Below the pieces are notes generated by a model that saw nothing but the letters and a program-made list of their open reading frames with translations, made no database searches and had not been told where the DNA came from. Source: Bacillota bacterium (lineage in GTDB: Bacteria > Bacillota > Sulfobacillia > UBA995 > UBA9673). Taken from it: a stretch of 57,611 nucleotides of DNA. Location of the stretch: NCBI GenBank assembly GCA_003599345.1, contig QZJP01000049.1, forward strand, positions 1 through 57,611, in the 5' to 3' direction. The position numbers and the translations under genes were made by a program. Below are positions 1 through 57,611 of this stretch, in pieces. Positions within the stretch are counted from its first letter, which is position 1, and every line of letters begins with the position of its first letter.

Positions 1-1
1 C

Positions 2-3000
2 GACCCGCACACCGGGACCATAACGCACAGCGCCACGGGCGGCGGCTATACGGGCGCCGCCATCGGCAGCGTCACGGCGTCCATCGCCGAGGACGACTTC
101 CCGGGAGTCTCGGTCGCCGAGAGCGACGGGTTCACCGCCGTCACCGAGGCGGCGCTGCCGGGGGCGGGGGAAACCGACACCTACACGGTGGTCCTCACCC
201 ACGTGCCTAACGGCGACGTGACCATCGCCGTGACCGCAGACTCCGACGTGCGCGTCGAAACGGTCGCCGGTGGAGGTCCGCAGGCGACGGCCTCGCTGAC
301 CTTCACGACGGCCGACTGGTCAACCCCTCAGACCATCACTGTCTATGCCTTCGACGACGACGAGGTGGAAGGGGCGCACGCCGGGAATATCACCCACTCC
401 GCCGCCGGCGGCGGCTACGACGGAGTGCCCATTGCCGGCGTGACGGTCGCGGTGACCGACAACGACGTCCCGGGAATAACCATCATTGAAAGCGACTCCT
501 CCACCATTGTGGGCGAGGGGGCCGGCGGAGCCACAGACACCTATGAGGTCAGGCTGGCGGCCAAGCCGTCGGGCACGGTCACCGTGACCGTCACCCCGGA
601 CTCCCAGGTGACCGTGGCCGCGGGAACGACGGGTCCGGGAAGTCCCGGGGTCTCAGCGGTGCTCACCTTCACCGTCGCCGACTGGAATGTCCCACAGACC
701 CTCACGGTCGGGGCGGCCGAGGACCTGGTGGTCGAGGGGGTCCATTCCGGCCTTCTCCAGCACTCGGCGGCGGGCGGCGGCTACGACGGGATTACCGCGG
801 ACCTCACCGTGACCGTCGGCGACGACGACTTGCCCGGGGTGACAGTAACGGAGACCGGCGGCTCGACGGCGGTCACGGAGGGCGTCACTTCCGGCGAGGG
901 GGCCGGCGACACCTATGACGTGGTTCTGAATCTCGAGCCTTGCGCGACGGTCACTATCACCGTGACGGCGTCGCCCGAGAATCAGGTGACCCTGAGTTCC
1001 GGGGGCGGAGTGCCGTCCCCGAGCCTGGCCCTGACCTTCACCCCACAGGACTGGAACGTCCCGCAGACCGTGACGGTGAGGGCGGTGGACGACGGTGTCG
1101 TCGAGGGTTCGTCGAGCCCGCAGGCCTCCGTCTCCCTGGCTCACGCGGCGAGCGGAGGGGGGTACGACGGCGCCGCCGTCGACGCTGTCTCGGTGGCCGT
1201 TACCGACAATGATCTCCCGCAGGTAGTCGTGGCGGAGTCGGGGAACTCGACCGCGGTCGACGAGGCTTCGACCGCCTACGACACCTACACGATCCACCTC
1301 GGGCGGGAACCCTTCGACGACGTCACCGTGACGGTAACCGTAGGTGACGGGCAGACTCTCGTGGAGGTCGAAGCGGGCGGGGCCGGCACGGGGGTCGGCT
1401 CGAGCGCCATCCTCGTCTTCACCCCGTCCGACTGGGACGTGGCCCAGACCATCCGCGTCCACCCGGTCAACGACGACGTGGTCGAAGGTCAGCACACGGG
1501 GTTGATTTCCCACGCGGCCACCGGCGGCGGCTATGACGGCTGCGCCATCGACGACGTCACGGTCGCCGTCGCCGACAACGACGCGGGCGGGGTGACCATC
1601 GTCGAATCGGAGGACCGCACCCAGGTTGCCGAGGGCGGCGCCGGGGGCCCGGCTCTAGATACCTACCAGGTGCTCTTGACCATGCAGCCATCCGGGGACG
1701 TGACCATCACGGCCGCGCCCTCCGCCGATCTCACCGTGGACAACGGCTCCGCCGGGAACACTCTCGTCTTCACGCCCGTGAACTGGAACCTGCCACAGAC
1801 CATCACCGTCGCCGCGGTGGATGACGGCGAGGCCGAGGGTCTCCACACCGGAACCGTCAGCCACACCGCCGCCGGCGGGGGCTACACGGGAGCTTCGGTG
1901 GGCACCGTGACGGTTTTCATAACGGACAACGACCCGGGCGTGGTGGTGACGGAAAGTGGTGGGGCGACGGCCGTCAGGGAGGGCGGTCTGACCGACACTT
2001 ACATCATTGCGCTGAGCACCCAGCCGGCCGGCACGGTCACGGTGACGGTGACGCCGGACGGCCAGTTGACCGTTGATTGCGGGACCGGCCCGGGGTCGCC
2101 GGGCGTCGCGGGCCAGGTGACCTTCACGACCTCCGACTGGAGCGACCCGCGCACCATCACCGTCGCCGCGGCCGACGACCTGACCGTCGAGGGCGTACAC
2201 GCCGGCGTGGTGACTCACTCGGCGTCAAGCGGCGACCCGGACTACGATGCAATAGCCGCCCCGCCCGTCAACGTCACCATCACCGACAACGACTCGGAGG
2301 CCCCGCCCTACGAGCCGCCTCCGCCCGCGCCGGAACCCGGACCGGAACCGGCGACGGGCGTCCGGGTGGTCGACCCGGCGCGGGATACGACCCTCCGGTT
2401 CGCGGAACTCGGTTTGACGATACACTTCCCGGCAGGATTCGTGGCGGTAGAGCCGGGGGACGAGATCCGGGTCTCCGCCAGGGCCGCGGGACCGCCCGAC
2501 CCAGTCACCCTGGAAGGCACGCACCGCACAGCCGGGGGCAACTTCGAGCTCACTGTCGTCCGCTACAGGGCCGGCACCACGACCTCCGTCTATGAGTTCG
2601 CGAGGACCGTCACGGCCGTCGTCGACCTTCGCGCGACGGCCCCGCGCGGGGTCGTCGCCGACAAGATCGGCCTTTACGTCTGGGAGGCCGGGTCGCTCGG
2701 CCCGCCCTCCTGGGTCTACGTCCACTCGGGTTACGACTCAGGCTCGGGCCGGCTCATTGCCAGACTCGCCCACGCCAGCCGCTTCGCGGCCCTGGTCGCC
2801 ACCCGCACGTTCGACGACATCCAGACCCACTGGGCCAGGCAGGAGATCGAGGTCCTGACAGGCAGGAAGGTCATCCAGGGAGTGGCGCCGTGGGCCTTCG
2901 CCCCCGGCGACCTGGTGACGCGGGCTCAATTCTGCGCCCTCTTGGTCCGGGCGCTCGGGCTGGAGGTGTCCACATCCGGGACGACCCCGTTCGCCGACGT

Positions 3001-3634
3001 CCCGGCCACGGCCTGGTATGCCCCCGAAGTGCGGACGGCGTGGGAGGCCGGCCTGGCCACGGGGTCGACGGGCGCGTCCTTCGCTCCCAACCGGGCGATA
3101 ACCAGGCAAGAGATCGCCGTCTTCCTATCGCGAGCTCTGGAGGTGACCGGGTTCGCGGTGAACCTCACGTCCGGCGACGTCGCGGAGCTACTCGCCCCGT
3201 TCTCCGACGCGGGCCTCGTCCCGGGATGGGCTCGGGGTCCCTTCGCGCAAGTGCTCGCGCAGGGCATCGTCCGGGGCCGCACCTCCACTACCCTGGCGCC
3301 GGGAGGCACCGCCACGCGCGCCGAGGCGGCCGTGATGCTCAAGCGGCTCATGGCCAGGACCATGGACGTCGCCGCCACGGCGACGGGTGTTCTCCAGGTG
3401 AGCGACGTCGGGGGCCGGCACTTCGAGTTGATCGTCGCCGGGCAGGTCGCCGGCGACAGGGTCCTCGGCGGGCAGGTCTACACCCTCCTGGTCGACCCGG
3501 GCAATACCGCCCTGCTGGCGGACCTGGAGGCCCGCGTCGGGGCCACCGTCACCCTCGCCGGCACCGTCCGTCCTGAGGCCATCACAATCTACCAGCGAGG
3601 GGTTCCGTTCGTGGTCTACGCCGTGATTGGTTGA
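2..3634 (+). CDS. Large S-layer-homology (SLH) anchored surface protein with tandem Calx-beta/cadherin-like repeats; 5'-truncated by the window edge
   Basis: Frame is open from position 2 (DPHTGTITHSATGGGY...). About six ~120-aa repeats (DTYxVxL..P...LTFTxxxWxxPQTxTVxAxDD..EGxH...GGGY...VTVxDND), a Pro-rich linker, three SLH motifs (FDDIQTHWA/TRAQF, FADVPATAWY/TRQEI, FSDAGLVPGWA/TRAEA) and a short C-terminal beta domain. Confidence 0.88.
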   Translation, partial: DPHTGTITHSATGGGYTGAAIGSVTASIAEDDFPGVSVAESDGFTAVTEAALPGAGETDTYTVVLTHVPNGDVTIAVTADSDVRVETVAGGGPQATASLTFTTADWSTPQTITVYAFDDDEVEGAHAGNITHSAAGGGYDGVPIAGVTVAVTDNDVPGITIIESDSSTIVGEGAGGATDTYEVRLAAKPSGTVTVTVTPDSQVTVAAGTTGPGSPGVSAVLTFTVADWNVPQTLTVGAAEDLVVEGVHSGLLQHSAAGGGYDGITADLTVTVGDDDLPGVTVTETGGSTAVTEGVTSGEGAGDTYDVVLNLEPCATVTITVTASPENQVTLSSGGGVPSPSLALTFTPQDWNVPQTVTVRAVDDGVVEGSSSPQASVSLAHAASGGGYDGAAVDAVSVAVTDNDLPQVVVAESGNSTAVDEASTAYDTYTIHLGREPFDDVTVTVTVGDGQTLVEVEAGGAGTGVGSSAILVFTPSDWDVAQTIRVHPVNDDVVEGQHTGLISHAATGGGYDGCAIDDVTVAVADNDAGGVTIVESEDRTQVAEGGAGGPALDTYQVLLTMQPSGDVTITAAPSADLTVDNGSAGNTLVFTPVNWNLPQTITVAAVDDGEAEGLHTGTVSHTAAGGGYTGASVGTVTVFITDNDPGVVVTESGGATAVREGGLTDTYIIALSTQPAGTVTVTVTPDGQLTVDCGTGPGSPGVAGQVTFTTSDWSDPRTITVAAADDLTVEGVHAGVVTHSASSGDPDYDAIAAPPVNVTITDNDSEAPPYEPPPPAPEPGPEPATGVRVVDPARDTTLRFAELGLTIHFPAGFVAVEPGDEIRVSARAAGPPDPVTLEGTHRTAGGNFELTVVRYRAGTTTSVYEFARTVTAVVDLRATAPRGVVADKIGLYVWEAGSLGPPSWVYVHSGYDSGSGRLIARLAHASRFAALVATRTFDDIQTHWARQEIEVLTGRKVIQGVAPWAFAPGDLVTRAQFCALLVRALGLEVSTSGTTPFADVPATAWYAPEVRTAWEAGLATGSTGASFAPNRAITRQEIAVFLSRALEVTGFAVNLTSGDVAELLAPFSDAGLVPGWARGPFAQVLAQGIVRGRTSTTLAPGGTATRAEAAVMLKRLMARTMDVAATATGVLQVSDVGGRHFELIVAGQVAGDRVLGGQVYTLLVDPGNTALLADLEARVGATVTLAGTVRPEAITIYQRGVPFVVYAVIG

Positions 3635-3744
3635 CGCGGTTCCTGTCGGACAGGGCGCCACCAGCCAGGAGGCGTGCGATTGGTGTCGAACCAGCGGCTA
3701 GCTGAGACCCTGGCCGCGACACCAGACCTGACTGGGGGGCTACA

Positions 3745-4743
3745 TTGGCAACGCGCGGGACCGCCGGTTTCTCGCCCTACATCCTGTTCACCCGTGCCGA
3801 GTGGGCCCGTTTGCGGGCCTCGACCCCGCTCACCCTGACCCTGGAGGACCTCGAGCGTCTTCGCGGCATCAACGAGCGTATCTCCCTGGACGAGGTAGCC
3901 GAGGTCTACCTGCCTCTTTCGCGCCTTCTCAACCTGCACGTCGTCGCCGCCCAGGAGCTCCGCCGCGTGACCGAGGTCTTCCTGGGGGAGCCCGCGACGC
4001 AGGCCGGAGCGGCGTCAGCGGAGACTATCGAGGGCGGGGCCATCCCCGGGACCGCGGCGAAAGTCCCCTACGTGATAGGCCTCGCCGGCAGCGTGGCCGT
4101 CGGGAAGAGCACGACCGCTCGCATCCTGCAGGCGCTCCTCTCGCGGTGGCCGGGCCATCGCCGCGTCGACCTAGTCACCACGGACGGGTTCCTCTTCCCG
4201 AACCGGGTTCTCGAGGAACGCGGCCTGATGGGTCGTAAAGGCTTCCCCGAGAGCTATGATATCCGGCGCTTCATCCGGTTCCTCGCCGAGTTGAAGTCCG
4301 GGGTGCCCGAGCTGCGGGTTCCCCTCTACTCGCACTTCACCTACGACATCCTCCCGGATGAGTTCCAGGTCCTGAGGCAGCCGGACATCGTCATCATCGA
4401 GGGGCTGAACGTGCTCCAGACCCCGCCCGGCGCGTCCGTCTTCGTCTCCGACTTCTTCGATTTCTCCATCTACGTGGACGCCGAGGAAGCCCACATCATC
4501 CGCTGGTACGTGGAGCGCTTCCTGACCTTCGTCGGGACGGCGTTCCGCGACCCTCGCTCCTACTTCCACCGCTACGCCAGCTTGTCAACAGCGGACGCCG
4601 TCATGGCGGCGGAGCGCATCTGGCGGGACATCAACTCCGTCAACTTGAGGGAGAACATCCTTCCCACGAGAGACCGGGCGCGGCTCATCCTCACCAAGGG
4701 TCCGGACCACAGCGTCAACGAGGTCAGGCTCCGGAGGATGTGA
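3745..4743 (+). CDS. coaA: Type I pantothenate kinase
   Basis: [23 protein letters not shown]-loop, [34 protein letters not shown] and [10 protein letters not shown] motifs. Confidence 0.96.
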
Positions 4744-4753
4744 TCTGCCCGAC

Positions 4754-5770
4754 CTACGCGCGGCGGCGCGACGGGTTGCGGCCGGCGACCGGTCCTCGCC
4801 CGGGTTCCCGCCCGCGTCGCCCGTTCCGCTCACGCTCGGCGCGGGGGAGGGTCAAGGCGAAAAGGCCGGCCGCGACGGCCCCTGAGCCAGTCGCCAGGAG
4901 ATGGCTTCTCACGCCGCTGAGCGCGGCGAGAGCAAGGGAACGCAGGGAGAGAGACTCCAGTTCGGGAACGGTCGCGGGGAGGTAGGACGCGGTCACGTCC
5001 ATGGCCAGGAGGCCGAGGGTTACCGATATCCCGATGACGGCAAGCCCTCCGGCCGCCCAAACCCCGCCCCCGGCCGCTACGCCCCGGGCCCCGCGCCCGC
5101 CGAACGTCCACAGGAGGATGGACAGCCCGAGACCGTAGATGCCGGCAACGACCGGCGCCATGGTCGCCGCCCGCCAGACAGGCCGCGCTCTGGCCAGGGT
5201 CGGCTCGTCCAGCGTGGCGCCGATATCGACGTAGTCGGGTAAGTCTTGAAGACCCCGGGCGGCGTTCAGGTAGAACTCCTCTCCCAGGTGACGCCGGATG
5301 GAGTCGAGCAGCACGACCTTGAGTTCAACCACGGGGATCTCTATGGAGAGGCAGTCGTCGTCCGAGCCGAGGTAGGCGACCACGCCGGTCAGGAAAGTTT
5401 CAAGCTGAATCTCGAGCCACCCGACGGGGATACCTTCCTCCAGGGCCAGGCGGAGCGCCCGGCGGCGGGTGTCGTCCAGGCCCGAGTTCGACACCAGGCT
5501 GTCGAGGAGCTCCGACTTGGCGGAGGCCAGGACCCCCGCCTGGCGGGCCACTTCGACGATGTAGACGGGGTTGGCCGCCGTAGCCCTGAGGCTTGTGCCC
5601 ACGCACAGCCCTACCACGCAGGGGAAGAGACCCAGGACGAAGACTATTGCCGCGAGTATCCGGGCGGCCGTGAGGACGAGCCGGCCCGAGCCCCGGTGAC
5701 GGGCGTTCCCGGAACGACCGCGACTCCGGTCGGAGAGGCGAGGCCCCCGGGCCTGGCGGGTACGCGACAA
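4754..5770 (-). CDS. Hypothetical integral membrane protein (N-terminal TM, soluble helical domain, about 3 C-terminal TMs)
   Basis: 338-aa ORF with AGGAAAGGAG RBS before TTG and hydrophobic segments. Confidence 0.7.
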   Translation of the reverse strand: MSRTRQARGPRLSDRSRGRSGNARHRGSGRLVLTAARILAAIVFVLGLFPCVVGLCVGTSLRATAANPVYIVEVARQAGVLASAKSELLDSLVSNSGLDDTRRRALRLALEEGIPVGWLEIQLETFLTGVVAYLGSDDDCLSIEIPVVELKVVLLDSIRRHLGEEFYLNAARGLQDLPDYVDIGATLDEPTLARARPVWRAATMAPVVAGIYGLGLSILLWTFGGRGARGVAAGGGVWAAGGLAVIGISVTLGLLAMDVTASYLPATVPELESLSLRSLALAALSGVRSHLLATGSGAVAAGLFALTLPRAERERNGRRGREPGRGPVAGRNPSRRRA

Positions 5771-5915
5771 GGGGCGGTCTCCTTTCCTCGGCCGCCCCTT
5801 AGGATACCCTGGCTAGAAAGTCCGACCCCGCGGACCACTCGCGCAACGTCCAGCCCCGCGGACAGCTGTTTGCGACCGCCGCATTTGCCCAGGCACTAGG
5901 CCACGGCGGCCAAGC

Positions 5916-6548
5916 TCACGCGCGCTTCGGCCCGAGAAGCGACGCGACCAGGACGTCCGCCGCGGACACCCCGATGCGCGCCAGCTCCTCCTCGTACTCC
6001 TGGTTCACCCGCCAGCGCCCTCCGGAGTAGATGACGGCGTCCCAGGGCTGGACGACCAGATCGTCCGTTTCGAGACCGACCCAGTCGGGAGTTATGCTGG
6101 AAGAGTGCCGGTAGAGCGTGGCCGTCTTCACTTCGGTCGCCCCTTGGGCCCAGCACTCGTCGACCGCAACCCGGAGAGTCTCACCGGTCCCCGCCATGTC
6201 ATCGACCACCAGAACACGGCGGCCCTTGACAACCTCCGACGGGATGCGGCCGATGAGAGCCGGGTGCCGCCGGGTCACGATGTCGTCCTGGCGGCGCGTG
6301 ATGCGTATGGGGAAGAAATCGCGCCGGAGCATCGAGGCGATGATGGCCCCGGGAATGGCGCCACCCTTGGCGATGCCCACGATGACCTCCGGGTGGAGGG
6401 TCTTCTCGACCTCCTCGGCCAGCCGGCGGCATATCCTACCGACGTCCTCCCAGTCGATGGCCAGGACGCCGGTGTGCTCGTGATCCATGGACTTCAGGTG
6501 CTTCTTCACGGGCCCCACCCCTATGGTCGAGGCATCTTCCGGCGACAC
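5916..6548 (-). CDS. Type I phosphoribosyltransferase (purine PRTase-like)
   Basis: IVGIAKGG, PRPP-binding VLVVDDMAGTGETL and C-terminal VVQPW motifs. Confidence 0.88.
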   Translation of the reverse strand: MSPEDASTIGVGPVKKHLKSMDHEHTGVLAIDWEDVGRICRRLAEEVEKTLHPEVIVGIAKGGAIPGAIIASMLRRDFFPIRITRRQDDIVTRRHPALIGRIPSEVVKGRRVLVVDDMAGTGETLRVAVDECWAQGATEVKTATLYRHSSSITPDWVGLETDDLVVQPWDAVIYSGGRWRVNQEYEEELARIGVSAADVLVASLLGPKRA

Positions 6549-6642
6549 GTGCAGGAATCGACCCTACCGCAGGGCGATTATAACACGTCGTGTTGGTCAC
6601 AATGCGCCTGCGAGGGAACAGAGGGGAGAGGGGGAAGCACCG

Positions 6643-7896
6643 GTGAGCGAGGTTTCCACCCCAGGTCAAACCGGGGGCGGCGGCCCGACCGTCGCCGAAC
6701 TGGCGGCCGTGCTGGACCGTATCGCCCCACCCGCGCTGGCCGAACCGTGGGACAACGTGGGGGTGCTGGTCGGGGACCCGGAGTCCCGGCCCCGATGGGT
6801 CGCCGTGACCCTGGACCCCGCGTTCGCGCTCATTCCGGCTGTGGGCCGAGCCCTGGGCCGGGCCGCGGATCCCAGCACCACAGGTCTTGTCCCCAATCCC
6901 GGTGGAGGACCTCTGCCGGAGGGCCACGGCCTGCTTGTCGCCCACCACCCCGTGCCGTGGAGGCCCCTCTCCCGGGTGCTGGCGACCGACCCGGCCGGCC
7001 AGGTCGTATCGGAGTGTCTCCGCCGGGGCATCTCCCTCTACGCGGCCCATACAAGTTTCGATTCGGCCCCTGGGGGCCTCTCGCACGTGCTGGCCTCGCT
7101 CGTGGGTATGGCGAGCGAGGGGCGGATGCCCATCGTACCGCGAGGCCGGCACCTCAAGCTTGTCGTTTTCGTGCCCCCCGACCAGAGCGCGGCCGTCAGG
7201 CAGGCTTTGGCCGGGGCCGGCGCCGGCTGGATAGGGAACTACAGCGACACGGCCTTCGCGTCCCCCGGCCGAGGCTACTTCCTGCCCCGTGAGGGAGCCG
7301 ATCCTTTCACCGGCTCACCCGGAGTGCTCGAGGAGACGGCCGAGGAACGGGTCGAGACCATCGTCCCGGCCCACCTCCTGGACGAGGCGGTGCGTCGGAT
7401 GCTGGAGGTCCATCCCTACGACGAAGTCGCCTACGACGTCTACCCGCTTGAGAGCCACCCGTCCGTGACCAGACCCGAGCTGCTCGCCGGGATAGGCCGG
7501 ATTGGGGATCTGCCCGGGGACGGCTTGCCCCTCGACGAGTTCACCCGGCACGTGGAGCGGGCTCTCGGGCTCGCCCCGGGCGAAGCAAGACTCCTTGGCG
7601 GCCCGGCGACCCGGACCGGTCTCGTGGGGCGCGTCGCCGTCTGCCCGGGAGCCGGTGGCGCCCACGTCCGGGCGGTCGCGGCGGCGGGCGCCCACGTCTA
7701 CGTCACCGGCGACGTGGGCTACCACGATGCGGTGGGGGCGGCCGGGCTCCGGCTGGCCGTCATCGACGCCGGCCACCTGGCGACCGAGAGGCCGTTCGTG
7801 GGAGTCATGGCCACCCTGCTCAGGAAAGAATTCAGAGCCCAAGGGATTCCACTGGACATCATCGAAGTTCCGACTCCGCCAGCCGGGCTGCGCTGA
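6643..7896 (+). CDS. Nif3-like dinuclear metal-centre protein (YqfO/YbgI type, with PII-like insertion)
   Basis: AEPWDNVG, AHHP, YAAHTSFD, KLVVFVP, GAGWIGNY, HPYDEVAYD, TGDVGYH and DAGHLATE motifs. GTG start at 6643 after a purine-rich RBS. Confidence 0.93.
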   Translation: MSEVSTPGQTGGGGPTVAELAAVLDRIAPPALAEPWDNVGVLVGDPESRPRWVAVTLDPAFALIPAVGRALGRAADPSTTGLVPNPGGGPLPEGHGLLVAHHPVPWRPLSRVLATDPAGQVVSECLRRGISLYAAHTSFDSAPGGLSHVLASLVGMASEGRMPIVPRGRHLKLVVFVPPDQSAAVRQALAGAGAGWIGNYSDTAFASPGRGYFLPREGADPFTGSPGVLEETAEERVETIVPAHLLDEAVRRMLEVHPYDEVAYDVYPLESHPSVTRPELLAGIGRIGDLPGDGLPLDEFTRHVERALGLAPGEARLLGGPATRTGLVGRVAVCPGAGGAHVRAVAAAGAHVYVTGDVGYHDAVGAAGLRLAVIDAGHLATERPFVGVMATLLRKEFRAQGIPLDIIEVPTPPAGLR

Positions 7897-7913
7897 AGGG
7901 GAAAGGGGACGCA

Positions 7914-8720
7914 ATGGACTCCGGATACATCCGTGCCGACTTCCGGAACCTTCTCGAGGTACAGGAATTGGACTCCGAGATTGCGAGGCGCCGGGCCGCC
8001 ATCGAGCATAGCCTCAACGACCCCGAGGTGACAAGGCTCCGGGAGCTTGTCAAGCGGGCCGCGGAGGCCGCGTCCGCCGCCAAGGAACGGGTCGCGACCC
8101 TGAAGCGGGCCATCTCGTGGGAAGAGAAGGAAGCCGACGGCATCCGCGAACAGATAACCTCCGCCGAGCGCAAGATGTATGGCGGCCATGTCGCCAACCC
8201 TAAGGAACTCGACCAGATGCAGAAGAAGGTTGAGCAGCAACGAAAGGACCTGGGCCGGCACGAAGAGGCCGCGCTCGAAGCGATGATGGAACTCGAGGAA
8301 GCCGCCCCGGAGCTCGACCAGGCCGATGCGACTCTGGCGCGGGCCGGCGAGGAGCTGGCGAAGGCCGAGGCCGAGAACAAGGCGACCGCGGCCACCCTCG
8401 AGGCCGAGATACGGGAGATAGAGCCGCGCCGCGCGGATGCGGCCGCCCGGGTTCCCGCGGGCCTCATGTCACGCTACGAGCAGATTCGCGACAGGAGGGG
8501 CGGCTTGGGCGTAGCCGCACTCACCCCTGACGGCTTGTGCGGGGCGTGCCTCATCAAGGTCCCCGCGATACTGGCCGAGACGGCCCGCAAGGGCGCTCTG
8601 GAGGTCTGCGAGAGCTGTGGGCGGCTCCTCGTGGGGCCCAAGCAGGCCCTCGACGCGGCCGGCCCCGGCGAGCCCGGCGGGCGGGACGCCACCACCGGCG
8701 GCGCCGGAGGCGGAGCGTGA
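7914..8720 (+). CDS. C4-type zinc-ribbon coiled-coil protein (DUF164 family)
   Basis: LLEVQELD start, long coiled coil, YEQIR, CGAC...CESCGRLL. Typical position after nif3. Confidence 0.92.
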   Translation: MDSGYIRADFRNLLEVQELDSEIARRRAAIEHSLNDPEVTRLRELVKRAAEAASAAKERVATLKRAISWEEKEADGIREQITSAERKMYGGHVANPKELDQMQKKVEQQRKDLGRHEEAALEAMMELEEAAPELDQADATLARAGEELAKAEAENKATAATLEAEIREIEPRRADAAARVPAGLMSRYEQIRDRRGGLGVAALTPDGLCGACLIKVPAILAETARKGALEVCESCGRLLVGPKQALDAAGPGEPGGRDATTGGAGGGA

Positions 8721-10444
8721 ACCCGGGGGAGGGTGCAGTCCTCACCTGCCACATCGACGGTGCGAGCCGGGGGAATCCAGGGCCGGCCGGCGCCGGAGTC
8801 GTCGTCTACGACGGGTCCGGTCGCGAGCGGCGAGCCGCCGGCATCTACCTCGGAGAGACCACGAACAATGTGGCTGAGTACCTGGCCCTGATAGAGGCCT
8901 TGCGGGCCGCGTCCGACATCTGCCGCGAGGACGGGCTCGAACGGGACCGGACCTCCGTCGTCATCCGGACGGACAGCCAGCTCGTGGCGAGGCAGGTGTC
9001 CGGCGAATACCGGGTCAAGAGCCAAGCTCTGGCGCCGCTGCTCGGCGACTTCCGCCGGGAGGCGGGGGGCTTCTACCGCGTGAGCGTTCTCCACGTGCCC
9101 CGCGAGCAGAACCGCCGGGCCGACGAGCTGGCCAACCAGGCCATCGACGACGCCTTCGGGCGGGGGAAGAGCGGGGCCAGCCCGCGGTATTCCCGGCTGA
9201 GCCACCTCGAGTGCTCCCGTTGCGAGCGGCGCCTGGACCCCGCCGAACCGCACGGCCCTTGCCCGGCCTGTGGCGCCCCGCTCCTCGCCCGCTACGACCT
9301 CGCCGGCCTCGTCTGGCCTCCCCGAGGGAACGACTGTAGCCTGGGTAACCCGGGGCAGTGCCCGGAACACAACTCCATGTGGCGCTACCACGAACTCCTA
9401 CCCGTCACCGCGCCGCAGTACGTGGTCAGCCTCGGCGAGGGTCTGACGCCCTTGGTGGCGATGGGCGGGCTCGAGCGGGAGTTGGGGCTAGGCCGGGTCC
9501 TGGTCAAGGACGACCGCCTCAACCCGACGGGGACTTTCAAGAGCCGAGGGGCTTCGGCCGCCGTCTCCCGGCTCGTCGAGCTGGGCATAGAGAAGTGCGC
9601 CATCCCCACCCAGGGCAACGCCGGTTCGGCCTTCGCCGCCTACTCGGCCCGGGCGGGCCTGAGATTCCTCACCGCCATGCCTGAGGACACCCCGGCTGCC
9701 ATCCGCGCCGAGTGCGAGGCCTACGGGGCCGAGGTCGTCACCGTGAAGGGACTCCTCCCCGACGCGGGGCGTTACGTGCGTGAGCGGGCGGCGGCCGAGG
9801 GCTGGTACGTGGCCTCCACCTTTGACGAACCCTACCGGGCCGAGGGCAAGAAGACGATCGCCCTGGAGCTTTTCGAGGCCTTTGGCTCCCGCTGGCCTGA
9901 CGCCATCGTTTTCCCCGTGGGGGGCGGGGTGGGTCTCGTCGGCGCCTGGAAGGCGGCCCAAGAGCTCGCGACGGCGGGTGTGGCCGGCGCGGCCGAGCCG
10001 CGTTCCGGCGCCACCGGCGCGGCTGGACCGGGTTCCGGCGCCTCGGGGACCACTGATGGGCGGCCCAGGCTACCCCGGCTGTTCGCCGTCCAGGCCGCGG
10101 GCTGCGCCCCGGTGGTCAAAGCCTATGGCGAGGGCCGCGACGAGACCGAGCCTTTCGCCAACGCCGAAACGGTGGCGGCCGGGCTCCGGGTGCCGTCGCC
10201 CAAAGCGGGGTTCCTCATCCTGCGGGCGTTGCGGGCCTCCGGCGGGGCGGCCGTCGCCGTGCCGGACGAAGTCATCCTCCGGACGGTGGTCAAACTCCGG
10301 CGCGAGGAGGGTCTCAACTTCTGCCCGGAGGGCGCCGCGGCCGTGGCCGCCCTGCCCGAATTGGCTCGCCGCGGCTGGCTCGACGGCTGCCGCGAGGTCG
10401 TGGTCGTCAGCACCGGCACGGGGTTGAAATACCCCTCGGGCTAG
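8717..10444 (+). CDS. Fusion protein: N-terminal ribonuclease HI plus C-terminal threonine-synthase-like PLP enzyme
   Basis: GTG start overlaps the upstream TGA. RNase HI motifs IDGASRGNPG, TNNVAEY, TDSQLV, HVPREQNRRADELA. Then CSRC/CPAC, SMWRY, LGEGLTPL, NPTGTFKSRG, GNAG, EGKKT, PVGGGVG, CPEGAA and TGTGLKY. Confidence 0.9.
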   Translation: MNPGEGAVLTCHIDGASRGNPGPAGAGVVVYDGSGRERRAAGIYLGETTNNVAEYLALIEALRAASDICREDGLERDRTSVVIRTDSQLVARQVSGEYRVKSQALAPLLGDFRREAGGFYRVSVLHVPREQNRRADELANQAIDDAFGRGKSGASPRYSRLSHLECSRCERRLDPAEPHGPCPACGAPLLARYDLAGLVWPPRGNDCSLGNPGQCPEHNSMWRYHELLPVTAPQYVVSLGEGLTPLVAMGGLERELGLGRVLVKDDRLNPTGTFKSRGASAAVSRLVELGIEKCAIPTQGNAGSAFAAYSARAGLRFLTAMPEDTPAAIRAECEAYGAEVVTVKGLLPDAGRYVRERAAAEGWYVASTFDEPYRAEGKKTIALELFEAFGSRWPDAIVFPVGGGVGLVGAWKAAQELATAGVAGAAEPRSGATGAAGPGSGASGTTDGRPRLPRLFAVQAAGCAPVVKAYGEGRDETEPFANAETVAAGLRVPSPKAGFLILRALRASGGAAVAVPDEVILRTVVKLRREEGLNFCPEGAAAVAALPELARRGWLDGCREVVVVSTGTGLKYPSG

Positions 10445-10507
10445 CACCCGACGCGGAACCGGCGGGAGCAATGGGCGTTGTCGCGCTAGTTTGGGCTCGC
10501 GCGCCGC

Positions 10508-10536
10508 TTAACCGTTGACGTCTAGACGTCTATAAT
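10508..10536 (+). promoter_or_regulatory. Perfect 14-bp palindrome GACGTCTAGACGTC abutting a TATAAT box (candidate operator/promoter)
   Basis: Palindrome at 10517-10530, TATAAT at 10531-10536, TTAACC 17 bp upstream of it. Confidence 0.45.
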
Positions 10537-10551
10537 GCCGCAAAGCGGTGT

Positions 10552-11266
10552 CCACCCCCGGCGTTCGACGGCCATCAGAGATCACCCCTGCCGCGCTTCA
10601 CGACGCCTAACCGACGAGCAGCACGAGCAACTCAAGACGTATTTCTTCGTGTGGGCGCGGCTGCTTTTGCCGAAGCTCGTGCCTGGGGCGAATGTCGTTG
10701 TCGCTTCGAACCCACTTCTTTCGTTCATTGTGGCAGGAGCGCTGGCTGAGGCTGGTCTCGAAAACCGAGGGACTATCGTAAGGCTGGTAATGACCATGCG
10801 CGGTGGGGACAGGCCCAGAGGGGCGCACACGGAGTTTGATAACGTTAGCGTAATGCCAAGGTCTATGTGGGAGCCATGGATAGTGTTCAAGAAACCGATT
10901 GAGGGGAGAGTGCAGGACAGCCTTCGTAAATGGAAGACCGGGGGCTTTCGTCGGCCGTCCGGTGAAAGGCCCTTTGGTGATGTCATACATTCTGCGCCCA
11001 CCCAAAAGAAAGAACGCACCGTTGCGCCTCATCCGAGCCTGAAGCCTCAGGCCTTCCTGAGGCAACTGGTCAGGGGTGTGCTTCCGCTGGGTGAGGGCCT
11101 AGTTCTTGACCCCTTTGCCGGAGCGGGCTCAACGCTCGCTGCGGCCGAAGCAGTTGGGTACAGAAGCATTGGAATTGAGAAAGACCGCCACTACTTTGAA
11201 ATCGCAAGGAACGCCATCCCTAAGCTGACCAGGTTAGCCGCAAATGGAGAGGTTCAAAGCCGGTAA
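10552..11266 (+). pseudogene. Truncated, frameshifted amino-(N4C/N6A) DNA methyltransferase, beta class
   Basis: HPSLKP, SAM-binding VLDPFAGAGSTLAAA and GIEKD are present, but the catalytic DPPY motif is absent. The upstream segment PPAFDGHQRSPLPRFTT is in another frame, joined at about 10606. GC content is visibly lower than the flanks. Confidence 0.8.
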
Positions 11267-11613
11267 ACCCAATTCTGGCGTAGCTTATTGGCCCAGGGTC
11301 CCTGCAAGCCCTCCCCTGACGCTGGTATTGTCGCAAGCCAGCCGCCACCCTGCTAACCCCTCTGGCTTGCGGTAACGAACCACATTAAGTGGGAGGTGGA
11401 TCGTCGCGCTACAAGAGCCGGTAGCTGGGTACTCAACCGGCGTCGAACCAATGCTTCGCCTCGTAGGGCCAACCAGCCGTTCTCGCGTCCCCCCGAGGCG
11501 CACTCCCGCGCGGGCTCAGAGGGGCCTAAGAACGCCGGCGGGCGCCCGGCGCTCCGGCTGCGGTCTTGGCGGGATTAGTCTTCTTTCGATCCGGCGACCA
11601 GTCTTCCTCGGCT

Positions 11614-12825
11614 TCACGCCACTTGCCGCTTGATTAGCCGGCTGGCCAGTAGGGTGAAGAGAACCAGGAACCCGCCCAGAACGGCCAGTTCCTTGCCCAC
11701 GCTTCCCAGGCTCCAGCCGCGGACCATGACGGCCCGCAGGCCGTCGTTGGCGTAGGTCATCGGCATGGCGTAGGCCAGCCAGCGAAGCGGTTCCCACATC
11801 GTGTCGATCGGCGTCAGGAGTCCCGAGAGCATTGCCTGCGGCAGGACCACGACGGGGATGAACTGGATGACCTGCAGCTCGTTGCGGGCGTAGAAGGAGA
11901 AGAAAATCCCCATCACCACGGCCACCGCCACCAGGGCCGCCTCAACCGTGAAAGCGGCCCCGAGGCTTCCCGCCAGCTTCACCCCCAGGGCGTAGACGCT
12001 GAAGAGCAGGATGACCAGCGACTGTGCCAGCGCGAAGATGCCGAACCCAAGGAGATAGCCGACAACGATCTCGCCCCGTTGCACAGGCGAGGCCAACAGG
12101 CGCTCCATCGTGCCCGACGACCGCTCCCGCAGGAACGACACGCTGGTCAACAGGAAGGTCAGGAAGAAGGCGATGAAGGCTACGAGGCTCGGGGCGAAGT
12201 AGCTGAGGGTCCCCAGTTCCGGGCCGCCGTAGGTGAACTCCACTGCGGGCGCCCGCGGCGTGGTCGGCGGGGCGGGGACATTCACGCCGGGCGGGACGAC
12301 GCGCTCGTGCTCCTGGGCCAGCTTCTCGGGTAAGGACTGGAGCGCCTGGGCGTAGCGGCGGGAGATGTCCCCGGCGAGCATCGCGTCGCTGCCTTCCACG
12401 ATGAGGCGCAGGTCGCCGAATCCCCTTCCGGCGAGGATGCCCGACGTGAAGTCGGGGGGGATGACCACGCCACCGTAGAGCTTGCCGTCGCGGACATCCG
12501 CCAGCATGTCCTCGGCCGAGGCGTAGCTTCTGAGCTCCAGCGACCGGTCGGTGAGGGCCGTCTCCAGGAGCGAGCCCGCTTCGATATCGAGGGTTAGTGG
12601 CCCGGCGCTCAATGTCGCGCCCTGGTCGAAGTCGACCAGGCCTACGCTCACGGGGGTCGTCTTCTCGGCGATGACGTAGCCGACCAGAGTCAGGATGATG
12701 ATCGGCGCGATGAAAAGAAGCGCGATGGTCCGCGGGTCGCGCCGGAACTGGGTGATGATACGCCGGGCAATGGCCCCGGTCCTAGTGAACGACTCACGCA
12801 CGGCCTTGGTCTCCCTTCCGCGCAT
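11614..12825 (-). CDS. ABC-2 type exporter permease
   Basis: QFRRDPRT, LRERSSGTMERLLASP, PQAMLSG and MPMTYA motifs; multiple TMs. Confidence 0.92.
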   Translation of the reverse strand: MRGRETKAVRESFTRTGAIARRIITQFRRDPRTIALLFIAPIIILTLVGYVIAEKTTPVSVGLVDFDQGATLSAGPLTLDIEAGSLLETALTDRSLELRSYASAEDMLADVRDGKLYGGVVIPPDFTSGILAGRGFGDLRLIVEGSDAMLAGDISRRYAQALQSLPEKLAQEHERVVPPGVNVPAPPTTPRAPAVEFTYGGPELGTLSYFAPSLVAFIAFFLTFLLTSVSFLRERSSGTMERLLASPVQRGEIVVGYLLGFGIFALAQSLVILLFSVYALGVKLAGSLGAAFTVEAALVAVAVVMGIFFSFYARNELQVIQFIPVVVLPQAMLSGLLTPIDTMWEPLRWLAYAMPMTYANDGLRAVMVRGWSLGSVGKELAVLGGFLVLFTLLASRLIKRQVA

Positions 12826-13573
12826 ACCAGAGGTAAGCTTCTTCGAGCGACCCGGTCCCCGTCTGTTCCTTGAGCTCCCGCGGGCTGCCCTCGGCCAGGA
12901 GGCGCCCCGCGCGCATGAACGCGACCCGGGTGCACCGCTCGGCCTCGTCCATGACGTGAGTGGAGATAACGAACGTCCGCCCCTCCCGGTTGAGCCGGTC
13001 GAAGTGGTCCCAGAGCCCCAGGCGGAGCTCCGGGTCGACTCCTACGGAAGGTTCGTCGAGGAGCATAAGCTCCGGCTTGTGGACGAGGGCGGCGGCCAGG
13101 CTGGCCCGCTGTCGCATGCCGCCGCTCAGGGTCCTCACGGGGCTCGAGCCGCGGTCGGCCAGACCGACCAGGGTGAGGACTTCCTCGACCCGGTCGGCAA
13201 CGTCGCGGGCGCCGAACAGGCGGGCGAAGAACCGGAGGTTCTCACGCACGGTCAGGTCCTCGTAGAGGGCGGCGGCCTGGGTCATGTAGCCGACGCGGCG
13301 CGAGACGAAGGGTGAGGGGACCTTCTCCCCCAGCACCTCAATCTGGCCGTGGTCCGGCTGCACCAGCCCCACCATGCTCCGGATGAGTGTGGTCTTACCC
13401 GAGCCGTTCGGGCCGAGGAGCCCGTATTTCTCGCCCCGTTTCACACTAAGGCTGAGGCCATCGAGGGCACGGGTGCGCCCGAAAACCTTGACGAGGTCGC
13501 GGGTGTTGACGACGGTCTCGTCTCCCGCGCCGGCGACGGCTCGTGGGGCCCTTGCCTCATTAGTGCGTCTCAT
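12794..13573 (-). CDS. ABC exporter ATP-binding protein
   Basis: GPNGSGKTT, LSGGMRQR, LLDEP and STH motifs. Confidence 0.95.
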   Translation of the reverse strand: MRRTNEARAPRAVAGAGDETVVNTRDLVKVFGRTRALDGLSLSVKRGEKYGLLGPNGSGKTTLIRSMVGLVQPDHGQIEVLGEKVPSPFVSRRVGYMTQAAALYEDLTVRENLRFFARLFGARDVADRVEEVLTLVGLADRGSSPVRTLSGGMRQRASLAAALVHKPELMLLDEPSVGVDPELRLGLWDHFDRLNREGRTFVISTHVMDEAERCTRVAFMRAGRLLAEGSPRELKEQTGTGSLEEAYLWYARKGDQGRA

Positions 13574-14223
13574 ACCCCGTCTCCCCTTTCTAATGCTCCG
13601 TAGAGGAAGGCTTCACAGGCACGGTCAAGAGCTTCCTCGGGGTCCCCTTCGCTCTCGAAAGTCACGCCCTGACCGGCCACGAACTGGGGCAGCCCGACGA
13701 AGCGCTCCCTGAGCAGGACCACGAAGACGGTGGCCATCATGGACATGACGAACGCCCCCGGACTCATCCAGGATCTGAGCGGCAGCCGCGAGAGCAGGCG
13801 GGCCATTGACTGGGCGGGGGCCGCTCCGAGTCTTTGGATATGTTCGGCCAGTTGGACCCGGAGGTTGGCCCCGCCAAACTCGCGGACATCTATGAGAATA
13901 AGGTAGTAGGAAGGAAGCCTGTCCTTCACGGTGTGATAGACGGTGCCCATGAGGTGCCTGACCGCCCGCGCGGGAGGGTCGTCCAGGGGAGGGGGGTCTC
14001 TTTCGATGGCCTCGGCCACCGCGGTGACGGGGGAGTGGGCGGTCAGGACGGCCCTAAAGAGGTTTTCCTTCGACCCGAAGTGGTAGTAGACCGAGGCCAC
14101 GTTGCAGGAGCAGGTGTCCGCGAGGCGGCGGATGCTGGTGCCGCGGTAGCCTAGATCCGTAAACAGCCTATACGCGGAATGAAGGAGAACGGTCTTGAGG
14201 TCAGTGGTGTTGAGATCGGTCAC
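13570..14223 (-). CDS. TetR/AcrR family transcriptional regulator
   Basis: HTH LFTDLGYRGTSIRRLA...SVYYHFGSKENLF. GTG start chosen from the GGAGGG RBS. Confidence 0.92.
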   Translation of the reverse strand: MTDLNTTDLKTVLLHSAYRLFTDLGYRGTSIRRLADTCSCNVASVYYHFGSKENLFRAVLTAHSPVTAVAEAIERDPPPLDDPPARAVRHLMGTVYHTVKDRLPSYYLILIDVREFGGANLRVQLAEHIQRLGAAPAQSMARLLSRLPLRSWMSPGAFVMSMMATVFVVLLRERFVGLPQFVAGQGVTFESEGDPEEALDRACEAFLYGALERGDGV

Positions 14224-14288
14224 CGCCGGCGCTCCCTCCAGGGTCGGCAGACGCCGCAACAGGCAGGGTCGAAGTCGCTACCCCCACA

Positions 14289-14317
14289 ATTCTAATTAAA
14301 CGCTTGTTTAAAGTCAA
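14289..14317 (-). promoter_or_regulatory. SigA promoter of the tetR-ABC operon with an inverted-repeat operator in the spacer
   Basis: Minus strand TTGACT-17 bp-TAGAAT. The spacer contains TTAAAC-N4-GTTTAA. Confidence 0.75.
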
Positions 14318-14359
14318 ACCCTACCGGCTCACGCCACGTGCGGGGGCGGTCCGTCGTGG

Positions 14360-15139
14360 TCAGGCGCAGCGTAGCGGCCGCCGGCCGTAGGCCACCAGCC
14401 TGGAGACGCACACGAAAGACTGGGGGTTCTTGAGGAGTTCCTGGACGGCGCGACCGTAGCGGGCCGCTTCCTCGGGGGTCGCGGCGTTCTCGTCCACTAA
14501 GTCCCGTACGACCTTCGAAAGTTCAGCCAGCCAGCCCGCGGGGTCCCGGGTCTGTGACCACTCCGGGTCAGTGCTGTTCGCCGTGCTGACCACGACCCTG
14601 ACCCCTTCCAATCCGGCGCCGAACAGGAGCCGGAACAGAGAGCGCCCTGCCGCCTTACTGCCTCCCATCGCCAGGCGCCTCCTGGCGAGGAGCGCCCGCA
14701 GCTCGGCGAGGGCGTGCGGCTCGGGGTCATAGACCGCCAGACCTTCATCGTCGTCGGCGACGGCGACGATGCCGCCGGGACTGGCGACCCTGACCATCTC
14801 CTTCACGACCTCTTCGGGTGCGTCGATGCGACCGAGAACCTGACGGGCGACGCACGCGTGCGCGAGGTCCGGCGCCAGGCGGGATCGGCACAGGCTGCCG
14901 ACCTCGAACGTGAGGTTCTCCAGCCCTTCCTGGGAGGCCAGTTCTCTCGCCCTTGTGATCGCGAAGGCCGAAGTATCCACCCCGATGACCCGGCCCTCGG
15001 GGCCCACGAATCGGGACAGGAGGCGGGCGAACTCGCCCACCCCGCATCCCCATTCGACAACAGTAGCCCTCCGTCCGAGTCCGGCTTCGACTAGGACACG
15101 GAGGTCAACCTGTTGGGCCCAGGTGTTCGCGGTCACCAT
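14360..15139 (-). CDS. Class I SAM-dependent methyltransferase
   Basis: VVEWGCGVG, VIGVD and EMVRVASPGG motifs. ATG at 15139 after GAGGA; the longer ORF-track start overlaps marR. Confidence 0.85.
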   Translation of the reverse strand: MVTANTWAQQVDLRVLVEAGLGRRATVVEWGCGVGEFARLLSRFVGPEGRVIGVDTSAFAITRARELASQEGLENLTFEVGSLCRSRLAPDLAHACVARQVLGRIDAPEEVVKEMVRVASPGGIVAVADDDEGLAVYDPEPHALAELRALLARRRLAMGGSKAAGRSLFRLLFGAGLEGVRVVVSTANSTDPEWSQTRDPAGWLAELSKVVRDLVDENAATPEEAARYGRAVQELLKNPQSFVCVSRLVAYGRRPLRCA

Positions 15140-15231
15140 AGAGTCAGAACATTCCTCTTCCGGGCCGAATTCCCTTGCCGCGCGCGGTTGCGGGCGGCAG
15201 GGCATCCGGGACCGCTCGGCTCCTGCCGCTC

Positions 15232-15261
15232 TTGACAATTGATTTGCGTCACCAATATATT
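15232..15261 (+). promoter_or_regulatory. Candidate SigA promoter for the marR-ABC operon
   Basis: TTGACA (15232-15237), 18 bp spacer, TATATT, in an AT-rich patch just before the marR ATG. Confidence 0.55.
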
Positions 15262-15268
15262 TAGTGCC

Positions 15269-15778
15269 ATGCAAAGTAAAGACGTGGACAATGAACGCCT
15301 GGACCTCAAGCTTGTTGAAGCCTTTCACGGGCTCTTTCAGGCTCTTCACGCCAGGCGGACCGATGAGTGGTCTCCCGGGAAGCTGACCATGCCCCAGTTC
15401 AAGGTGCTCATGCTCCTGTCGGGGCCGAGATGCCCGGCGGGGTCCGCTCCCGCGGGTGACCTCACCATCGGCAGACTCGCCAGGCACTTGGGGCTGTCCG
15501 CTCCCACCGTCACCGGCATCGTCGACCGCCTGGCCGCCGCGGGTCTCGTCACCCGTTCGCGGCGCCGGGATGACCGGCGCGTCGTAGAAGTGGCCGCGAC
15601 AGCCGGCGGGAGGGAGCTTATCAGTGGCCTCCTGGCTGGTCGAGAGGAGCGCCTGCGGCGTTTCTTCGCCCGTCTTCCTGAGGACGATGCTCGTTGCCTC
15701 CTCAAGGGGCTGGACGCCCTGCGCAAGGCCATCGAGAGCGACGAGGGAGGAAGGGTTGAGAGCGATGAACGCAGCTGA
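15269..15778 (+). CDS. MarR family transcriptional regulator
   Basis: LTMPQFKVL, LARHLGLSAPTVTGIVDRL and DDRRVV...TAGG winged-helix motifs. Confidence 0.92.
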   Translation: MQSKDVDNERLDLKLVEAFHGLFQALHARRTDEWSPGKLTMPQFKVLMLLSGPRCPAGSAPAGDLTIGRLARHLGLSAPTVTGIVDRLAAAGLVTRSRRRDDRRVVEVAATAGGRELISGLLAGREERLRRFFARLPEDDARCLLKGLDALRKAIESDEGGRVESDERS

Positions 15779-16832
15779 GATCCGCGCGGCCCTGGCCGAA
15801 CCCATTATCTCGGTCGAGGACCTGGTCAAGGTCTACCGGGGCGGGGTTCGAGCGGTAGACGGCGTTTCGTTCGAGGTCAAGAGGGGTGAGATATTCGGCT
15901 TCCTCGGACCTAACGGGGCCGGCAAGACGACCACCATCATGATGCTCATCACGCTCCTCCGGCCCACGGCGGGACGCGGCCGAGTCTGCGGGCGCGACAT
16001 CACGGTCGAACCCGACGAGGTCCGAGCGCGCATCGGCTACGTGTCGCAGGACATCGCTGTCGACGACACGCTGACCGGCCGGGAGAACCTTTTCCTGCAA
16101 GGCCATCTCTACCATCTCACCAAGGACCTCATAGCCGAGAGGTGCCGAGAGGTGCTCGAGATGGTCGACCTCACCGACCGGGCGGGCAGCCGCGTGTCCA
16201 CCTACTCCGGAGGCATGCGGAAGCGGCTCGACATCGCCGGGGGGCTGATCCACCGCCCGGAGCTGCTTTTCCTCGACGAGCCCACGCTCGGCCTGGACAT
16301 CCAGACCCGCAGGCGCATCTGGGACTACATCCGTCTGCTCCGCGACCGGGAGAACGTCACGATTTTCATGACCACCCACTACATGGAGGAGGCCGACCAG
16401 CTCTGTGACCGGGTCGCCATCATCGACCACGGCAAGGTGGCGGCCATAGGATCACCGTCTGAGCTCAAAGCCGGCATCGGCGGAGACCTCCTGTTCGTTG
16501 AGGTCGAGGAGAGGCCCGTGGGTCCCGCGCCCTCGCCGGACGTGTCTACGGAGGGCGCCGAGTTCTCCTCGTTCCTGGCGGGCATCGAGGGCGTCAGCCG
16601 GGTCACGGTCCAGGACGGTCGTTGGGTACTGGTTGTCAGCTCGGGTGAACTGGCGGCGCCGAGAGTGCTGTCGGCTGTCGCCGGCCGGGGCCACACCGTC
16701 CGGTCGCTGGCCATGAAGAAACCGACGTTGGACGACGTGTTCCTGCATTACACCGGGCGGGCCCTTAGAGAAGACGAGGGTTCAAGCGATTTCCTGCGCC
16801 GGAGAATCGGGCTGAGGAGGGCCAGGGCGTGA
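15765..16832 (+). CDS. DrrA-like ABC exporter ATP-binding protein
   Basis: GPNGAGKTT, YSGGMRKRL, FLDEPTLGLD, TTHYMEEA and C-terminal PTLDDVFLHYTG motifs. Confidence 0.94.
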   Translation: MNAAEIRAALAEPIISVEDLVKVYRGGVRAVDGVSFEVKRGEIFGFLGPNGAGKTTTIMMLITLLRPTAGRGRVCGRDITVEPDEVRARIGYVSQDIAVDDTLTGRENLFLQGHLYHLTKDLIAERCREVLEMVDLTDRAGSRVSTYSGGMRKRLDIAGGLIHRPELLFLDEPTLGLDIQTRRRIWDYIRLLRDRENVTIFMTTHYMEEADQLCDRVAIIDHGKVAAIGSPSELKAGIGGDLLFVEVEERPVGPAPSPDVSTEGAEFSSFLAGIEGVSRVTVQDGRWVLVVSSGELAAPRVLSAVAGRGHTVRSLAMKKPTLDDVFLHYTGRALREDEGSSDFLRRRIGLRRARA

Positions 16833-17647
16833 GTACAGCCGCTAGACCGGTTGTCAAGAGAGGCTCGACCGTGATGTCCCGGACGTTTCTTGTCGACACG
16901 TGGTGGGTCGCCTGGCGAGAGATGAAGCACTTCGTGGGGGAGCGCGTACGCGTCATCATGATCCTCGTCCAACCGTTCATCTGGCTCGTCCTCATGGGGA
17001 ACCTGTTCCAAAGGATGGCCATGCTCCCGGGCTTCCCGGCCAGGAGCTATCTCGACTACATGGCGCCCGGCGTCGTCACCATGGTCACGCTCTTCGGAGG
17101 TATCTTCGGCGGAATGACTATCGTCTGGGACCGCCGGCTGGGATACCTCAACAAACTCCTGGCGGCGCCGATAGCCCGGTCGGCCGTGGTCAGCGGCAAG
17201 ATGCTGGCTATAGGTATCCAGACCTCGGTGCAGGCGGCTATCATCTTCGGCATAGCCATGTTCATGGGCGTCACGTTCAAGACGGGAGTCCTGGGCGCGG
17301 TTATGGTCATTGCTCTGGCGGCCATTCTGAGCACGGTGTTCGCCGGCATCTCCCTATCGTTCGGCGCCGTGATAACATCCCATGAAGCCCTCATGGCCGT
17401 CATGAACTTCTTCACGATGCCGCTCATGTTCACGTCGAACGCGATGATGCCGCTTTCATTCATGCCGGGTTGGCTTCAAACGTTGGCAAAGATAAACCCG
17501 TTGAGCTACGCGATAAACCCGATGCGCTCGTTGTTCTTGACGGGCTGGCGGCCCGGGGAACTCATTCAAGGAGTGATCATCCTGAGTCTCGTCAGCCTGG
17601 CGCTGGGCGTCCTGGCGACTCGCCTTTTCAAGCGGTCGCTCGCCTGA
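16829..17647 (+). CDS. DrrB-like ABC-2 exporter permease
   Basis: YLDYMAPG, DRRLGYLNKLLAAP and MPGWLQTLAKINPLSYA motifs; about 6 TMs. Confidence 0.92.
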   Translation: MSTAARPVVKRGSTVMSRTFLVDTWWVAWREMKHFVGERVRVIMILVQPFIWLVLMGNLFQRMAMLPGFPARSYLDYMAPGVVTMVTLFGGIFGGMTIVWDRRLGYLNKLLAAPIARSAVVSGKMLAIGIQTSVQAAIIFGIAMFMGVTFKTGVLGAVMVIALAAILSTVFAGISLSFGAVITSHEALMAVMNFFTMPLMFTSNAMMPLSFMPGWLQTLAKINPLSYAINPMRSLFLTGWRPGELIQGVIILSLVSLALGVLATRLFKRSLA

Positions 17648-17878
17648 GGGCGGATGCGCTCGCCTGCTGAAGGCGGATGCCCTCGTTCGGCTGAGCGCGT
17701 CATGTCGCGCGGCGCCGCGGCCGGACTTCGCCCGCCACCGAGATGGGTAGAATAGTCGGGTGGACGAGGGCCTCGGAAAGGTATAGCATTGATGTGCGCT
17801 CATCCGGGATTTCGGGTTCGATGTCTACATCTTCCCACCTTGACAAAGCGCGACGTTGACAAAATCGGCGTTCATATT

Positions 17879-18304
17879 GGGGCCGGGCACCAGGCCGGGC
17901 AATCGCGGGCGCAACGGCCGCAAGGTCTCGCTCGAGGAAAGTCCGGACTCCAAAGGGCAGGGTGCTGGGCAACTCCCAGTCGGGGCGACCCGAAGGAAAG
18001 TGCCACAGAAACATACCGCCGGCCGGGTCTACAGGCTTGATGACCGGACGCCAGGCAAACGTCTGGCAAGGTCAATGGATCCCTTGGCCCGTTCGGCAAG
18101 GGTGAAAAGGTGGTGTAAGAGACCACCGGCGGGCGGGCGACCGTCCGGCCAGGCAAACCCCACCCGGAGCAAGGCCAAATAGGAGGGGGATGACGCGGCC
18201 CGCGTACCCCTCGGGTTGGCTGCTTGAAACGACGGGTAACCGTCGTTCGAGACAGATGATTGCCCAAGACAGAATCCGGCTTACAGGTCCGGTATCCGGC
18301 CCCC
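17879..18304 (+). ncRNA. rnpB: RNase P RNA, bacterial type A
   Basis: Conserved GAGGAAAGTCC, AGTGCCACAGAAA, GGGTGAAAAGGTGGTGTAAGAG, GGCAAACCCC...GAGCAAGGCCAAAT and AGATGATT...ACAGAATCCGGCTTA. Terminal P1 pairing GGGGCCGG/CCGGCCCC. Confidence 0.96.
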
Positions 18305-18462
18305 GTCTTCCTAGAAACGGGCCACGTCTCGACGCGAACCGCGGCGTCGGATGTGGCCCTTTAGCATGTCCGCCGGGTGGAGGCGTGCCTAGCGGTCTCT
18401 CAGCGGGCTCCGGCCCGGACTCCGGGCGAGTGGCGGGTGCTTCCGGCCCGACCCGCGGGCCT

Positions 18463-19113
18463 TCAGCGGGCACCGGCGACGACCTCGAGGGCGACGCGTA
18501 CGGCCCGTTCCATCTCGCCGCGAGCCAGGCTCGGCGGGATGGGCTTCTTGCCTATCGCCTGCTCCGGCAGGTAGGGGACGTGGATGAACCCGGCCGCGGG
18601 CGGCGCCGGGCTAGGCCACGCCGTAGCCAGATGATGCATGAGCGCGTAGAATGCGAAGTTGCAGAGATAGGTCCCGGCCGAGTTGGAGATGAACGCCGGG
18701 AGTCCCTCGCTCTCGAGACTCGCCAGTATCGCCTGCAGCGGAAGCGTGGAGAAGTAGGCGGGAGGGCCGCCGGCCAAGACTGGGGCCTCAACCAGCTCCT
18801 GACCTGAGTTGTCCCGGCCGTTGGCCGCGTTGATGGCGACCCGCTCGAGACCGAAGGCCGGGTACCCCCCGGCTTGGCCGAGCATGACCACGGCCCCGAG
18901 GCCGGGCGTCCGCCCGACCTCGGCGATGAGTGTCTTGACGGCTCCGGCCCAGGTCACCGGAAGGACACAAGCCCGGACCTTGACGGCAGCCCTCGACGGC
19001 AGACCTCCTCGAGGCCTTATCGCGGCGCCGTCATGGCTCATCGCTATCTCGGCGGCGGGATTCAGTCTCTCTCCCCCGAAGGGCTCGAACCCTGTGACCA
19101 GTATGTGGCCCAC
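18463..19113 (-). CDS. pcp: Pyroglutamyl-peptidase I
   Basis: ILVTGFEPFGG..NP, LGQAGG, ERVAIN, SNSAGTYLCN (catalytic Cys) and GFIHVPY motifs. Confidence 0.95.
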   Translation of the reverse strand: MGHILVTGFEPFGGERLNPAAEIAMSHDGAAIRPRGGLPSRAAVKVRACVLPVTWAGAVKTLIAEVGRTPGLGAVVMLGQAGGYPAFGLERVAINAANGRDNSGQELVEAPVLAGGPPAYFSTLPLQAILASLESEGLPAFISNSAGTYLCNFAFYALMHHLATAWPSPAPPAAGFIHVPYLPEQAIGKKPIPPSLARGEMERAVRVALEVVAGAR

Positions 19114-19133
19114 GTCTCACGACTCCCGGGTCC

Positions 19134-19736
19134 CTACTTCCGGCGTCGCCTAGCTTCGTCGATGGGCCATTTGTCCCCTTCATGCCTGCGGGCTGCCCTG
19201 TGCGCGACGGACCGGCGACCTCGAACACGGGCGGCAAGCCCACGGTCCACGGCCGTCGCCGACTCCGCCAGGGCCCGTTCGACACCGTAGGAAGGCGAAC
19301 CCTGGGGGCCGAAAGCCACGTCGAGCAGGTGCTGCGCGCGAACCAGCTGCCCGATTGTGGTTCCGAACAGCGTGTCTGTGACCAGCCGGTGGGTCCGGTC
19401 CCAGAGCTTCCCGAGGGCGCACGCTCCCACCCGGAAGCAGGGCTGACCGCCGGTCCGGCAGGGCGAGGGTCTGAGCGGCCCTTCCACCGCCTCGAGCACC
19501 TGTCCCACGGCTATGGTTTCGGGGTCGGCCATGAGACTCACGCCGCCGTGGAGGCCGCTGGCGGTCGCAAGCCAGCCCTTTTTGCCCAAGGCCGCCACGA
19601 GCTGGGGAGCTAGTTTCGGCGGCAGGCCCTGGTTTTCGATGATCTGGCGGGTCGTTATCTGCGAGCGTGGGGGACGGGACGCGAGTTCCAGCAGGATGAG
19701 AACGGCGTACTCACCCTTTCTCGTGATAATCGGCAT
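19134..19736 (-). CDS. Rrf2 family transcriptional regulator with three Cys
   Basis: ITRKGEYAV, GLHGGVSL, VLEAVEG and C-x5-C-x5-C motifs. Confidence 0.88.
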   Translation of the reverse strand: MPIITRKGEYAVLILLELASRPPRSQITTRQIIENQGLPPKLAPQLVAALGKKGWLATASGLHGGVSLMADPETIAVGQVLEAVEGPLRPSPCRTGGQPCFRVGACALGKLWDRTHRLVTDTLFGTTIGQLVRAQHLLDVAFGPQGSPSYGVERALAESATAVDRGLAARVRGRRSVAHRAARRHEGDKWPIDEARRRRK

Positions 19737-19879
19737 CGGGCAACCCTCCCGTGGAAACCAACAAACTTGGTGAGTGATAGGCCGTCACGAGAACACTACC
19801 ACGGTGGGGTTGTCCGGAAGTGGCGGTATGTGTCCAGGCCGACCGACAGCCGTCTCGGCTGGCGCGAACGCTGTCGACT

Positions 19880-20587
19880 CTACTCGGGGCAGGCCAGGCT
19901 CGACACCAGGTTCCAGTCGGGGTCGTAGAGCTGAACGGTCTCGAGGTGCCGCGACGCTAGAGCAAGGTCGGGCCACAGGAACACGCGGGCGACGTAGGGC
20001 GACGCCGCCGCGTAGGACCGGCAGACTTCCAGGGCGTTCGTCTCAATCATGAGGATACGTATCCCCCCGGCCGCCTCGCCGGCCGAGGCGGCCTGGTCTT
20101 GAGCGGCGGTCCCGGCCTCCAGCACCGTGCCTTCCGGGAACGTGAATTCGCGCCGGGCCGATGCGATGTAGAGGTGCCACCCCGCGAGGGAGAACCGTTC
20201 GGGGCTTGCCGGGTTTCCAAGGGCCTCCGCGCCCGGGCTTCCCCCCAGAAGCTCGACCCTGATGACGCCCGCTCCGAGGTCGGCTCGGGCCAGGAAGGGG
20301 ACGGAGTCGCCTGGGGTGAGAGGTTGCCCCTTTGTCACTAAGGCGCTGTCTTCCCTAGCCTCCGGCCCGGGCACGTCAACTCCGGACCCCGGTTCGGGGG
20401 CACCCGACCGCGGGTCACCCGACCGCGGGTCACCCTCCGCGGCGTCGGACGCCGCGTCTCCCGGCTCGAACCCCGTGGTCACGAACCCGGGCCCTAGCCG
20501 CGCCAGAAACGCCGCTGCCGAGCCTACGGTGAGAATGAGGACAACCGCCAGAACCCGGACCCTCACTCGACGTTCTTCGAACTCCAC
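19880..20587 (-). CDS. Membrane-anchored protein with a degenerate lamin-tail-like (LTD) C-terminal domain
   Basis: N-terminal TM, low-complexity linker, then SLAGWHL...FTFPEGTVLEAG...VQLYDPDWNLVS, which resembles the LTD pattern. Confidence 0.6.
   Translation of the reverse strand: MEFEERRVRVRVLAVVLILTVGSAAAFLARLGPGFVTTGFEPGDAASDAAEGDPRSGDPRSGAPEPGSGVDVPGPEAREDSALVTKGQPLTPGDSVPFLARADLGAGVIRVELLGGSPGAEALGNPASPERFSLAGWHLYIASARREFTFPEGTVLEAGTAAQDQAASAGEAAGGIRILMIETNALEVCRSYAAASPYVARVFLWPDLALASRHLETVQLYDPDWNLVSSLACPE
20401..20435. repeat. 15-bp tandem repeat (2.3 copies) encoding GDPRS
   Basis: CACCCGACCGCGGGT x2 followed by CACCC. Confidence 0.85.
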
Positions 20588-20749
20588 CGGCCGTGCGGCT
20601 CCTCTCAGGTACGGCTCTCTAAGATTGGCCGGTGGAATGAGGTTTTACTCCAAGCGGAAGGCGTGCCCCAGAAAGAGGAAGAATAGGCCCGCGTCCGGCC
20701 GACCCCAGAGGGTATGTGGGGGGTGCCTGGTCGTTGGGAGGGGAGCCAT

Positions 20750-21589
20750 GTGGCTCGGAAGCGAATCGGCTTGGCCCTCGGCGGCGGCGTGGCCAAGGGC
20801 CTGGCCCACATAGGGGTCATCAAAGCCCTCATGGAGCTGAACGTTCCAGTAGACTGCGTGGCGGGGACCTCGAGCGGCAGTATCGTCGGGGCCTTCCTGG
20901 CCGCGGGAATGGGACCCGACGAGATGCGGGCCATCGGCAGGAGAACCCGGTGGCGCGATGTCGTGAGACCGGTCGTGCCCAGGAACGGTCTTCTCGACTC
21001 GTCCCGGCTGGAGAAGCAGCTCATAGCGATCATGGGTGACCGCTTGATTGAGGATTTGGTCCTCCCTTTCGCCGCCATAGCCACCGACATCCAGGCCGCC
21101 AGGGAGGTCGTCATCACCAGCGGTCCCGTGGCCCGCGCCGTCAGGGCCAGCTGCTCCATACCCGGGTTCTTCACCCCCGTCGAGATCGACGGGCGGCTGC
21201 TCGTCGACGGTGGGGTCATAGACAACGTACCCGTGGGGGTTGCCCGTTCCCTAGGGGCCGACCTGGTCATAGCGGTCGACCTGACCACGCGGCCCGACGC
21301 GACTTCTTTCAGCCCCGGTATCTTCGGCATCATGCTGAGGGCTTATGAGATCCTGCTCCACGAGAAACGGCTCCAAGAGGTGCGCGGGGCCGACGTTCTC
21401 GTGCGCCCGCGAGTCGAACATCTGGGACCGGTGAAAATAGAAGCCGCGGATGAGTACATTAAGGCCGGCTGGGAAGCGACGATGGGGCAGCGGGATCTCC
21501 TGGCCGACCTGATGGAGAAGGCCAGGATTCGCCCGCTTCTCCGGTATCTCGACCCTCGGACTTGGGGATGGAGCCAGGCGCGGAGGTGA
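20750..21589 (+). CDS. Patatin-like phospholipase (NTE/RssA family)
   Basis: GGGVAKG, GTSSG nucleophile, ASCSIPGFF and LVDGG motifs. Confidence 0.93.
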   Translation: MARKRIGLALGGGVAKGLAHIGVIKALMELNVPVDCVAGTSSGSIVGAFLAAGMGPDEMRAIGRRTRWRDVVRPVVPRNGLLDSSRLEKQLIAIMGDRLIEDLVLPFAAIATDIQAAREVVITSGPVARAVRASCSIPGFFTPVEIDGRLLVDGGVIDNVPVGVARSLGADLVIAVDLTTRPDATSFSPGIFGIMLRAYEILLHEKRLQEVRGADVLVRPRVEHLGPVKIEAADEYIKAGWEATMGQRDLLADLMEKARIRPLLRYLDPRTWGWSQARR

Positions 21590-21595
21590 CTTTTC

Positions 21596-22165
21596 ATGGG
21601 CGGCGCGAGGCCGAGCGAGCCCGGCGGGCCCGGGCGGCGGAGAAGCATCGGCCCCTGGCTCTGGGCCGTCTTTGTCGCCGCGATGATGCTGGCCCTCATC
21701 AACTCCTACGGAAGGGCCATGGCCACCTTCGCCCAGGACCTCTGGGGGCCGGACCTGACCTACTACGACAACGGGACGCCGGTGCTGGCGAAACTCCACC
21801 GTCTCCCGGGGCCCGGTGATCCCGGGCAGGCCCCTGCCGGCACCGGCTGGCCCGAGACCGTACTACGCCCGGCTTGTTTCTACACCCTCAATCTCATGGG
21901 GCTGTCCGGGCCCGAGGGCGGGTTGTGGACGGCGTCTGTCGAGGGTGAGGGACTCGGGCAACGCCTGGTTGTACGGGCCACCGCCGGGGGGAACGTGGTC
22001 GGCCGGTACCGGGTGGTGGGAGGCCTTGAGGACACGGGGTTGGCGGTGGTGGAACTCGACGCCGGCCCGAACGGGCTGCACCTCATGGACGTCTTCCAGC
22101 CCCGAGAGGGTGCGGGTTGGTTCGTCATCCAGCCGTACCGCGTGGTCGATAAGGTGGGAGGCTAG
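21596..22165 (+). CDS. Hypothetical single-TM protein
   Basis: 189 aa, GGAGGTG RBS, one N-terminal hydrophobic helix, directly downstream of the patatin gene. Confidence 0.65.
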   Translation: MGGARPSEPGGPGRRRSIGPWLWAVFVAAMMLALINSYGRAMATFAQDLWGPDLTYYDNGTPVLAKLHRLPGPGDPGQAPAGTGWPETVLRPACFYTLNLMGLSGPEGGLWTASVEGEGLGQRLVVRATAGGNVVGRYRVVGGLEDTGLAVVELDAGPNGLHLMDVFQPREGAGWFVIQPYRVVDKVGG

Positions 22166-22172
22166 CCGGGGG

Positions 22173-23072
22173 TCATCCCTTTGGCCTCCACCCGCCGGCC
22201 AGAACCGTCGCGGCCCCTACTTCGGCCCCGTAGATGACTATGAGGGCCACCACGTAGAACCACGCCAGCATCACTATCGGCGTGGTGACCGAACCGTAGA
22301 CCCAGGCGTAGGTCTCGAGACGGTCCGCGTACCACGCGAAGCAGACCTTGGCTCCCTCGAAGAGAGCGGTCGACACCAGCGCTCCCGGCCAGAGCCCGCG
22401 CCATGGAGGCCGGTCGCTCGGGACGAGCGCGTAGACGGCCAGGAAGACCGTCGCCGTCGCCAACGCCCCTCCGGTCCACAGGACCAGCCGCGCCGCTTCC
22501 GGTCCAAGCGGACCGAGAGTCGGGAGCGACCGCACCCGTTCCGTCAGGTGTAGGTATGTGGTGGCGAAGACCGAGGCCAGGAAGAGGATGCCCACCACGA
22601 GAACGACCGCCAGAGCTCTGAGCCGGCGCCAGACTCCGGCCAGGGACGCCGGTGCCGGCCCGCCCGCCGCACGCGGCGAGTCGCCCGTCGACCACACCGT
22701 GTCCAGCATCCGGCTGAGCGCCGCGAACACACCCGAAGCCGACCAGTAGAGAGTGACGGCCGCTGTCAGGCCGAGGGTCCCCCGGCTCGCCACCAACTGC
22801 ACCACTGTGTCCCGGAAGAGGTCCGCCGCGCCGGGCAGGAGCGCCGCGCCCGACGCTATCAGCCTCTGCGCCAGAGCCGAGACCGGCACGATGAAACCCA
22901 ATGCGGAAAGGAGGAGTAGGACGAGCGGGAACAGGGAGACGAGAGCGTAGAAGGCGAGGGCCGCGGCCCAGACCTGGCCGCCGCCCCGGACCAGTCTTCT
23001 GCCGGCTAGGGCCAGGATGCCGGCGGCCCGCACAACGGCCGCGGCCGGCCGGCGTGTCACGTGCTCGGTCAT
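22173..23072 (-). CDS. YihY/BrkB family membrane protein
   Basis: AAALAFYALVSLFP, YWSAS, PGAL and YGS...MLAWFY...YGAE motifs. Confidence 0.92.
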   Translation of the reverse strand: MTEHVTRRPAAAVVRAAGILALAGRRLVRGGGQVWAAALAFYALVSLFPLVLLLLSALGFIVPVSALAQRLIASGAALLPGAADLFRDTVVQLVASRGTLGLTAAVTLYWSASGVFAALSRMLDTVWSTGDSPRAAGGPAPASLAGVWRRLRALAVVLVVGILFLASVFATTYLHLTERVRSLPTLGPLGPEAARLVLWTGGALATATVFLAVYALVPSDRPPWRGLWPGALVSTALFEGAKVCFAWYADRLETYAWVYGSVTTPIVMLAWFYVVALIVIYGAEVGAATVLAGGWRPKG

Positions 23073-23153
23073 GGACCGCTCTCCCCCCGAAGAGGGATGC
23101 TTCGAGTCCCGTAGAATGCCCCAGTCTGAGTCTGAGGGCGAGGCGATACGCGC

Positions 23154-24479
23154 TTGCTCCGAGCCATAAGCGAGTACCCCGGGATGATAAGGGCCTTCAG
23201 TCCCAACGCCCGGAGGTTCCTCCTTTTCACGGCCCTCAACTCCATCAGCTGGAGCGCCTTCAACCTGACGTTCAACCTATACATCCACAGCCTCGGCTAC
23301 AATCAGGACTTCATCGGCCTCCTGAACGGCCTGCCGTCAATCATCATCCTCGTCTGCGGCCTGCCCGTCGGCATGGCCGCGGACCGCTACGGCTATCTCC
23401 GCTTCCTCGTCATCGGCTCCGTCCTCACGGCCGCCTCGGCGTTCGGCTTGGGTCTCAGTTCGGCCCGGATGGCCCTCCTCGGGTTCTCGCTGGTCGGGGG
23501 ACTTGGGGGCACACTCTCCTGGGTCATCGGAGCCCCCATGATGATGGCCATTTCGACCAAAGAGGAGAGAGTCTTCCTCTTCTCGGTGCAATTCGCCTTG
23601 ATGATGGGGTCAGGCTTCCTCGGAAGCATGATGGCGGGGGCCCTGCCGGAGGTGGCCGGCCCCCTCATGGGTGTGGCCCCGACGGCCACGGCGCCGCTGC
23701 GCTTGACCTACCTCGTCGGCGCGTCCTTCAACCTCTTCGCCGTCATCCCCATCCTCCGCATGACCCAGGTTGCCGGCAACGGCCAGGCGGCGGCCGCGGG
23801 CGGTGACGGGCACCGCCCGCGCGCCCGGCCACTCCCCCAGTCGTGGCAAGAGTTCGGCCTGTTCATGAAGCTCCTCGGCCCGTCGGCTCTCATCTCGTTC
23901 GGGGCCGGGGCCATGGTCGTGTTCTTTCAGCTCTTCTTCAAACTGCGGTTCGGGCTCAACCCCGGCAGCATCGGGGTCCTCTTCGCGTTTTCGTCCGTGG
24001 TCACCGCAGCCGCCACCCTCGTCTCGCCGCTCCTGGCCAGGCGGCTCGGCCGGGTCCGGACCATCGTTCTCACCCAGATGACTTCGATTCCGTTTCTCCT
24101 GCTCTTGGCCTACTCGTTCAGCCTCCCGGCCGTCGTGGTGGCCTACTACATCCGGTCGGCCCTCATGAACATGTCCGGGCCGCTTCAGACGACGTTCGGC
24201 CTCGAGCAGGTGAGGGAGGAGCAGAGGGCGACGCTGACGAGTCTCTCGGCGATGCTGGGGAGCCTGGGACGGGGTGGGCTCGGGCCGATCGTCTCGGGCT
24301 ACTTGCAGGTGAAATCCGGGTTCTCGCTGGCCTTCACCATGACGACGGTGTGCTACGTCATAGGAACCCTATTGTTCTACCTCTTCTTCCGGAAGACCGA
24401 ACCCCTGCCGGCCCGCGGCGCCGGTGTCGGTGGCGCCCGTGCCGGCGGCGACCAGTCTACCTCGTACGGCCGATCTTAG
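23154..24479 (+). CDS. MFS transporter
   Basis: About 12 TMs, GMAADRYG motif A, LARRLGR in the second half. Confidence 0.9.
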   Translation: MLRAISEYPGMIRAFSPNARRFLLFTALNSISWSAFNLTFNLYIHSLGYNQDFIGLLNGLPSIIILVCGLPVGMAADRYGYLRFLVIGSVLTAASAFGLGLSSARMALLGFSLVGGLGGTLSWVIGAPMMMAISTKEERVFLFSVQFALMMGSGFLGSMMAGALPEVAGPLMGVAPTATAPLRLTYLVGASFNLFAVIPILRMTQVAGNGQAAAAGGDGHRPRARPLPQSWQEFGLFMKLLGPSALISFGAGAMVVFFQLFFKLRFGLNPGSIGVLFAFSSVVTAAATLVSPLLARRLGRVRTIVLTQMTSIPFLLLLAYSFSLPAVVVAYYIRSALMNMSGPLQTTFGLEQVREEQRATLTSLSAMLGSLGRGGLGPIVSGYLQVKSGFSLAFTMTTVCYVIGTLLFYLFFRKTEPLPARGAGVGGARAGGDQSTSYGRS

Positions 24480-24782
24480 TGCGGAGACGAGCTCCGCGAG
24501 ACGCGGAGCCAAGGCGTCGTCGGTGACTGCGAGGAGCCCCCTGATTCGTTTGAGGTTCACCTCGCGGTCCCGGACGACGATGATGGCCACCGGGTCGAGG
24601 CTCAGGCCGGCGCCGATACCCGAGCGCGGGCCGGTCTCAAGACCCAGGAGGCCCGCCGATAGCCTAGCGACCGGGATGATGGTGACCCCCCCGGCTTCGA
24701 TGGGCGTCCCGAAGATGGCCTCGGTGGCGTGAGGCCCGGCAAGCCCGGGCCACAGGCTTTGTATGGTGTCGACCAGCGTCAG
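24369..24782 (-). CDS. GerW/YtfJ family sporulation/germination protein with CTG start
   Basis: Manual translation gives AIFGTPIEAGGVTIIPVARLS...GIGAGLSLDPVAIIVV. AGGAGG lies 8 nt before an in-frame CTG, and there is an in-frame stop further upstream. Confidence 0.78.
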   Translation of the reverse strand: MTLVDTIQSLWPGLAGPHATEAIFGTPIEAGGVTIIPVARLSAGLLGLETGPRSGIGAGLSLDPVAIIVVRDREVNLKRIRGLLAVTDDALAPRLAELVSALRSAVRGRLVAAGTGATDTGAAGRQGFGLPEEEVEQ

Positions 24783-24965
24783 GAGGCATCCCTCCTGGTG
24801 CCCGAGAAGTCCGGGCCGGTTGAGCGGTGGCCCGGTCGCGCATCGGTGCTAGGATGCCCCGGGCGCGGCAGGCATACCCTTGCCTTCCAGGTCCGCCCAC
24901 GTGGGTGCCCTGGAGGCGCGGGCGAGCGTCTGGCGTGAACGGAGTACGTGAGCGGAGAGTGAACC

Positions 24966-26219
24966 ATGGCACCTGTTCCCCGCCCCGAAAGCGTCTTCCG
25001 GGGCAACGTGGCCGTCCTGTCCGTGTCGGTCGCCTGCGCCGTCATGGCCGGCATGATCTGGTATCCGGTCCTGCCCCTTTACTATCGCGACCTCCAGGCT
25101 ACGGACTATCAGGTCAGCGTCGCCTACGGGCTTCTTGTCATCGTCGGGTCCTTCGTCCAACTGGCCGGTGGCTATCTCTCCGACAGGTTCGGACGTAAGC
25201 CGCTCATCGTCGTCCCCACCTTCATCAACGCGGCCGTCGTCCTTGCCGCCGGTTTCTCATCGTCGTGGGCGGCACTGACCGCGTTCGTCGTGACTCAGAA
25301 CGCGGCCGGGGCGCTCCAGATGCCGAGCTTCCTCACCATTATTGCTGAGACCGTGCCGCCTGAGAGGCAAGGGGACGCCTACGCCCTCCTGGAGCTCTTC
25401 GTCTCCCTGGGCCTGGGTCTGGGCCCCGCCCTGGGGGCCGTCCTCCTACCCCGCCTGCCCTTCCGGGGCCTGTTCGCGGTTTCGGCCGCCATCTACCTGG
25501 CGGTAGCGGTGGTGCGGGCCGTCGCCCTCAGAGAGACGAGGCCGAGGATGAGAACCCAGGCCCGTCGGGCCGCCGCCCCCGACCCCCTACCCCTGCCGCT
25601 GGGCGCGAGGCCGGCCTTCTCCCCCGGGGCGCTCTTCCGGGGCCGGCTCCTGTGGTTGGCGGTCACCGCAGTCGCCGTTGCCGTCGGCGTGAATGTCACC
25701 GTCTACGGGCCGTTCATCCCTCTCTTGCTGCACGATGCCCTGAGTCTATCCAAACGACAGATAGACGTGCTATACTCTGTCGGCCCGCTTGTCGCGGCGG
25801 CACTAGGGCTGGCCATGGGACGGTTCGTGGCCCGGCGAGGACCTGGTCCGGCGGTGGCCTGGGGGCTCGGCGGCGCCGGTGTCTGTCTCATAGCCCTTCT
25901 CGTCGCACCGACGTTCGGTTGGGCTCTCGCCCTGATGACGGGGGCCGGCGTTTTCCTACAGTTGAACTTCATCGGGTACGATACTCTAAGGGCCGTGGCC
26001 ACCACCCCGGAGATGCGCGGTAGGGTGGTGGGGGCCTTGGGCGCTTTGGGTGGCGTTGTTGGCGCGCTCTCCGTGCCTCTGGTCGGGAAGTGGGCCGAAA
26101 CCGCGGGACCGGGGCTGGCTTGTTGGGTCGGCGCGGTGTTCTGCGCTGCGGGGGCCGGTTCGGCCATAGTAGCGGAAAGGTGGGGGTCCCGGGATGAGCC
26201 CGCCCTGGGTGAGCGTTGA
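24966..26219 (+). CDS. MFS transporter
   Basis: GGYLSDRFGRK motif A; about 12 TMs. Confidence 0.9.
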   Translation: MAPVPRPESVFRGNVAVLSVSVACAVMAGMIWYPVLPLYYRDLQATDYQVSVAYGLLVIVGSFVQLAGGYLSDRFGRKPLIVVPTFINAAVVLAAGFSSSWAALTAFVVTQNAAGALQMPSFLTIIAETVPPERQGDAYALLELFVSLGLGLGPALGAVLLPRLPFRGLFAVSAAIYLAVAVVRAVALRETRPRMRTQARRAAAPDPLPLPLGARPAFSPGALFRGRLLWLAVTAVAVAVGVNVTVYGPFIPLLLHDALSLSKRQIDVLYSVGPLVAAALGLAMGRFVARRGPGPAVAWGLGGAGVCLIALLVAPTFGWALALMTGAGVFLQLNFIGYDTLRAVATTPEMRGRVVGALGALGGVVGALSVPLVGKWAETAGPGLACWVGAVFCAAGAGSAIVAERWGSRDEPALGER

Positions 26220-27741
26220 CAGGGCCGGCTTGACTCCGGATAGGCCGGGCGCCGGCTGGTCGCGACGTCCCCGCGCCGGTGGGGCCCGGAACGGCGGCTC
26301 CGGCAGGACCCGGAACCACGCCTGGCGTTCCGGGCTGCTCAACCCGGCCCGCGCTCTGGCCATCGCCTTCGGCCTAGCCATCGCCGGCGGCACGGTCTTG
26401 CTCGCCCTGCCTATCGCCACCGCCGACGGCCGCGGCCTGGGCCTGATAGACGCCTTCTTCACCGCCACGTCGGCCACTTGTGTGACGGGCCTCACGGTCA
26501 TCAACATCGGGGCGACCCTGACGACCTTCGGCGAGCTCGTCGTCCTGACTCTCATACAGATAGGCGGCCTCGGGGTCATGACCGTCACGACCATATTCGC
26601 CTTCGCCCTCCGCCGCCGGATCTCGCTGCGAGACTCCCTGACCGTGGGAGAAGCGCTGGGCGAGAGCCATCTCTCGGCCGTAGGGTCGCTCACCCGGAGC
26701 GTCATCGAAGTCACCATGGCCGTCGAATTCGCGGGGGCGTTGCTATTGGGCCTGCTCTTCTGCCGCTTCTACCCGCCCGGCACGGCCTTCTACTACGGCC
26801 TCTTCCATTCCGTCTCGGCCTTCTGCAACGCCGGCTTCGACCTGTTCGGGGACAGCTTGGTCCGCTTCGTCACCGACGTGCCGGTCAATCTCGTCATGAT
26901 GACCCTCATCGTCCTCGGGGGCCTGGGCTTCATCGTCATGTCCGAGTTCCTGGCCACACGCTACGGTAGGATGTTCTCCCGCAGGCCGAGGGACCGGGAG
27001 GACGCGGATGGAGTGGTGGAGCATACGGCAGCTCCCGCTGCGGCCCGGCGCTTCCTGCCGGCCCGCCTTTCGCTCCACACCCGGGTGGTCGTGACCACGA
27101 CCGTCGTCCTCATCGGCGTCGGGACTTTGCTGGTCCTGGCCTTCGAGTGGTCGAACCCGGTGACCCTGGGTCCGCTCTCCCCGGGTCACAAGGTCATGGC
27201 CGCCCTCTTCCAGGCCATCACGCCCCGGACCGCCGGCTTCAACACCATCCCGACCGGCGGTCTCCTACGGCCGGTTCTCCTCATCCTGATGGTGCTGATG
27301 TTCATAGGGGCGGCTCCCGGTTCGACCGGAGGAGGGGTCAAGGTCACGACGTTCGCGGTGGCTCTGGCGTCAGTCCGCTCTGCCCTCCGTCGCCGTGACG
27401 ACGTGGAGTTGGGCGGGCGGAGATTGCCGCCCGAGGTTCCCGCAAAGGCCTGGGTCATCATCGCCCTGGCCGTCGTCTCCATCCTGGTGGTCATGACCCT
27501 GCTCCTGGCCACTGAGAAGGAGCCTTTCCTGGACGTTGCGTTCGAGACCTTCTCGGCCTTCGGCACCGTGGGACTCTCGACGGGTCTTACGCCGAGATTG
27601 AGCACGATCGGCCGCGTAGTCCTCCCAGTGCTGATGTACGCCGGGAGACTCGGACCGCTCACCCTCGCGGTGGCCCTCGCCCGGCGCAAACCGGGGGGCG
27701 CAGACTGGCGCCTGCCCGAGGAACGAGTGGTCGTGGGGTAG
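26194..27741 (+). CDS. ktrB: Ktr/Trk potassium uptake membrane subunit
   Basis: Four pore-loop Gly motifs: SATCVTGL, SAFCNAGF, TPRTAGF and SAFGTVGL. Also GSTGGGVK. Start position uncertain. Confidence 0.92.
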   Translation: MSPPWVSVDRAGLTPDRPGAGWSRRPRAGGARNGGSGRTRNHAWRSGLLNPARALAIAFGLAIAGGTVLLALPIATADGRGLGLIDAFFTATSATCVTGLTVINIGATLTTFGELVVLTLIQIGGLGVMTVTTIFAFALRRRISLRDSLTVGEALGESHLSAVGSLTRSVIEVTMAVEFAGALLLGLLFCRFYPPGTAFYYGLFHSVSAFCNAGFDLFGDSLVRFVTDVPVNLVMMTLIVLGGLGFIVMSEFLATRYGRMFSRRPRDREDADGVVEHTAAPAAARRFLPARLSLHTRVVVTTTVVLIGVGTLLVLAFEWSNPVTLGPLSPGHKVMAALFQAITPRTAGFNTIPTGGLLRPVLLILMVLMFIGAAPGSTGGGVKVTTFAVALASVRSALRRRDDVELGGRRLPPEVPAKAWVIIALAVVSILVVMTLLLATEKEPFLDVAFETFSAFGTVGLSTGLTPRLSTIGRVVLPVLMYAGRLGPLTLAVALARRKPGGADWRLPEERVVVG

Positions 27742-27805
27742 AAAGACGTGGAGTCAGGACAGTCACTCATCGTCAGAGCGGTAGCGCCTGTGGGGGGAGA
27801 CAGCA

Positions 27806-28453
27806 TTGCGCCAGTTCGCAGTCATCGGACTCGGGCGGTTCGGCCAGGCGGTTGGCACGGCCCTCCGTGAGCTGGGCCAGGAGGTTCTGGGCATCGACAA
27901 GGACGAGACGAGGACTCAAGCCCTCGCCGACGTCTTGACCCACGTCATCCAGGCCGACGCGACTCAGGAGGGCGTCCTGGCCGGCCTGGGCCTCGACCGC
28001 CTGGATGCCGCGGTCGTAGCCATGGGGGCGGATATCGAGGCCAGCACCCTCGTGACCATGATGCTCAAGGAGCTCGGGGTCAGGCACGTCGTCGCCCGGG
28101 CTTCGACGGTGACCCACGGCAAGGTCCTGGCCAAGGTGGGGGCCGACCGCGTGGTCTTCCCCGAGCAGGATATGGGGGTCCGTATCGCCCACGGCCTTTC
28201 CAACCCCAACGTCCTCGACTTCATCGAGCTCCTGCCGCACTACAGTGTCGTCGAAATGACGGCCCCCAAATGGATGCACGGCAAGACCCTCGGAGAGCTG
28301 CATCTCAGGCAGCGCTACGGGGCCAATGTCATCCTCATCCGCCGAGGCGACCGGATAAACGCCACCCCGGGCGGAGGCGACGTCATCGAAGAGGGTGACC
28401 TCCTCGTCCTGTCCGGCACCACCGAGGACCTGCAGGAGTTAGGGGAGGACTAG
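27806..28453 (+). CDS. ktrA: Ktr/Trk potassium uptake RCK subunit
   Basis: FAVIGLGRFG, GADRVVFPEQDMG and a C-terminal RCK_C domain. Confidence 0.93.
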   Translation: MRQFAVIGLGRFGQAVGTALRELGQEVLGIDKDETRTQALADVLTHVIQADATQEGVLAGLGLDRLDAAVVAMGADIEASTLVTMMLKELGVRHVVARASTVTHGKVLAKVGADRVVFPEQDMGVRIAHGLSNPNVLDFIELLPHYSVVEMTAPKWMHGKTLGELHLRQRYGANVILIRRGDRINATPGGGDVIEEGDLLVLSGTTEDLQELGED

Positions 28454-28478
28454 ACCCGCTGCGACTTCCAGGGGAGAA

Positions 28479-28508
28479 GTAAGCCCGCTTCTCCCTCCGG
28501 GCACACTA
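28479..28508 (+). promoter_or_regulatory. Candidate forespore sigma (SigG/SigF-like) promoter of the ger operon
   Basis: GTAAG-18 bp-CACACTA, preceded by GGG. Resembles GHATR-N18-CATWHTA. Confidence 0.45.
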
Positions 28509-28549
28509 TCCAGCTGATAATGCCGGTCCGGATGGAGGCCTAGCGGTTC

Positions 28550-30427
28550 TTGCCCTTACTCGACATCTGGCACCGCATCCGCTCCATCTTCACCCACCCT
28601 GACCGCGACCTTGAAGCCATGCAGTTCAGCCTGGGTGACCGCGACGGGGGAGGCAAGAGCGGCCAGGGCTCGTCGGGCCCTGGCGAGAGCGACCGGGGTT
28701 CGTCGCCCGCACCCCAGAAGGCGCGGAAACGCCGGGGGACGAGAGGGCGGCCCCCGCGTCAAGGAGCGGCTCCTGTACCCCATGGGCCGGGAGAGGCCAC
28801 CACCGGGGCGGGTGCTCCGCCCAAGCAGCTTGGCGGGACGTGGCCGGGGCAGAGACGACCCCCGGGGCCGAAGGGCAAGCGGGCCGAACCGATTCCCGCC
28901 AAGATCGAGGAGGCGATGCACCGCATCGCCGAGTTGTTCAACGTCCCTACCAGCCAGGACGTCGTAATCAGGAAGTTCGCGATATCATCGCGCCCGCCGG
29001 CCAGGGCCTTCATCGTCTACATCGAGGGCCTGGCCGAAGCGAAGGAGATCCAGCGTCAGGTCCTAGACCCCCTCATGACTCTCGCCAGGACCAGCCACGT
29101 TGGTAAGAAAGGCCTTGATGTGACCGTCCTGAACGAGCTCATAAGCGCTCCGGGGGCCGAGCGTAAGGAAACGATGGAGGAGGTCGTGGCCGGAGTCCTC
29201 CTGGGTGAAACAGCGCTTTTCGTCGGCATCGCACAGACGGCAGCGTTCCTCATCGACGTCAAGAACCCGCCTGGCCGCAACCCGACCGAGCCTGTTCTCG
29301 AGCGGACCCTCCGAGGCCCCCAACTGGGCTTCGTCGAGAGACACCGTGTCAGCACGGCGATGATCAGAGCCTACCTGAGAGACCCCGACCTCATAGTGGA
29401 GGACTTCGTCGTCGGCCGGCGGTCGAGGACCCTCACAAGCATGGTTTACGTCCGGGACATAGCCAACCCCAAGGTCGTGGCCGAGATGCGGAGGCGTCTC
29501 ACGAGCCTCGATGTCGACGTCATAGTCGATGCGGGCGTGCTCGAGGGGCTGCTCCGCGATCACGCCATGTCGCCTATACCTACCGTCCTGGCGACGGAGA
29601 GGCCCGACCGGGCGGCGTTACAGATTTCCCAGGGAGCGGTCGCCCTGCTCGTGGACGGCTCCACGCAGGCGCTCGTTGTTCCCGTGACCTACTCCACTTT
29701 CATCCACTCGGTGGAGGACACCTACCTACACTTCTCCTTCGCCGTCTTCCTCCGGGTGCTGCGCCTGGCAGGTCTGACGGTATCGACCCTTCTGCCGGGC
29801 ATATACATAGCCATCACCAACTTCCATAACGAGATGCTCCCGGCGCCCCTGCTTCTGACCATCTCGGCCGCCCGCGAGGGGCTCCCGCTCCCGCTGGTGT
29901 TCGAGGTCCTGTTCATGGAGTTGTCGTTCGAGTTGATTCGTGAGGCCGGCGTACGGATTCCCAGCCCTCTCGGTCCGACAATCGGCATCGTGGGGGCCCT
30001 GCTCATCGGCGATGCCGCCGTCAGCGCGTCCCTGATCAGCCCCATTATCGTCATCATCACCGCGCTTGGGGCCCTGGCCAACTTTGTCTTGCCGGAACAG
30101 AGCACCGCCTCCGTTGCCCGGGTCGGTCGCTTCGTGTTCGTCGGGTTGGCGAGCTCCTTCGGCCTATACGGGATAGCCCTCGGGCTATTCGCCGCGGGCA
30201 TCCACCTGGCGTCAATCAGGAGCTTCGGCGTCCCGTTCCTCTCGCCTATCGGGGCGTGGCGACCCGGGTCCCTGGACGTCATCCTCCGCGGCCCCATATG
30301 GGACCAGGAGAAAAGACCGGTGTTCCTGCGGCCGCTCGACCTCATCCGCCAGGCACGCTACGCCCGTGGGTGGGACCCTGGTGTCCCGCGTGACGACGAC
30401 GCAAGGGCGGGGGACAGCGGCCAGTGA
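28550..30427 (+). CDS. Spore germination receptor subunit A (GerA/GerKA family)
   Basis: EPVLERTLRGPQLGFVE, TERPDR, ELIREAGVRIPSPLGPTIGIVGALLIGDAAV and SFGVPFLSP motifs. Confidence 0.94.
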   Translation: MPLLDIWHRIRSIFTHPDRDLEAMQFSLGDRDGGGKSGQGSSGPGESDRGSSPAPQKARKRRGTRGRPPRQGAAPVPHGPGEATTGAGAPPKQLGGTWPGQRRPPGPKGKRAEPIPAKIEEAMHRIAELFNVPTSQDVVIRKFAISSRPPARAFIVYIEGLAEAKEIQRQVLDPLMTLARTSHVGKKGLDVTVLNELISAPGAERKETMEEVVAGVLLGETALFVGIAQTAAFLIDVKNPPGRNPTEPVLERTLRGPQLGFVERHRVSTAMIRAYLRDPDLIVEDFVVGRRSRTLTSMVYVRDIANPKVVAEMRRRLTSLDVDVIVDAGVLEGLLRDHAMSPIPTVLATERPDRAALQISQGAVALLVDGSTQALVVPVTYSTFIHSVEDTYLHFSFAVFLRVLRLAGLTVSTLLPGIYIAITNFHNEMLPAPLLLTISAAREGLPLPLVFEVLFMELSFELIREAGVRIPSPLGPTIGIVGALLIGDAAVSASLISPIIVIITALGALANFVLPEQSTASVARVGRFVFVGLASSFGLYGIALGLFAAGIHLASIRSFGVPFLSPIGAWRPGSLDVILRGPIWDQEKRPVFLRPLDLIRQARYARGWDPGVPRDDDARAGDSGQ

Positions 30428-31542
30428 TACGGCAGGGGCACATCGGCCGGTCCCAGGCGATCCTGCTGGTCTGGTACGTTCTTGCCACCAAGGTCTTCTT
30501 GAATGTCCCGTCGTCCTTGCTTTCCGAGGCTTTCAGCGCGGCATGGCTCGTGACACTGGGTGGGGGGGTCGTCGCCTTCCTAGGCCTGGTTCCCGCCGTG
30601 ACGCTTATGAGGAGGTTCGAGGACATGCCCTTGGCTAGAGTTCTCGACGAAGCGGGGGGTCTGGTGCTGGGTAAGATTGCATCCCTCGGGGCTTCGGTGA
30701 CTCTCCTGGCCATTCTGGGGGTGGCACTCAGGGAGTTCGGCGAGTCGGTCACTATAAGTACTCTCTCCCGGACCCCCATGAACATCATTATGGTTACCTT
30801 TGTTGCCCTAGTAGGCTATTCGGCCTACAGCGGCATCGAGAGCAGTGGGCGCCTTACCACGTTCCTGACACCGTTCCTCCTCATCCTTTTCGGGTTAATC
30901 CTCTTCAGCGACATCTCCGACCTCAACCTCAGGCAGATCTTCCCGCTCTTGGGTCCCGGCCCGGGTAGGCTCGCTGTATCGATGCTCACCCGCAGCTCGA
31001 TCTACGCGGAGGTCATGGTTATGCTCATTCTCTACCCGTACTTGCGTGAACGTCGGGACGCCCTGGCCGTCGCCACATGGGCCCTTGCTCTCGGGGTAGC
31101 GGTGCTGACCACGACGGAGGTGATAATAAGCAGCGCCTTTGGTATCGAAGGCAGCGAGCGCCTCCTCTTCCCGTTTCTTCAGTTGGCCAGGCTGAGCACC
31201 CTTGGGCGGTTTGTCACCAGGCTGGATCCATTGTTTGTCTTCCTGTCGTTTTTTGCGGCGGCCCTCTCGTTCAGCACCGTCCTGTGGGCCGCGGTAACCC
31301 ACTTGGCGGAGGCATTGAGGCTCAAAGACCACAGGCCCCTCATCGCCCCCATCAGCGCTGTCGTCGTCGCGGGCGGGCTACTTCCACGCTGCCTGTTGAA
31401 CGTAATCGACATATCGTTCGGGGTCATCTACATGTGGGCCTGGATACCGTTGGTGCTCCTACCGGGCCTGTTCCTGCCCCTTGCGGTCTTGCGCGGAAAG
31501 AAGGGGACGGCCACGGCAGGGCCGGGAGGCGGGCGGCGTTGA
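30424..31542 (+). CDS. Spore germination receptor subunit B (GerB/GerKB, APC superfamily)
   Basis: About 10 TMs with AAW, TP, GIE and FVTRLD motifs; lies between gerA and gerC. Confidence 0.9.
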   Translation: MIRQGHIGRSQAILLVWYVLATKVFLNVPSSLLSEAFSAAWLVTLGGGVVAFLGLVPAVTLMRRFEDMPLARVLDEAGGLVLGKIASLGASVTLLAILGVALREFGESVTISTLSRTPMNIIMVTFVALVGYSAYSGIESSGRLTTFLTPFLLILFGLILFSDISDLNLRQIFPLLGPGPGRLAVSMLTRSSIYAEVMVMLILYPYLRERRDALAVATWALALGVAVLTTTEVIISSAFGIEGSERLLFPFLQLARLSTLGRFVTRLDPLFVFLSFFAAALSFSTVLWAAVTHLAEALRLKDHRPLIAPISAVVVAGGLLPRCLLNVIDISFGVIYMWAWIPLVLLPGLFLPLAVLRGKKGTATAGPGGGRR

Positions 31543-32921
31543 GGAGGGCATCCCGCCCGCTCCCGCGTCTTCGCCGGCTCCGGGCAATCGCCGGCGCCGT
31601 CCTCATCGCGTCAACCTGCGGGTCTATGGCCTTGGGCGTCTCCGGGTGCTATGACCTCACCGAACTGGAGGACTTCGTCTTCGTATCCGCCATAGGGCTG
31701 GACGTCGCGAGTCATCCGGAATGGGTCAAAGTCACGATACTTGTCCCGGTGCCCCGAGCCCAACAGCCCGGCATTGGGCCGATGCGGGGCGGCGGGGGAG
31801 GCGGCGGAGGCGCCTCGTCCGTGATAACCGCCACGGCGGAAGGCCCCAGCGTCTTCGCGGCCACCAGACAGCTAAACGCACAGACAAACCGCGTCATCAC
31901 GTACGGCAACGCCCAGGTGCTCGTCATCGGGGAGGAACTGGCCCGTCGCAGCCTGGCTCCGGTGATCGATGCCCTCGACCGGTCCCGCGAGTTCCGGCAC
32001 AGCCTGCCCATTGCCGTAGCCGACGATACCACGGCAGAAGAGCTTCTCACGCTGGTGCGGCCCGACCTCGAGGCGTCCGTGGGAAGCTACTTGGCGGAAC
32101 TCGTCGAGACTGGCGCGCGCGACTTCAGCCGGACGGTCCTGGCGCGGGTTCACGACCTCCTCGAATGGTACAATGCCCGGGGCCAGGAGATTGTCCTACC
32201 TCTCATCAGGCTCGAGGATAAGTCTGTGCCGCCCGCCCTCCCGAAGGCGGGTGACGGGGGCGGGGGAGGCCAGGACGGAGGCGGTGGTGGTGGCGGGCGG
32301 GCCCAGGGCGGAGGCGGTGGTGGTGGCGGGCAGGCCCAGGGCGGAGGCCAGGGGATGGAATCAATGACCGAGAAGCGCGCCGCCTCGCTCGGGGCCGCCC
32401 TGTTCAGAGACGACAGGATGGTGGCCGAGATGCCCGACGCGCAAGTCATCGCCTGGCAGCTCTTGACCGGGCAATTCGAGAGGGGCGTGATGACCATCCG
32501 GGGACCGGCGACCCTCGGGGCCAACGTGGTGATGATTCTGCCGCGGGGTTCGAGCCGGATATCCGTCAAGCGCCAAGGCGACCACTTCAGCTTCAAGGTG
32601 GACGTCGAGGTGCAGGGGAAAATCACCGAGGTGAGCGGCCCGGCCCAAGTCGTGGAGAAGTCGCACATACCCGTCATCAAGGCCTTCCTGGCCGCGAACA
32701 TCCGGGAGCGGTTGTCCGAGGCCATCAACCTAGCCAAGACCGAGGTCGGCGGAGACATCTTCGACCTCGCCCTGATGGCCCGGCGCACCTTCGCCACATG
32801 GCAGGATTGGGTCTCCTTCGACTGGAACCAGGCTTTCGTCTCGGCCGACTTCTCCCTGAAGGTCGAGATAACGGACCTGCGAACGGTTTTCGTCTTACAG
32901 CCTGTCGTTCCGCGAGACTAG
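31539..32921 (+). CDS. Spore germination receptor subunit C lipoprotein (Ger(x)C)
   Basis: TTG start overlaps the gerB stop. Lipobox VSGC, then YDLTELEDFVFVSAIGLD, VIGEELAR and GAALFRDDRMV. Confidence 0.9.
   Translation: MRRASRPLPRLRRLRAIAGAVLIASTCGSMALGVSGCYDLTELEDFVFVSAIGLDVASHPEWVKVTILVPVPRAQQPGIGPMRGGGGGGGGASSVITATAEGPSVFAATRQLNAQTNRVITYGNAQVLVIGEELARRSLAPVIDALDRSREFRHSLPIAVADDTTAEELLTLVRPDLEASVGSYLAELVETGARDFSRTVLARVHDLLEWYNARGQEIVLPLIRLEDKSVPPALPKAGDGGGGGQDGGGGGGGRAQGGGGGGGGQAQGGGQGMESMTEKRAASLGAALFRDDRMVAEMPDAQVIAWQLLTGQFERGVMTIRGPATLGANVVMILPRGSSRISVKRQGDHFSFKVDVEVQGKITEVSGPAQVVEKSHIPVIKAFLAANIRERLSEAINLAKTEVGGDIFDLALMARRTFATWQDWVSFDWNQAFVSADFSLKVEITDLRTVFVLQPVVPRD
32277..32348. repeat. 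33-bp tandem repeat in gerC encoding a Gly-rich loop
   Basis: GGAGGCGGTGGTGGTGGCGGGCRGGCCCAGGGC x2 plus a partial copy. Confidence 0.85.
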
Positions 32922-32971
32922 ACGCTTGCCCGGCAGGCGGCGGCCCGTCGTGTGCAATTCTCCTTGCAGTC

Positions 32972-33151
32972 CTAAAGACTCGTGAACGCCCAAGCCGGCA
33001 GGGCAAAGGACGCGAGGGCCAGGATGAAGAGAACCACCCCGCCGAACCTGTTGCCGGACCTCCACGTTTCCAGGGCGTAATTCCCGGTGTAGACGGCGAT
33101 TCCAAGAGCGACGATGGCGTAGAGCAAGCTTCTGCGGACCCCCTCCGTCAT
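32972..33151 (-). CDS. Small two-TM membrane protein (59 aa)
   Basis: MTEGVRRSLLYAIVALGIAVYTGNYALETWRSGNRFGGVVLFILA... resembles the small proteins often found beside ger operons (recalled, not verified). Confidence 0.6.
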   Translation of the reverse strand: MTEGVRRSLLYAIVALGIAVYTGNYALETWRSGNRFGGVVLFILALASFALPAWAFTSL

Positions 33152-33213
33152 CGTCTCTAGCCTTGCCTGGAACGGAACACCGCTACTCACAAGGAACGGA
33201 ACCACCGTTACTC

Positions 33214-33257
33214 AAAGGGGGGCGGCGAAAAGGGGCATACCCTCCTCGCCGCCCCCG
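33214..33257 (-). terminator. Hairpin, likely terminator of the penicillin acylase gene
   Basis: Arms GGGGGCGGCGA / TCGCCGCCCCC, followed by a short T run on the minus strand. Confidence 0.55.
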
Positions 33258-33336
33258 GGGCAATCGCCGCCCTTCCACGGGCGGTCGCCTCTTCCACGGG
33301 CAGGCCCAGACGAGCGGCCGTCCGCCTCCAGGACCG

Positions 33337-35931
33337 TTACTGGCCCGGCCTGAGCACTGTCACCTGCACTTCCTCCAGGGCCTCTATCTCCGCCCTGTCG
33401 TAGCGCATGACCTTGTAGCCCCCGGTGAGCCACAGCTCCATTTGGTCGGCGTAGTGGGGGCTGAAGGGTTGGCCGGAGATGCCGACGGCCACGACGTCGT
33501 AGCAGTGGTCAAGATCGGCGAGGTCGGCCACGAAGCGCCACGGGGCGCCGGACTGGACCTCGAAGGACCCGGTCCCGAACCCCTTTGCGCAAGCCGTCGT
33601 CCCGCTTCCGTCAGTCGGGAACGGCCCCAAGTTGAAGAACGGTCGTAGGGCCGCGACGCTGCCCATGGGGTGGTCGAAGGTCACGGTGTGGACCTTGCCC
33701 CACTCCCACGAAGCCGGGTCGCCGCCAAGTTGGTCGGTGAGTTTGGCCACGGTGGACTGGAACGCCCGGAGCAGGACGTCGCTCACCGTCTCGACGGTGC
33801 CGGCCGTGGTCACGTCGTCGAACCACGGGGACTCGCCGGCCAGAAGCATGGCGTCCAGCGTGTTGGACGGCGAGCCCGCCCCCATATACCGGTCGTAGAG
33901 CTCTTCACCGAGCTCATCGAGGAAGGTGGCCCTGATGGCCTCCCGGAACAAGGTATGGAAGATGGTGGGGGCCGGGCTCGAGGCCAAGTCCTCCGGGCTG
34001 GACGCCAGCCACTCCGCGAGGATGTCCCATGCGGCTTTCTCGCGGGTTGAGAGCGAGCCGGCGGACCCGCCTATGGCGGCCGTAAGGACCCCGGCGAGAC
34101 GAGCGGCGTGGAGGTTCTTGTTGTCCATCTGGATGGCCTGCATGTCCTGGGCGGTTAGGCCGGTGCGCCCGTAGAGCTCCTGCCAGATGCTCGCGGCGCG
34201 GTACGGCGGGGCCCACGAGGCCGATATGAAGTACGGGTAGTCATCGGCCGGCACCCTGTGGTTGGCAGTGACGACTATACCGGCGGGCGGGTTGAGGAGG
34301 CTCGGCAGCTCGTCCCACGGGATGTAGGAGACCCACTCGTAAGCGCTGGACCAGCCCGGCACGGGCACGAGCCCGCAGCCGGCCCGGACGTGCGCCTCCG
34401 ACCTCACGGGGATGCGGCCGTTGGACCGGTAGGCGATATTGCCGTCCACGTCGGCGAAGACGAAGTTCTGGGCCGGGCACTCGAACCACTCGAGGGCCGC
34501 CCGGAAGTCGTCCCAGTTCCGGGCTGTATCGAAGCCGAACACCGCTCTGAGCTCACACGTGGGGTCCAGGGCGGTCCAGCGGAGGGAGAGCGGCGGTAGT
34601 GACGGGCCTTCGTCCTCACCGTCTTCTTGGCCTTCGCCGTCCGCCTCGTCTTCACCGGCATCCTTGCGGCTGGGGGCCATGACTTCGGTGATGATGGGGC
34701 CGTGCCTGGTTACCAGGACTTCGAACTCGACCGGCACGTCCTGGCCCTTCACGCGGATTTCCTCCCGGTAGACCGCGGCCGGCTCCCACACGCCGTCGTA
34801 TTCGAACTGGTAGGGGTTATCCGGGTTGGGCCTTTCGATGTAGAGGTCCTGCACGTCGGGTCCCGTGTTGGTGACTCCCCAGGCGACCCTCTCGTTGTGC
34901 CCGACGATGACCCCCGGGCAGCCCGGGAACATGACTCCCGTCACGTTCAGGAGCCCCTCCGCCACCAGGTGGTTCTGGTACCAGATGGACGGTTGCTTGA
35001 TTTCAAGGTGCATGTCGTTGGCGAGGAGAGGTTTCCCGGTCGCCGCGTGCCGGCCGGCGACTACCCAGTTGTTCGACCCCAGGCCCAGGCTGTCCGCCGG
35101 GCCGAGGCCCAAAGACGCCTTCTCGACGACGTCGAGGAGCCTGGCGACGACCTCAGGGGCGGCCGTGAAGCGGCCTGCCGCGTCGCGGGCCGGCGCCTCC
35201 GCGACGGCCCGACCCAAGCCCATAGCCCCACGGAGCCCGGCGGTCTCGTCGAACCCGGTGAACGGCACCACCGACATGATGGGGGCGTCTTCGGGATAGA
35301 CGGGGAACAACTCCGAGGTCTTCTCCAGGCCGAGTTTGTCGACCAGGGCCAGGTTCAGTAGTTCGGTCTTCAGGTTGCCCCCGAGCACCCAGCACATGTA
35401 CTTGCCGATGGCCGCCGAGTCGGTCACGGTCCAGGGGTCGGGCCTATAGCCCAGGATGGTGAACTCGAGGGGAAGCTTGTCCGCTTGGGCGATGAAGGCG
35501 TTGACCCCAGCCGCGTAGGCCTCGCCCATGGTCGCGATGTCCGGCGGGTAGATGGGTATGGAGTCCTCGGCGGCCCGGTAGAACCCGACGGTCCTCAAGA
35601 ACTTGTCCGCCTCGAGGTAGCTCTCGCCGAATATCTCCGACAGCCGTCCCTGGACGGCCCGGCGCGAGAGGTCCATCTCCCACAAGCGGTCCTGGGCGTG
35701 CACGTAGCCCTGGGCGAAGAACGCGTCATTCAGGTTCTTGGCGAAAATGTGGGGCACCCCGTATTCGTCCCGGTAGATGGTCACCTCATCCAGGAGACCG
35801 CCCACGGTGAGACTCGCGCCGTAGGTCGGTAGGCTGGAGCGGGCCACGTACCAGGCCGCCCCCGCGGCACCGACGATAAGGACGACGACGAGGACCAGGA
35901 GGGTCCTGACTACTCGCCACACCTTCCCCAT
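33337..35931 (-). CDS. Penicillin acylase family (Ntn-hydrolase) protein, membrane-anchored
   Basis: RDEYGVPHI, QGYVHAQDRLWEM, GSNNW (autocleavage Ser), LLANDMHL, TRHGP, QNFVFAD and SGQPFSPHYADQ motifs. Confidence 0.94.
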   Translation of the reverse strand: MGKVWRVVRTLLVLVVVLIVGAAGAAWYVARSSLPTYGASLTVGGLLDEVTIYRDEYGVPHIFAKNLNDAFFAQGYVHAQDRLWEMDLSRRAVQGRLSEIFGESYLEADKFLRTVGFYRAAEDSIPIYPPDIATMGEAYAAGVNAFIAQADKLPLEFTILGYRPDPWTVTDSAAIGKYMCWVLGGNLKTELLNLALVDKLGLEKTSELFPVYPEDAPIMSVVPFTGFDETAGLRGAMGLGRAVAEAPARDAAGRFTAAPEVVARLLDVVEKASLGLGPADSLGLGSNNWVVAGRHAATGKPLLANDMHLEIKQPSIWYQNHLVAEGLLNVTGVMFPGCPGVIVGHNERVAWGVTNTGPDVQDLYIERPNPDNPYQFEYDGVWEPAAVYREEIRVKGQDVPVEFEVLVTRHGPIITEVMAPSRKDAGEDEADGEGQEDGEDEGPSLPPLSLRWTALDPTCELRAVFGFDTARNWDDFRAALEWFECPAQNFVFADVDGNIAYRSNGRIPVRSEAHVRAGCGLVPVPGWSSAYEWVSYIPWDELPSLLNPPAGIVVTANHRVPADDYPYFISASWAPPYRAASIWQELYGRTGLTAQDMQAIQMDNKNLHAARLAGVLTAAIGGSAGSLSTREKAAWDILAEWLASSPEDLASSPAPTIFHTLFREAIRATFLDELGEELYDRYMGAGSPSNTLDAMLLAGESPWFDDVTTAGTVETVSDVLLRAFQSTVAKLTDQLGGDPASWEWGKVHTVTFDHPMGSVAALRPFFNLGPFPTDGSGTTACAKGFGTGSFEVQSGAPWRFVADLADLDHCYDVVAVGISGQPFSPHYADQMELWLTGGYKVMRYDRAEIEALEEVQVTVLRPGQ

Positions 35932-36123
35932 TGGCGCACCTCCACTTGTCAGACTAGTTGAACAAATGCCTGTTCGACTAGTCTTAGGACTATCCTGCCG
36001 TCCTGGTCCTAGTGGCCGGCCCGCGGCCGCGGAGGGATGCCTCGTATATCGTCGAATACCCCCGAACCGGCTGTGGCAGGTTCTAGCACCGGCCGGGGCA
36101 GTTCGGTCCGGAAGGAGCCCGAC

Positions 36124-37908
36124 ATGACTCTGGATTTCAAGGCCAACCGGCAGGCCCTCAAGGTGTTCCGGATCTTCAGCTGGACCCTCGCCTCGTTCGC
36201 CCGGCTTCTCACGGCCGTGGGACTGTCGGTCCTGGTTCTCTCTCTTGTCAGCCTCTACAGCTCCCGCGCCGACGTCGCGGTCGAGGACGTGGTTCTCGGG
36301 CCGCGGTCAGAGACCCCGGCCCTCCACTTCAGCGCTTTGCCGCGGGAGCCGCTGGACGGGGGCCCTCCCACGGTTTTCGGTACTGTCGTCGTGGTCCACG
36401 GGTTCTCCGCGACCAAGGAGTTCATGAGAAGCCTCGACTACACGTTGGCCCGCGGCGGTTTCGAGGTCTACGGGGTGGACCTTCCGGGCCTCGGCGACTC
36501 ACGGGTCTCGATGGATTCCGCGAGGCTCGTGCCCTGGTTCTCTGAGCTACTGGCGGACATGACCGCCAAGGGCCTCCTCTCCCCGGGGGACATCTATCTG
36601 GTCGGGCACTCCCTGGGGACACTGGTCGTGACAAAGACGGCCGTTGAAAACCCCGACCTCGGCATCCGCGGGGTGGTGGCGCTATCGCCCATCTTTGCCG
36701 GCATAACCGAGACTCAGCCCGCCAACTACCTCGCCCTCACGGGCCAGGGGGAGTTGCCCGGCGTGAAGGAAGTGGCTTTCGAAGCGCTCAAAGCTGGAAC
36801 CGGTCTCGATGAGCCCTCGCTCGAGACGGTCTACGGAGACCATGAGACCGGGACGGCCAGGGCGGCGGGGCCCGTTCAAGGGGCCAGCCACATCTCCATC
36901 GCCGACTCGAGGGAGGCCGTGGGCGCCACGCTGAGGTGGCTTCAGTCCTCGGCCGGTCAGGCCGGCGTCGGGCTTCCCCGCATACAGACCGAGCGCGCCG
37001 AACGAGGTTTCGGCATGTTTGGGGCTCTCCTGTCCCTGATAGGCCTCTTCTACTACCTCGCGGGCTGGCTGGGCCTGCTCGGTCACGCCCCACGCCGGCC
37101 CGAGGCCCACGCGGTGGTGGAAGACGCCCGTGTCGCCGCCGGGCTGCCGGCGCAGCCCAAGCCCCTGGCCCTAGGCGAGAAGGCTCCTCCCCTGCCGGAA
37201 TCTGTCGAGACGGCGAGGCGGCGCGCAACCGAGTTGTTCGCCGGCACACGTCTCATTCCAATCCTGTTCTTCGCCGCCGCCACCATCTCGGCCGTGGTCC
37301 TCGGGCTGTTCGGAGCGCCAGGCTTCCTCAAGCTCTCGGGGGCCGACTACCTGGCTTCCTACCTCCTCATCTTCGGGGTCATCATGATCCCCGCCCTGGC
37401 TTACACCGGCCGCCTCGTCAAGACGGACGCCCTGGTGGCAACGGGGACGCGCCTCGGCGTCCCGCTCTCCGCAGCGCTCGGGGTCGGCCTGTTCTTCCTG
37501 ACAGTGGCCCTGGTCGGCGGCTGGGTGACCTTCTCCTTCACCAGCGTCCTGCCGCCGTCGTTCCGCTACTGGCTCGTCTTGTCGCTCTCCATGGTTTTCG
37601 CGCCATTCGCCGCGGTCGACGAATTGGCCCGCGCCACGATACACGACCGGACGGGTTTCTGGTGGGGTCTCGTCGTCAGCATCATGGGTAAGATGATCTT
37701 CCTCGTGAGCTGGTACGTCGGTTTCATGCTGCCGCACCCGCCGCAACCGTTCATGGTGGTCGGCCCGATGCTTGTCGCCGTCTTGGTCTTCCTCGACGTC
37801 ATCGCGAGCCTCGCCTACAACGAGCACGGGAGCTGGCTGGCCGGCGCGGTGTTCAAGGCTCTGACCCTGGGTTGGATAGTGGGCACGGTGTTCCCAATCA
37901 TCGTGTGA
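36124..37908 (+). CDS. Alpha/beta hydrolase fused to a multi-TM C-terminal domain
   Basis: VVVHGF, DLPGLG, GHSLG nucleophile and ASH His, then about 8 TMs. ATG follows an AAGGAG RBS. Confidence 0.82.
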   Translation: MTLDFKANRQALKVFRIFSWTLASFARLLTAVGLSVLVLSLVSLYSSRADVAVEDVVLGPRSETPALHFSALPREPLDGGPPTVFGTVVVVHGFSATKEFMRSLDYTLARGGFEVYGVDLPGLGDSRVSMDSARLVPWFSELLADMTAKGLLSPGDIYLVGHSLGTLVVTKTAVENPDLGIRGVVALSPIFAGITETQPANYLALTGQGELPGVKEVAFEALKAGTGLDEPSLETVYGDHETGTARAAGPVQGASHISIADSREAVGATLRWLQSSAGQAGVGLPRIQTERAERGFGMFGALLSLIGLFYYLAGWLGLLGHAPRRPEAHAVVEDARVAAGLPAQPKPLALGEKAPPLPESVETARRRATELFAGTRLIPILFFAAATISAVVLGLFGAPGFLKLSGADYLASYLLIFGVIMIPALAYTGRLVKTDALVATGTRLGVPLSAALGVGLFFLTVALVGGWVTFSFTSVLPPSFRYWLVLSLSMVFAPFAAVDELARATIHDRTGFWWGLVVSIMGKMIFLVSWYVGFMLPHPPQPFMVVGPMLVAVLVFLDVIASLAYNEHGSWLAGAVFKALTLGWIVGTVFPIIV

Positions 37909-38047
37909 GGACCCTTGGCCGAGGTAAGCTCGCCGATGGCTCCGGTGCCGCTATCTGCCTCGGGCCTTCCGGCGGCCGCGCTCCGCCCGGCGGCTCGATT
38001 CGTGATAAGCTTGGCCCGACAACTTCGCCGGAACGGAGGATTGACAC

Positions 38048-38941
38048 TTGTACCCCGTACTTTTCCGCCTGGGACCGGTCAGCGTCTACTCCTTCGGCTT
38101 GCTGCTCGCCCTCGGCTTTCTCCTCGCCGTCGCCGTGGCGTTTTTCAACGCGAAGCGTCATGGGATCGATAAGTGGCTGGTCCTCGACATGGCCTTGTTC
38201 GCCTTCATCGCCGGTCTTGTCGGTTCGCGTCTTCTTTTTGTTCTGTTGAACTGGCAGCTCTATGCTGACGAACCACTCAAGGTCTTCGCCACTTGGGAAG
38301 GCGGCGTCTCTTTCTACGGCGCGATTGCCGGCGGGTTCGTGGTCGTCGTGATCTTCGCCAGGCGCTTCAAGATTCGCGTAGGACGTTTGGCCGACACGGT
38401 CGCCCCGGGGTTGGCCCTGGCCGCGTCCGTGGGGCGCCTGGGCTGCCTGTTGAACGGCTGCTGCTACGGAGTGCCGACGTCGGGGTTCTGGGGCGTCTTC
38501 ACGAGGTTCGCTCCGGGACTGCGCCACCCGACGCAGCTCTACGAGTCGGTCGCCTACCTTCTCGTGTTCGTCTTCCTCCTGTGGTGGCAGAAGCGCCACG
38601 CCCGCGCGCCCGGGCAGGTGTTCCTGGCTTTCGTCGGGGCGTACATAGTCGCCCGGTTCGGGGTCGAGTTCTTCCGCGAGGGCGAGCGGGTCTATCCCTG
38701 GCTCAGTCTTACCCAGGCGGCAAGCATCGTGATATTCCTCGCGACGGTCGTCATCTACATCTACCTCGGCTACCGGGCGCAGGCCCCGGTTGGGCTCGGT
38801 CACGAGCAGCTCTTGCCGGCGCCCGCTGGCGAGCAGGCTCCGCCGGCGCCCGGGGCGCCGCCCACCGGCCCGGCCGACGCGCCGGACGTCGGGGCTCCCG
38901 GCGGCGCGGGTGCGCCAGGAGCGGAATCGGGAGCGGAATGA
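38048..38941 (+). CDS. lgt: Prolipoprotein diacylglyceryl transferase
   Basis: MYPVLF..G, GSRL, GGVSFYG, GRLGCLLNGCCYG, HPTQLYE and RFGVEFFR motifs. Confidence 0.93.
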   Translation: MYPVLFRLGPVSVYSFGLLLALGFLLAVAVAFFNAKRHGIDKWLVLDMALFAFIAGLVGSRLLFVLLNWQLYADEPLKVFATWEGGVSFYGAIAGGFVVVVIFARRFKIRVGRLADTVAPGLALAASVGRLGCLLNGCCYGVPTSGFWGVFTRFAPGLRHPTQLYESVAYLLVFVFLLWWQKRHARAPGQVFLAFVGAYIVARFGVEFFREGERVYPWLSLTQAASIVIFLATVVIYIYLGYRAQAPVGLGHEQLLPAPAGEQAPPAPGAPPTGPADAPDVGAPGGAGAPGAESGAE

Positions 38942-38954
38942 GCGGAATGAGGTA

Positions 38955-38996
38955 AAGAAAGGGCCGGCCAGGGAGTCCCCGGCCGGCCTTCGGTTT
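38955..38996. terminator. Likely bidirectional terminator between convergent genes
   Basis: Stem GGGCCGGCC / GGCCGGCCT with an A-rich 5' flank and a T-rich 3' flank. Confidence 0.6.
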
Positions 38997-39013
38997 CTCC
39001 GAGACCTTGCCGC

Positions 39014-40879
39014 CTATCCGGCGTCGACCGGCGGCGTGGTCGCCTGGCCTCGTGTCAGCGTCGCGGCTAGCTTCGCGCCGACCAGAGCTGTAATCACGAC
39101 GACCGCCGACGCCAGCCCCGTCGGTATCATCTGCAGGCAATCGGCGTAGAACTTGAACCCCCAGACGAGGTTCGGGATGTACCAGCCGAAGTCGAGGCCC
39201 CAGAGGTAGTAGAAGAGGATGGCCTGGAGCCCGATGCCGTAGGCCACGAGATAGGAAAGGGTGGCCGCGCCCGCGGCCAGTTCAGGCCCGCTGTAGCGCT
39301 TCCGCCAGCCGGCCACGGCCCCCGCCACGAGGCCCAACACGACGACTACGGCTGCGGCCTCTATCATCCTGGAGTTGAAGAACTGCTGGATGAGATCCTC
39401 CTCGTTGAAGATGGACAGTGAGAAGTTGTAGCCGTGGACGACGAAGAACAGGGTCAGGTAACTGATGAAGTAGAGGGCTGCCCCGCCGACGGCCAGCCCG
39501 AACCAGCGATTGCGAGACAGGAAGAAGAGCGGGACCAGAGGGAGCAGGGCCAGAAGCAGGGCCGGTATCATCCGAGAACCGCGCTCTTCCCCGATGCGGA
39601 GTTCCCTTAGGGATGCCCTGACCTCGTCCATGTTCCAGATAGCTTCCTTGGCGGTCTGGAGGGCCAAATCAGGGTTGCCGGCCACCACGTGGACCCACGC
39701 CTGGTCTATGAGACCGCCCGCCGCGTCGAGCTCGTCCGCGGCCTCCGCCAGGGCTTCCGCCGGGCCTCCCCCGCCCTCCACGTCGAGCAGGGACTCGTTC
39801 ATGCCGGCGAGGTACTCCCGCGTGAAGGCGTGGCGCGCCTGCCCCAGGTCGACGAAGGCCTTGGCCATGTCCTCGGCCCCGAGGTCGATGACGCCGTCGA
39901 GGACCGCGCCGATGCTGTGAGACGGCATGCTCATGCCGAGAAGGGCGCAGATGGTCGGGGCGATGTCACACTGGCTCGCGGCCGGGTAGCTTCCCGGCTT
40001 CACGGCCCTGCCCGCCATCACCAGAGGCGTGGTGATGACCTCCGGCTCCCAGCCCCCGTGACCGCCCGTGGCGATGTGCCCGTGGTCGGAAGCCAGGATG
40101 GCCGTCCGCTCGTCGAGGTCCCAGGCCGCGAGGAGCTGAGCGATGTAGCCGTCTATGACCTTCGCCGTCGCCAGGGCCTCGGGCGACGAGCCCCCGTACT
40201 CGTGCGAGTCCTTGTCGACGCCACCGAAGTGCACGACCATGAAATCAGGCAGGGGGTCGCCCCCGGTTAGAACCTCCAGGGCCTGCTCAAACACCATGTG
40301 GTCGTAGGCGTCCTCGGAATCGTCGAACTGGTACATCCGGTCGATGCTGTCACCGTAAAGATCGACCCAGCCCTTGCCCGCGACCACCGCCGTGCTCTTA
40401 CCGGACCGGCGCGCGCTCTCGAAGACATTGTCGACCTTTAGCAGCCCTTCGTACCAGTTGGTCGTCACGCCGTGGATCTCCTGGCTGGTGCCGCTGGGGA
40501 TGACGGCCGCGGCGGGATCGGACAGCGACGGTTGGCCCGTAATGGCCGTCAGGTCGGCGCCCGCGGGTATCGAGCCTTGGCCAGTCCGGGCGGCGTTCCA
40601 GGCGTCGAGAAGCTTCGAGTTGTCCACCCGGAGGCCGTCGACGATTATCAGCAGGACGCCTCCTGTCCCCGGGTCGCCGGTAGCCGGGACCGGTTCGAGG
40701 TCGAAGAGGTACTGGCTCCGGTACTCGACCACCGCGTTCCAAGCCTTCATGGTGAGTTCCTGGACGTAGAGGGAAAGGCCCGCCAGGCAGACGGGTATCA
40801 GGCAGGCCGCGATGATCCAGGCCCAGCGCCCTCGTCCGCCCGGCGCCGGTTTCCTTGCTGTCTTGCTGGGCATGACCAC
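39014..40879 (-). CDS. Alkaline-phosphatase-superfamily membrane protein (phosphodiesterase / phosphoethanolamine-transferase-like)
   Basis: IIVDGLRVD, PSLSDP, HFGGVDKDSH, ASDHGH..GGHGG and QCDIAPT motifs; N-terminal TM plus about 5 C-terminal TMs. Confidence 0.82.
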   Translation of the reverse strand: MVMPSKTARKPAPGGRGRWAWIIAACLIPVCLAGLSLYVQELTMKAWNAVVEYRSQYLFDLEPVPATGDPGTGGVLLIIVDGLRVDNSKLLDAWNAARTGQGSIPAGADLTAITGQPSLSDPAAAVIPSGTSQEIHGVTTNWYEGLLKVDNVFESARRSGKSTAVVAGKGWVDLYGDSIDRMYQFDDSEDAYDHMVFEQALEVLTGGDPLPDFMVVHFGGVDKDSHEYGGSSPEALATAKVIDGYIAQLLAAWDLDERTAILASDHGHIATGGHGGWEPEVITTPLVMAGRAVKPGSYPAASQCDIAPTICALLGMSMPSHSIGAVLDGVIDLGAEDMAKAFVDLGQARHAFTREYLAGMNESLLDVEGGGGPAEALAEAADELDAAGGLIDQAWVHVVAGNPDLALQTAKEAIWNMDEVRASLRELRIGEERGSRMIPALLLALLPLVPLFFLSRNRWFGLAVGGAALYFISYLTLFFVVHGYNFSLSIFNEEDLIQQFFNSRMIEAAAVVVVLGLVAGAVAGWRKRYSGPELAAGAATLSYLVAYGIGLQAILFYYLWGLDFGWYIPNLVWGFKFYADCLQMIPTGLASAVVVITALVGAKLAATLTRGQATTPPVDAG

Positions 40880-41022
40880 ACCTCCAACGCTCGTTTGCGC
40901 CTACGGTTCGCCGCGCCCGTCGACAGTCCTTTGGCGGGCGCGGCACCCCAGCTGCGGACAGCCGGGACGCCGGAGGAATGATATCGGCTGCGTAGAACAC
41001 GGTCAGACAGGGAGGCTCTCTC

Positions 41023-41814
41023 ATGACGGGGCGGGATAGGCGTGAGCGGGTCGGGCTCACGCTAACCGTGCTGGGGGCTACGTCCCCCTACCCGGGTCCC
41101 GGAACCTCGGGCCCGGGGTATCTCCTGGAAGGCTTCGGTGCGCGCATTCTTCTCGACTGCGGGAGCGGCGTGCTGTCCAGGCTAGCCTACCACTCCGATT
41201 ACGCCGATCTCGACGCGGTCATCATCAGTCATCTTCACTTCGACCACTGCTCCGATATGCTGGTTCTGCGCTACGCGCTCGACGCCGCCGCCCGCGCCGG
41301 GCGCCTGATCGAGCCGGTACCCGTCTGGTGCCCGACCGAACCCGCCGACGTAGCCGGTCTGATGAGCTACAAGGAAGCCCTCCGGGCCGTGCCCATCACT
41401 CCGAACGAGCCAACCGACATCGCCGGCCTCACGGCGACTTTCATCCCTGTGAGGCATCCCATTCCGACCTACGGGGTCATCCTGCGACCGTCCAAGGCGC
41501 CGGCAGTCGGTTCGCTCCTGTTCTACACCGCGGACACCGAATGGATGGACGAGCTTCCCGGCCTCGTAGGCGACTGCGAGATTCTTGTCGCGGAGGCCAG
41601 TCTCACCGCCAAGCAGGGCGTGCTCGGACCCAAGGTCGGCCACATGACGGCTGGGGAGGCTGCCCGCCTAGGCGGCATGACCAACGCGAGGACCATCGTC
41701 CTCACCCACTATCCACCCGGTCGCCGTGAAGAAGACATACTCCACGAGGCAAAGCGGGTCCTGGCCCGCCCGGTCCTCGTCGCCACGGAAGGCCTGCGGG
41801 TCGAGTGGCCGTGA
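41023..41814 (+). CDS. MBL-fold metallo-hydrolase (YhfI/RNase Z-like)
   Basis: LLDCGSG, SHLHFDH, HP, YTADT, GHMT and LTHY motifs. Confidence 0.92.
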   Translation: MTGRDRRERVGLTLTVLGATSPYPGPGTSGPGYLLEGFGARILLDCGSGVLSRLAYHSDYADLDAVIISHLHFDHCSDMLVLRYALDAAARAGRLIEPVPVWCPTEPADVAGLMSYKEALRAVPITPNEPTDIAGLTATFIPVRHPIPTYGVILRPSKAPAVGSLLFYTADTEWMDELPGLVGDCEILVAEASLTAKQGVLGPKVGHMTAGEAARLGGMTNARTIVLTHYPPGRREEDILHEAKRVLARPVLVATEGLRVEWP

Positions 41815-41863
41815 GTGGCTGTGGCAACTTAAGCACTCGGTGACTTCGGAGACGGAACGCAGC

Positions 41864-42483
41864 ATGACAGTCGTTGTCGAAGAAGCGACGACCCCCCGCC
41901 ACATCAGGACCTTCATCCGCCTGGAAGCTCTACCGGGGGGTCTCGTGGCTGAAGGCGCGCGGGGCGACGTGGGTCGGGGGTCCGGTGTCGCCGATCGTCG
42001 ACATCAAGCGGATCGCCGACTGGGCCATGCCCGCTAAGTGGTCGGACGTCGTTCCCCCGACCATCGCGGAACTGCGGGAAATGGGGCGAAAGCTGCGCCC
42101 GCCGGCCGACCCCGGCCTCTGCTACATAGCCCGCGCCAACGACGGCGACGAGCTCATCGGCGTCATCATCGCCTTGCCGGACTACAACCAGGTCCTGGCC
42201 AAGCTCAACGGCCGGCTGTTCCCGTCAGGCTTTCTCAAGTTCCTCTGGTACAGGCGGAGCATAGACGGCACCCGGTTCTTTGTGGGGTTCGTCGTTCCGG
42301 AGTGGAGGAAAAGGGGTGACCGGGGCCATCTTCCTCCACTCCGCCCGTGCCGCCCTTCGCCGTGGCTACAAGTGGGCCGAGGGGTCGACTATCGGTGAGA
42401 CCAATCTTCCGATGCGCCGCGACGCCGAACGCGCGGGCGGCCGCCACTACAGGACCTACCGCATCTACCGGAAGCCGATCTAG
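41864..42483 (+). pseudogene. Decayed GNAT N-acetyltransferase (YghO-like)
   Basis: Fragments in shifting frames: MTVVVEE..FIRL / WKLYRG..ALPDYNQVLAKLNGRLFP..VVPEWRKRG / VTGAIF..AEGSTIGETNLPM..YRIYRKPI. Frameshifts near 41920 and 42315. Confidence 0.75.
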
Positions 42484-42711
42484 GACTCTCGCCGAAGCCG
42501 ATCCAGGACTCCCGGCCCCTCTTCCCCCGCCCCAGTTATGGGGTGGACTGCCTCTTCCGACCTAAGGCGACATAATTCTTCCGCTTTCGAGAAGGAAACC
42601 CAGGGGTGTCAGCGAAACGGTTGCAGGTTACGTGTCTCTAGGTGTGCTTTCTCTGAACCGAGCCGCGGGTGGACTCGCAGCGTGCGGAATCGGGTGTAGG
42701 GAGGAGCCGGC

Positions 42712-44619
42712 GTGAAGATACCCAAGAAGCGCCTTGGGGAGGCCCTGGTCAGCGCTGGCCTGCTAACCCCTGAGCAGCTCGAACGCGCCATAGAGCTCCA
42801 GAGGTCGTCGGGAAAGCGCATAGGCGAGGTCATCATCAGCATGGGACTCATCGACGAGGACCGGCTGGGGCGTGTCCTCGCCCAGGAACTCGGTATCCCG
42901 TTCATCCCCGAACGCGAGGTGGAGGTTAAGCCCGAGGCGGCTCAACTCATCAACGAGCAGGCCGCTCGGCGCTACCGCGCGGTCCCCATCGACCGCCGGG
43001 GCCAGACCATCATCCTGGCCATGGCCGACCCCCAGAACGTCTTCGCCTTGGACGATGTGGCCTTCATCACGGGCTGCGAGGTCCAGCCGGTAGTCACCAC
43101 CGAGAAGGGCATCGACCGCGCGATTTACATGGCCTACCGCCGCGGCACCGGCCCCGACGCGGACGTCCGGACGGGTCCCGGAGTCCAGCGCCGGTCGGGT
43201 GCTCCACCAATCGCCACCACGAGGGCCCCCTCCCGGCCCGGGCGCGTCTCAGGACCAGCCGGGACCGTGGTACCCCTCCCGCAGGCGCCGACATCTCTCG
43301 GCGTGGGCGGCGCCCTCGGCGCCGGGGCGGCCGCGTTGGCCGGGACCGACCAATCGAAGCAGTCGTTCGCGGATATCGAGGCCGAGCTCAGCGGCGCCGC
43401 GTTCAAGGCGGCGGCGGTCAAGACCGAGGTCGAGGCCGCCGACGAGGCCCCGATAGTCCGGCTCGTCAACCAGATTATCGACCAGGCCATCGAACAGGGC
43501 GCGACCGACATCCACATAGAGCCCGATGAAACCTTCTTTCGCGTGCGCTACCGTATCGACGGCATGCTGCGCGACGTGATGAACAGGCCCATCGAGCTCC
43601 ACGCCCCCACGTCCTCGCGCATCAAGATCATGGCCAGTATGGACATCTCTGAACGCCGCCTGCCGCAGGACGGGCGCATCCAGCTCCGGGACCAGAAGCG
43701 AGACGTGGACCTTCGCGTGTCCAGCATCCCGACCATCTACGGCGAGAAGCTGGCCCTGCGCATCCTCGACAAGCGCCGGACGATAGCCAAGCTCGACAAT
43801 ATCGGCTTCCATCCGGACGACCTCGGCAAGTTCCGGGACGGCATCTCCAGGCCCCACGGGATGATTCTCGTGACGGGTCCGACCGGGAGCGGCAAGACCA
43901 CCACGCTCATGGCGGCCCTGCGCGAGCTGAACACGCCCGACAAGAACATCGTGACCCTCGAGGACCCCGTCGAGTACCAGATTCAGGGCATCAACCAGGT
44001 CATGATCAACGAGAAGGCCGGCCTGACGTTCGCGCGCGGTCTCAGGGCCTTCGTCCGCCAAGACCCGAACATCATCATGGTCGGCGAGATACGCGATTCC
44101 GAGACGGCCGAGATTGCCGTCCGCTCCGCCCTCACCGGCCATCTCGTCCTATCAACCATCCACACGAACGACGCCATCGGCGCTGTCTCGCGGCTCCTGG
44201 ACATGGGAGTCGAACCCTTCCTTATCGCGTCGACGCTCCTGTGTGTCGTGTCGCAACGCCTGGCGAGGATGCTCTGCCCCAAGTGCAAGATCCCCATAGA
44301 TCTGCCGGACGGCGACCCGGTCCGCGTCAGCTTGGGCCTCGACGACAGCGGGCCTGTCACGGTCTACGAGGCCCCGGGTTGCTCCCATTGCGGCGGCACC
44401 GGCTATCGCGGCCGTGTCGCCATCTTCGAGTTGTTCCACATCACCTCCAGAATCAGGCAGCTCATCGCAAGTCGGGCGCCCATCCAGGAAATAACTAAGG
44501 AGGCAAACCGGTCCGGCATGAGATCCCTCCAGAAGGACGGGGTCGAAAAAGCCGTCCAGGGAGTCACCAGCCTGACCGAAGTGCAGCGGGTCACCTATTC
44601 CGAGGAGTTGCCCACGTGA
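42712..44619 (+). CDS. pilB: Type IV pilus assembly ATPase with N-terminal MshEN domain
   Basis: RLGEALVSAGLL...LERAIELQ, DIHIEP, RLPQDGR, GPTGSGKTTT, RQDPNIIMVGEIRD and CPKC/CSHC zinc sites. Confidence 0.95.
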   Translation: MKIPKKRLGEALVSAGLLTPEQLERAIELQRSSGKRIGEVIISMGLIDEDRLGRVLAQELGIPFIPEREVEVKPEAAQLINEQAARRYRAVPIDRRGQTIILAMADPQNVFALDDVAFITGCEVQPVVTTEKGIDRAIYMAYRRGTGPDADVRTGPGVQRRSGAPPIATTRAPSRPGRVSGPAGTVVPLPQAPTSLGVGGALGAGAAALAGTDQSKQSFADIEAELSGAAFKAAAVKTEVEAADEAPIVRLVNQIIDQAIEQGATDIHIEPDETFFRVRYRIDGMLRDVMNRPIELHAPTSSRIKIMASMDISERRLPQDGRIQLRDQKRDVDLRVSSIPTIYGEKLALRILDKRRTIAKLDNIGFHPDDLGKFRDGISRPHGMILVTGPTGSGKTTTLMAALRELNTPDKNIVTLEDPVEYQIQGINQVMINEKAGLTFARGLRAFVRQDPNIIMVGEIRDSETAEIAVRSALTGHLVLSTIHTNDAIGAVSRLLDMGVEPFLIASTLLCVVSQRLARMLCPKCKIPIDLPDGDPVRVSLGLDDSGPVTVYEAPGCSHCGGTGYRGRVAIFELFHITSRIRQLIASRAPIQEITKEANRSGMRSLQKDGVEKAVQGVTSLTEVQRVTYSEELPT

Positions 44620-45929
44620 CAGAAACCGAGGGAACCCTGTACCACGTGACGTCGCGGTCCGAGGCCGCGGCCAGCACCGAGTTCGACGCCAACAACCTAC
44701 TGGAGGTATCTTCGAGGCATGAGGCCTCCGACCTCATCCTCACGGTCGGGGCCCCCCCGACCATGCGGGTCAACGACGACCTGGTCGCCATCGGCGGGAC
44801 CAAACTGGAGCAGAACGATTGCGAGGCCCTCCTCTACCAGATGCTCCATCCCGACCTCGCGGCCAAGTTCGAGCGTAGAGGCGAGATCGACTTCGCCTAC
44901 AGCATCCCCGGGGTGGGCCGCTACCGTGTCAACGGTTTCCGGCAACGGGGTTCGGTGGCCATTGTCGCCCGCGTCATTCCCCCGCGGATAAAGACCATCT
45001 CGGAACTCGGGCTCCCGGACGTGGTCACGAGCCTCGCCCGGCGCCCCAACGGCATCATCCTGGTCACGGGACCTACCGGGAGCGGTAAGACGACGACCCT
45101 GGCGGCCATGATCGACCTCATCAACACCGAGCGGGCCTGCCACATCGTGACCCTGGAGGACCCCATCGAGTATCTTCATCGCCACAAGAGGAGCATCATC
45201 AACCAGCGTGAGATAGGGAAGGACACCCGGACGTTCACGAGCGGGTTACGGTCGGCCCTGCGTGAGAACCCGGACGTCATCCTTGTCGGCGAAATGCGCG
45301 ACCTTGAGACCATCGCCATCGCCATGACCGCTGCCGAGACAGGCCACCTGGTCCTGGCGACCTTGCACACGAGCGACGCCGCGCAGACCGTCGACCGCGT
45401 CATCGACGTCTTCCCGCCCCACCAGCAAGACCAAATCCGCATCCAGCTCGCGGCCACTCTCCAGGGCATCCTGGCTCAGACCCTGGTGCTCAAGCGGGAC
45501 GGCACGGCCAGGGTGGCGGCCTTCGAGATTCTCATCGCCACGCCGGCCATCCGCAACCTCATCCGGGAGGGCAAGACCTACCAGATACCCACCCAGATAC
45601 AGACCGGCGGCCGCTTCGGGATGAGGACGATGGAGGCCTCGTTGAGGGAGCTCGTCTCGTCCGGCGCCATCTCCGAGGACCAGTACAGGAGCCGCCTGGC
45701 CCACCTGGCTGCGACCGGGGTCTTCGTGCCTCCCGCCGCTCTTGGCGCCAGCGCCGGTACGGGTCCTTACGGGGCCGCGGCCGGTGGGACGACCGGTGCC
45801 GTGGGGGCGGCAGCCGGGACGGGCGGGCCGGCGTACGGACTGGTGGGGGGTAACCCGTCAGGGGCCAGCCCCTCCGGAAGAGCGGGAGGCGTCGCGCCGC
45901 GCGGAGCCTACAGGCCCCGCTCCGGCTGA
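44616..45929 (+). CDS. pilT: Type IV pilus retraction ATPase
   Basis: GPTGSGKTTTL, EDPIE, LRENPDVILVGEMRD, AETGHLV and AIRNLIRE motifs. Confidence 0.95.
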   Translation: MTETEGTLYHVTSRSEAAASTEFDANNLLEVSSRHEASDLILTVGAPPTMRVNDDLVAIGGTKLEQNDCEALLYQMLHPDLAAKFERRGEIDFAYSIPGVGRYRVNGFRQRGSVAIVARVIPPRIKTISELGLPDVVTSLARRPNGIILVTGPTGSGKTTTLAAMIDLINTERACHIVTLEDPIEYLHRHKRSIINQREIGKDTRTFTSGLRSALRENPDVILVGEMRDLETIAIAMTAAETGHLVLATLHTSDAAQTVDRVIDVFPPHQQDQIRIQLAATLQGILAQTLVLKRDGTARVAAFEILIATPAIRNLIREGKTYQIPTQIQTGGRFGMRTMEASLRELVSSGAISEDQYRSRLAHLAATGVFVPPAALGASAGTGPYGAAAGGTTGAVGAAAGTGGPAYGLVGGNPSGASPSGRAGGVAPRGAYRPRSG

Positions 45930-45955
45930 GCACACGCGTGGGAAGGGTCTAGGCC

Positions 45956-47245
45956 ATGCCCGTATACCGCTACCGCGCCAAGACCTCACAGGGCCGGACC
46001 ATGGAGGGGACGGTCGAGGCTCCCGACCAGCGGGAAGCCGCCCGCACCCTCAGGGGCCGCGGCCTCTATGTGACGTCCATTGCCGACAGCCGCGAGGCGG
46101 CGGTGAACGTCCTGGCCCGGCCGCCCGCGCGCGCGTCCCGGGCGCGGCTCGCGGCGGTAGCCATGGAAGATCCGGCCCGGCGGCAGGGGCTCGGCTTCGC
46201 CCGGCCCCGCGTGAGCCTCAAGGACCTCGCTCTCTTCTGCCGCCAGTTCGCGACGATGATCAACGCCGGCGTGGCCATCCTCACGACCCTCAACATCCTC
46301 GCGCGCCAGGCGGCGTCGAGGCGGCTCCGAACGGCGCTGAACGAAGTGGCCCTGTCCATCGAACGCGGGCAGTCGCTCAGCGACTCGTTCCGCGCGCGCC
46401 CGGATGTCTTCCCGCCCCTCATCGTGAACATGTCCGCGGCCGGTGAGGCGGGCGGCATCCTGGAGGAATGCTTCGACCGCCTGGCCGACCACTTCGAGAA
46501 GGAGCACGCTGTCACCCAGAAGGTGCGTTCGGCCATGGTCTACCCCACCGTGGTCAGCCTCGTGGCCATCGGCGTGGTGACCTTCATGGTCGTCTTCGTC
46601 CTGCCCAACTTCATCTCCATCTTCGCCCAGATCGGCGCGGAGTTGCCCGGGCCGACCAGGGTAGTGATGGCCATCAGCGACTTCATCCGGGGCTACTGGT
46701 ACGCGCTCCTGGCCGCCATCGTGGTCCTCGTCATCGGGCTCCGCGTCTACGCGAGCACGGGCCGGGGAGCCTACATGGTCGACTCGTTCCTGCTCCACCT
46801 GCCGGCCTTCGGCGACGTGCTCCTCAAGCGGGCCGTCTCCCGGTTCGCCCGGACTCTGGGCACCCTCCTGAGGAGCGGTGTTCCGCTTCTCGTGTCCATG
46901 GCCGTCGTCCGGAGGACCGTAGGGAGCCGCCCGCTCGCGGTAGCCATCCTGGCCGCCGAGGACGAGATACGGGCGGGGCACGGCATCGTGGAGCCGCTGA
47001 GGGCTTCGGGGCTTTTCCCGCAGATGGTGCTCGAAATGGTGACTGTCGGCGAAGAGACCGGCGCGATAGACGCGATGCTCTCCAAGGTGGCCGACTTCTA
47101 CGACAAGGAGATAGACGTCACCCTCGAGCGCCTGGCGAACATGATCGAACCCGTGGTCATGCTGTTCGTCGGCGCCATAGTCGGGTTCATCCTTGTCTCG
47201 CTCATCATGCCGATGTTCGACATGTACAGCCAGCTGGACCTGTAA
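45956..47245 (+). CDS. pilC: Type IV pilus platform protein (GspF family)
   Basis: FCRQFATMINAG, AGEAGG, SAMVYP, VGEETG and MIEP motifs. Confidence 0.95.
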   Translation: MPVYRYRAKTSQGRTMEGTVEAPDQREAARTLRGRGLYVTSIADSREAAVNVLARPPARASRARLAAVAMEDPARRQGLGFARPRVSLKDLALFCRQFATMINAGVAILTTLNILARQAASRRLRTALNEVALSIERGQSLSDSFRARPDVFPPLIVNMSAAGEAGGILEECFDRLADHFEKEHAVTQKVRSAMVYPTVVSLVAIGVVTFMVVFVLPNFISIFAQIGAELPGPTRVVMAISDFIRGYWYALLAAIVVLVIGLRVYASTGRGAYMVDSFLLHLPAFGDVLLKRAVSRFARTLGTLLRSGVPLLVSMAVVRRTVGSRPLAVAILAAEDEIRAGHGIVEPLRASGLFPQMVLEMVTVGEETGAIDAMLSKVADFYDKEIDVTLERLANMIEPVVMLFVGAIVGFILVSLIMPMFDMYSQLDL

Positions 47246-47322
47246 ATGGTTCCGATAAGGACTTAGTGACTGATAAGCATAGCAGGTGGATGCACATTTG
47301 TGGCGAAACCCGTAAATAGTGG

Positions 47323-47351
47323 TTGACACGGTAGACCTGTCCTGCTAGATT
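47323..47351 (+). promoter_or_regulatory. SigA promoter of the major pilin gene
   Basis: TTGACA-17 bp-TAGATT with an extended -10 TG. Strong RBS GGGAGGTG precedes the ATG. Confidence 0.75.
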
Positions 47352-47426
47352 GGATGGGTTCTCTAGCACCAGCTACCAGGGGTCTCAAGCGGGCTACCGT
47401 TAATCCGATAGGGAGGTGAACAAGAG

Positions 47427-48041
47427 ATGGCAATCCGCAAGCACCTGTCTGGCCAGAAGGGCTTCACCCTCATCGAACTACTCGTTGTCGTGGCCATCCT
47501 TGGCATCCTGGTTGGGCTGGCGGCGCCCCGCGTTCTCAGTGCCATCGACAACGCTAGGGCCCGTCGAGCCGAGGCCGACATGGTGGTCATCAGGGATGCG
47601 CTCGAGAGGTTCTACTTGGACTGGGGTATCTTCTCCCCTGACCTCTACTACCTGATCAGCGAAGACTACATCGACCCGAACTTCTCGTTCAAGAACAGCT
47701 ACGGCAACTACTACTTCTACGCCGTGCGGGTGAACGAGACTAACGACCCGAACAGCCCCAACTACGCCGACTACGTCCTGGGGGACCCGGGGCAGACGCC
47801 GTTGGCTGCCGGGACCTACGACGCCGATGAAGTCTGCCAAGGCCTCTACACTACCGACCACGACGTGTGGATCTGGGGAACCTGGGCTACTGCACCTTCG
47901 GGATTGGCGACTTCGGTGACCGCGAACAACTCCCAGACGGGGCAGAACAAGACCTTCAACTTGGAGGTAACCTTGCTGACGATAACGCCGGCAACGAAGC
48001 CCTCAAGCACGGCCATCAAGTACAGCGGTCAGCAGCCCTAG
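47427..48041 (+). CDS. pilA: Type IV prepilin, probably the major pilin
   Basis: Class III signal KG|FTLIELLVVVAILGIL with Glu at +5. Has its own promoter and a downstream hairpin. Confidence 0.88.
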   Translation: MAIRKHLSGQKGFTLIELLVVVAILGILVGLAAPRVLSAIDNARARRAEADMVVIRDALERFYLDWGIFSPDLYYLISEDYIDPNFSFKNSYGNYYFYAVRVNETNDPNSPNYADYVLGDPGQTPLAAGTYDADEVCQGLYTTDHDVWIWGTWATAPSGLATSVTANNSQTGQNKTFNLEVTLLTITPATKPSSTAIKYSGQQP

Positions 48042-48086
48042 GGAGCTTCTAGAGTCGTATCAGAACCGGATATCCGGAAGCAGGAG

Positions 48087-48119
48087 TTCGGGGCGGGTCG
48101 GAAAGCGGCCCGCCCCGAG
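48087..48119 (+). terminator. Stable hairpin after the pilin gene (terminator or mRNA stabiliser)
   Basis: TTCGGGGCGGGTCG-GAAAG-CGGCCCGCCCCGAG; weak U tract. Confidence 0.6.
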
Positions 48120-48311
48120 TTCACAGAGTGGGACGTTTAGGGAGCGCAAGCTCCCCGCGGCCGCAACCGTCGCCCGTGTTGCCGTCGCCCGTGATGCCCG
48201 GCCTCAAGCGACGTGGAGCAGGACCGTTCCCTACTGGAATAGTAGGAAGTAACAGGTTCGGCCGCGAAGTTTGTTACATAAGGGGAGATTAAGGGGGAGG
48301 GGGAGGGCGGC

Positions 48312-51300
48312 ATGTCGCCTTCTCGCCGGCCGTACCGCGAGGAGATCGCGCCCAGGCGACGCAGTTCCCTCCGTGGTCTCCTCACTTTCCTTGGGATTCT
48401 GCTCCTCCTGGGTGGCGTGGCCCTCGGTGTCCTCGTCCTGAGCCCCGGCCTGGCGAGTCTCATCCCCGGCCCGGTCGGTGAACGGCTCAACGTGATAGCC
48501 ACGAGCGGCCGGGGTTGGCTCGAAGGCCTCATCTCCGATGAAGGGGCCCTCGGAGCCGTTCGGCAATTCGTCGAGCCCTACCTCTCCAAGCTGGGACTCA
48601 ACCTCACCACCGTCCTCTTGGGTATGGGCCTTCTTCTCCTGGCGGTCATCTGCATCCGAATTCTCGCCGTCACCTCGAGGGTTGAGAGACCGGAGAGCGA
48701 GGACGAGGTCTTCGGCGAGGACGGTAAGGGTCCCGGCGAGGGTGGGCGCAGCCCGTATTGGCCGTATGAGAAGCGGCCCGCGGCCCGCAAGTCGGGAGCC
48801 CTCATGTCGGGTACACGGCTCACACCTGACCGGCCCGTAGGGGCCGCGTTCGACACGAGCGCGGCCCGGGGGTCCGGACCCGGAGCGATGGGGCCGGATT
48901 TCGGGACGGGCAACGAGCAGGCCTACGCGACGGGCGGCGAACCGGCCTACGGGGCTGGCGAAGCGGATTTCGCGACCGGCCCCACACCGGGGTTTGAGAC
49001 CGTACCCGCGGCGGAGGCCTTCGACGCCGGGCCTCCTTCCGAGGCCGTGCCTCACAGAGACGCCGCTCTAGACTTCTCCCTCCCGGATACGGCGACCGGT
49101 GACGCGTGGCCCCTGGTTCGTCCCCGGTCGATTCCGAGTCCCGAGCCCGTCGCTCATGGCGTTGAGCGCGGCGAGGGCATCGAGCCCGGTCGAGACGCCA
49201 CTACACATTCCCCGCCCGCCGAAGTGACCATGGGCGACCACGCCGCCGGTGAGGCCTTGCCTGCGCCCGGCCCCGAAGAGATGGGACCCGGCCTTGGGGA
49301 CCTTGGTGAGGAGCCGGAGTCGCGTGCGGCCGGGGGTCTCTCGTTCGATGCCGAGTTCGCCCCGGAGGAGGCCTTCGGCGGTGAAGAGGAGGCCCTTCCG
49401 CCGCGCCACGCGGTCGCACCGGCAGGCCCGGGGACAGCTCTGACTGGTGAGCCGGCTTCCGGCGAGCGACCAGGCCCGGGGCCCTTCGCGCCACCGGCCC
49501 CGGAGCCGGGTCTTCCGGGCGTGGGCCAGCCCGCACCCACGGCCGGGGCGGGCGAGGCCGCCTACTATCCGCCTGCCGGCTATCCTCAGCCACCGGTGGC
49601 GCGGTCGCGCACGGAGCCTGGGGTGGGGCAGCCCGTCCCTTCACTGTCCCATGAGGGGGAATACCCCTCAGAGGACTACCTGGCGGACATGCCGGCCCCG
49701 GCGTTCCCGCCGCCCACTTTCCCGAGGCCGGGTGTCGAGCCGTTCGGCCCGCCCCCCACCCCACAGCGCGCACGGGAGGCGTGGGTGGAAGGCAGGCCTA
49801 GCCTCGGCGCGGGGCTCCGGAAGTTCGCCTTCCCGGGCTTCGTCCTCATGGCTCTGGGAGCCGGGGGGGCCTACGGTCTTCAGACCCCGTTGGCGGCCTA
49901 CATCACGGGCGGGCCCTACGGCCAGTACCTCCTCGCCAGCGCCGCGGCCGTTCTCAGCATGGGTGTTGGGCTATGGTTCATGAACGGGCCGATGCGTCCC
50001 GTGGTGAGCCGGATGGCCCCCGGCTTCCCCGGCGTCGGAGGCCGGGCCGCGGCGGAGGCCGCAGCCGCGATGGCCCCCGGGCGCGGGTTCCCGGCGCAGG
50101 GGCCTCCGGTGAGCGCGAGGCCGCCGAGGCCCGCGTTCCGGTCCGTGGGCCCGGCGCCGATTCCCGGGCGGGCCGCTCTCGAGAGCGGTCTAGAGGCTCC
50201 CGACGCCATTGACTGGGGTAGGCTACCCAAACCTTCCGTGTTCATCCCCTGGAGCCAGGCCGGGACCACCATCGGTCTTGACATCGGCGCCGCCTGGATG
50301 AAGGCGGTGCAGGTCGGTCCCGGTCGTCACGGCCTGGAAATCGTGAACCTAGGCCTCTGCCCCACCCCCGAGGGCGTCGTCGGCGAGGACGGCATAAGTG
50401 ACCCGGACCTACTCGGCGAGGCCGTCAAGGACTTGCTTCAAAGCAGGAATATCATCCAGCGGGAAGTTGTGACCGCCCTCGGCGGGCAGGGGGTCATCAT
50501 CCGCCACGTCCAGTTCCCGGTGATGAGCCCGGACGAGTTGCGCGAGGTCCTGCGGTGGGAGGCGGAGCACCACATCCCGATTCCGCCGCCCGAGGCCGTG
50601 GTCGACTTCACGGTCATGCCCGGCCAGGGAGACTCGGACGAGCGGGGCAACCGCCAGATGCGGGTCATGCTCGTCGGCGCTCAGAAGAAGGTCGTCGAAG
50701 ACCAGATAGCCGCCTTGAGGCGGGCCAAGCTGGTGCCGAGGGGTGTCGACGCGGAAGCCCTGGCGTGTTTCCGTGTCGTCCAGGCGGCCGGGCACTTCGT
50801 CGAGGACCCTCTGCGCTACGCGCAGGCCGTCATCGATCTCGGTCACTCCTCGACGAAGCTCGGCATCTATCTCAGGGGCGCTCTCGAGATGAGCCGCACC
50901 CTGGGCATCGGCGGCCGCGCCCTCACGCAGGTGCTGGTCGAGAAGTTGCGGGTTCCGGAGGTCGAGGCCGAGACGCTCAAGCGGCAGTACGGCGTCCTTC
51001 CGGAAGGCGGGAGAGTCACCGCCGCCCTGAGCCCGACCCTTCAGGACCTCATGTTCGAGATCAGGCGATCGTTCGAGTTCTTCTCCTCGCGTCACTTCGG
51101 GCAGTCCGTGAGGCACGTCTACCTGATAGGCGGAGGGGCCCGCATGCCCGGGATAGTCCAAGCCCTCGGCCGTTACCTCAACCCGTCCCTCGGCGAGAGG
51201 ATCCCGGAGGGGGCGGCTATCGGGGTGGAACTCGTCGACCCGCTGTCAGCCGTGGGCCTCCACCCGCGGCTCTACGACCAGGCCGACCTCATCGGGACCG

Positions 51301-51365
51301 AGTTCGTGACGGCCCTAGGCCTCGCCTTGTCCGAAGAGGAGGAGGGCCCCGCGCATGAAGGTTAA
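48312..51365 (+). CDS. pilM: Type IV pilus assembly protein PilM with a ~650-aa membrane-anchored, low-complexity N-terminal extension
   Basis: C-terminal actin-like PilM domain: IGLDIG, LRWEAEHHIP, IDLGHSST, IGG, EIRRSFEFF, YLIGGGA and TALGLAL. Followed by pilN and pilO. Confidence 0.88.
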   Translation: MSPSRRPYREEIAPRRRSSLRGLLTFLGILLLLGGVALGVLVLSPGLASLIPGPVGERLNVIATSGRGWLEGLISDEGALGAVRQFVEPYLSKLGLNLTTVLLGMGLLLLAVICIRILAVTSRVERPESEDEVFGEDGKGPGEGGRSPYWPYEKRPAARKSGALMSGTRLTPDRPVGAAFDTSAARGSGPGAMGPDFGTGNEQAYATGGEPAYGAGEADFATGPTPGFETVPAAEAFDAGPPSEAVPHRDAALDFSLPDTATGDAWPLVRPRSIPSPEPVAHGVERGEGIEPGRDATTHSPPAEVTMGDHAAGEALPAPGPEEMGPGLGDLGEEPESRAAGGLSFDAEFAPEEAFGGEEEALPPRHAVAPAGPGTALTGEPASGERPGPGPFAPPAPEPGLPGVGQPAPTAGAGEAAYYPPAGYPQPPVARSRTEPGVGQPVPSLSHEGEYPSEDYLADMPAPAFPPPTFPRPGVEPFGPPPTPQRAREAWVEGRPSLGAGLRKFAFPGFVLMALGAGGAYGLQTPLAAYITGGPYGQYLLASAAAVLSMGVGLWFMNGPMRPVVSRMAPGFPGVGGRAAAEAAAAMAPGRGFPAQGPPVSARPPRPAFRSVGPAPIPGRAALESGLEAPDAIDWGRLPKPSVFIPWSQAGTTIGLDIGAAWMKAVQVGPGRHGLEIVNLGLCPTPEGVVGEDGISDPDLLGEAVKDLLQSRNIIQREVVTALGGQGVIIRHVQFPVMSPDELREVLRWEAEHHIPIPPPEAVVDFTVMPGQGDSDERGNRQMRVMLVGAQKKVVEDQIAALRRAKLVPRGVDAEALACFRVVQAAGHFVEDPLRYAQAVIDLGHSSTKLGIYLRGALEMSRTLGIGGRALTQVLVEKLRVPEVEAETLKRQYGVLPEGGRVTAALSPTLQDLMFEIRRSFEFFSSRHFGQSVRHVYLIGGGARMPGIVQALGRYLNPSLGERIPEGAAIGVELVDPLSAVGLHPRLYDQADLIGTEFVTALGLALSEEEEGPAHEG

Positions 51366-51903
51366 CCTCCTCCCCTACCAGCTCGCTCAGAAGGCGGGTC
51401 CCAACTGGCGCACCATTTTCCTGCTCGGCGGGATGGTCCTCCTCGCGGGCGTGACCCTCATCTTCTACGTGGCCCTACAGGGACAGGTCAACAAGTTCAT
51501 GGCCGACATCGCCGCCGTGAAGCGGGACTACGAGCAGTACACCGCGGCCCTGGAGCGAAAGGCCACCCTGGACCAACTCCAGGCCTCCTACACGGAGAAG
51601 CAGGGCTTCATCATGCAGTTGTCCGGGGAAGGCGTCAAGTGGAACGACATCATGGACGAGCTGCGGAGCATCATCCCCAAGACGGTCGTCCTCGACACGG
51701 TGTCCAGTGACGAAACCGGGCACATGGTGCTGGAAGGGCGGGCCGGCGGGCTGATAGCCCTATCGCAGTTCCACAATAACATCCAAGACTCGGCGACCAT
51801 GGCCGCGCCGGACGTGAAGAGTGTGCTCTGGGACATAGAGGGCGCGTTCTTCAAGTTCGTTCTCGAGTGCGACGCGAAACAGGCGGTGGGCGACGGTGGC
51901 TAG
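51355..51903 (+). CDS. pilN: Type IV pilus assembly protein PilN
   Basis: N-terminal VNLLP PilM-binding motif, TM, coiled coil and ferredoxin-like domain. Confidence 0.88.
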   Translation: MKVNLLPYQLAQKAGPNWRTIFLLGGMVLLAGVTLIFYVALQGQVNKFMADIAAVKRDYEQYTAALERKATLDQLQASYTEKQGFIMQLSGEGVKWNDIMDELRSIIPKTVVLDTVSSDETGHMVLEGRAGGLIALSQFHNNIQDSATMAAPDVKSVLWDIEGAFFKFVLECDAKQAVGDGG

Positions 51904-52618
51904 CCCCGAACCGCGCTCCGGCTTCATGAGGTTTCGCCCACTGACAGGGCGCGAGCAGGTCGTCCTGGTCGTGCTCTTCCTCATCCTCTACGCCGTGGCC
52001 TTCGGTCTTTGGGTCTACCGGCCCTTCACCGAGACCATATCCGACCTCAGAGACAGGCTCACGGTCGAGCGTGAGAAACTCATGGCAGCCCAAGCCATCT
52101 TCCACCGTCTCGACGACATCAACGCCAGGATAGCCGAGCTCAACGCGGCCGTGGCCGAACTCGACCTCCTGGTGCCCGGCAATAGCCGGCAGGCGCACTT
52201 CCTCTACGCCTGCGGGCAGTGGGAGCGCCTGACCGGCGCTCGGGTCCGGGAAATGGTCTTCACGGCCCCGTCCGACATCGGCGGCTACGAGGAGTACATG
52301 GTGACGTTCACGGTAGTCGGGAGCTACACGGCCCAGGTCAAGTTCCTCGCAGAGCTCGAGGGGATGGACAGGCTGGTCAGGGTGGACAACGTCTCTCTCC
52401 TGCCGACCGACGCCACCCAGGCCGGCACGGGTGGCGGCGAGGACGGGGGCGGCGCGGGCGGGGGGCAGCAGTATGCCACCGCCGACGTGGTAACCGCCCG
52501 CTACGTGGTTCACCTCTTCGTCGACCCGAGTAAGGCCGCGCAGGCCGCCGCCGAGAGCCCCGGCGAAGGCTTGACCTTCACGCTCTCGGAGGGCCGCTCG
52601 ACGCCCTTCATCCCCTAG
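51896..52618 (+). CDS. pilO: Type IV pilus assembly protein PilO
   Basis: TM, coiled coil, GSY..FLAELEGMDRLVRV and terminal GRSTPF. Confidence 0.85.
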   Translation: MASPEPRSGFMRFRPLTGREQVVLVVLFLILYAVAFGLWVYRPFTETISDLRDRLTVEREKLMAAQAIFHRLDDINARIAELNAAVAELDLLVPGNSRQAHFLYACGQWERLTGARVREMVFTAPSDIGGYEEYMVTFTVVGSYTAQVKFLAELEGMDRLVRVDNVSLLPTDATQAGTGGGEDGGGAGGGQQYATADVVTARYVVHLFVDPSKAAQAAAESPGEGLTFTLSEGRSTPFIP

Positions 52619-52842
52619 CCCGGTCTCGCCCGCCCGCCCAGGCCGTCCGCCTGCCAGGTCCCGGCCGCGCATCGTTAGACCCCGGAAAGCCCTGTCGCTT
52701 CTCGCGGTCCCTGTCGCGCCTCCTCGATAAAAGCTGTGCCCGCCGACGGTTTTCACTGAAGGACGCAAGCCCATCGCCTCCGAATCGCCCCGCCTCGTCG
52801 GGAGAAGCCCCACGGGGCAAGGGTAGGGCGGAGGGGGGTGAG

Positions 52843-53562
52843 GTGTTGGTCCTTCACGCCTCGGGTCACGGCTCCGTCCGGACCGGCCCGGCCGCGCGCC
52901 GTCTAGGCCCACGGATGACCGCGCTGCTTGCGGCGGCGGCGGTGGGAGGTGTCGTACTGGTCGGAGCCCGGGCCATCGTGGCCACCGGGCCCCGAACCGT
53001 CCACTTCATCTACGTCCGCGAGGAGAACTCACTCGGCCTTGACAACCTGCCGCCGCCGGGGGGCGCCGCCGGCTCGTACCTCGACTCCTCGCGCGGGGTG
53101 GTTACCCTGCCGCCGGGCTCGGACCCGGTTTCCCGAGGGACGGGCGTGCTCGTCCTCAGAGAGACCTTCGCCGGTGGGGCGCTCGTCGAAGTCAAGGTTC
53201 TCTGCCTCGACGGGCTCAGCGGGGTTGTCGCCGGCCGGCAGGGGCCGGGCGCTCCGCCGGAGTGCGCTCTCCTAGCGGTGGATTTGTCCCTCTCACCGGC
53301 CGGCTCCGCGGGAAGCGGCAAGTGGTCCATCCGGGTGGAAACGCCGGTCGCGCCGGCGGCCGTGCTCGACCCCGGAAAGGAGTGGCGGCTGGCGGCCGTC
53401 CGCCGGGACGGCGAGGTCGTCCTCTTCGACGGAGGCGACCCGGGCTTCGCGGCGGAGGCCGTGGCGGCCTTTGCCGACGGCCGGCCGGTGAGCCTTCTGA
53501 GTGTCGTCAACTACGGGGCATGGGAAGCCGACAGGATAGAACTCTCGAGCTATGGGGGATAG
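52843..53562 (+). CDS. Hypothetical exported/single-TM protein
   Basis: 239 aa, GGGGGTGAG RBS, N-terminal hydrophobic helix; ends 3 bp before the next gene. Confidence 0.6.
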   Translation: MLVLHASGHGSVRTGPAARRLGPRMTALLAAAAVGGVVLVGARAIVATGPRTVHFIYVREENSLGLDNLPPPGGAAGSYLDSSRGVVTLPPGSDPVSRGTGVLVLRETFAGGALVEVKVLCLDGLSGVVAGRQGPGAPPECALLAVDLSLSPAGSAGSGKWSIRVETPVAPAAVLDPGKEWRLAAVRRDGEVVLFDGGDPGFAAEAVAAFADGRPVSLLSVVNYGAWEADRIELSSYGG

Positions 53563-53565
53563 GCG

Positions 53566-56382
53566 ATGCGCGGCGGGAATTACCTGCCCACTAAGGTCCG
53601 GTTTCGCTTGCGTCTAGTCTCCGCGGTAATCATCTGGGCCGTCGTCTTCTGCGCGGCGTCGCCCGGCGCGGCCGGCACGGGGTCCGACCCCACCGGAGGG
53701 AGGACTCCCGTCGTCCTCGTCCACGGGCTGACCTGTGGCGGCTCAAGGGTGTGGGGCGAGAGGTCGGGTTCAGGGAGGGGCCTGTACGCCGCCCTTCTCG
53801 GCGCGGGCTACGTCCCCGGACAGACCCTTTTCTGCTACGACTATGACAACCTGCCGGCCGCCGACTACGAAGCCCTAGCGAGGGTGGGGCTCGCGGCGAC
53901 GGTGGACCGGGTCCTCGCGGGCGGGGCGGCCTCCGGCACGCCGGGAGCCGGCGGCTTGGGGCGGTTCGACATGATAGCTTTCGGGACGGGGGCCCTGGTC
54001 GCCAGGTGCTGGGCGGCCACCGACCCCGCGGCCGGGAGCCTGAGGAACCTGGTTCTCATCGCCCCGCCCAACCACGGGATGTTCCAGGCCGACCTCCTCA
54101 AGGTGCTGTACCACACCGACCGCCTGGTGAAGCAGCCTGGGGCCGGCCCGGGTGGCGGCGCCGCCCCTGACGGCGGGTTCCCACCCAGGCCCCTTTTCGC
54201 GGGCGAGAACCAGTACGTGGCTGTGCGCGCCGGGCACTACCGCCTCCTCTACGGGGAATACGTCCTTCACGGCCGGATACTTGGCCAGGCGCCGGACGGG
54301 GCGCCACCGCCCACCTGGGAGGAATGGGTGGTCTCCGAGAGGCCGGAACTGGCCCGAGATCTTGTCTACGACTCCCAGGTCGAGCCCGACCCGCCGGGGG
54401 GCGGGCTGACCCTGGCCTACTACGAGATGCTCTCCCTGGAAGTAGGGCGCCAACTGTACCTGGCCGGGCTCGTCAGAAAGGAGAACAGGCCGGAGAGCGG
54501 GGCGGAGCCGCCCTCCCTCGATGGGCTCCTCGACGGTGACTGGGCGACCAGGCTGAAGGACTACCTCCTGCGTCTCGTCGTCGACTGGGGGACCCGGAAG
54601 GCCCGAGAGCTGTGGGCCAGGCACCGGTCGGGTATCGCCCTCACCATCGGCGAGCTCCTGACCGGGCTCGAACCCGGCGGCGCGGCCCTATCGAGATTGG
54701 TGCCGGAATACCTGGCTTTCCCCGGGGGGTCGGCCGCCCCGGTAGCGCCGCCGCCTGGAGTTGGACTGGTCCTCTGCAACGCGTTCCTCCACCGCCTCGG
54801 GTCGCGCGAGGCCGGGGCGCGCGGGAGCGATTCCCGCTACGTGACCGTGGCGGCCTCCTTCCCGGGGCTTCTGACCCTGCTCGGGCTCGACGTGGGGCCG
54901 AACGACCTCGTCATCGAGGCCGCGTCGGCGGTGGCCGAACCCCGACCGGCTGACGAGTTCCTCCTCGAAAGGGGGCTTCTCTGGGCCCACGGGCAGCTTC
55001 CGGGCAACGCCCGCCTCTTCGGTGACGTCCTCCGGGTCCTGGATAGGCCGGGGGCACGAGGCCCTGAAGGAAGTCCCGGAGGGGACGCTGAGGCCGGCCT
55101 GTCAGGCGGCGGCGCCGCGGCGCTGTGGAGTCCCGAGTACCGCGCGCTGGGGCTGGAGCCCGGACCCGTCGTGGTCCGGGTCGCAATCGGAGACCCCGCG
55201 GCGAGCGGCCTCGACGGGCTGAGACCGCTGGCCTGGCTCGCTGAAGACGGGGGCGCCCGGGAGGACCCGAGGCGGACGGGGCTAGAACCGGGCGCGGTGC
55301 CCGGCGTTGTTGACTGCATCGACCTTGCCCCCCAGGGGCGGGCCCTTGTGGGGACGCGCAGCCTGAATCTCTATGACGGGCTGGTCCTTGGTGTCCGGCT
55401 CGTGCCGGACCCTTCGGCGGGGCCCGGCTACCTCGTCATGGCCAGGTACCTCGGCCGTGATACCAGGGTGCCCTTCAACTACTCAGTGAGCCCGGCGGGA
55501 ACGGAAGGTTCGGCGAACCCGGAGGCAAGCCCAACGGACGACGCTGGCGACAGCGGCGACGCCGTCGACACCAGCGATGCCGGCGATACCGGCGGGCCGG
55601 GGGACACGGATGACACAGGCGACATGGGCGAGACAGGGGAATCGGGCGACGGGAGCTGCTCGCCTCCGGCAGGGACCGGCGACGGCCCGCGGACTCCTGG
55701 GGTGGAACCGCAAGCGGGTGCCGGCGGCCCGGACGGTTCTAGCGGGGAAGCGGTCCCAGGCCGGGCTGAGATAGTCCCGACGCTCGAACCGCCGCTCATC
55801 AATGTCATCAGGGTGACCAAGCTCACGACCGGCAAGCGGGAGGACCGCACGTATCATGCCGTATGGGAATGGGACTTCGGTGACGGGGAGCGGCTGACGG
55901 ATACGGACCCGACGCACACTCTGGTCACGGTCGAGCATACCTTTGCCGGCCCCGGGACCTACACCGTCCGGGCCAGGTCGATAGCCAACGACGGCCGTGT
56001 CCTCCGGGACCTCGAGTGGACGGTGGAGGCGACGGGGGGCTCGGGGCCGGGCGAGTCGGCGTTCACCTTCGAGGCCGAGACGATTGTCGAGCCCGTCGTG
56101 GTCCTCACGGTTGAAGGCCCGAAGAAGTGGGTGACCGGGAAGCCGGCCCGGTTCAAGGTGGTGGCCGAGGTCAGCTGGCCGCCGCGGACGCGCCGGCAGG
56201 TCATCCGGGCCTATCCGGGTTGGGAGTTCGATGTCGTGTGGGAGAAGCCCGGGACGTTCGAGGTCAGGGGAGCGGTGACCGTCAAGCAGAGCTACGAGTT
56301 CCCCGACCAGCGCATCACCGTCTACAACACCTACGTCACCGTGGTCACTGTTGAGGTGTTCACTCCCGGGCTGACCGAATAG
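53566..56382 (+). CDS. Secreted lipase-fold (alpha/beta) protein lacking the nucleophile Ser, with an acidic linker and a PKD domain
   Basis: Signal peptide, PVVLVHG, MIAFGTGALVAR, LVLIAPPNHG, NDLVI, AH, and PKD-like WEWDFGDG..HTFAGPGTYTV. Confidence 0.75.
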   Translation: MRGGNYLPTKVRFRLRLVSAVIIWAVVFCAASPGAAGTGSDPTGGRTPVVLVHGLTCGGSRVWGERSGSGRGLYAALLGAGYVPGQTLFCYDYDNLPAADYEALARVGLAATVDRVLAGGAASGTPGAGGLGRFDMIAFGTGALVARCWAATDPAAGSLRNLVLIAPPNHGMFQADLLKVLYHTDRLVKQPGAGPGGGAAPDGGFPPRPLFAGENQYVAVRAGHYRLLYGEYVLHGRILGQAPDGAPPPTWEEWVVSERPELARDLVYDSQVEPDPPGGGLTLAYYEMLSLEVGRQLYLAGLVRKENRPESGAEPPSLDGLLDGDWATRLKDYLLRLVVDWGTRKARELWARHRSGIALTIGELLTGLEPGGAALSRLVPEYLAFPGGSAAPVAPPPGVGLVLCNAFLHRLGSREAGARGSDSRYVTVAASFPGLLTLLGLDVGPNDLVIEAASAVAEPRPADEFLLERGLLWAHGQLPGNARLFGDVLRVLDRPGARGPEGSPGGDAEAGLSGGGAAALWSPEYRALGLEPGPVVVRVAIGDPAASGLDGLRPLAWLAEDGGAREDPRRTGLEPGAVPGVVDCIDLAPQGRALVGTRSLNLYDGLVLGVRLVPDPSAGPGYLVMARYLGRDTRVPFNYSVSPAGTEGSANPEASPTDDAGDSGDAVDTSDAGDTGGPGDTDDTGDMGETGESGDGSCSPPAGTGDGPRTPGVEPQAGAGGPDGSSGEAVPGRAEIVPTLEPPLINVIRVTKLTTGKREDRTYHAVWEWDFGDGERLTDTDPTHTLVTVEHTFAGPGTYTVRARSIANDGRVLRDLEWTVEATGGSGPGESAFTFEAETIVEPVVVLTVEGPKKWVTGKPARFKVVAEVSWPPRTRRQVIRAYPGWEFDVVWEKPGTFEVRGAVTVKQSYEFPDQRITVYNTYVTVVTVEVFTPGLTE

Positions 56383-56404
56383 CCTCCGGTCCGCCGAGCG
56401 TGGG

Positions 56405-56441
56405 CGAGGACGGGACCCTTCCCGGTCGGGGCCCGTCCTCG
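56405..56441 (+). terminator. Hairpin after the PKD protein gene
   Basis: Arms CGAGGACGGG / CCCGTCCTCG. Confidence 0.5.
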
Positions 56442-56526
56442 TCCCTTCCTCAAGAGGGAACCGCAACCGGCATGGGTAATCTAGTCGCGATGAATACGGC
56501 TGCCGGACGGCGACAGGAGGCCTGGC

Positions 56527-57611
56527 GTGGGACAACGCCTCGATGACGGAACGCGCGAGGCCTGCGAGACCATCGACATCCCCGTGAGGGGGATGACGTG
56601 CGCGGCCTGTGTGAGGCGTCTTGAGAAAGGGCTCAGCGCGGCCGAGGGCGTGATCGAAGCCAACGTCAACTTCGCGTCCGAGCGCGCTCGAGTCTCCTAC
56701 GACCCCGCCAGAACCGATTCCGAGCGGCTGGCCGGGGTCATCCGGTCCATCGGCTACGAGCCGGTGATGCTCAGGAGCCGGGCCGCGGGTGAGGCTCCGG
56801 GCGCCGACCTCACGGATGGGGACCCCGAGACGCGCGCCCGGGCGCGGGACATCCGCGATCTCCGTACCGTGCTCATCCTCAGTGGAGTCCTCTCGCTCCT
56901 CATCTTCGTCGGGTCTATGGCCATGATGGTGCCCGGGGTCCCGCACTTTCTGACGAAGCCCCTCGTGCTCCTGGCCCTGGCCACACCCGTCCAGTTCGGG
57001 GCCGGGTGGCGCTTCTACCGCGGCGCCGTCGCGGCCCTCAGGCATGGGGCCGCGGACATGAACGTCCTCATCGCCACGGGAACGTCGGCCGCCTACGGTT
57101 ACTCGGCGGTCGCCGCGCTGGCCCCCGGGGTGTTCCGGTCCGCCGGGCTGGAGCCTGCCACATACTTCGACTCCGCGGCGATGATAATCACCCTCATCCT
57201 GCTCGGCCGTTATCTCGAGGCCGTGGCCAAGGGGCGGGCCTCAGCGGCGGTCCGGCGCCTGCTCGAGCTCAGGCCTCTGACCGCCAAGTTGGTCCATGAG
57301 GACGGTCGGGAGGAAGAGATCCCCGCCGAGCGGGTCCAGCCCGGAAACAAGCTGGCCGTCCGGCCTGGTGAGAGGGTCCCCGTGGACGGGACAGTCCTGG
57401 AGGGGCGGTCCGCCGTCGATGAGTCGATGCTGACCGGTGAGAGCATACCCGTGGAGAAGTCACCCGGGGACGAACTCATCGGAGCCACCATCAACCTCAC
57501 GGGGTTTATGGTCATGCGGGCCGAGAAGGTCGGCCGGGACACCGCGCTGGCGCAGATCGTCGAGCTGGTGCGCCAGGCTCAAGGCCGAAAGGCGCCGGTC
57601 CAGCGGCTGGC
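56527..57611 (+). CDS. copA: Heavy-metal (copper) translocating P1B-type ATPase; 3'-truncated by the window edge
   Basis: Manual translation from GTG after AGGAGG gives GMTCAAC (HMA), [29 protein letters not shown] and DESMLTGES. Confidence 0.9.

Follow-up and report, generated by a model that had tools for sequence, protein, structure and literature searches.

RNase HI joined in frame to a threonine-synthase-like PLP enzyme at the NIF3/zinc-ribbon locus of an uncultured Bacillota family

The locus and its fusion gene

The window, i.e. the whole stretch of 57,611 nucleotides that was analysed, originates from the genome of an uncultured groundwater bacterium (G000), a metagenome-assembled high-GC draft of 101 contigs with 82% completeness. 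A conserved gene cluster on its plus strand starts with a NIF3/DUF34 family gene and ends with an open reading frame that carries two enzyme domains. Its features are as follows.

6487..7896, plus strand: NIF3/DUF34 family gene, the first of the conserved cluster (Pfam DUF34_NIF3 6e-52; TIGR00486 120.8 bits)
7914..8720, plus strand: CT398-like coiled-coil / zinc-ribbon protein (Pfam CT398_CC 1.7e-16), its stop overlapping the start of the fusion gene
8706..8719, plus strand: Shine-Dalgarno-like GGAGG (8706-8710) and GTG start codon (8717-8719), read from the sequence
8717..10444, plus strand: fusion gene, a single ORF of 575 codons plus stop with an uninterrupted translation of 575 aa
8741..9157, plus strand: predicted RNase HI domain, residues ~9-147 with D14/E54/D86/D136 (Pfam RVT_3 and RNase_H)
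9152..9190, plus strand: inter-domain linker, residues 146-158 (alignment of 18 homologs)
9191..9316, plus strand: putative N-terminal zinc ribbon of the ThrC-like part, C166/C169/C182/C185 (all four Cys invariant in 18/18)
9425..10417, plus strand: predicted fold-type II PLP domain, K275 codon at 9539-9541 (Pfam PALP, Foldseek, invariant K275)
9986..10060, plus strand: low-complexity insertion, residues ~424-448 (alignment of fused homologs)

The initial annotation had placed the gene at a NIF3 / zinc-ribbon / RNase H locus, and the gene-by-gene Pfam and TIGR matches bear this out. The true start of the NIF3/DUF34 gene itself lies possibly downstream of 6487. Synteny was inspected in two further genomes of the same family: in G001 the CT398-like zinc-ribbon gene precedes the fusion and an ABC-2 gene follows it, and in G002 NIF3 is found upstream. 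The CT398-like gene also precedes the standalone RNase H of genome G010. An Rfam scan of window positions 1-20000 returned RNase P RNA only, with no riboswitch near the fusion gene, and no RNA runs were listed as containing the stretch, which has no bearing on expression.

A longer reading frame of 635 aa is obtained if translation is started at GTG 8537. We prefer 8717 because GGAGG is present at 8706-8710, because the GTG shares bases with the TGA of the upstream gene (GTGA overlap) and because the N-termini of 17 homologs align there. Translation and profile matches recover the single 575-aa frame with an RNase HI and a PLP domain that had been described from the sequence, including every motif named for it (D14, E54, D86 and D136; C166/C169/C182/C185; K275 in PTGTFK). 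The catalytic motifs of both domains are intact.

It would be conceivable that two adjacent genes were joined by faulty assembly or gene calling, and a fragmented, incomplete high-GC metagenome draft of the kind described above would be prone to it. Against this, positions 8600-10500 are covered without gaps, and with four substitutions, by Logan contigs from runs X1 and X2, so that the critical segment 9150-9200 is free of indels, and a Logan contig of run X4 covers 8600-9991; all four Logan runs belong to one study and possibly to the source sample. The same in-frame architecture is found in all four other genomes of the family and, in proteins of several sources, in some 19 additional clusters, which makes an artefact highly improbable. 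This is a genuine in-frame fusion and not an assembly error.

Among 21 clusters of close relatives (P0002-P0022, 59-68% identity) both domains occur in 19, the exceptions being P0010, which lacks the PF00075 call only, and P0018 (344 aa), which contains PALP alone. All 18 fused PLP domains group in one clade (FastTree support 100 with 122 rows; IQ-TREE SH-aLRT 100 with 50 rows) and therefore point to a single fusion event. Their sister group is made up of unfused genes from G005 and G007, genomes of the sister family (support 95 and 81), and the other 90 members of the PLP clade in the tree are all standalone as well. The fusion is real and occurs within one family. Our literature search for an RNase H–PLP fusion found no paper describing it, in line with the earlier statement that no description was known.

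In sister lineages the ThrC-like gene is standalone and often located just downstream of a molybdopterin oxidoreductase. We suggest that an ancestor of the family with the fusion had this gene placed after rnh, where the NIF3 / zinc-ribbon / rnh operon ends, and that the stop codon between rnh and the ThrC-like gene was then lost. The fusion would have arisen once by this operon-end route and would have been inherited vertically since. A long stem leads to the fused clade (0.52 in FastTree with 122 rows, 0.77 in IQ-TREE with 50 rows), and a patch conserved in the standalone relatives is altered in all fused proteins (residues 381-399, G406A, W422V and 497-498). This patch could represent a new interface or a functional shift accompanying the fusion.

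The RNase HI half, its partners and the question of coupling

Type-1 RNases H are metal-dependent enzymes that cut the RNA strand of RNA:DNA hybrids. The N-terminal half matches the Pfam families RVT_3 (7.7e-16; 58.6 bits, cut-off 21.6; residues 13-142) and RNase_H (5.4e-12; 46.5 bits, cut-off 25.8). Its best solved relatives are 3u3g/4h8k (1e-27), 4e19 and 3hst (7.7e-19), the last being the N-domain of Rv2228c. The four acidic residues D14, E54, D86 and D136 align with solved RNase H 3u3g, and 4h8k has N for D at the D86-equivalent position. Hence a metal-dependent type-1 RNase H activity is predicted for this half. The domain might instead have lost its nuclease function and have become a structural or regulatory part at the N-terminus of the PLP enzyme, as could be read from the fused homolog P0012, where D136 is replaced by H and the HVPRE motif is lost, and from the many enzymes to which the domain is fused. 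This we consider very unlikely: E54 and D86 are invariant in 18/18 fused rows, D14 in the 17/17 rows covering it (P0010 lacks this end) and D136 is kept in 17/18; neither PF13456 nor PF00075 detects a type-1 RNase H in G000 other than the fusion, in line with a housekeeping role of the nuclease, one RNase HII being present besides; and the RNase H domain is conserved about as well as the PLP core, with mean pairwise identities of 0.65 and 0.72. At about 67% amino-acid identity among relatives synonymous sites would be saturated.

The segment between the two domains is of another kind. In 18 homologs it comprises 11-48 residues of low complexity, rich in Gly/Pro/Ala/Ser, with a mean pairwise identity of 0.26, and in the predicted model (mean pLDDT 85.2) residues 149-155 fall below pLDDT 50. 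The two domains are thus joined by a length-variable linker that is predicted to be disordered. A pLDDT below 50 is also given to residues 430-447 of the low-complexity insertion, which 16 of the other 17 fused proteins lack; in P0011 the corresponding columns hold a shorter insert of a few residues. A predicted complex of the RNase H domain with the PLP part had a score of 0.00 (mark 0.32) and was counted neither way.

RNase H domains of this type are found with many partners. The underlying search counted 1272 RNase H-domain fusions. In the 120 best longer homologs of the domain, 17 partner families were seen, distributed over 88 proteins, examples being NIF3, PTPS/QueD, class A beta-lactamase, PurN-type formyltransferase, acyl-CoA dehydrogenase, thioesterase and GNAT. 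Most of these families are unrelated to phosphate release. Fusions to PhzF and to NIF3 occur in the window's own class, and the PALP fusions among these homologs number 19 and come all from the window's lineage. The proposal that the locus had acquired a different phosphate-releasing partner finds no backing in this diversity, nor in the PLP clade itself, where four of six presumed phosphate ligands are replaced (see below). The recurrence of RNase H fusions with enzymes could itself have a common selective cause and not be due to drift.

Our favoured reading, to which we assign a probability of roughly 0.7, is a vertically inherited two-enzyme fusion of single origin whose domains are most likely independent. 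They would work separately and share only expression, like those of the actinobacterial RNase H / CobC-type phosphatase RnhC. Independence is suggested because the linker is of low complexity and varies from 11 to 48 residues, because the partners are so diverse (17 families) and because the domains of RnhC/MSMEG_4305 are reported to be functionally dissociated (PMC7466739; bioRxiv 10.1101/2022.11.09.515703).

A functional coupling would mean that the PLP domain replaces the CobC-type phosphatase as a phosphate-releasing or cooperating partner in a nucleic-acid or nucleotide pathway, or that one domain regulates the other. The resemblance of the locus to the actinobacterial RNase H / phosphatase locus speaks for it, together with the match of the N-terminal half to NF005567 and the surface patch of the PLP domain that changed on the long stem of the fused clade. 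Furthermore, PMC7466739 reports an in vitro effect of the CobC domain on the RNase activity of Rv2228c, while the same source, with bioRxiv 10.1101/2022.11.09.515703, describes the functions of RnhC as dissociated in vivo. Since the partners of RNase H are mostly unrelated to phosphate release, the linker appears disordered and the presumed canonical phosphate ligands are largely replaced, coupling is rather unlikely, and nothing supports the link of the PLP domain to nucleic-acid or nucleotide metabolism that the initial annotation had considered.

In a further scheme the RVT_3-type RNase HI would be a general-purpose module that bacteria join to small-molecule enzymes again and again, at least 17 partner families and PhzF being on record. 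It would be selected for because it tethers the enzymes to RNA:DNA hybrids or to the zone of replication and transcription, or because it controls their assembly. The ThrC paralog would be its passenger with another reaction and the stem patch an inter-domain or oligomer interface. A reaction other than threonine formation is part of this scheme because the leaving-group pocket is remodelled and no O-phosphohomoserine supply is visible; altogether we hold it to be unlikely. That unrelated enzymes are so often found fused to this RNase H domain argues for drift or capture at the operon end, and against a specific biochemical coupling. At the same time these proteins offer many natural fusion constructs for testing drift versus coupling.

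The PLP half and the threonine synthase family

The PALP profile matches residues 237-567 (Pfam, 1.8e-66). It is preceded by a weak DUF7129 zinc-ribbon match (residues 162-188), and NF006050 aligns from model position 3 onward. NF006050/PRK08197, an NCBI “equivalog” model named threonine synthase, reaches 454.8 bits (cut-off 303), the insertion dividing the match into two parts, and 459.1 bits in the genome scan with neighbouring stretches. The thrC equivalog TIGR00260 gives 133.7 bits, which is below its cut-off of 167.1, and cysteate synthase (TIGR03844) scores only 70.4 bits with a cut-off of 324.9. Solved threonine synthases are the best Foldseek matches of the predicted model (TM(target) 0.78-0.83, identity 29-35% over the alignments). 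Invariant in the fused homologs are K275, R277, N301, R374 and G402-404 besides the four Cys. By its profile matches the C-terminal half is assigned to the PRK08197/NF006050 clade of the threonine-synthase family, as a zinc-ribbon plus PLP enzyme, and it should eliminate or replace a beta or gamma leaving group of an amino acid in a PLP-dependent reaction.

In Thermus ThrC we take K61, T88, N154, S155, R160 and N188 to be the ligands of the substrate phosphate. Of these, only K61 and R160 are conserved (K275 and R374); T88 corresponds to A302, N154 to T368, S155 to F369 and N188 to G403. These four replacements hold across the whole 108-row PLP clade, where N154, S155, N188 and T88 read T, L/F, G and A.

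In the tree of 122 rows the PLP domain falls in a clade apart from hom-linked ThrC. G000 contains a second ThrC-like gene on contig C49 that passes TIGR00260 with 220-221 bits, and in 5/5 named genomes tested a member of the PLP clade stands alongside other ThrC-like genes. Homoserine dehydrogenase (hom, PF00742) was found in 0 copies in G000 and in 1/10 genomes of the order, of which 7/10 are at least 90% complete and the sole match lies on a 2.4-kb contig of G003. No thrB was found in G000, a genome of 82% completeness, TIGR00191 giving only 22 bits, and its two GHMP kinases resemble IspE and a heptose kinase, respectively. HomK (TIGR02535) exceeds its cut-off in 0/10 genomes of the order and asd is present in 9/10. 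In the window's class, hom is also present in 13/21 genomes that hold the PLP clade. A hom-adjacent short ThrC was found in 8 genomes, 4 of which (G029, G035, G037 and G039) also hold the PLP clade. Outside the class the clade has no conserved neighbours, any neighbour being common to at most 5 of 80 loci.

Judged by tree and profiles, the PLP half is a ThrC paralog and not the hom-linked housekeeping ThrC, as the initial annotation had supposed when it noticed no hom or thrB neighbours. The nominal reaction from O-phosphohomoserine to threonine is doubtful because no canonical source of O-phosphohomoserine was found. Still, the PLP domain might be the working threonine synthase of the organism, either with a non-orthologous O-phosphohomoserine supply or with hom and thrB in unassembled regions. 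It passes the “threonine synthase” equivalog cut-off of NF006050, its best solved relatives by both sequence and fold are threonine synthases, aspartate semialdehyde should be available in the order given asd in 9/10 genomes, and thrB is stated in GapMind 2026 to be absent from 8% of prototrophs (PMC13759103). Opposed to this are the rarity of hom in the order, its presence in 13/21 clade-holding genomes of the class (four of them with the hom-adjacent short ThrC), the coexisting ThrC-like genes, the TIGR00260 score under the cut-off and the four replaced phosphate-site residues. We therefore regard a working threonine synthase as less likely than not. More generally, the “threonine synthases” called by NF006050/PRK08197 represent a widespread paralog clade whose annotated function is doubtful where the homoserine pathway is absent, which bears on automated auxotrophy predictions in uncultured Bacillota.

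Comparison with known systems

Canonical ThrC of the short bacterial type (Aquifex 2zsj, Thermus 1uim/1v7c, Bacillus subtilis 6cgq, Mycobacterium tuberculosis 2d1f) shares its fold with the PLP domain of the window, and the two have in common the PLP lysine within xFKxRG, an EG(K/Q)KT motif and the R160-equivalent arginine. In contrast with canonical ThrC the window domain carries an additional 4-Cys zinc ribbon at its N-terminus, belongs to a separate clade, does not adjoin hom and stays below the TIGR00260 cut-off. The motifs differ as well: FK(A/S)RG in the window's clade stands against FKDRG in canonical ThrC, PT(A/Q)GNAG against ASTGNTS, T(L/F)xEPYR against NSxNPYR and GGGxG against GNAGN.

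Long ThrC-family paralogs with an extra N-terminal segment that coexist with canonical ThrC are also represented by the Microcystis ThrC and MetM. Streptomyces MetM, a MetO-thiocarboxylate-dependent homocysteine synthase, is 51.6% identical to the “moonlighting” ThrC of Microcystis aeruginosa, as reported in PMC12172450. The Microcystis ortholog, which served as stand-in for MetM, was fetched via a primer printed in that paper (0 matches for the first primer, 13 for the second). It keeps FKDR and ASTGN and is devoid of CxxC pairs, in which it differs from the window domain. Because it is only 31% identical to the latter but 41% to the ThrC-like gene on C49 and 65% to a protein of genome G028, the window's clade is not the MetM / Microcystis clade. 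An identity of the window's PLP clade with MetM was rejected on these grounds, the stand-in being closer to other ThrC-like clades, and on account of the SAM riboswitch, which was found in none of 16 loci of the clade.

Other RNase HI fusions among public metagenome proteins (NIF3-RNase H, RNase H-PhzF, RNase H-QueD/PTPS) contain the same domain with 42-59% identity. Two of their partners, NIF3 and CT398, are genes of the locus that also holds the fusion described here. The partners differ from fusion to fusion, and among the 120 best longer homologs PALP occurs only in the window's lineage.

The closest counterpart is the RnhC type. To our knowledge the actinobacterial RNase H / CobC-type phosphatase has been the one known case of a bifunctional RNase HI fusion, and its logic is still debated. 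The Rv2228c locus presumably has NIF3 and a zinc-ribbon protein upstream, as at the window locus. Rv2228c / MSMEG_4305 (RnhC) shares the N-terminal RNase HI type with the fusion, as already recognized in the initial annotation: besides the similarity to 3hst there is a match to NF005567 (“bifunctional RNase H/acid phosphatase”) of 121.9 bits, below the cut-off of 326 and limited to positions 6-139 of 378. Both proteins further combine a variable linker with a C-terminal small-molecule enzyme. In RnhC this partner is a histidine-phosphatase domain, a family (His_Phos_1) that Pfam did not find in the fusion protein, whereas here it is a predicted PLP enzyme of fold-type II that carries a zinc ribbon. 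RnhC occurs in Actinomycetes and the PALP fusion in one family of an uncultured Bacillota-labelled class, where it represents a second conserved RNase HI architecture at the same locus.

The fusion gene and its relatives

The stop-free reading frame of 575 residues contains the RNase HI and threonine synthase-like motifs named in the initial annotation, an observation confirmed by translation, Pfam and NCBIfam. The ORF listing of the window also offers a longer reading from a GTG at 8537; the GTG at 8717 is favoured because GGAGG lies six bases upstream, it overlaps the stop of the preceding gene as GTGA, and the N-termini of the aligned homologs agree with it. The PLP half reaches 454.8 bits with NCBIfam NF006050/PRK08197 "threonine synthase" (cut-off 303), and the N-terminal half matches only model positions 6-139 of NF005567 "bifunctional RNase H/acid phosphatase".

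8717-10444, forward strand: fusion gene
residues 9-142, forward strand: RVT_3 and RNase_H (Pfam)
residues 162-188, forward strand: weak zinc-ribbon match (Pfam)
residues 237-567, forward strand: PALP (Pfam, 1.8e-66)
10508-10536: promoter-like site before the next ORF
10535-11266, forward strand: ORF of 243 aa
17887-18299, forward strand: bacterial RNase P RNA class A (285.7 bits)

Logan contigs of two sequencing runs (X1, X2) span 8600-10500 with four substitutions and without a gap, including the junction for which a read check had been proposed; that of a third run (X4) spans 8600-9991. All runs with such contigs belong to one groundwater study that is possibly the source sample of the window, and other assemblies are the stronger evidence for a real fusion. 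A protein search gave 21 clusters of close relatives (P0002-P0022, 59-88% identity), drawn from several sources; both domains occur in 19 of them and one, from a Firmicutes/Bacillota MAG, is already named "threonine synthase" by NCBI. The fusion is present in all four other genomes of the family. In one of these (G001) a zinc-ribbon gene precedes it and the same ABC-2 gene as in the window follows, and in a further relative (G002) a NIF3 gene lies upstream. The 243-aa ORF, whose match to the N6_N4_Mtase DNA methylase profile is confined to the C-terminal third (positions 134-220) and which may encode a shortened or divergent methyltransferase, is absent between fusion and ABC-2 gene in G001.

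No variation is seen among 18 aligned fused proteins at E54, D86, the four cysteines, K275, R277, N301, R374 and G402-404; at least 90% of the rows also have D14 and D136, P0010 being shortened at its N-terminus. Mean pairwise identity is 0.65 in the RNase H domain, 0.63 in the ribbon, 0.72 in the PLP core and 0.26 in the linker of 11-48 residues, which is rich in Gly, Pro, Ala and Ser. An AlphaFold2 model computed from this alignment (mean pLDDT 85.2, pTM 0.69) has both domains confidently folded, low confidence being confined to the linker, loop 204-214 and an insertion (430-447) that no other fused homolog has in full.

The best solved relatives of the RNase H half are 3u3g/4h8k (1e-27), the haloarchaeal RNase HI 4e19 and the N-domain of Rv2228c (3hst). 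Its acidic residues align with these structures, 4h8k having N in place of the D86 equivalent. Since this is also the sole type-1 copy found in the genome (with PF13456 and PF00075 each), beside one RNase HII, it is probably the working type-1 RNase H of the cell. In the fused homolog P0012 (alignment columns about 140-150) D136 is replaced by H and the HVPRE motif is lost with the PLP domain intact, so the nuclease half may be decaying in that lineage.

A separate clade of threonine synthase-like enzymes

ThrC-like genes of 41 related genomes fall into three kinds by NF006050 score. The short canonical type (about 185-225 bits, positions about 58-388) adjoins hom in eight genomes (G011, G027, G028, G029, G035, G036, G037, G039); a second type, found on contig C49 of the window's genome, scores about 305-330 bits; and the PRK08197 type proper, including the domain studied here, scores 420-640 bits. 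The latter forms a clade of 108 rows in a tree of 122 (support 100) apart from the other two, which bears out the earlier suggestion of a ThrC paralog. Its members occur in 21 genomes of the 41, a partial copy at a contig end (G004, 216 bits) included; hom was found in 13 of these and not found in eight. As to the proposed check for a separate thrC, the window's genome has a second ThrC-like gene at C49:8691-10025, forward strand (L001:1237-2571; TIGR00260 220 bits, NF006050 308 bits). Its neighbours, judged by eye from translations, resemble an aminotransferase, amidohydrolases, M20 peptidases, a carbamoyltransferase and a dihydropyrimidinase-like gene. Each of the five named genomes that were tested (Paenibacillus, Alicyclobacillus, Amycolatopsis, Winogradskya, Vitiosangium) has other ThrC-like genes beside the PRK08197 type; in each of three rechecked another ThrC-like gene exceeds the TIGR00260 cut-off, and in two the PRK08197-type copy falls below it.

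The active-site motifs of the clade, FK(A/S)RG, PT(A/Q)GNAG, T(L/F)xEPYR and GGGxG, are unlike those of canonical ThrC and are retained in the fused proteins. Of the Thermus ThrC residues K61, T88, N154, S155, R160 and N188, which we take to be substrate-phosphate ligands, alignment mapping finds K61 and R160 kept, whereas T88 is replaced by A, N154 by T, S155 by F/L and N188 by G.

In the order (ten genomes, that of the window being 82% complete) hom was found only in G003, on a 2.4-kb contig, whereas asd is present in nine; thrB was not found in the window's genome, nor the alternative HomK in any of the ten. Because these genes are largely not found, the fused PLP domain appears as a paralog whose annotated reaction has no visible substrate supply here, and the contrast between hom and asd suggests an order without homoserine branch, auxotrophic for threonine and methionine. 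Within the family, hom and canonical short thrC were seen only on two contigs of G003 (C130 and C139, 2357 and 1137 bases); this ThrC is placed beside an Alicyclobacillus sequence in the 122-row tree (support 97), and both contigs may be bin contamination.

Identity with MetM, a ThrC homolog described as making homocysteine from O-phosphohomoserine (GapMind 2026, PMC13759103), was also considered. Microcystis ThrC is 51.6% identical to MetM according to PMC12172450; a Microcystis ortholog, retrieved via a primer printed there, stands in for MetM in the comparison. Its identity is 31% with the window's PLP domain, 41% with the C49 paralog and 65% with a protein of G028; the window's clade therefore differs from that of MetM, and is an apparently uncharacterised one.

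Origin of the fusion

The fused PLP domains, 18 in all, form a single clade (support 100 in both FastTree and IQ-TREE trees) on a long stem (0.52 and 0.77); its sister group is the standalone genes from the sister family (G005, G007; 95 in FastTree, SH-aLRT 81 in IQ-TREE). As every other member of the PRK08197 clade in the tree is standalone, the fusion is the derived state and arose once. Fused and standalone forms differ in patch 381-399, G406A, W422V and 497-498. In six genomes of the class (G005, G007, G021, G024, G034, G037) the gene just upstream of the standalone one encodes a molybdopterin oxidoreductase (about 666 aa), whose best NCBIfam match, Fdh-alpha (269 bits), is far below cut-off; a close homolog was not found in the window's genome. 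The loci concerned are L036:6317-9522 (reverse strand), L013, L014, L016, L024 and L026, also L017; TatC and a MobA-like gene precede the standalone gene in G035. Outside the class no conserved neighbour was found, at most five of 80 loci sharing any one.

Partners of the RNase H domain and known fusions

Partners among the best 120 of 1272 longer proteins with the window's RNase H domain (ids P0121-P0221 included); some family names are presumed from the Pfam accession numbers
NIF3: 22
PALP, all from the window's lineage: 19
class A beta-lactamase-like: 9
PTPS/QueD: 7
formyltransferase: 7
His_Phos_1 (known Rv2228c type): 6
PF01894: 5
4HBT thioesterase: 3
acyl-CoA dehydrogenase: 2
IMPDH, HAD, GNAT, tyrosine-phosphatase-like set, FMN reductase, IspF, SAP, CT398_CC: 1 each
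no second Pfam domain: 32

In metagenome proteins from public databases the RVT_3-type domain thus occurs with at least 17 Pfam partner families. Within the class we observed an RNase HI-PhzF fusion of 517 aa (G032:C69, L040:2991-4541, reverse strand; PhzC-PhzF 4.5e-59 plus RVT_3) and, downstream of dnaG and sigA, an 886-aa NIF3 (367-723)-RNase H (752-876) fusion (G028:C1, L041:3379-6039, forward strand), for whose N-terminal 360 residues or so no family was matched. It had been proposed that the locus acquired a different phosphate-releasing partner; the breadth of partners in the best 120 argues against this logic, and such diversity favours the capture of whatever gene adjoins rnh.

Full-text literature searches found no paper treating an RNase H/threonine synthase fusion, in line with the initial annotation, and fused proteins are already in public databases, labelled "threonine synthase". 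Published abstracts on RnhC/MSMEG_4305 describe a functional dissociation of its domains in vivo, and their authors regard the architecture as "fixed ... due to genetic drift" (PMC7466739; bioRxiv 10.1101/2022.11.09.515703), which points the same way as the partner diversity, against a specific phosphate-release logic. The window's fusion belongs among the bifunctional RNase HI fusions, a known kind.

Follow-up and report, generated by a model that had tools for sequence, protein, structure and literature searches.

The pilM gene and its operon

The window (the whole stretch of DNA analysed, 57,611 nucleotides) carries a cluster of pilus genes on the forward strand, to which all coordinates below refer unless another strand is named. 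The upstream pilus genes are pilB (42712–44619), pilT (44616–45929), pilC (45956–47245) and a pilin gene (47427–48041); they are followed by pilM (48312–51365), pilN (51355–51903, PF05137) and pilO (51896–52618, PF04350, 22.9 bits against a cut-off of 22). The pilN gene overlaps the end of pilM, stop codon included, by 11 nt, and its product starts with MKVNLLPY, which bears out the claim of an earlier note, made from the DNA alone, that PilN here keeps the NLLP motif (VNLLP). Neither a secretin nor Omp85 was found in six genomes, namely the source genome (82% complete) and five relatives (92–98% complete), and no second PilM was found in the source genome. An Rfam scan of positions 41800–48400 gave one sub-threshold snoRNA match only, which was taken as chance. 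The source organisms are uncultured groundwater bacteria, and the family with this form of PilM is a small group of uncultured Firmicutes.

The pilM open reading frame encodes 1017 aa and, with its stop codon, is uninterrupted over 48312–51365. The JGI/IMG and Logan gene calls give the same length, and the NCBI call is 772 aa, starting from a GTG at codon 246. A purine-rich ribosome-binding site with two GGAGG cores (48291–48307) ends 5 nt before the ATG at 48312, and sites of a similar kind precede the homologous ATG in two relatives (L003 and L004). A contig from a different sample in the same study matches 48295–51400 throughout, with 0 differences and 0 gaps.

The actin-like ATP-binding domain of PilM occupies aa 652–1007 (50265–51332), and the protein ends about 10 aa past it. 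The domain matches TIGR01175 from aa 652 to aa 1007 (173.3 bits against a cut-off of 133, profile positions 4–346 of 348), which agrees with the late domain start, at about 50271 (aa ~654), proposed in the earlier note, and it matches PilM_2 (PF11104) over aa 655–1006 (E 1.5e-37, 129.8 bits against a cut-off of 27, profile positions 1–337 of 340). Solved PilM structures in the PDB matched aa 652–1007 from Thermus thermophilus (2YCH, E 4.5e-41), Myxococcus xanthus (3JC8, 4.5e-34) and Pseudomonas aeruginosa (5EOX, 4.3e-25). The motifs GLDIG, DLGHSSTK and GGGA are invariant in all seven aligned sequences, as are the residues D657/G659, D842–G844/T848 and G940–A943, which align to 2YCH and represent the nucleotide-binding motifs of the actin fold. 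The full-length domain match, the intact nucleotide-binding motifs, the presence of pilN and pilO in the operon and the NLLP-type peptide of PilN are all as in canonical PilM systems. The difference lies in size and in the N-terminus: the solved entries have 357–395 aa, whereas here 651 extra residues with four hydrophobic segments precede the domain. The protein thus departs from the typical form, which is soluble, about 350–400 aa long and free of membrane segments, and its identity as PilM is unaffected.

Parts of the N-terminal extension

Hydrophobic segments were located with the Kyte–Doolittle scale in a 19-aa window, so that the transmembrane (TM) assignments given here come from a simple hydropathy scale and charge counts, with no trained predictor. 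Charges and lengths were compared between the window and six relatives (seven sequences), and hydropathy of the individual helices between the window and four relatives. The four hydropathy peaks found and the acidic region between the second and the third match the four hydrophobic helices and the proline-rich acidic stretch of ~380 aa that the earlier note had described.

The extension begins with a basic tail, predicted to be cytoplasmic (48312–48374, aa 1–21, net charge +5; +2 to +6 in the six relatives). The predicted TM1 (48375–48443, aa 22–44) scores 2.62 at aa 24–42 and is hydrophobic in all seven aligned sequences; the predicted TM2 (48603–48674, aa 98–121) scores 2.69 at aa 101–119 and ends in the motif ICIRILAVT, which is found in all 15 family members. 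Between them lies a conserved loop, predicted to be outside the cell membrane (48444–48602, aa 45–97), which is exactly 53 aa long in all seven sequences; the invariant residues in or near it include G78, L80, R84, P89, L91, L96 and L98. A second predicted hairpin, TM3–TM4, stands with its lead-in at 49794–49982 (aa 495–557). It comprises the basic segment RPSLGAGLRKF and the uncharged turn AYGLQT...GGPYGQ; the patterns RPxLGxGLRKF and GAGxAY are both present in 15 of the 15 family members. The lead-in carries a net charge of +3 to +4 and the hairpin contains no Lys or Arg in any of the seven sequences. The last segment (aa 539–557) scores 1.73, and TM3 (aa ~505–523) has a marginal score of 1.48 in the window and 1.54–1.86 in the four scored relatives. 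The extension closes with a Pro/Ala-rich tether (49983–50264, aa 558–651, 94 aa, 19% Pro) ending in PDAxDWxxxPKPSxFIPWSQ, and the pattern P(K/R)PSxFxP from this end is again kept throughout the family (15/15). Pfam gave no match to the whole extension, and nothing below E 0.007, far under the cut-offs, for its pieces and two extensions from sister families; a PDB sequence search with aa 1–653 also gave no match (best E 0.96).

The region between the two hairpins (48675–49793, aa 122–494) is Pro-rich, disordered and predicted to be cytoplasmic; its 373 aa carry a net charge of −34 and contain 18% Pro and 59% P+E+A+G. In the relatives it measures 201–379 aa with a net charge of −12 to −23, so that it is acidic in all seven sequences. 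Three short motifs stand in this otherwise unalignable sequence: SPYWPYxxRP (48750–48779, aa 147–156), in which S147, Y149, W150, P151, Y152 and P156 are invariant in the seven sequences and whose pattern [YG]WPY occurs in 15/15 family members; ATGDAWP (49092–49112, aa 261–267), with T262, G263 and D264 invariant in the seven and [TS]GD[AT] in 15/15; and DYLADMPAP (49674–49700, aa 455–463), an aligned block with P461 invariant, whose loose pattern is found in 14/15. Short motifs kept in this manner are expected of docking sites; they and the constant acidity are the points in favour of the earlier note's idea of a built-in landmark or hub, which would recruit polarity or regulatory factors and set the pilus site, by analogy with the cytoplasmic part of FimV/HubP. 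The latter is a pilus-associated membrane protein whose cytoplasmic region is large, acidic and of low complexity. The likeness is in the large, acidic, predicted cytoplasmic region itself; the differences are that Pfam and NCBIfam scans, run on the entire protein and on its pieces, showed neither the periplasmic LysM domain nor the FimV C-terminal motif, that acidic repeats are absent, that there are four membrane segments rather than one, and that the region is fused to PilM. HubP-like tandem repeats were considered for the acidic region and rejected, as only four tiny arrays of about two copies each were present. Moreover, the linkers of anchored PilM proteins in sister families are short or basic, which would restrict any role as a hub to this family, and we regard a FimV/HubP-like function as quite unlikely.

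The tether raises another alternative, in which two products would be made: the full-length anchored form and a shorter soluble PilM, arising by internal initiation or by cleavage of the tether, which would give the cell a fixed and an exchangeable pool of PilM. Cleavage of long exposed linkers is common; in the window an in-frame ATG at codon 587 is preceded by GGAGG, and Met561, just past TM4, is invariant in all seven sequences. However, the combination of ATG and GGAGG at codon 587 is not conserved: L003 has only the equivalent of Met561, which lacks a ribosome-binding site, and nothing comparable exists in L004. No internal start of pilM with a ribosome-binding site was seen to be conserved between the window and the relatives. 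A double product seems to us quite improbable.

Conservation of the fusion and the reading frame

The family has 15 members of 819–1082 aa, all fused, with the same blocks in the same order. Eight sequence patterns occur in order in 15/15 members and two further patterns in 14/15; overall identity is 52–63%, and the blocks upstream of codon 246 (TM1, the 53-aa loop, TM2 and YWPY) are kept in 15/15. The N-terminus can be aligned across all seven sequences compared. When 1.84 billion representative proteins were searched with a profile, only six matched, none of them a credible stand-alone N-terminal gene. The relatives were also checked for an N-terminal part encoded by a gene of its own, and the fusion survived, the sole substantial short match being a protein (P0007, 497 aa) labelled 'partial' by NCBI, which lies on a 3567-nt contig and clusters with an 878-aa full form. 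A shorter match of 111 aa (P0011) diverges after the loop and is fragment-like. Two long PilM matches (P0018 and P0019) were rejected as examples of the same architecture, their extensions being C-terminal.

Nucleotide differences between the window and L003 at codon positions 1/2/3 are.36/.28/.58 for aa 1–135 and.35/.33/.51 for aa 495–653, that is, third positions are the most variable in the conserved modules of the extension. In the acidic region the differences (.43/.49/.63) are near saturation, and base composition by codon position does not on its own distinguish the pilM frame from an antisense one, so that the translation of the region rests on the flanking conserved blocks and the embedded motifs.

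These data bear on the possibility of a gene-call artefact, in which the upstream 650 codons would be a chance open frame in DNA of 67–76% GC and the true start would be internal, either close to the domain or at codon 246 (GTG). The 772-aa NCBI call fits such a start, long shadow ORFs abound in the window (for example, 49201–49773 on the minus strand; in L015 there is an antisense ORF of 1120 aa), and third-position GC is lower in the extension (0.73–0.81) than in the PilM domain (0.85–0.90). Against it stand the amino acid blocks kept upstream of codon 246, the order of codon-position differences (third > first > second) and the ribosome-binding site before 48312; the GTG at codon 643 (50238) has no ribosome-binding site and is replaced by Ile in five of six aligned relatives. 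PilM frames in other phyla also lack such upstream extensions: among 77 loci, many of them also high in GC, the domain starts within 62 codons of the beginning of the open frame in 73, and of the other four, three offer no start codon farther than 46 codons upstream and one runs off the end of its contig. An artefact is thus very improbable; on comparative sequence grounds, the long pilM fusion is not a product of high GC content, because its blocks are kept in 15/15 members, its ribosome-binding site is strong, its third positions vary most and no stand-alone N-terminal gene is found.

Proposed role of anchored PilM as a stator

The product of the gene is probably a true full-length PilM and an integral membrane protein, and seems to be embedded in the cell membrane, not merely docked to it. 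In this respect the protein recalls FtsA, the closest actin-family relative of PilM, for which there is a weak PF14450 match inside the domain (aa 839–958). FtsA, also actin-like, is attached to the membrane through a flexible linker and a tether of its own, a C-terminal amphipathic helix, and it binds a cytoplasmic peptide of the bitopic protein FtsN. It differs in its cell-division role and in the C-terminal position and amphipathic nature of its tether, whereas here the predicted anchors are N-terminal transmembrane hairpins. Canonical PilM is described in PMC4471445 as reaching the membrane only through PilN, and the docking of PilM on PilN and its equivalence to GspL are treated in PMC4471445 and PMC6916266. 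In GspL of type II secretion and in PilM–PilN fusions, such as that of Clostridioides difficile, a PilM-like cytoplasmic domain is covalently joined to a membrane segment (PMC4471445 and PMC6916266). The likeness is that the PilM-like domain and the membrane segment belong to one protein; the difference is that their membrane segment is C-terminal and runs into a PilN-like outer domain, whereas here the N-terminal hairpin anchor is unrelated to PilN and a separate, overlapping pilN is kept. No description of an N-terminally membrane-anchored PilM was found in the literature searched, that is, literature outside subscription journals and supplements.

Anchored PilM is not confined to this family. 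Predicted TM anchors upstream of PilM were present at 16 of the 36 loci examined in the class, which were picked for a high score or a long open frame, so that the fraction is not a prevalence; these 16 loci represent 10 families. Elsewhere in the phylum, anchors were predicted at three of five long-frame loci checked. Shorter anchored forms, with one to three predicted hairpins, were found in 10 families of the class and, sporadically, in the rest of the phylum, and the anchored range extends from one hairpin with a 16-aa tether to the two-hairpin form of 651 aa. At the 16 anchored loci, PilN carries the pattern (I/V/L/M)N(L/I/F)(L/I/A/V)P in strict form in 12, as a close variant in three and not at all in one. 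In a tree of PilM domains all 16 loci belong to a single clade of 28 rows (SH-aLRT 93); the tree needs at least six gains or losses of anchors, of which well-supported branches force only two. The 1017-aa PilM is the most elaborate member of a wider hairpin-anchored group, and its architecture is not unique to the genome. Of the earlier note's reading, the non-canonical PilM with its own membrane segments and long acidic disordered region is supported.

The turn motif of TM3–TM4 is similar to that of hairpins in other families. A comparison of the extensions of this family and a sister family with hhalign aligned hairpin to hairpin only and was not significant (E 0.055, probability about 1%); homology of the hairpin of this family with those of other families has no statistical support in such sequence comparison. 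The membrane-proximal hairpin looks like an older, shared anchor; the enlarged outside loop of the first hairpin, and likewise the acidic region with its three invariant short motifs, would be family-specific additions and candidate docking sites for partners.

The charge distribution, together with the need for a cytoplasmic PilM domain, suggests a topology in which the N-terminus is inside, TM1 leads outward, the 53-aa loop lies outside and TM2 returns. The 373-aa acidic region would then be cytoplasmic, TM3–TM4 would form a tight hairpin with its uncharged turn outside, and the ~94-aa Pro/Ala tether would let the PilM domain hang beneath the membrane. Each PilM protomer would be fixed in the membrane by its own hairpins, on top of PilN binding, and the hairpins may act as a permanent stator anchor in a cell with one membrane and no PilP–PilQ link. 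The best reading is a permanently membrane-anchored PilM stator of a secretin-less pilus machine. A fuller version, which we consider rather unlikely, would unite stator, anchor and hub in one protein: the hairpins would fix the PilM ring, the 53-aa loop would couple it to PilN/PilO or the cell wall in place of the PilP–PilQ link, and the acidic motifs would recruit the PilB/PilT motors or positioning factors. In current models PilM is a ring-shaped socket of the stator, in which these motors are held (PMC11656802), and PMC6916266 names the working of the PilM–PilN–PilO complex in bacteria with one membrane as an open question of the field.

In the prevailing view, PilM is a soluble ring under the membrane, held only by the tail of PilN. 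Since the 772-aa NCBI call drops the first hairpin and public names for such proteins say only 'PilM', current annotation hides the feature. The natural variants, from one hairpin with a 16-aa tether to two hairpins in 651 aa, could be used to probe the effects of tether length and anchoring on motor docking. A lineage in which PilM has its own hairpins and the docking peptide of PilN is retained suggests that firm anchoring of the ring matters and, if the fuller version above is true, the base on which a whole lineage builds its type IV pili would be wired differently.

Layout of the PilM protein

A single ORF of 1017 codons spans 48312..51365 (+), and PilM is complete within the C-terminal third of the 1017-aa protein. 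The domain is matched by Pfam PilM_2 at aa 655–1006 (E = 1.5e-37) and by NCBIfam TIGR01175 at aa 652–1007 (173 bits, cut-off 133). In a PDB sequence search, aa ~653–1007 align over the full length of the domain with the PilMs of T. thermophilus (2YCH, E = 4.5e-41), M. xanthus (4.5e-34) and P. aeruginosa (4.3e-25). By all sequence criteria examined, the product is a PilM family member.

The first 651 aa, here called the extension, have no match in Pfam, NCBIfam or PDB. A 19-residue Kyte–Doolittle scan placed the hydrophobic cores of four predicted membrane segments at aa 24–42 (TM1, score 2.62), aa 101–119 (TM2, 2.69), aa ~505–523 (TM3, a marginal 1.48) and aa 539–557 (TM4, 1.73). Between the two hairpins lies an acidic region (aa 122–494; 373 aa, net charge −34, Pro 18%, Pro+Glu+Ala+Gly 59%), and the second, membrane-proximal hairpin is followed by another Pro/Ala-rich segment, the tether (aa 558–651). 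The earlier note had described this succession of hydrophobic pairs, acidic Pro-rich part, linker and C-terminal PilM, and every element was recovered in its place; the PilN docking motif that it pointed out is also kept, in the N-terminus MKVNLLPY encoded by a pilN gene that overlaps the pilM stop by 11 nt.

Coding of the long frame and conservation of the fusion

The DNA around pilM has a G+C content of 65–76% and the window is rich in long shadow ORFs, so that the open frame by itself is weak proof. Coding from the ATG at 48312 is supported by several independent lines. Ahead of this ATG lies a purine-rich stretch containing two GGAGG cores, the closer one at 5 nt, and comparable ribosome-binding sites stand before the corresponding ATGs of two relatives. 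Seven full-length relatives can be aligned from the first residues onward, and the invariant blocks of the seven-sequence alignment span both hairpins, the first with a loop between TM1 and TM2 that is always exactly 53 residues long, and the tether; three short motifs embedded in the acidic region are among these blocks as well. Two further searches enlarged the family to 15 members of 819–1082 aa, two of them with an incomplete N-terminus; all 15 carry eight sequence patterns in constant order, and a further two, more loosely defined, were present in 14.

When the window was compared with two relatives, nucleotide differences at codon positions 1/2/3 were.36/.28/.58 for aa 1–135 and.35/.33/.51 for aa 495–653, which is the signature of selection on the pilM frame; the acidic region gave.43/.49/.63, near saturation. 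The G+C content of this region by codon position (~.87/.67/.75) would fit an antisense frame about equally, and its translation is supported by the conserved flanks and the embedded motifs, composition being of no help. In PilM loci of other phyla, many of them high-GC, the domain starts at most 62 codons into the open frame in 73 of 77 cases; of the other four, three lack any start codon beyond 46 codons upstream and one is truncated by the contig end. Another sample of the same study yielded a contig that matches 48295–51400 without differences or gaps, and a contig from a third sample runs from the acidic region into the PilM domain, although all these samples belong to one study and lack habitat independence.

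Open frames antisense to pilM (128 and 190 codons at window 49154–49773, minus; 1120 codons at 4486–7848, minus, in L015, the PilM locus of another genome) were rejected as genes, being Arg/Pro/Gly-rich shadow ORFs typical of high-GC DNA. Elsewhere in the window, the longest ORF at 8537–10444 (635 aa) joins an RNase H/RVT_3-like N-terminus to a PLP-dependent enzyme domain, either as a real fusion or because the ORF rule merged two genes.

An internal start would yield a shorter PilM, of ~40 kDa in the case raised by the earlier note. At the GTG at 50238 (codon 643) there is no ribosome-binding site, and five of six aligned relatives have Ile in its place; the ATG at codon 587 is preceded by GGAGG in the window, both being unconserved, and Met561 is invariant, yet without a ribosome-binding site. 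A look-up of sequencing runs that contain this DNA listed no RNA run. Public gene calls disagree, with 1017 aa in JGI/IMG and Logan versus 772 aa at NCBI (GTG at codon 246), and the shorter call lacks the entire first hairpin (TM1, loop and TM2), one of the most conserved portions of the protein. Public records name these proteins simply 'hypothetical protein' or 'type IV pilus assembly protein PilM'.

The earlier note had also named a separate N-terminal gene in relatives as the observation that would speak against a fusion. A profile of the extension (three sequences), searched against 1.84 billion representative proteins, gave only six matches: three fused full-length proteins (845–953 aa), the window's own pilM in its 772-aa NCBI call, and proteins of 497 and 111 aa. 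The last two were rejected as stand-alone N-terminal genes, the former being marked 'partial' at NCBI, lying on a 3567-nt contig and clustering with an 878-aa full form, the latter being a fragment. Since all six are fused, the gene itself, partial or a fragment, no credible split form was found among the proteins searched. Overall, the identity of the domain, its fusion to the extension and the conservation of that fusion are shown by these results.

PilMs with predicted anchors in the class and beyond

The architecture, put forward as new in the earlier note, is real and unusual; it is not unique to this genome, being one form within a larger group of hairpin-anchored PilMs that has gone undescribed. 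Whole-genome searches revealed a sister family of the same order, whose PilM frames of 638–744 aa carry two predicted TM hairpins, a basic, Pro-rich tether and the second-hairpin turn YLE(L/M)QW(Y/F)...APYRF. Other variants in the class Sulfobacillia have a single hairpin just 16 residues before the PilM domain, a single hairpin with a 100–280-aa linker, or three hairpins. The enlarged loop of the first hairpin and the long acidic region are additions particular to the window family.

Among 36 class loci, picked for high score or a long open frame so that the counts give no prevalence, 16 from 10 GTDB families have at least one predicted TM upstream of the PilM domain (two or more in 12 by the threshold used), 3 have a long extension without a TM, and 17 are ordinary. 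In a phylum-wide sample of 301 genomes, 4 of 150 among the matches listed lay in open frames of at least 500 aa, the window's included; of five long-frame loci fetched, three had predicted TM anchors, one had none and one gave no match.

A quick IQ-TREE analysis of the PilM domain only (44 rows, omitting 14 duplicate or contig-end-truncated loci and two further truncated ones) placed all 16 anchored genes within one 28-row clade (SH-aLRT 93); only ordinary PilMs occur in the other class clade and among the outgroups. At least six gains or losses of the anchor are needed on this tree, and only two are forced by well-supported branches. Alignment of the membrane-proximal hairpins gave a common turn pattern that fits the window family's AYGLQT…GGPYGQ, and one of the three phylum-wide anchors has the similar turn …WLQMGAPYLQY…. 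Position, topology, motif and domain tree make a common origin of the anchors plausible; it is undemonstrated because the profile–profile comparison of the window and sister families aligned only hairpin to hairpin, with E = 0.055 and a probability of ~1%.

Three PilM loci of one class family (L117, L124 and L125; one clade, 100% support) carry an N-terminal extension of 250–290 aa with no predicted TM, consisting of a conserved Pro/Leu-rich start (…GPLPL…WPLPAL…RYA.LPA…SLFSRP) and then an acidic stretch, and are a different elaboration of the same PilM end. Another locus, L126 (G145:C1, ~1993000–1997500), has two predicted TMs with a ~60-aa loop between them upstream of the PilM domain, and ~180 additional C-terminal residues; the next ORF has no NLLP-type start, and this PilM may be both N-anchored and PilN-fused.

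No description of an N-terminally membrane-anchored PilM was found in the literature, subscription journals and supplements lying outside the scope of the search. GspL and the PilM–PilN fusions reported for C. difficile (PMC6916266) carry their membrane segment at the C-terminus, as part of PilN, whereas here the anchor is N-terminal and PilN is separate. The polar-landmark role suggested in the earlier note finds no support beyond composition: the only likeness to FimV/HubP is an acidic low-complexity cytoplasmic region, and neither a LysM domain nor a FimV motif was found in the protein with Pfam and NCBIfam; the region has no sizeable tandem repeats. The window PilM is reminiscent of FtsA, which is likewise actin-like and tethers itself to the membrane through a linker, but the anchoring device differs.

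Pilus cluster, predicted topology and proposed role

The gene belongs to a complete type IVa pilus cluster whose members all read on the + strand: pilB (42712–44619), pilT (44616–45929), pilC (45956–47245), a pilin gene (47427–48041), pilM, pilN and pilO, followed by genes for a protein of 239 aa that matches no family and has a hydrophobic segment at its N-terminal end (52843–53562) and a 938-aa protein whose sole match is a PKD domain near the C-terminus (53566–56382). L015 shares this order, including the last two genes (41% and 47% identity), and the same pair follows pilMNO in L014, a locus of a further genome; these proteins may be components of the pilus system particular to the lineage. 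MshEN-type domains bind c-di-GMP in some pilus ATPases, and the one in PilB (aa 60–145, E = 9.4e-20) hints that pilus assembly may be under second-messenger control. The 270-nt pilin–pilM gap (folding z = −4.2) contains a G+C-rich 17-bp stem-loop at 48084–48122, ~40 nt past the pilin stop and without a U tract; unflagged by a consensus terminator scan, it may be a partial terminator setting the ratio of pilin to machinery transcripts.

The genome (82% complete), from DNA found in groundwater metagenomes, has one PilM copy. Neither a secretin nor Omp85 was found in it or in five relatives (92–98% complete). An SLH-domain protein of 1148 aa and GerA-type and spore-permease germination genes (window 188–3634 and 28550–31542) point to a spore-forming Firmicute with an S-layer, and the pilus machine is that of a one-membrane, Firmicutes-type cell.

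Binding of ATP and of the PilN tail, which lies in the cytoplasm, requires a cytoplasmic PilM (PMC4471445). The N-terminal tail has a net charge of +2 to +6 and the lead-in to TM3 +3 to +4; the TM3–TM4 hairpin has no Lys or Arg in any of seven sequences, and the segment after TM4 carries 0 to +6. This charge pattern fits an in-out-in-out-in path, in which the 53-aa loop and the short turn of the second hairpin would lie outside, with the acidic region, tether and PilM domain inside. The acidic-region motifs SPYWPYxxRP, ATGDAWP and DYLADMPAP look like candidate docking sites.

The PilN docking peptide follows the strict pattern in 12 of the 16 anchored loci and a close variant in three; in the only locus without it, PilM has a C-terminal extension instead. 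As the peptide is kept, the anchor supplements PilN docking and does not replace it. A recent review treats PilM as a stator socket that receives PilB and PilT and constrains how they move (PMC11656802). The role of the anchor and any partner binding are hypothetical, and permanent anchoring of the stator is the best reading: each PilM stator subunit would be permanently fixed to the membrane, in a cell without a PilP–PilQ link to an outer layer.
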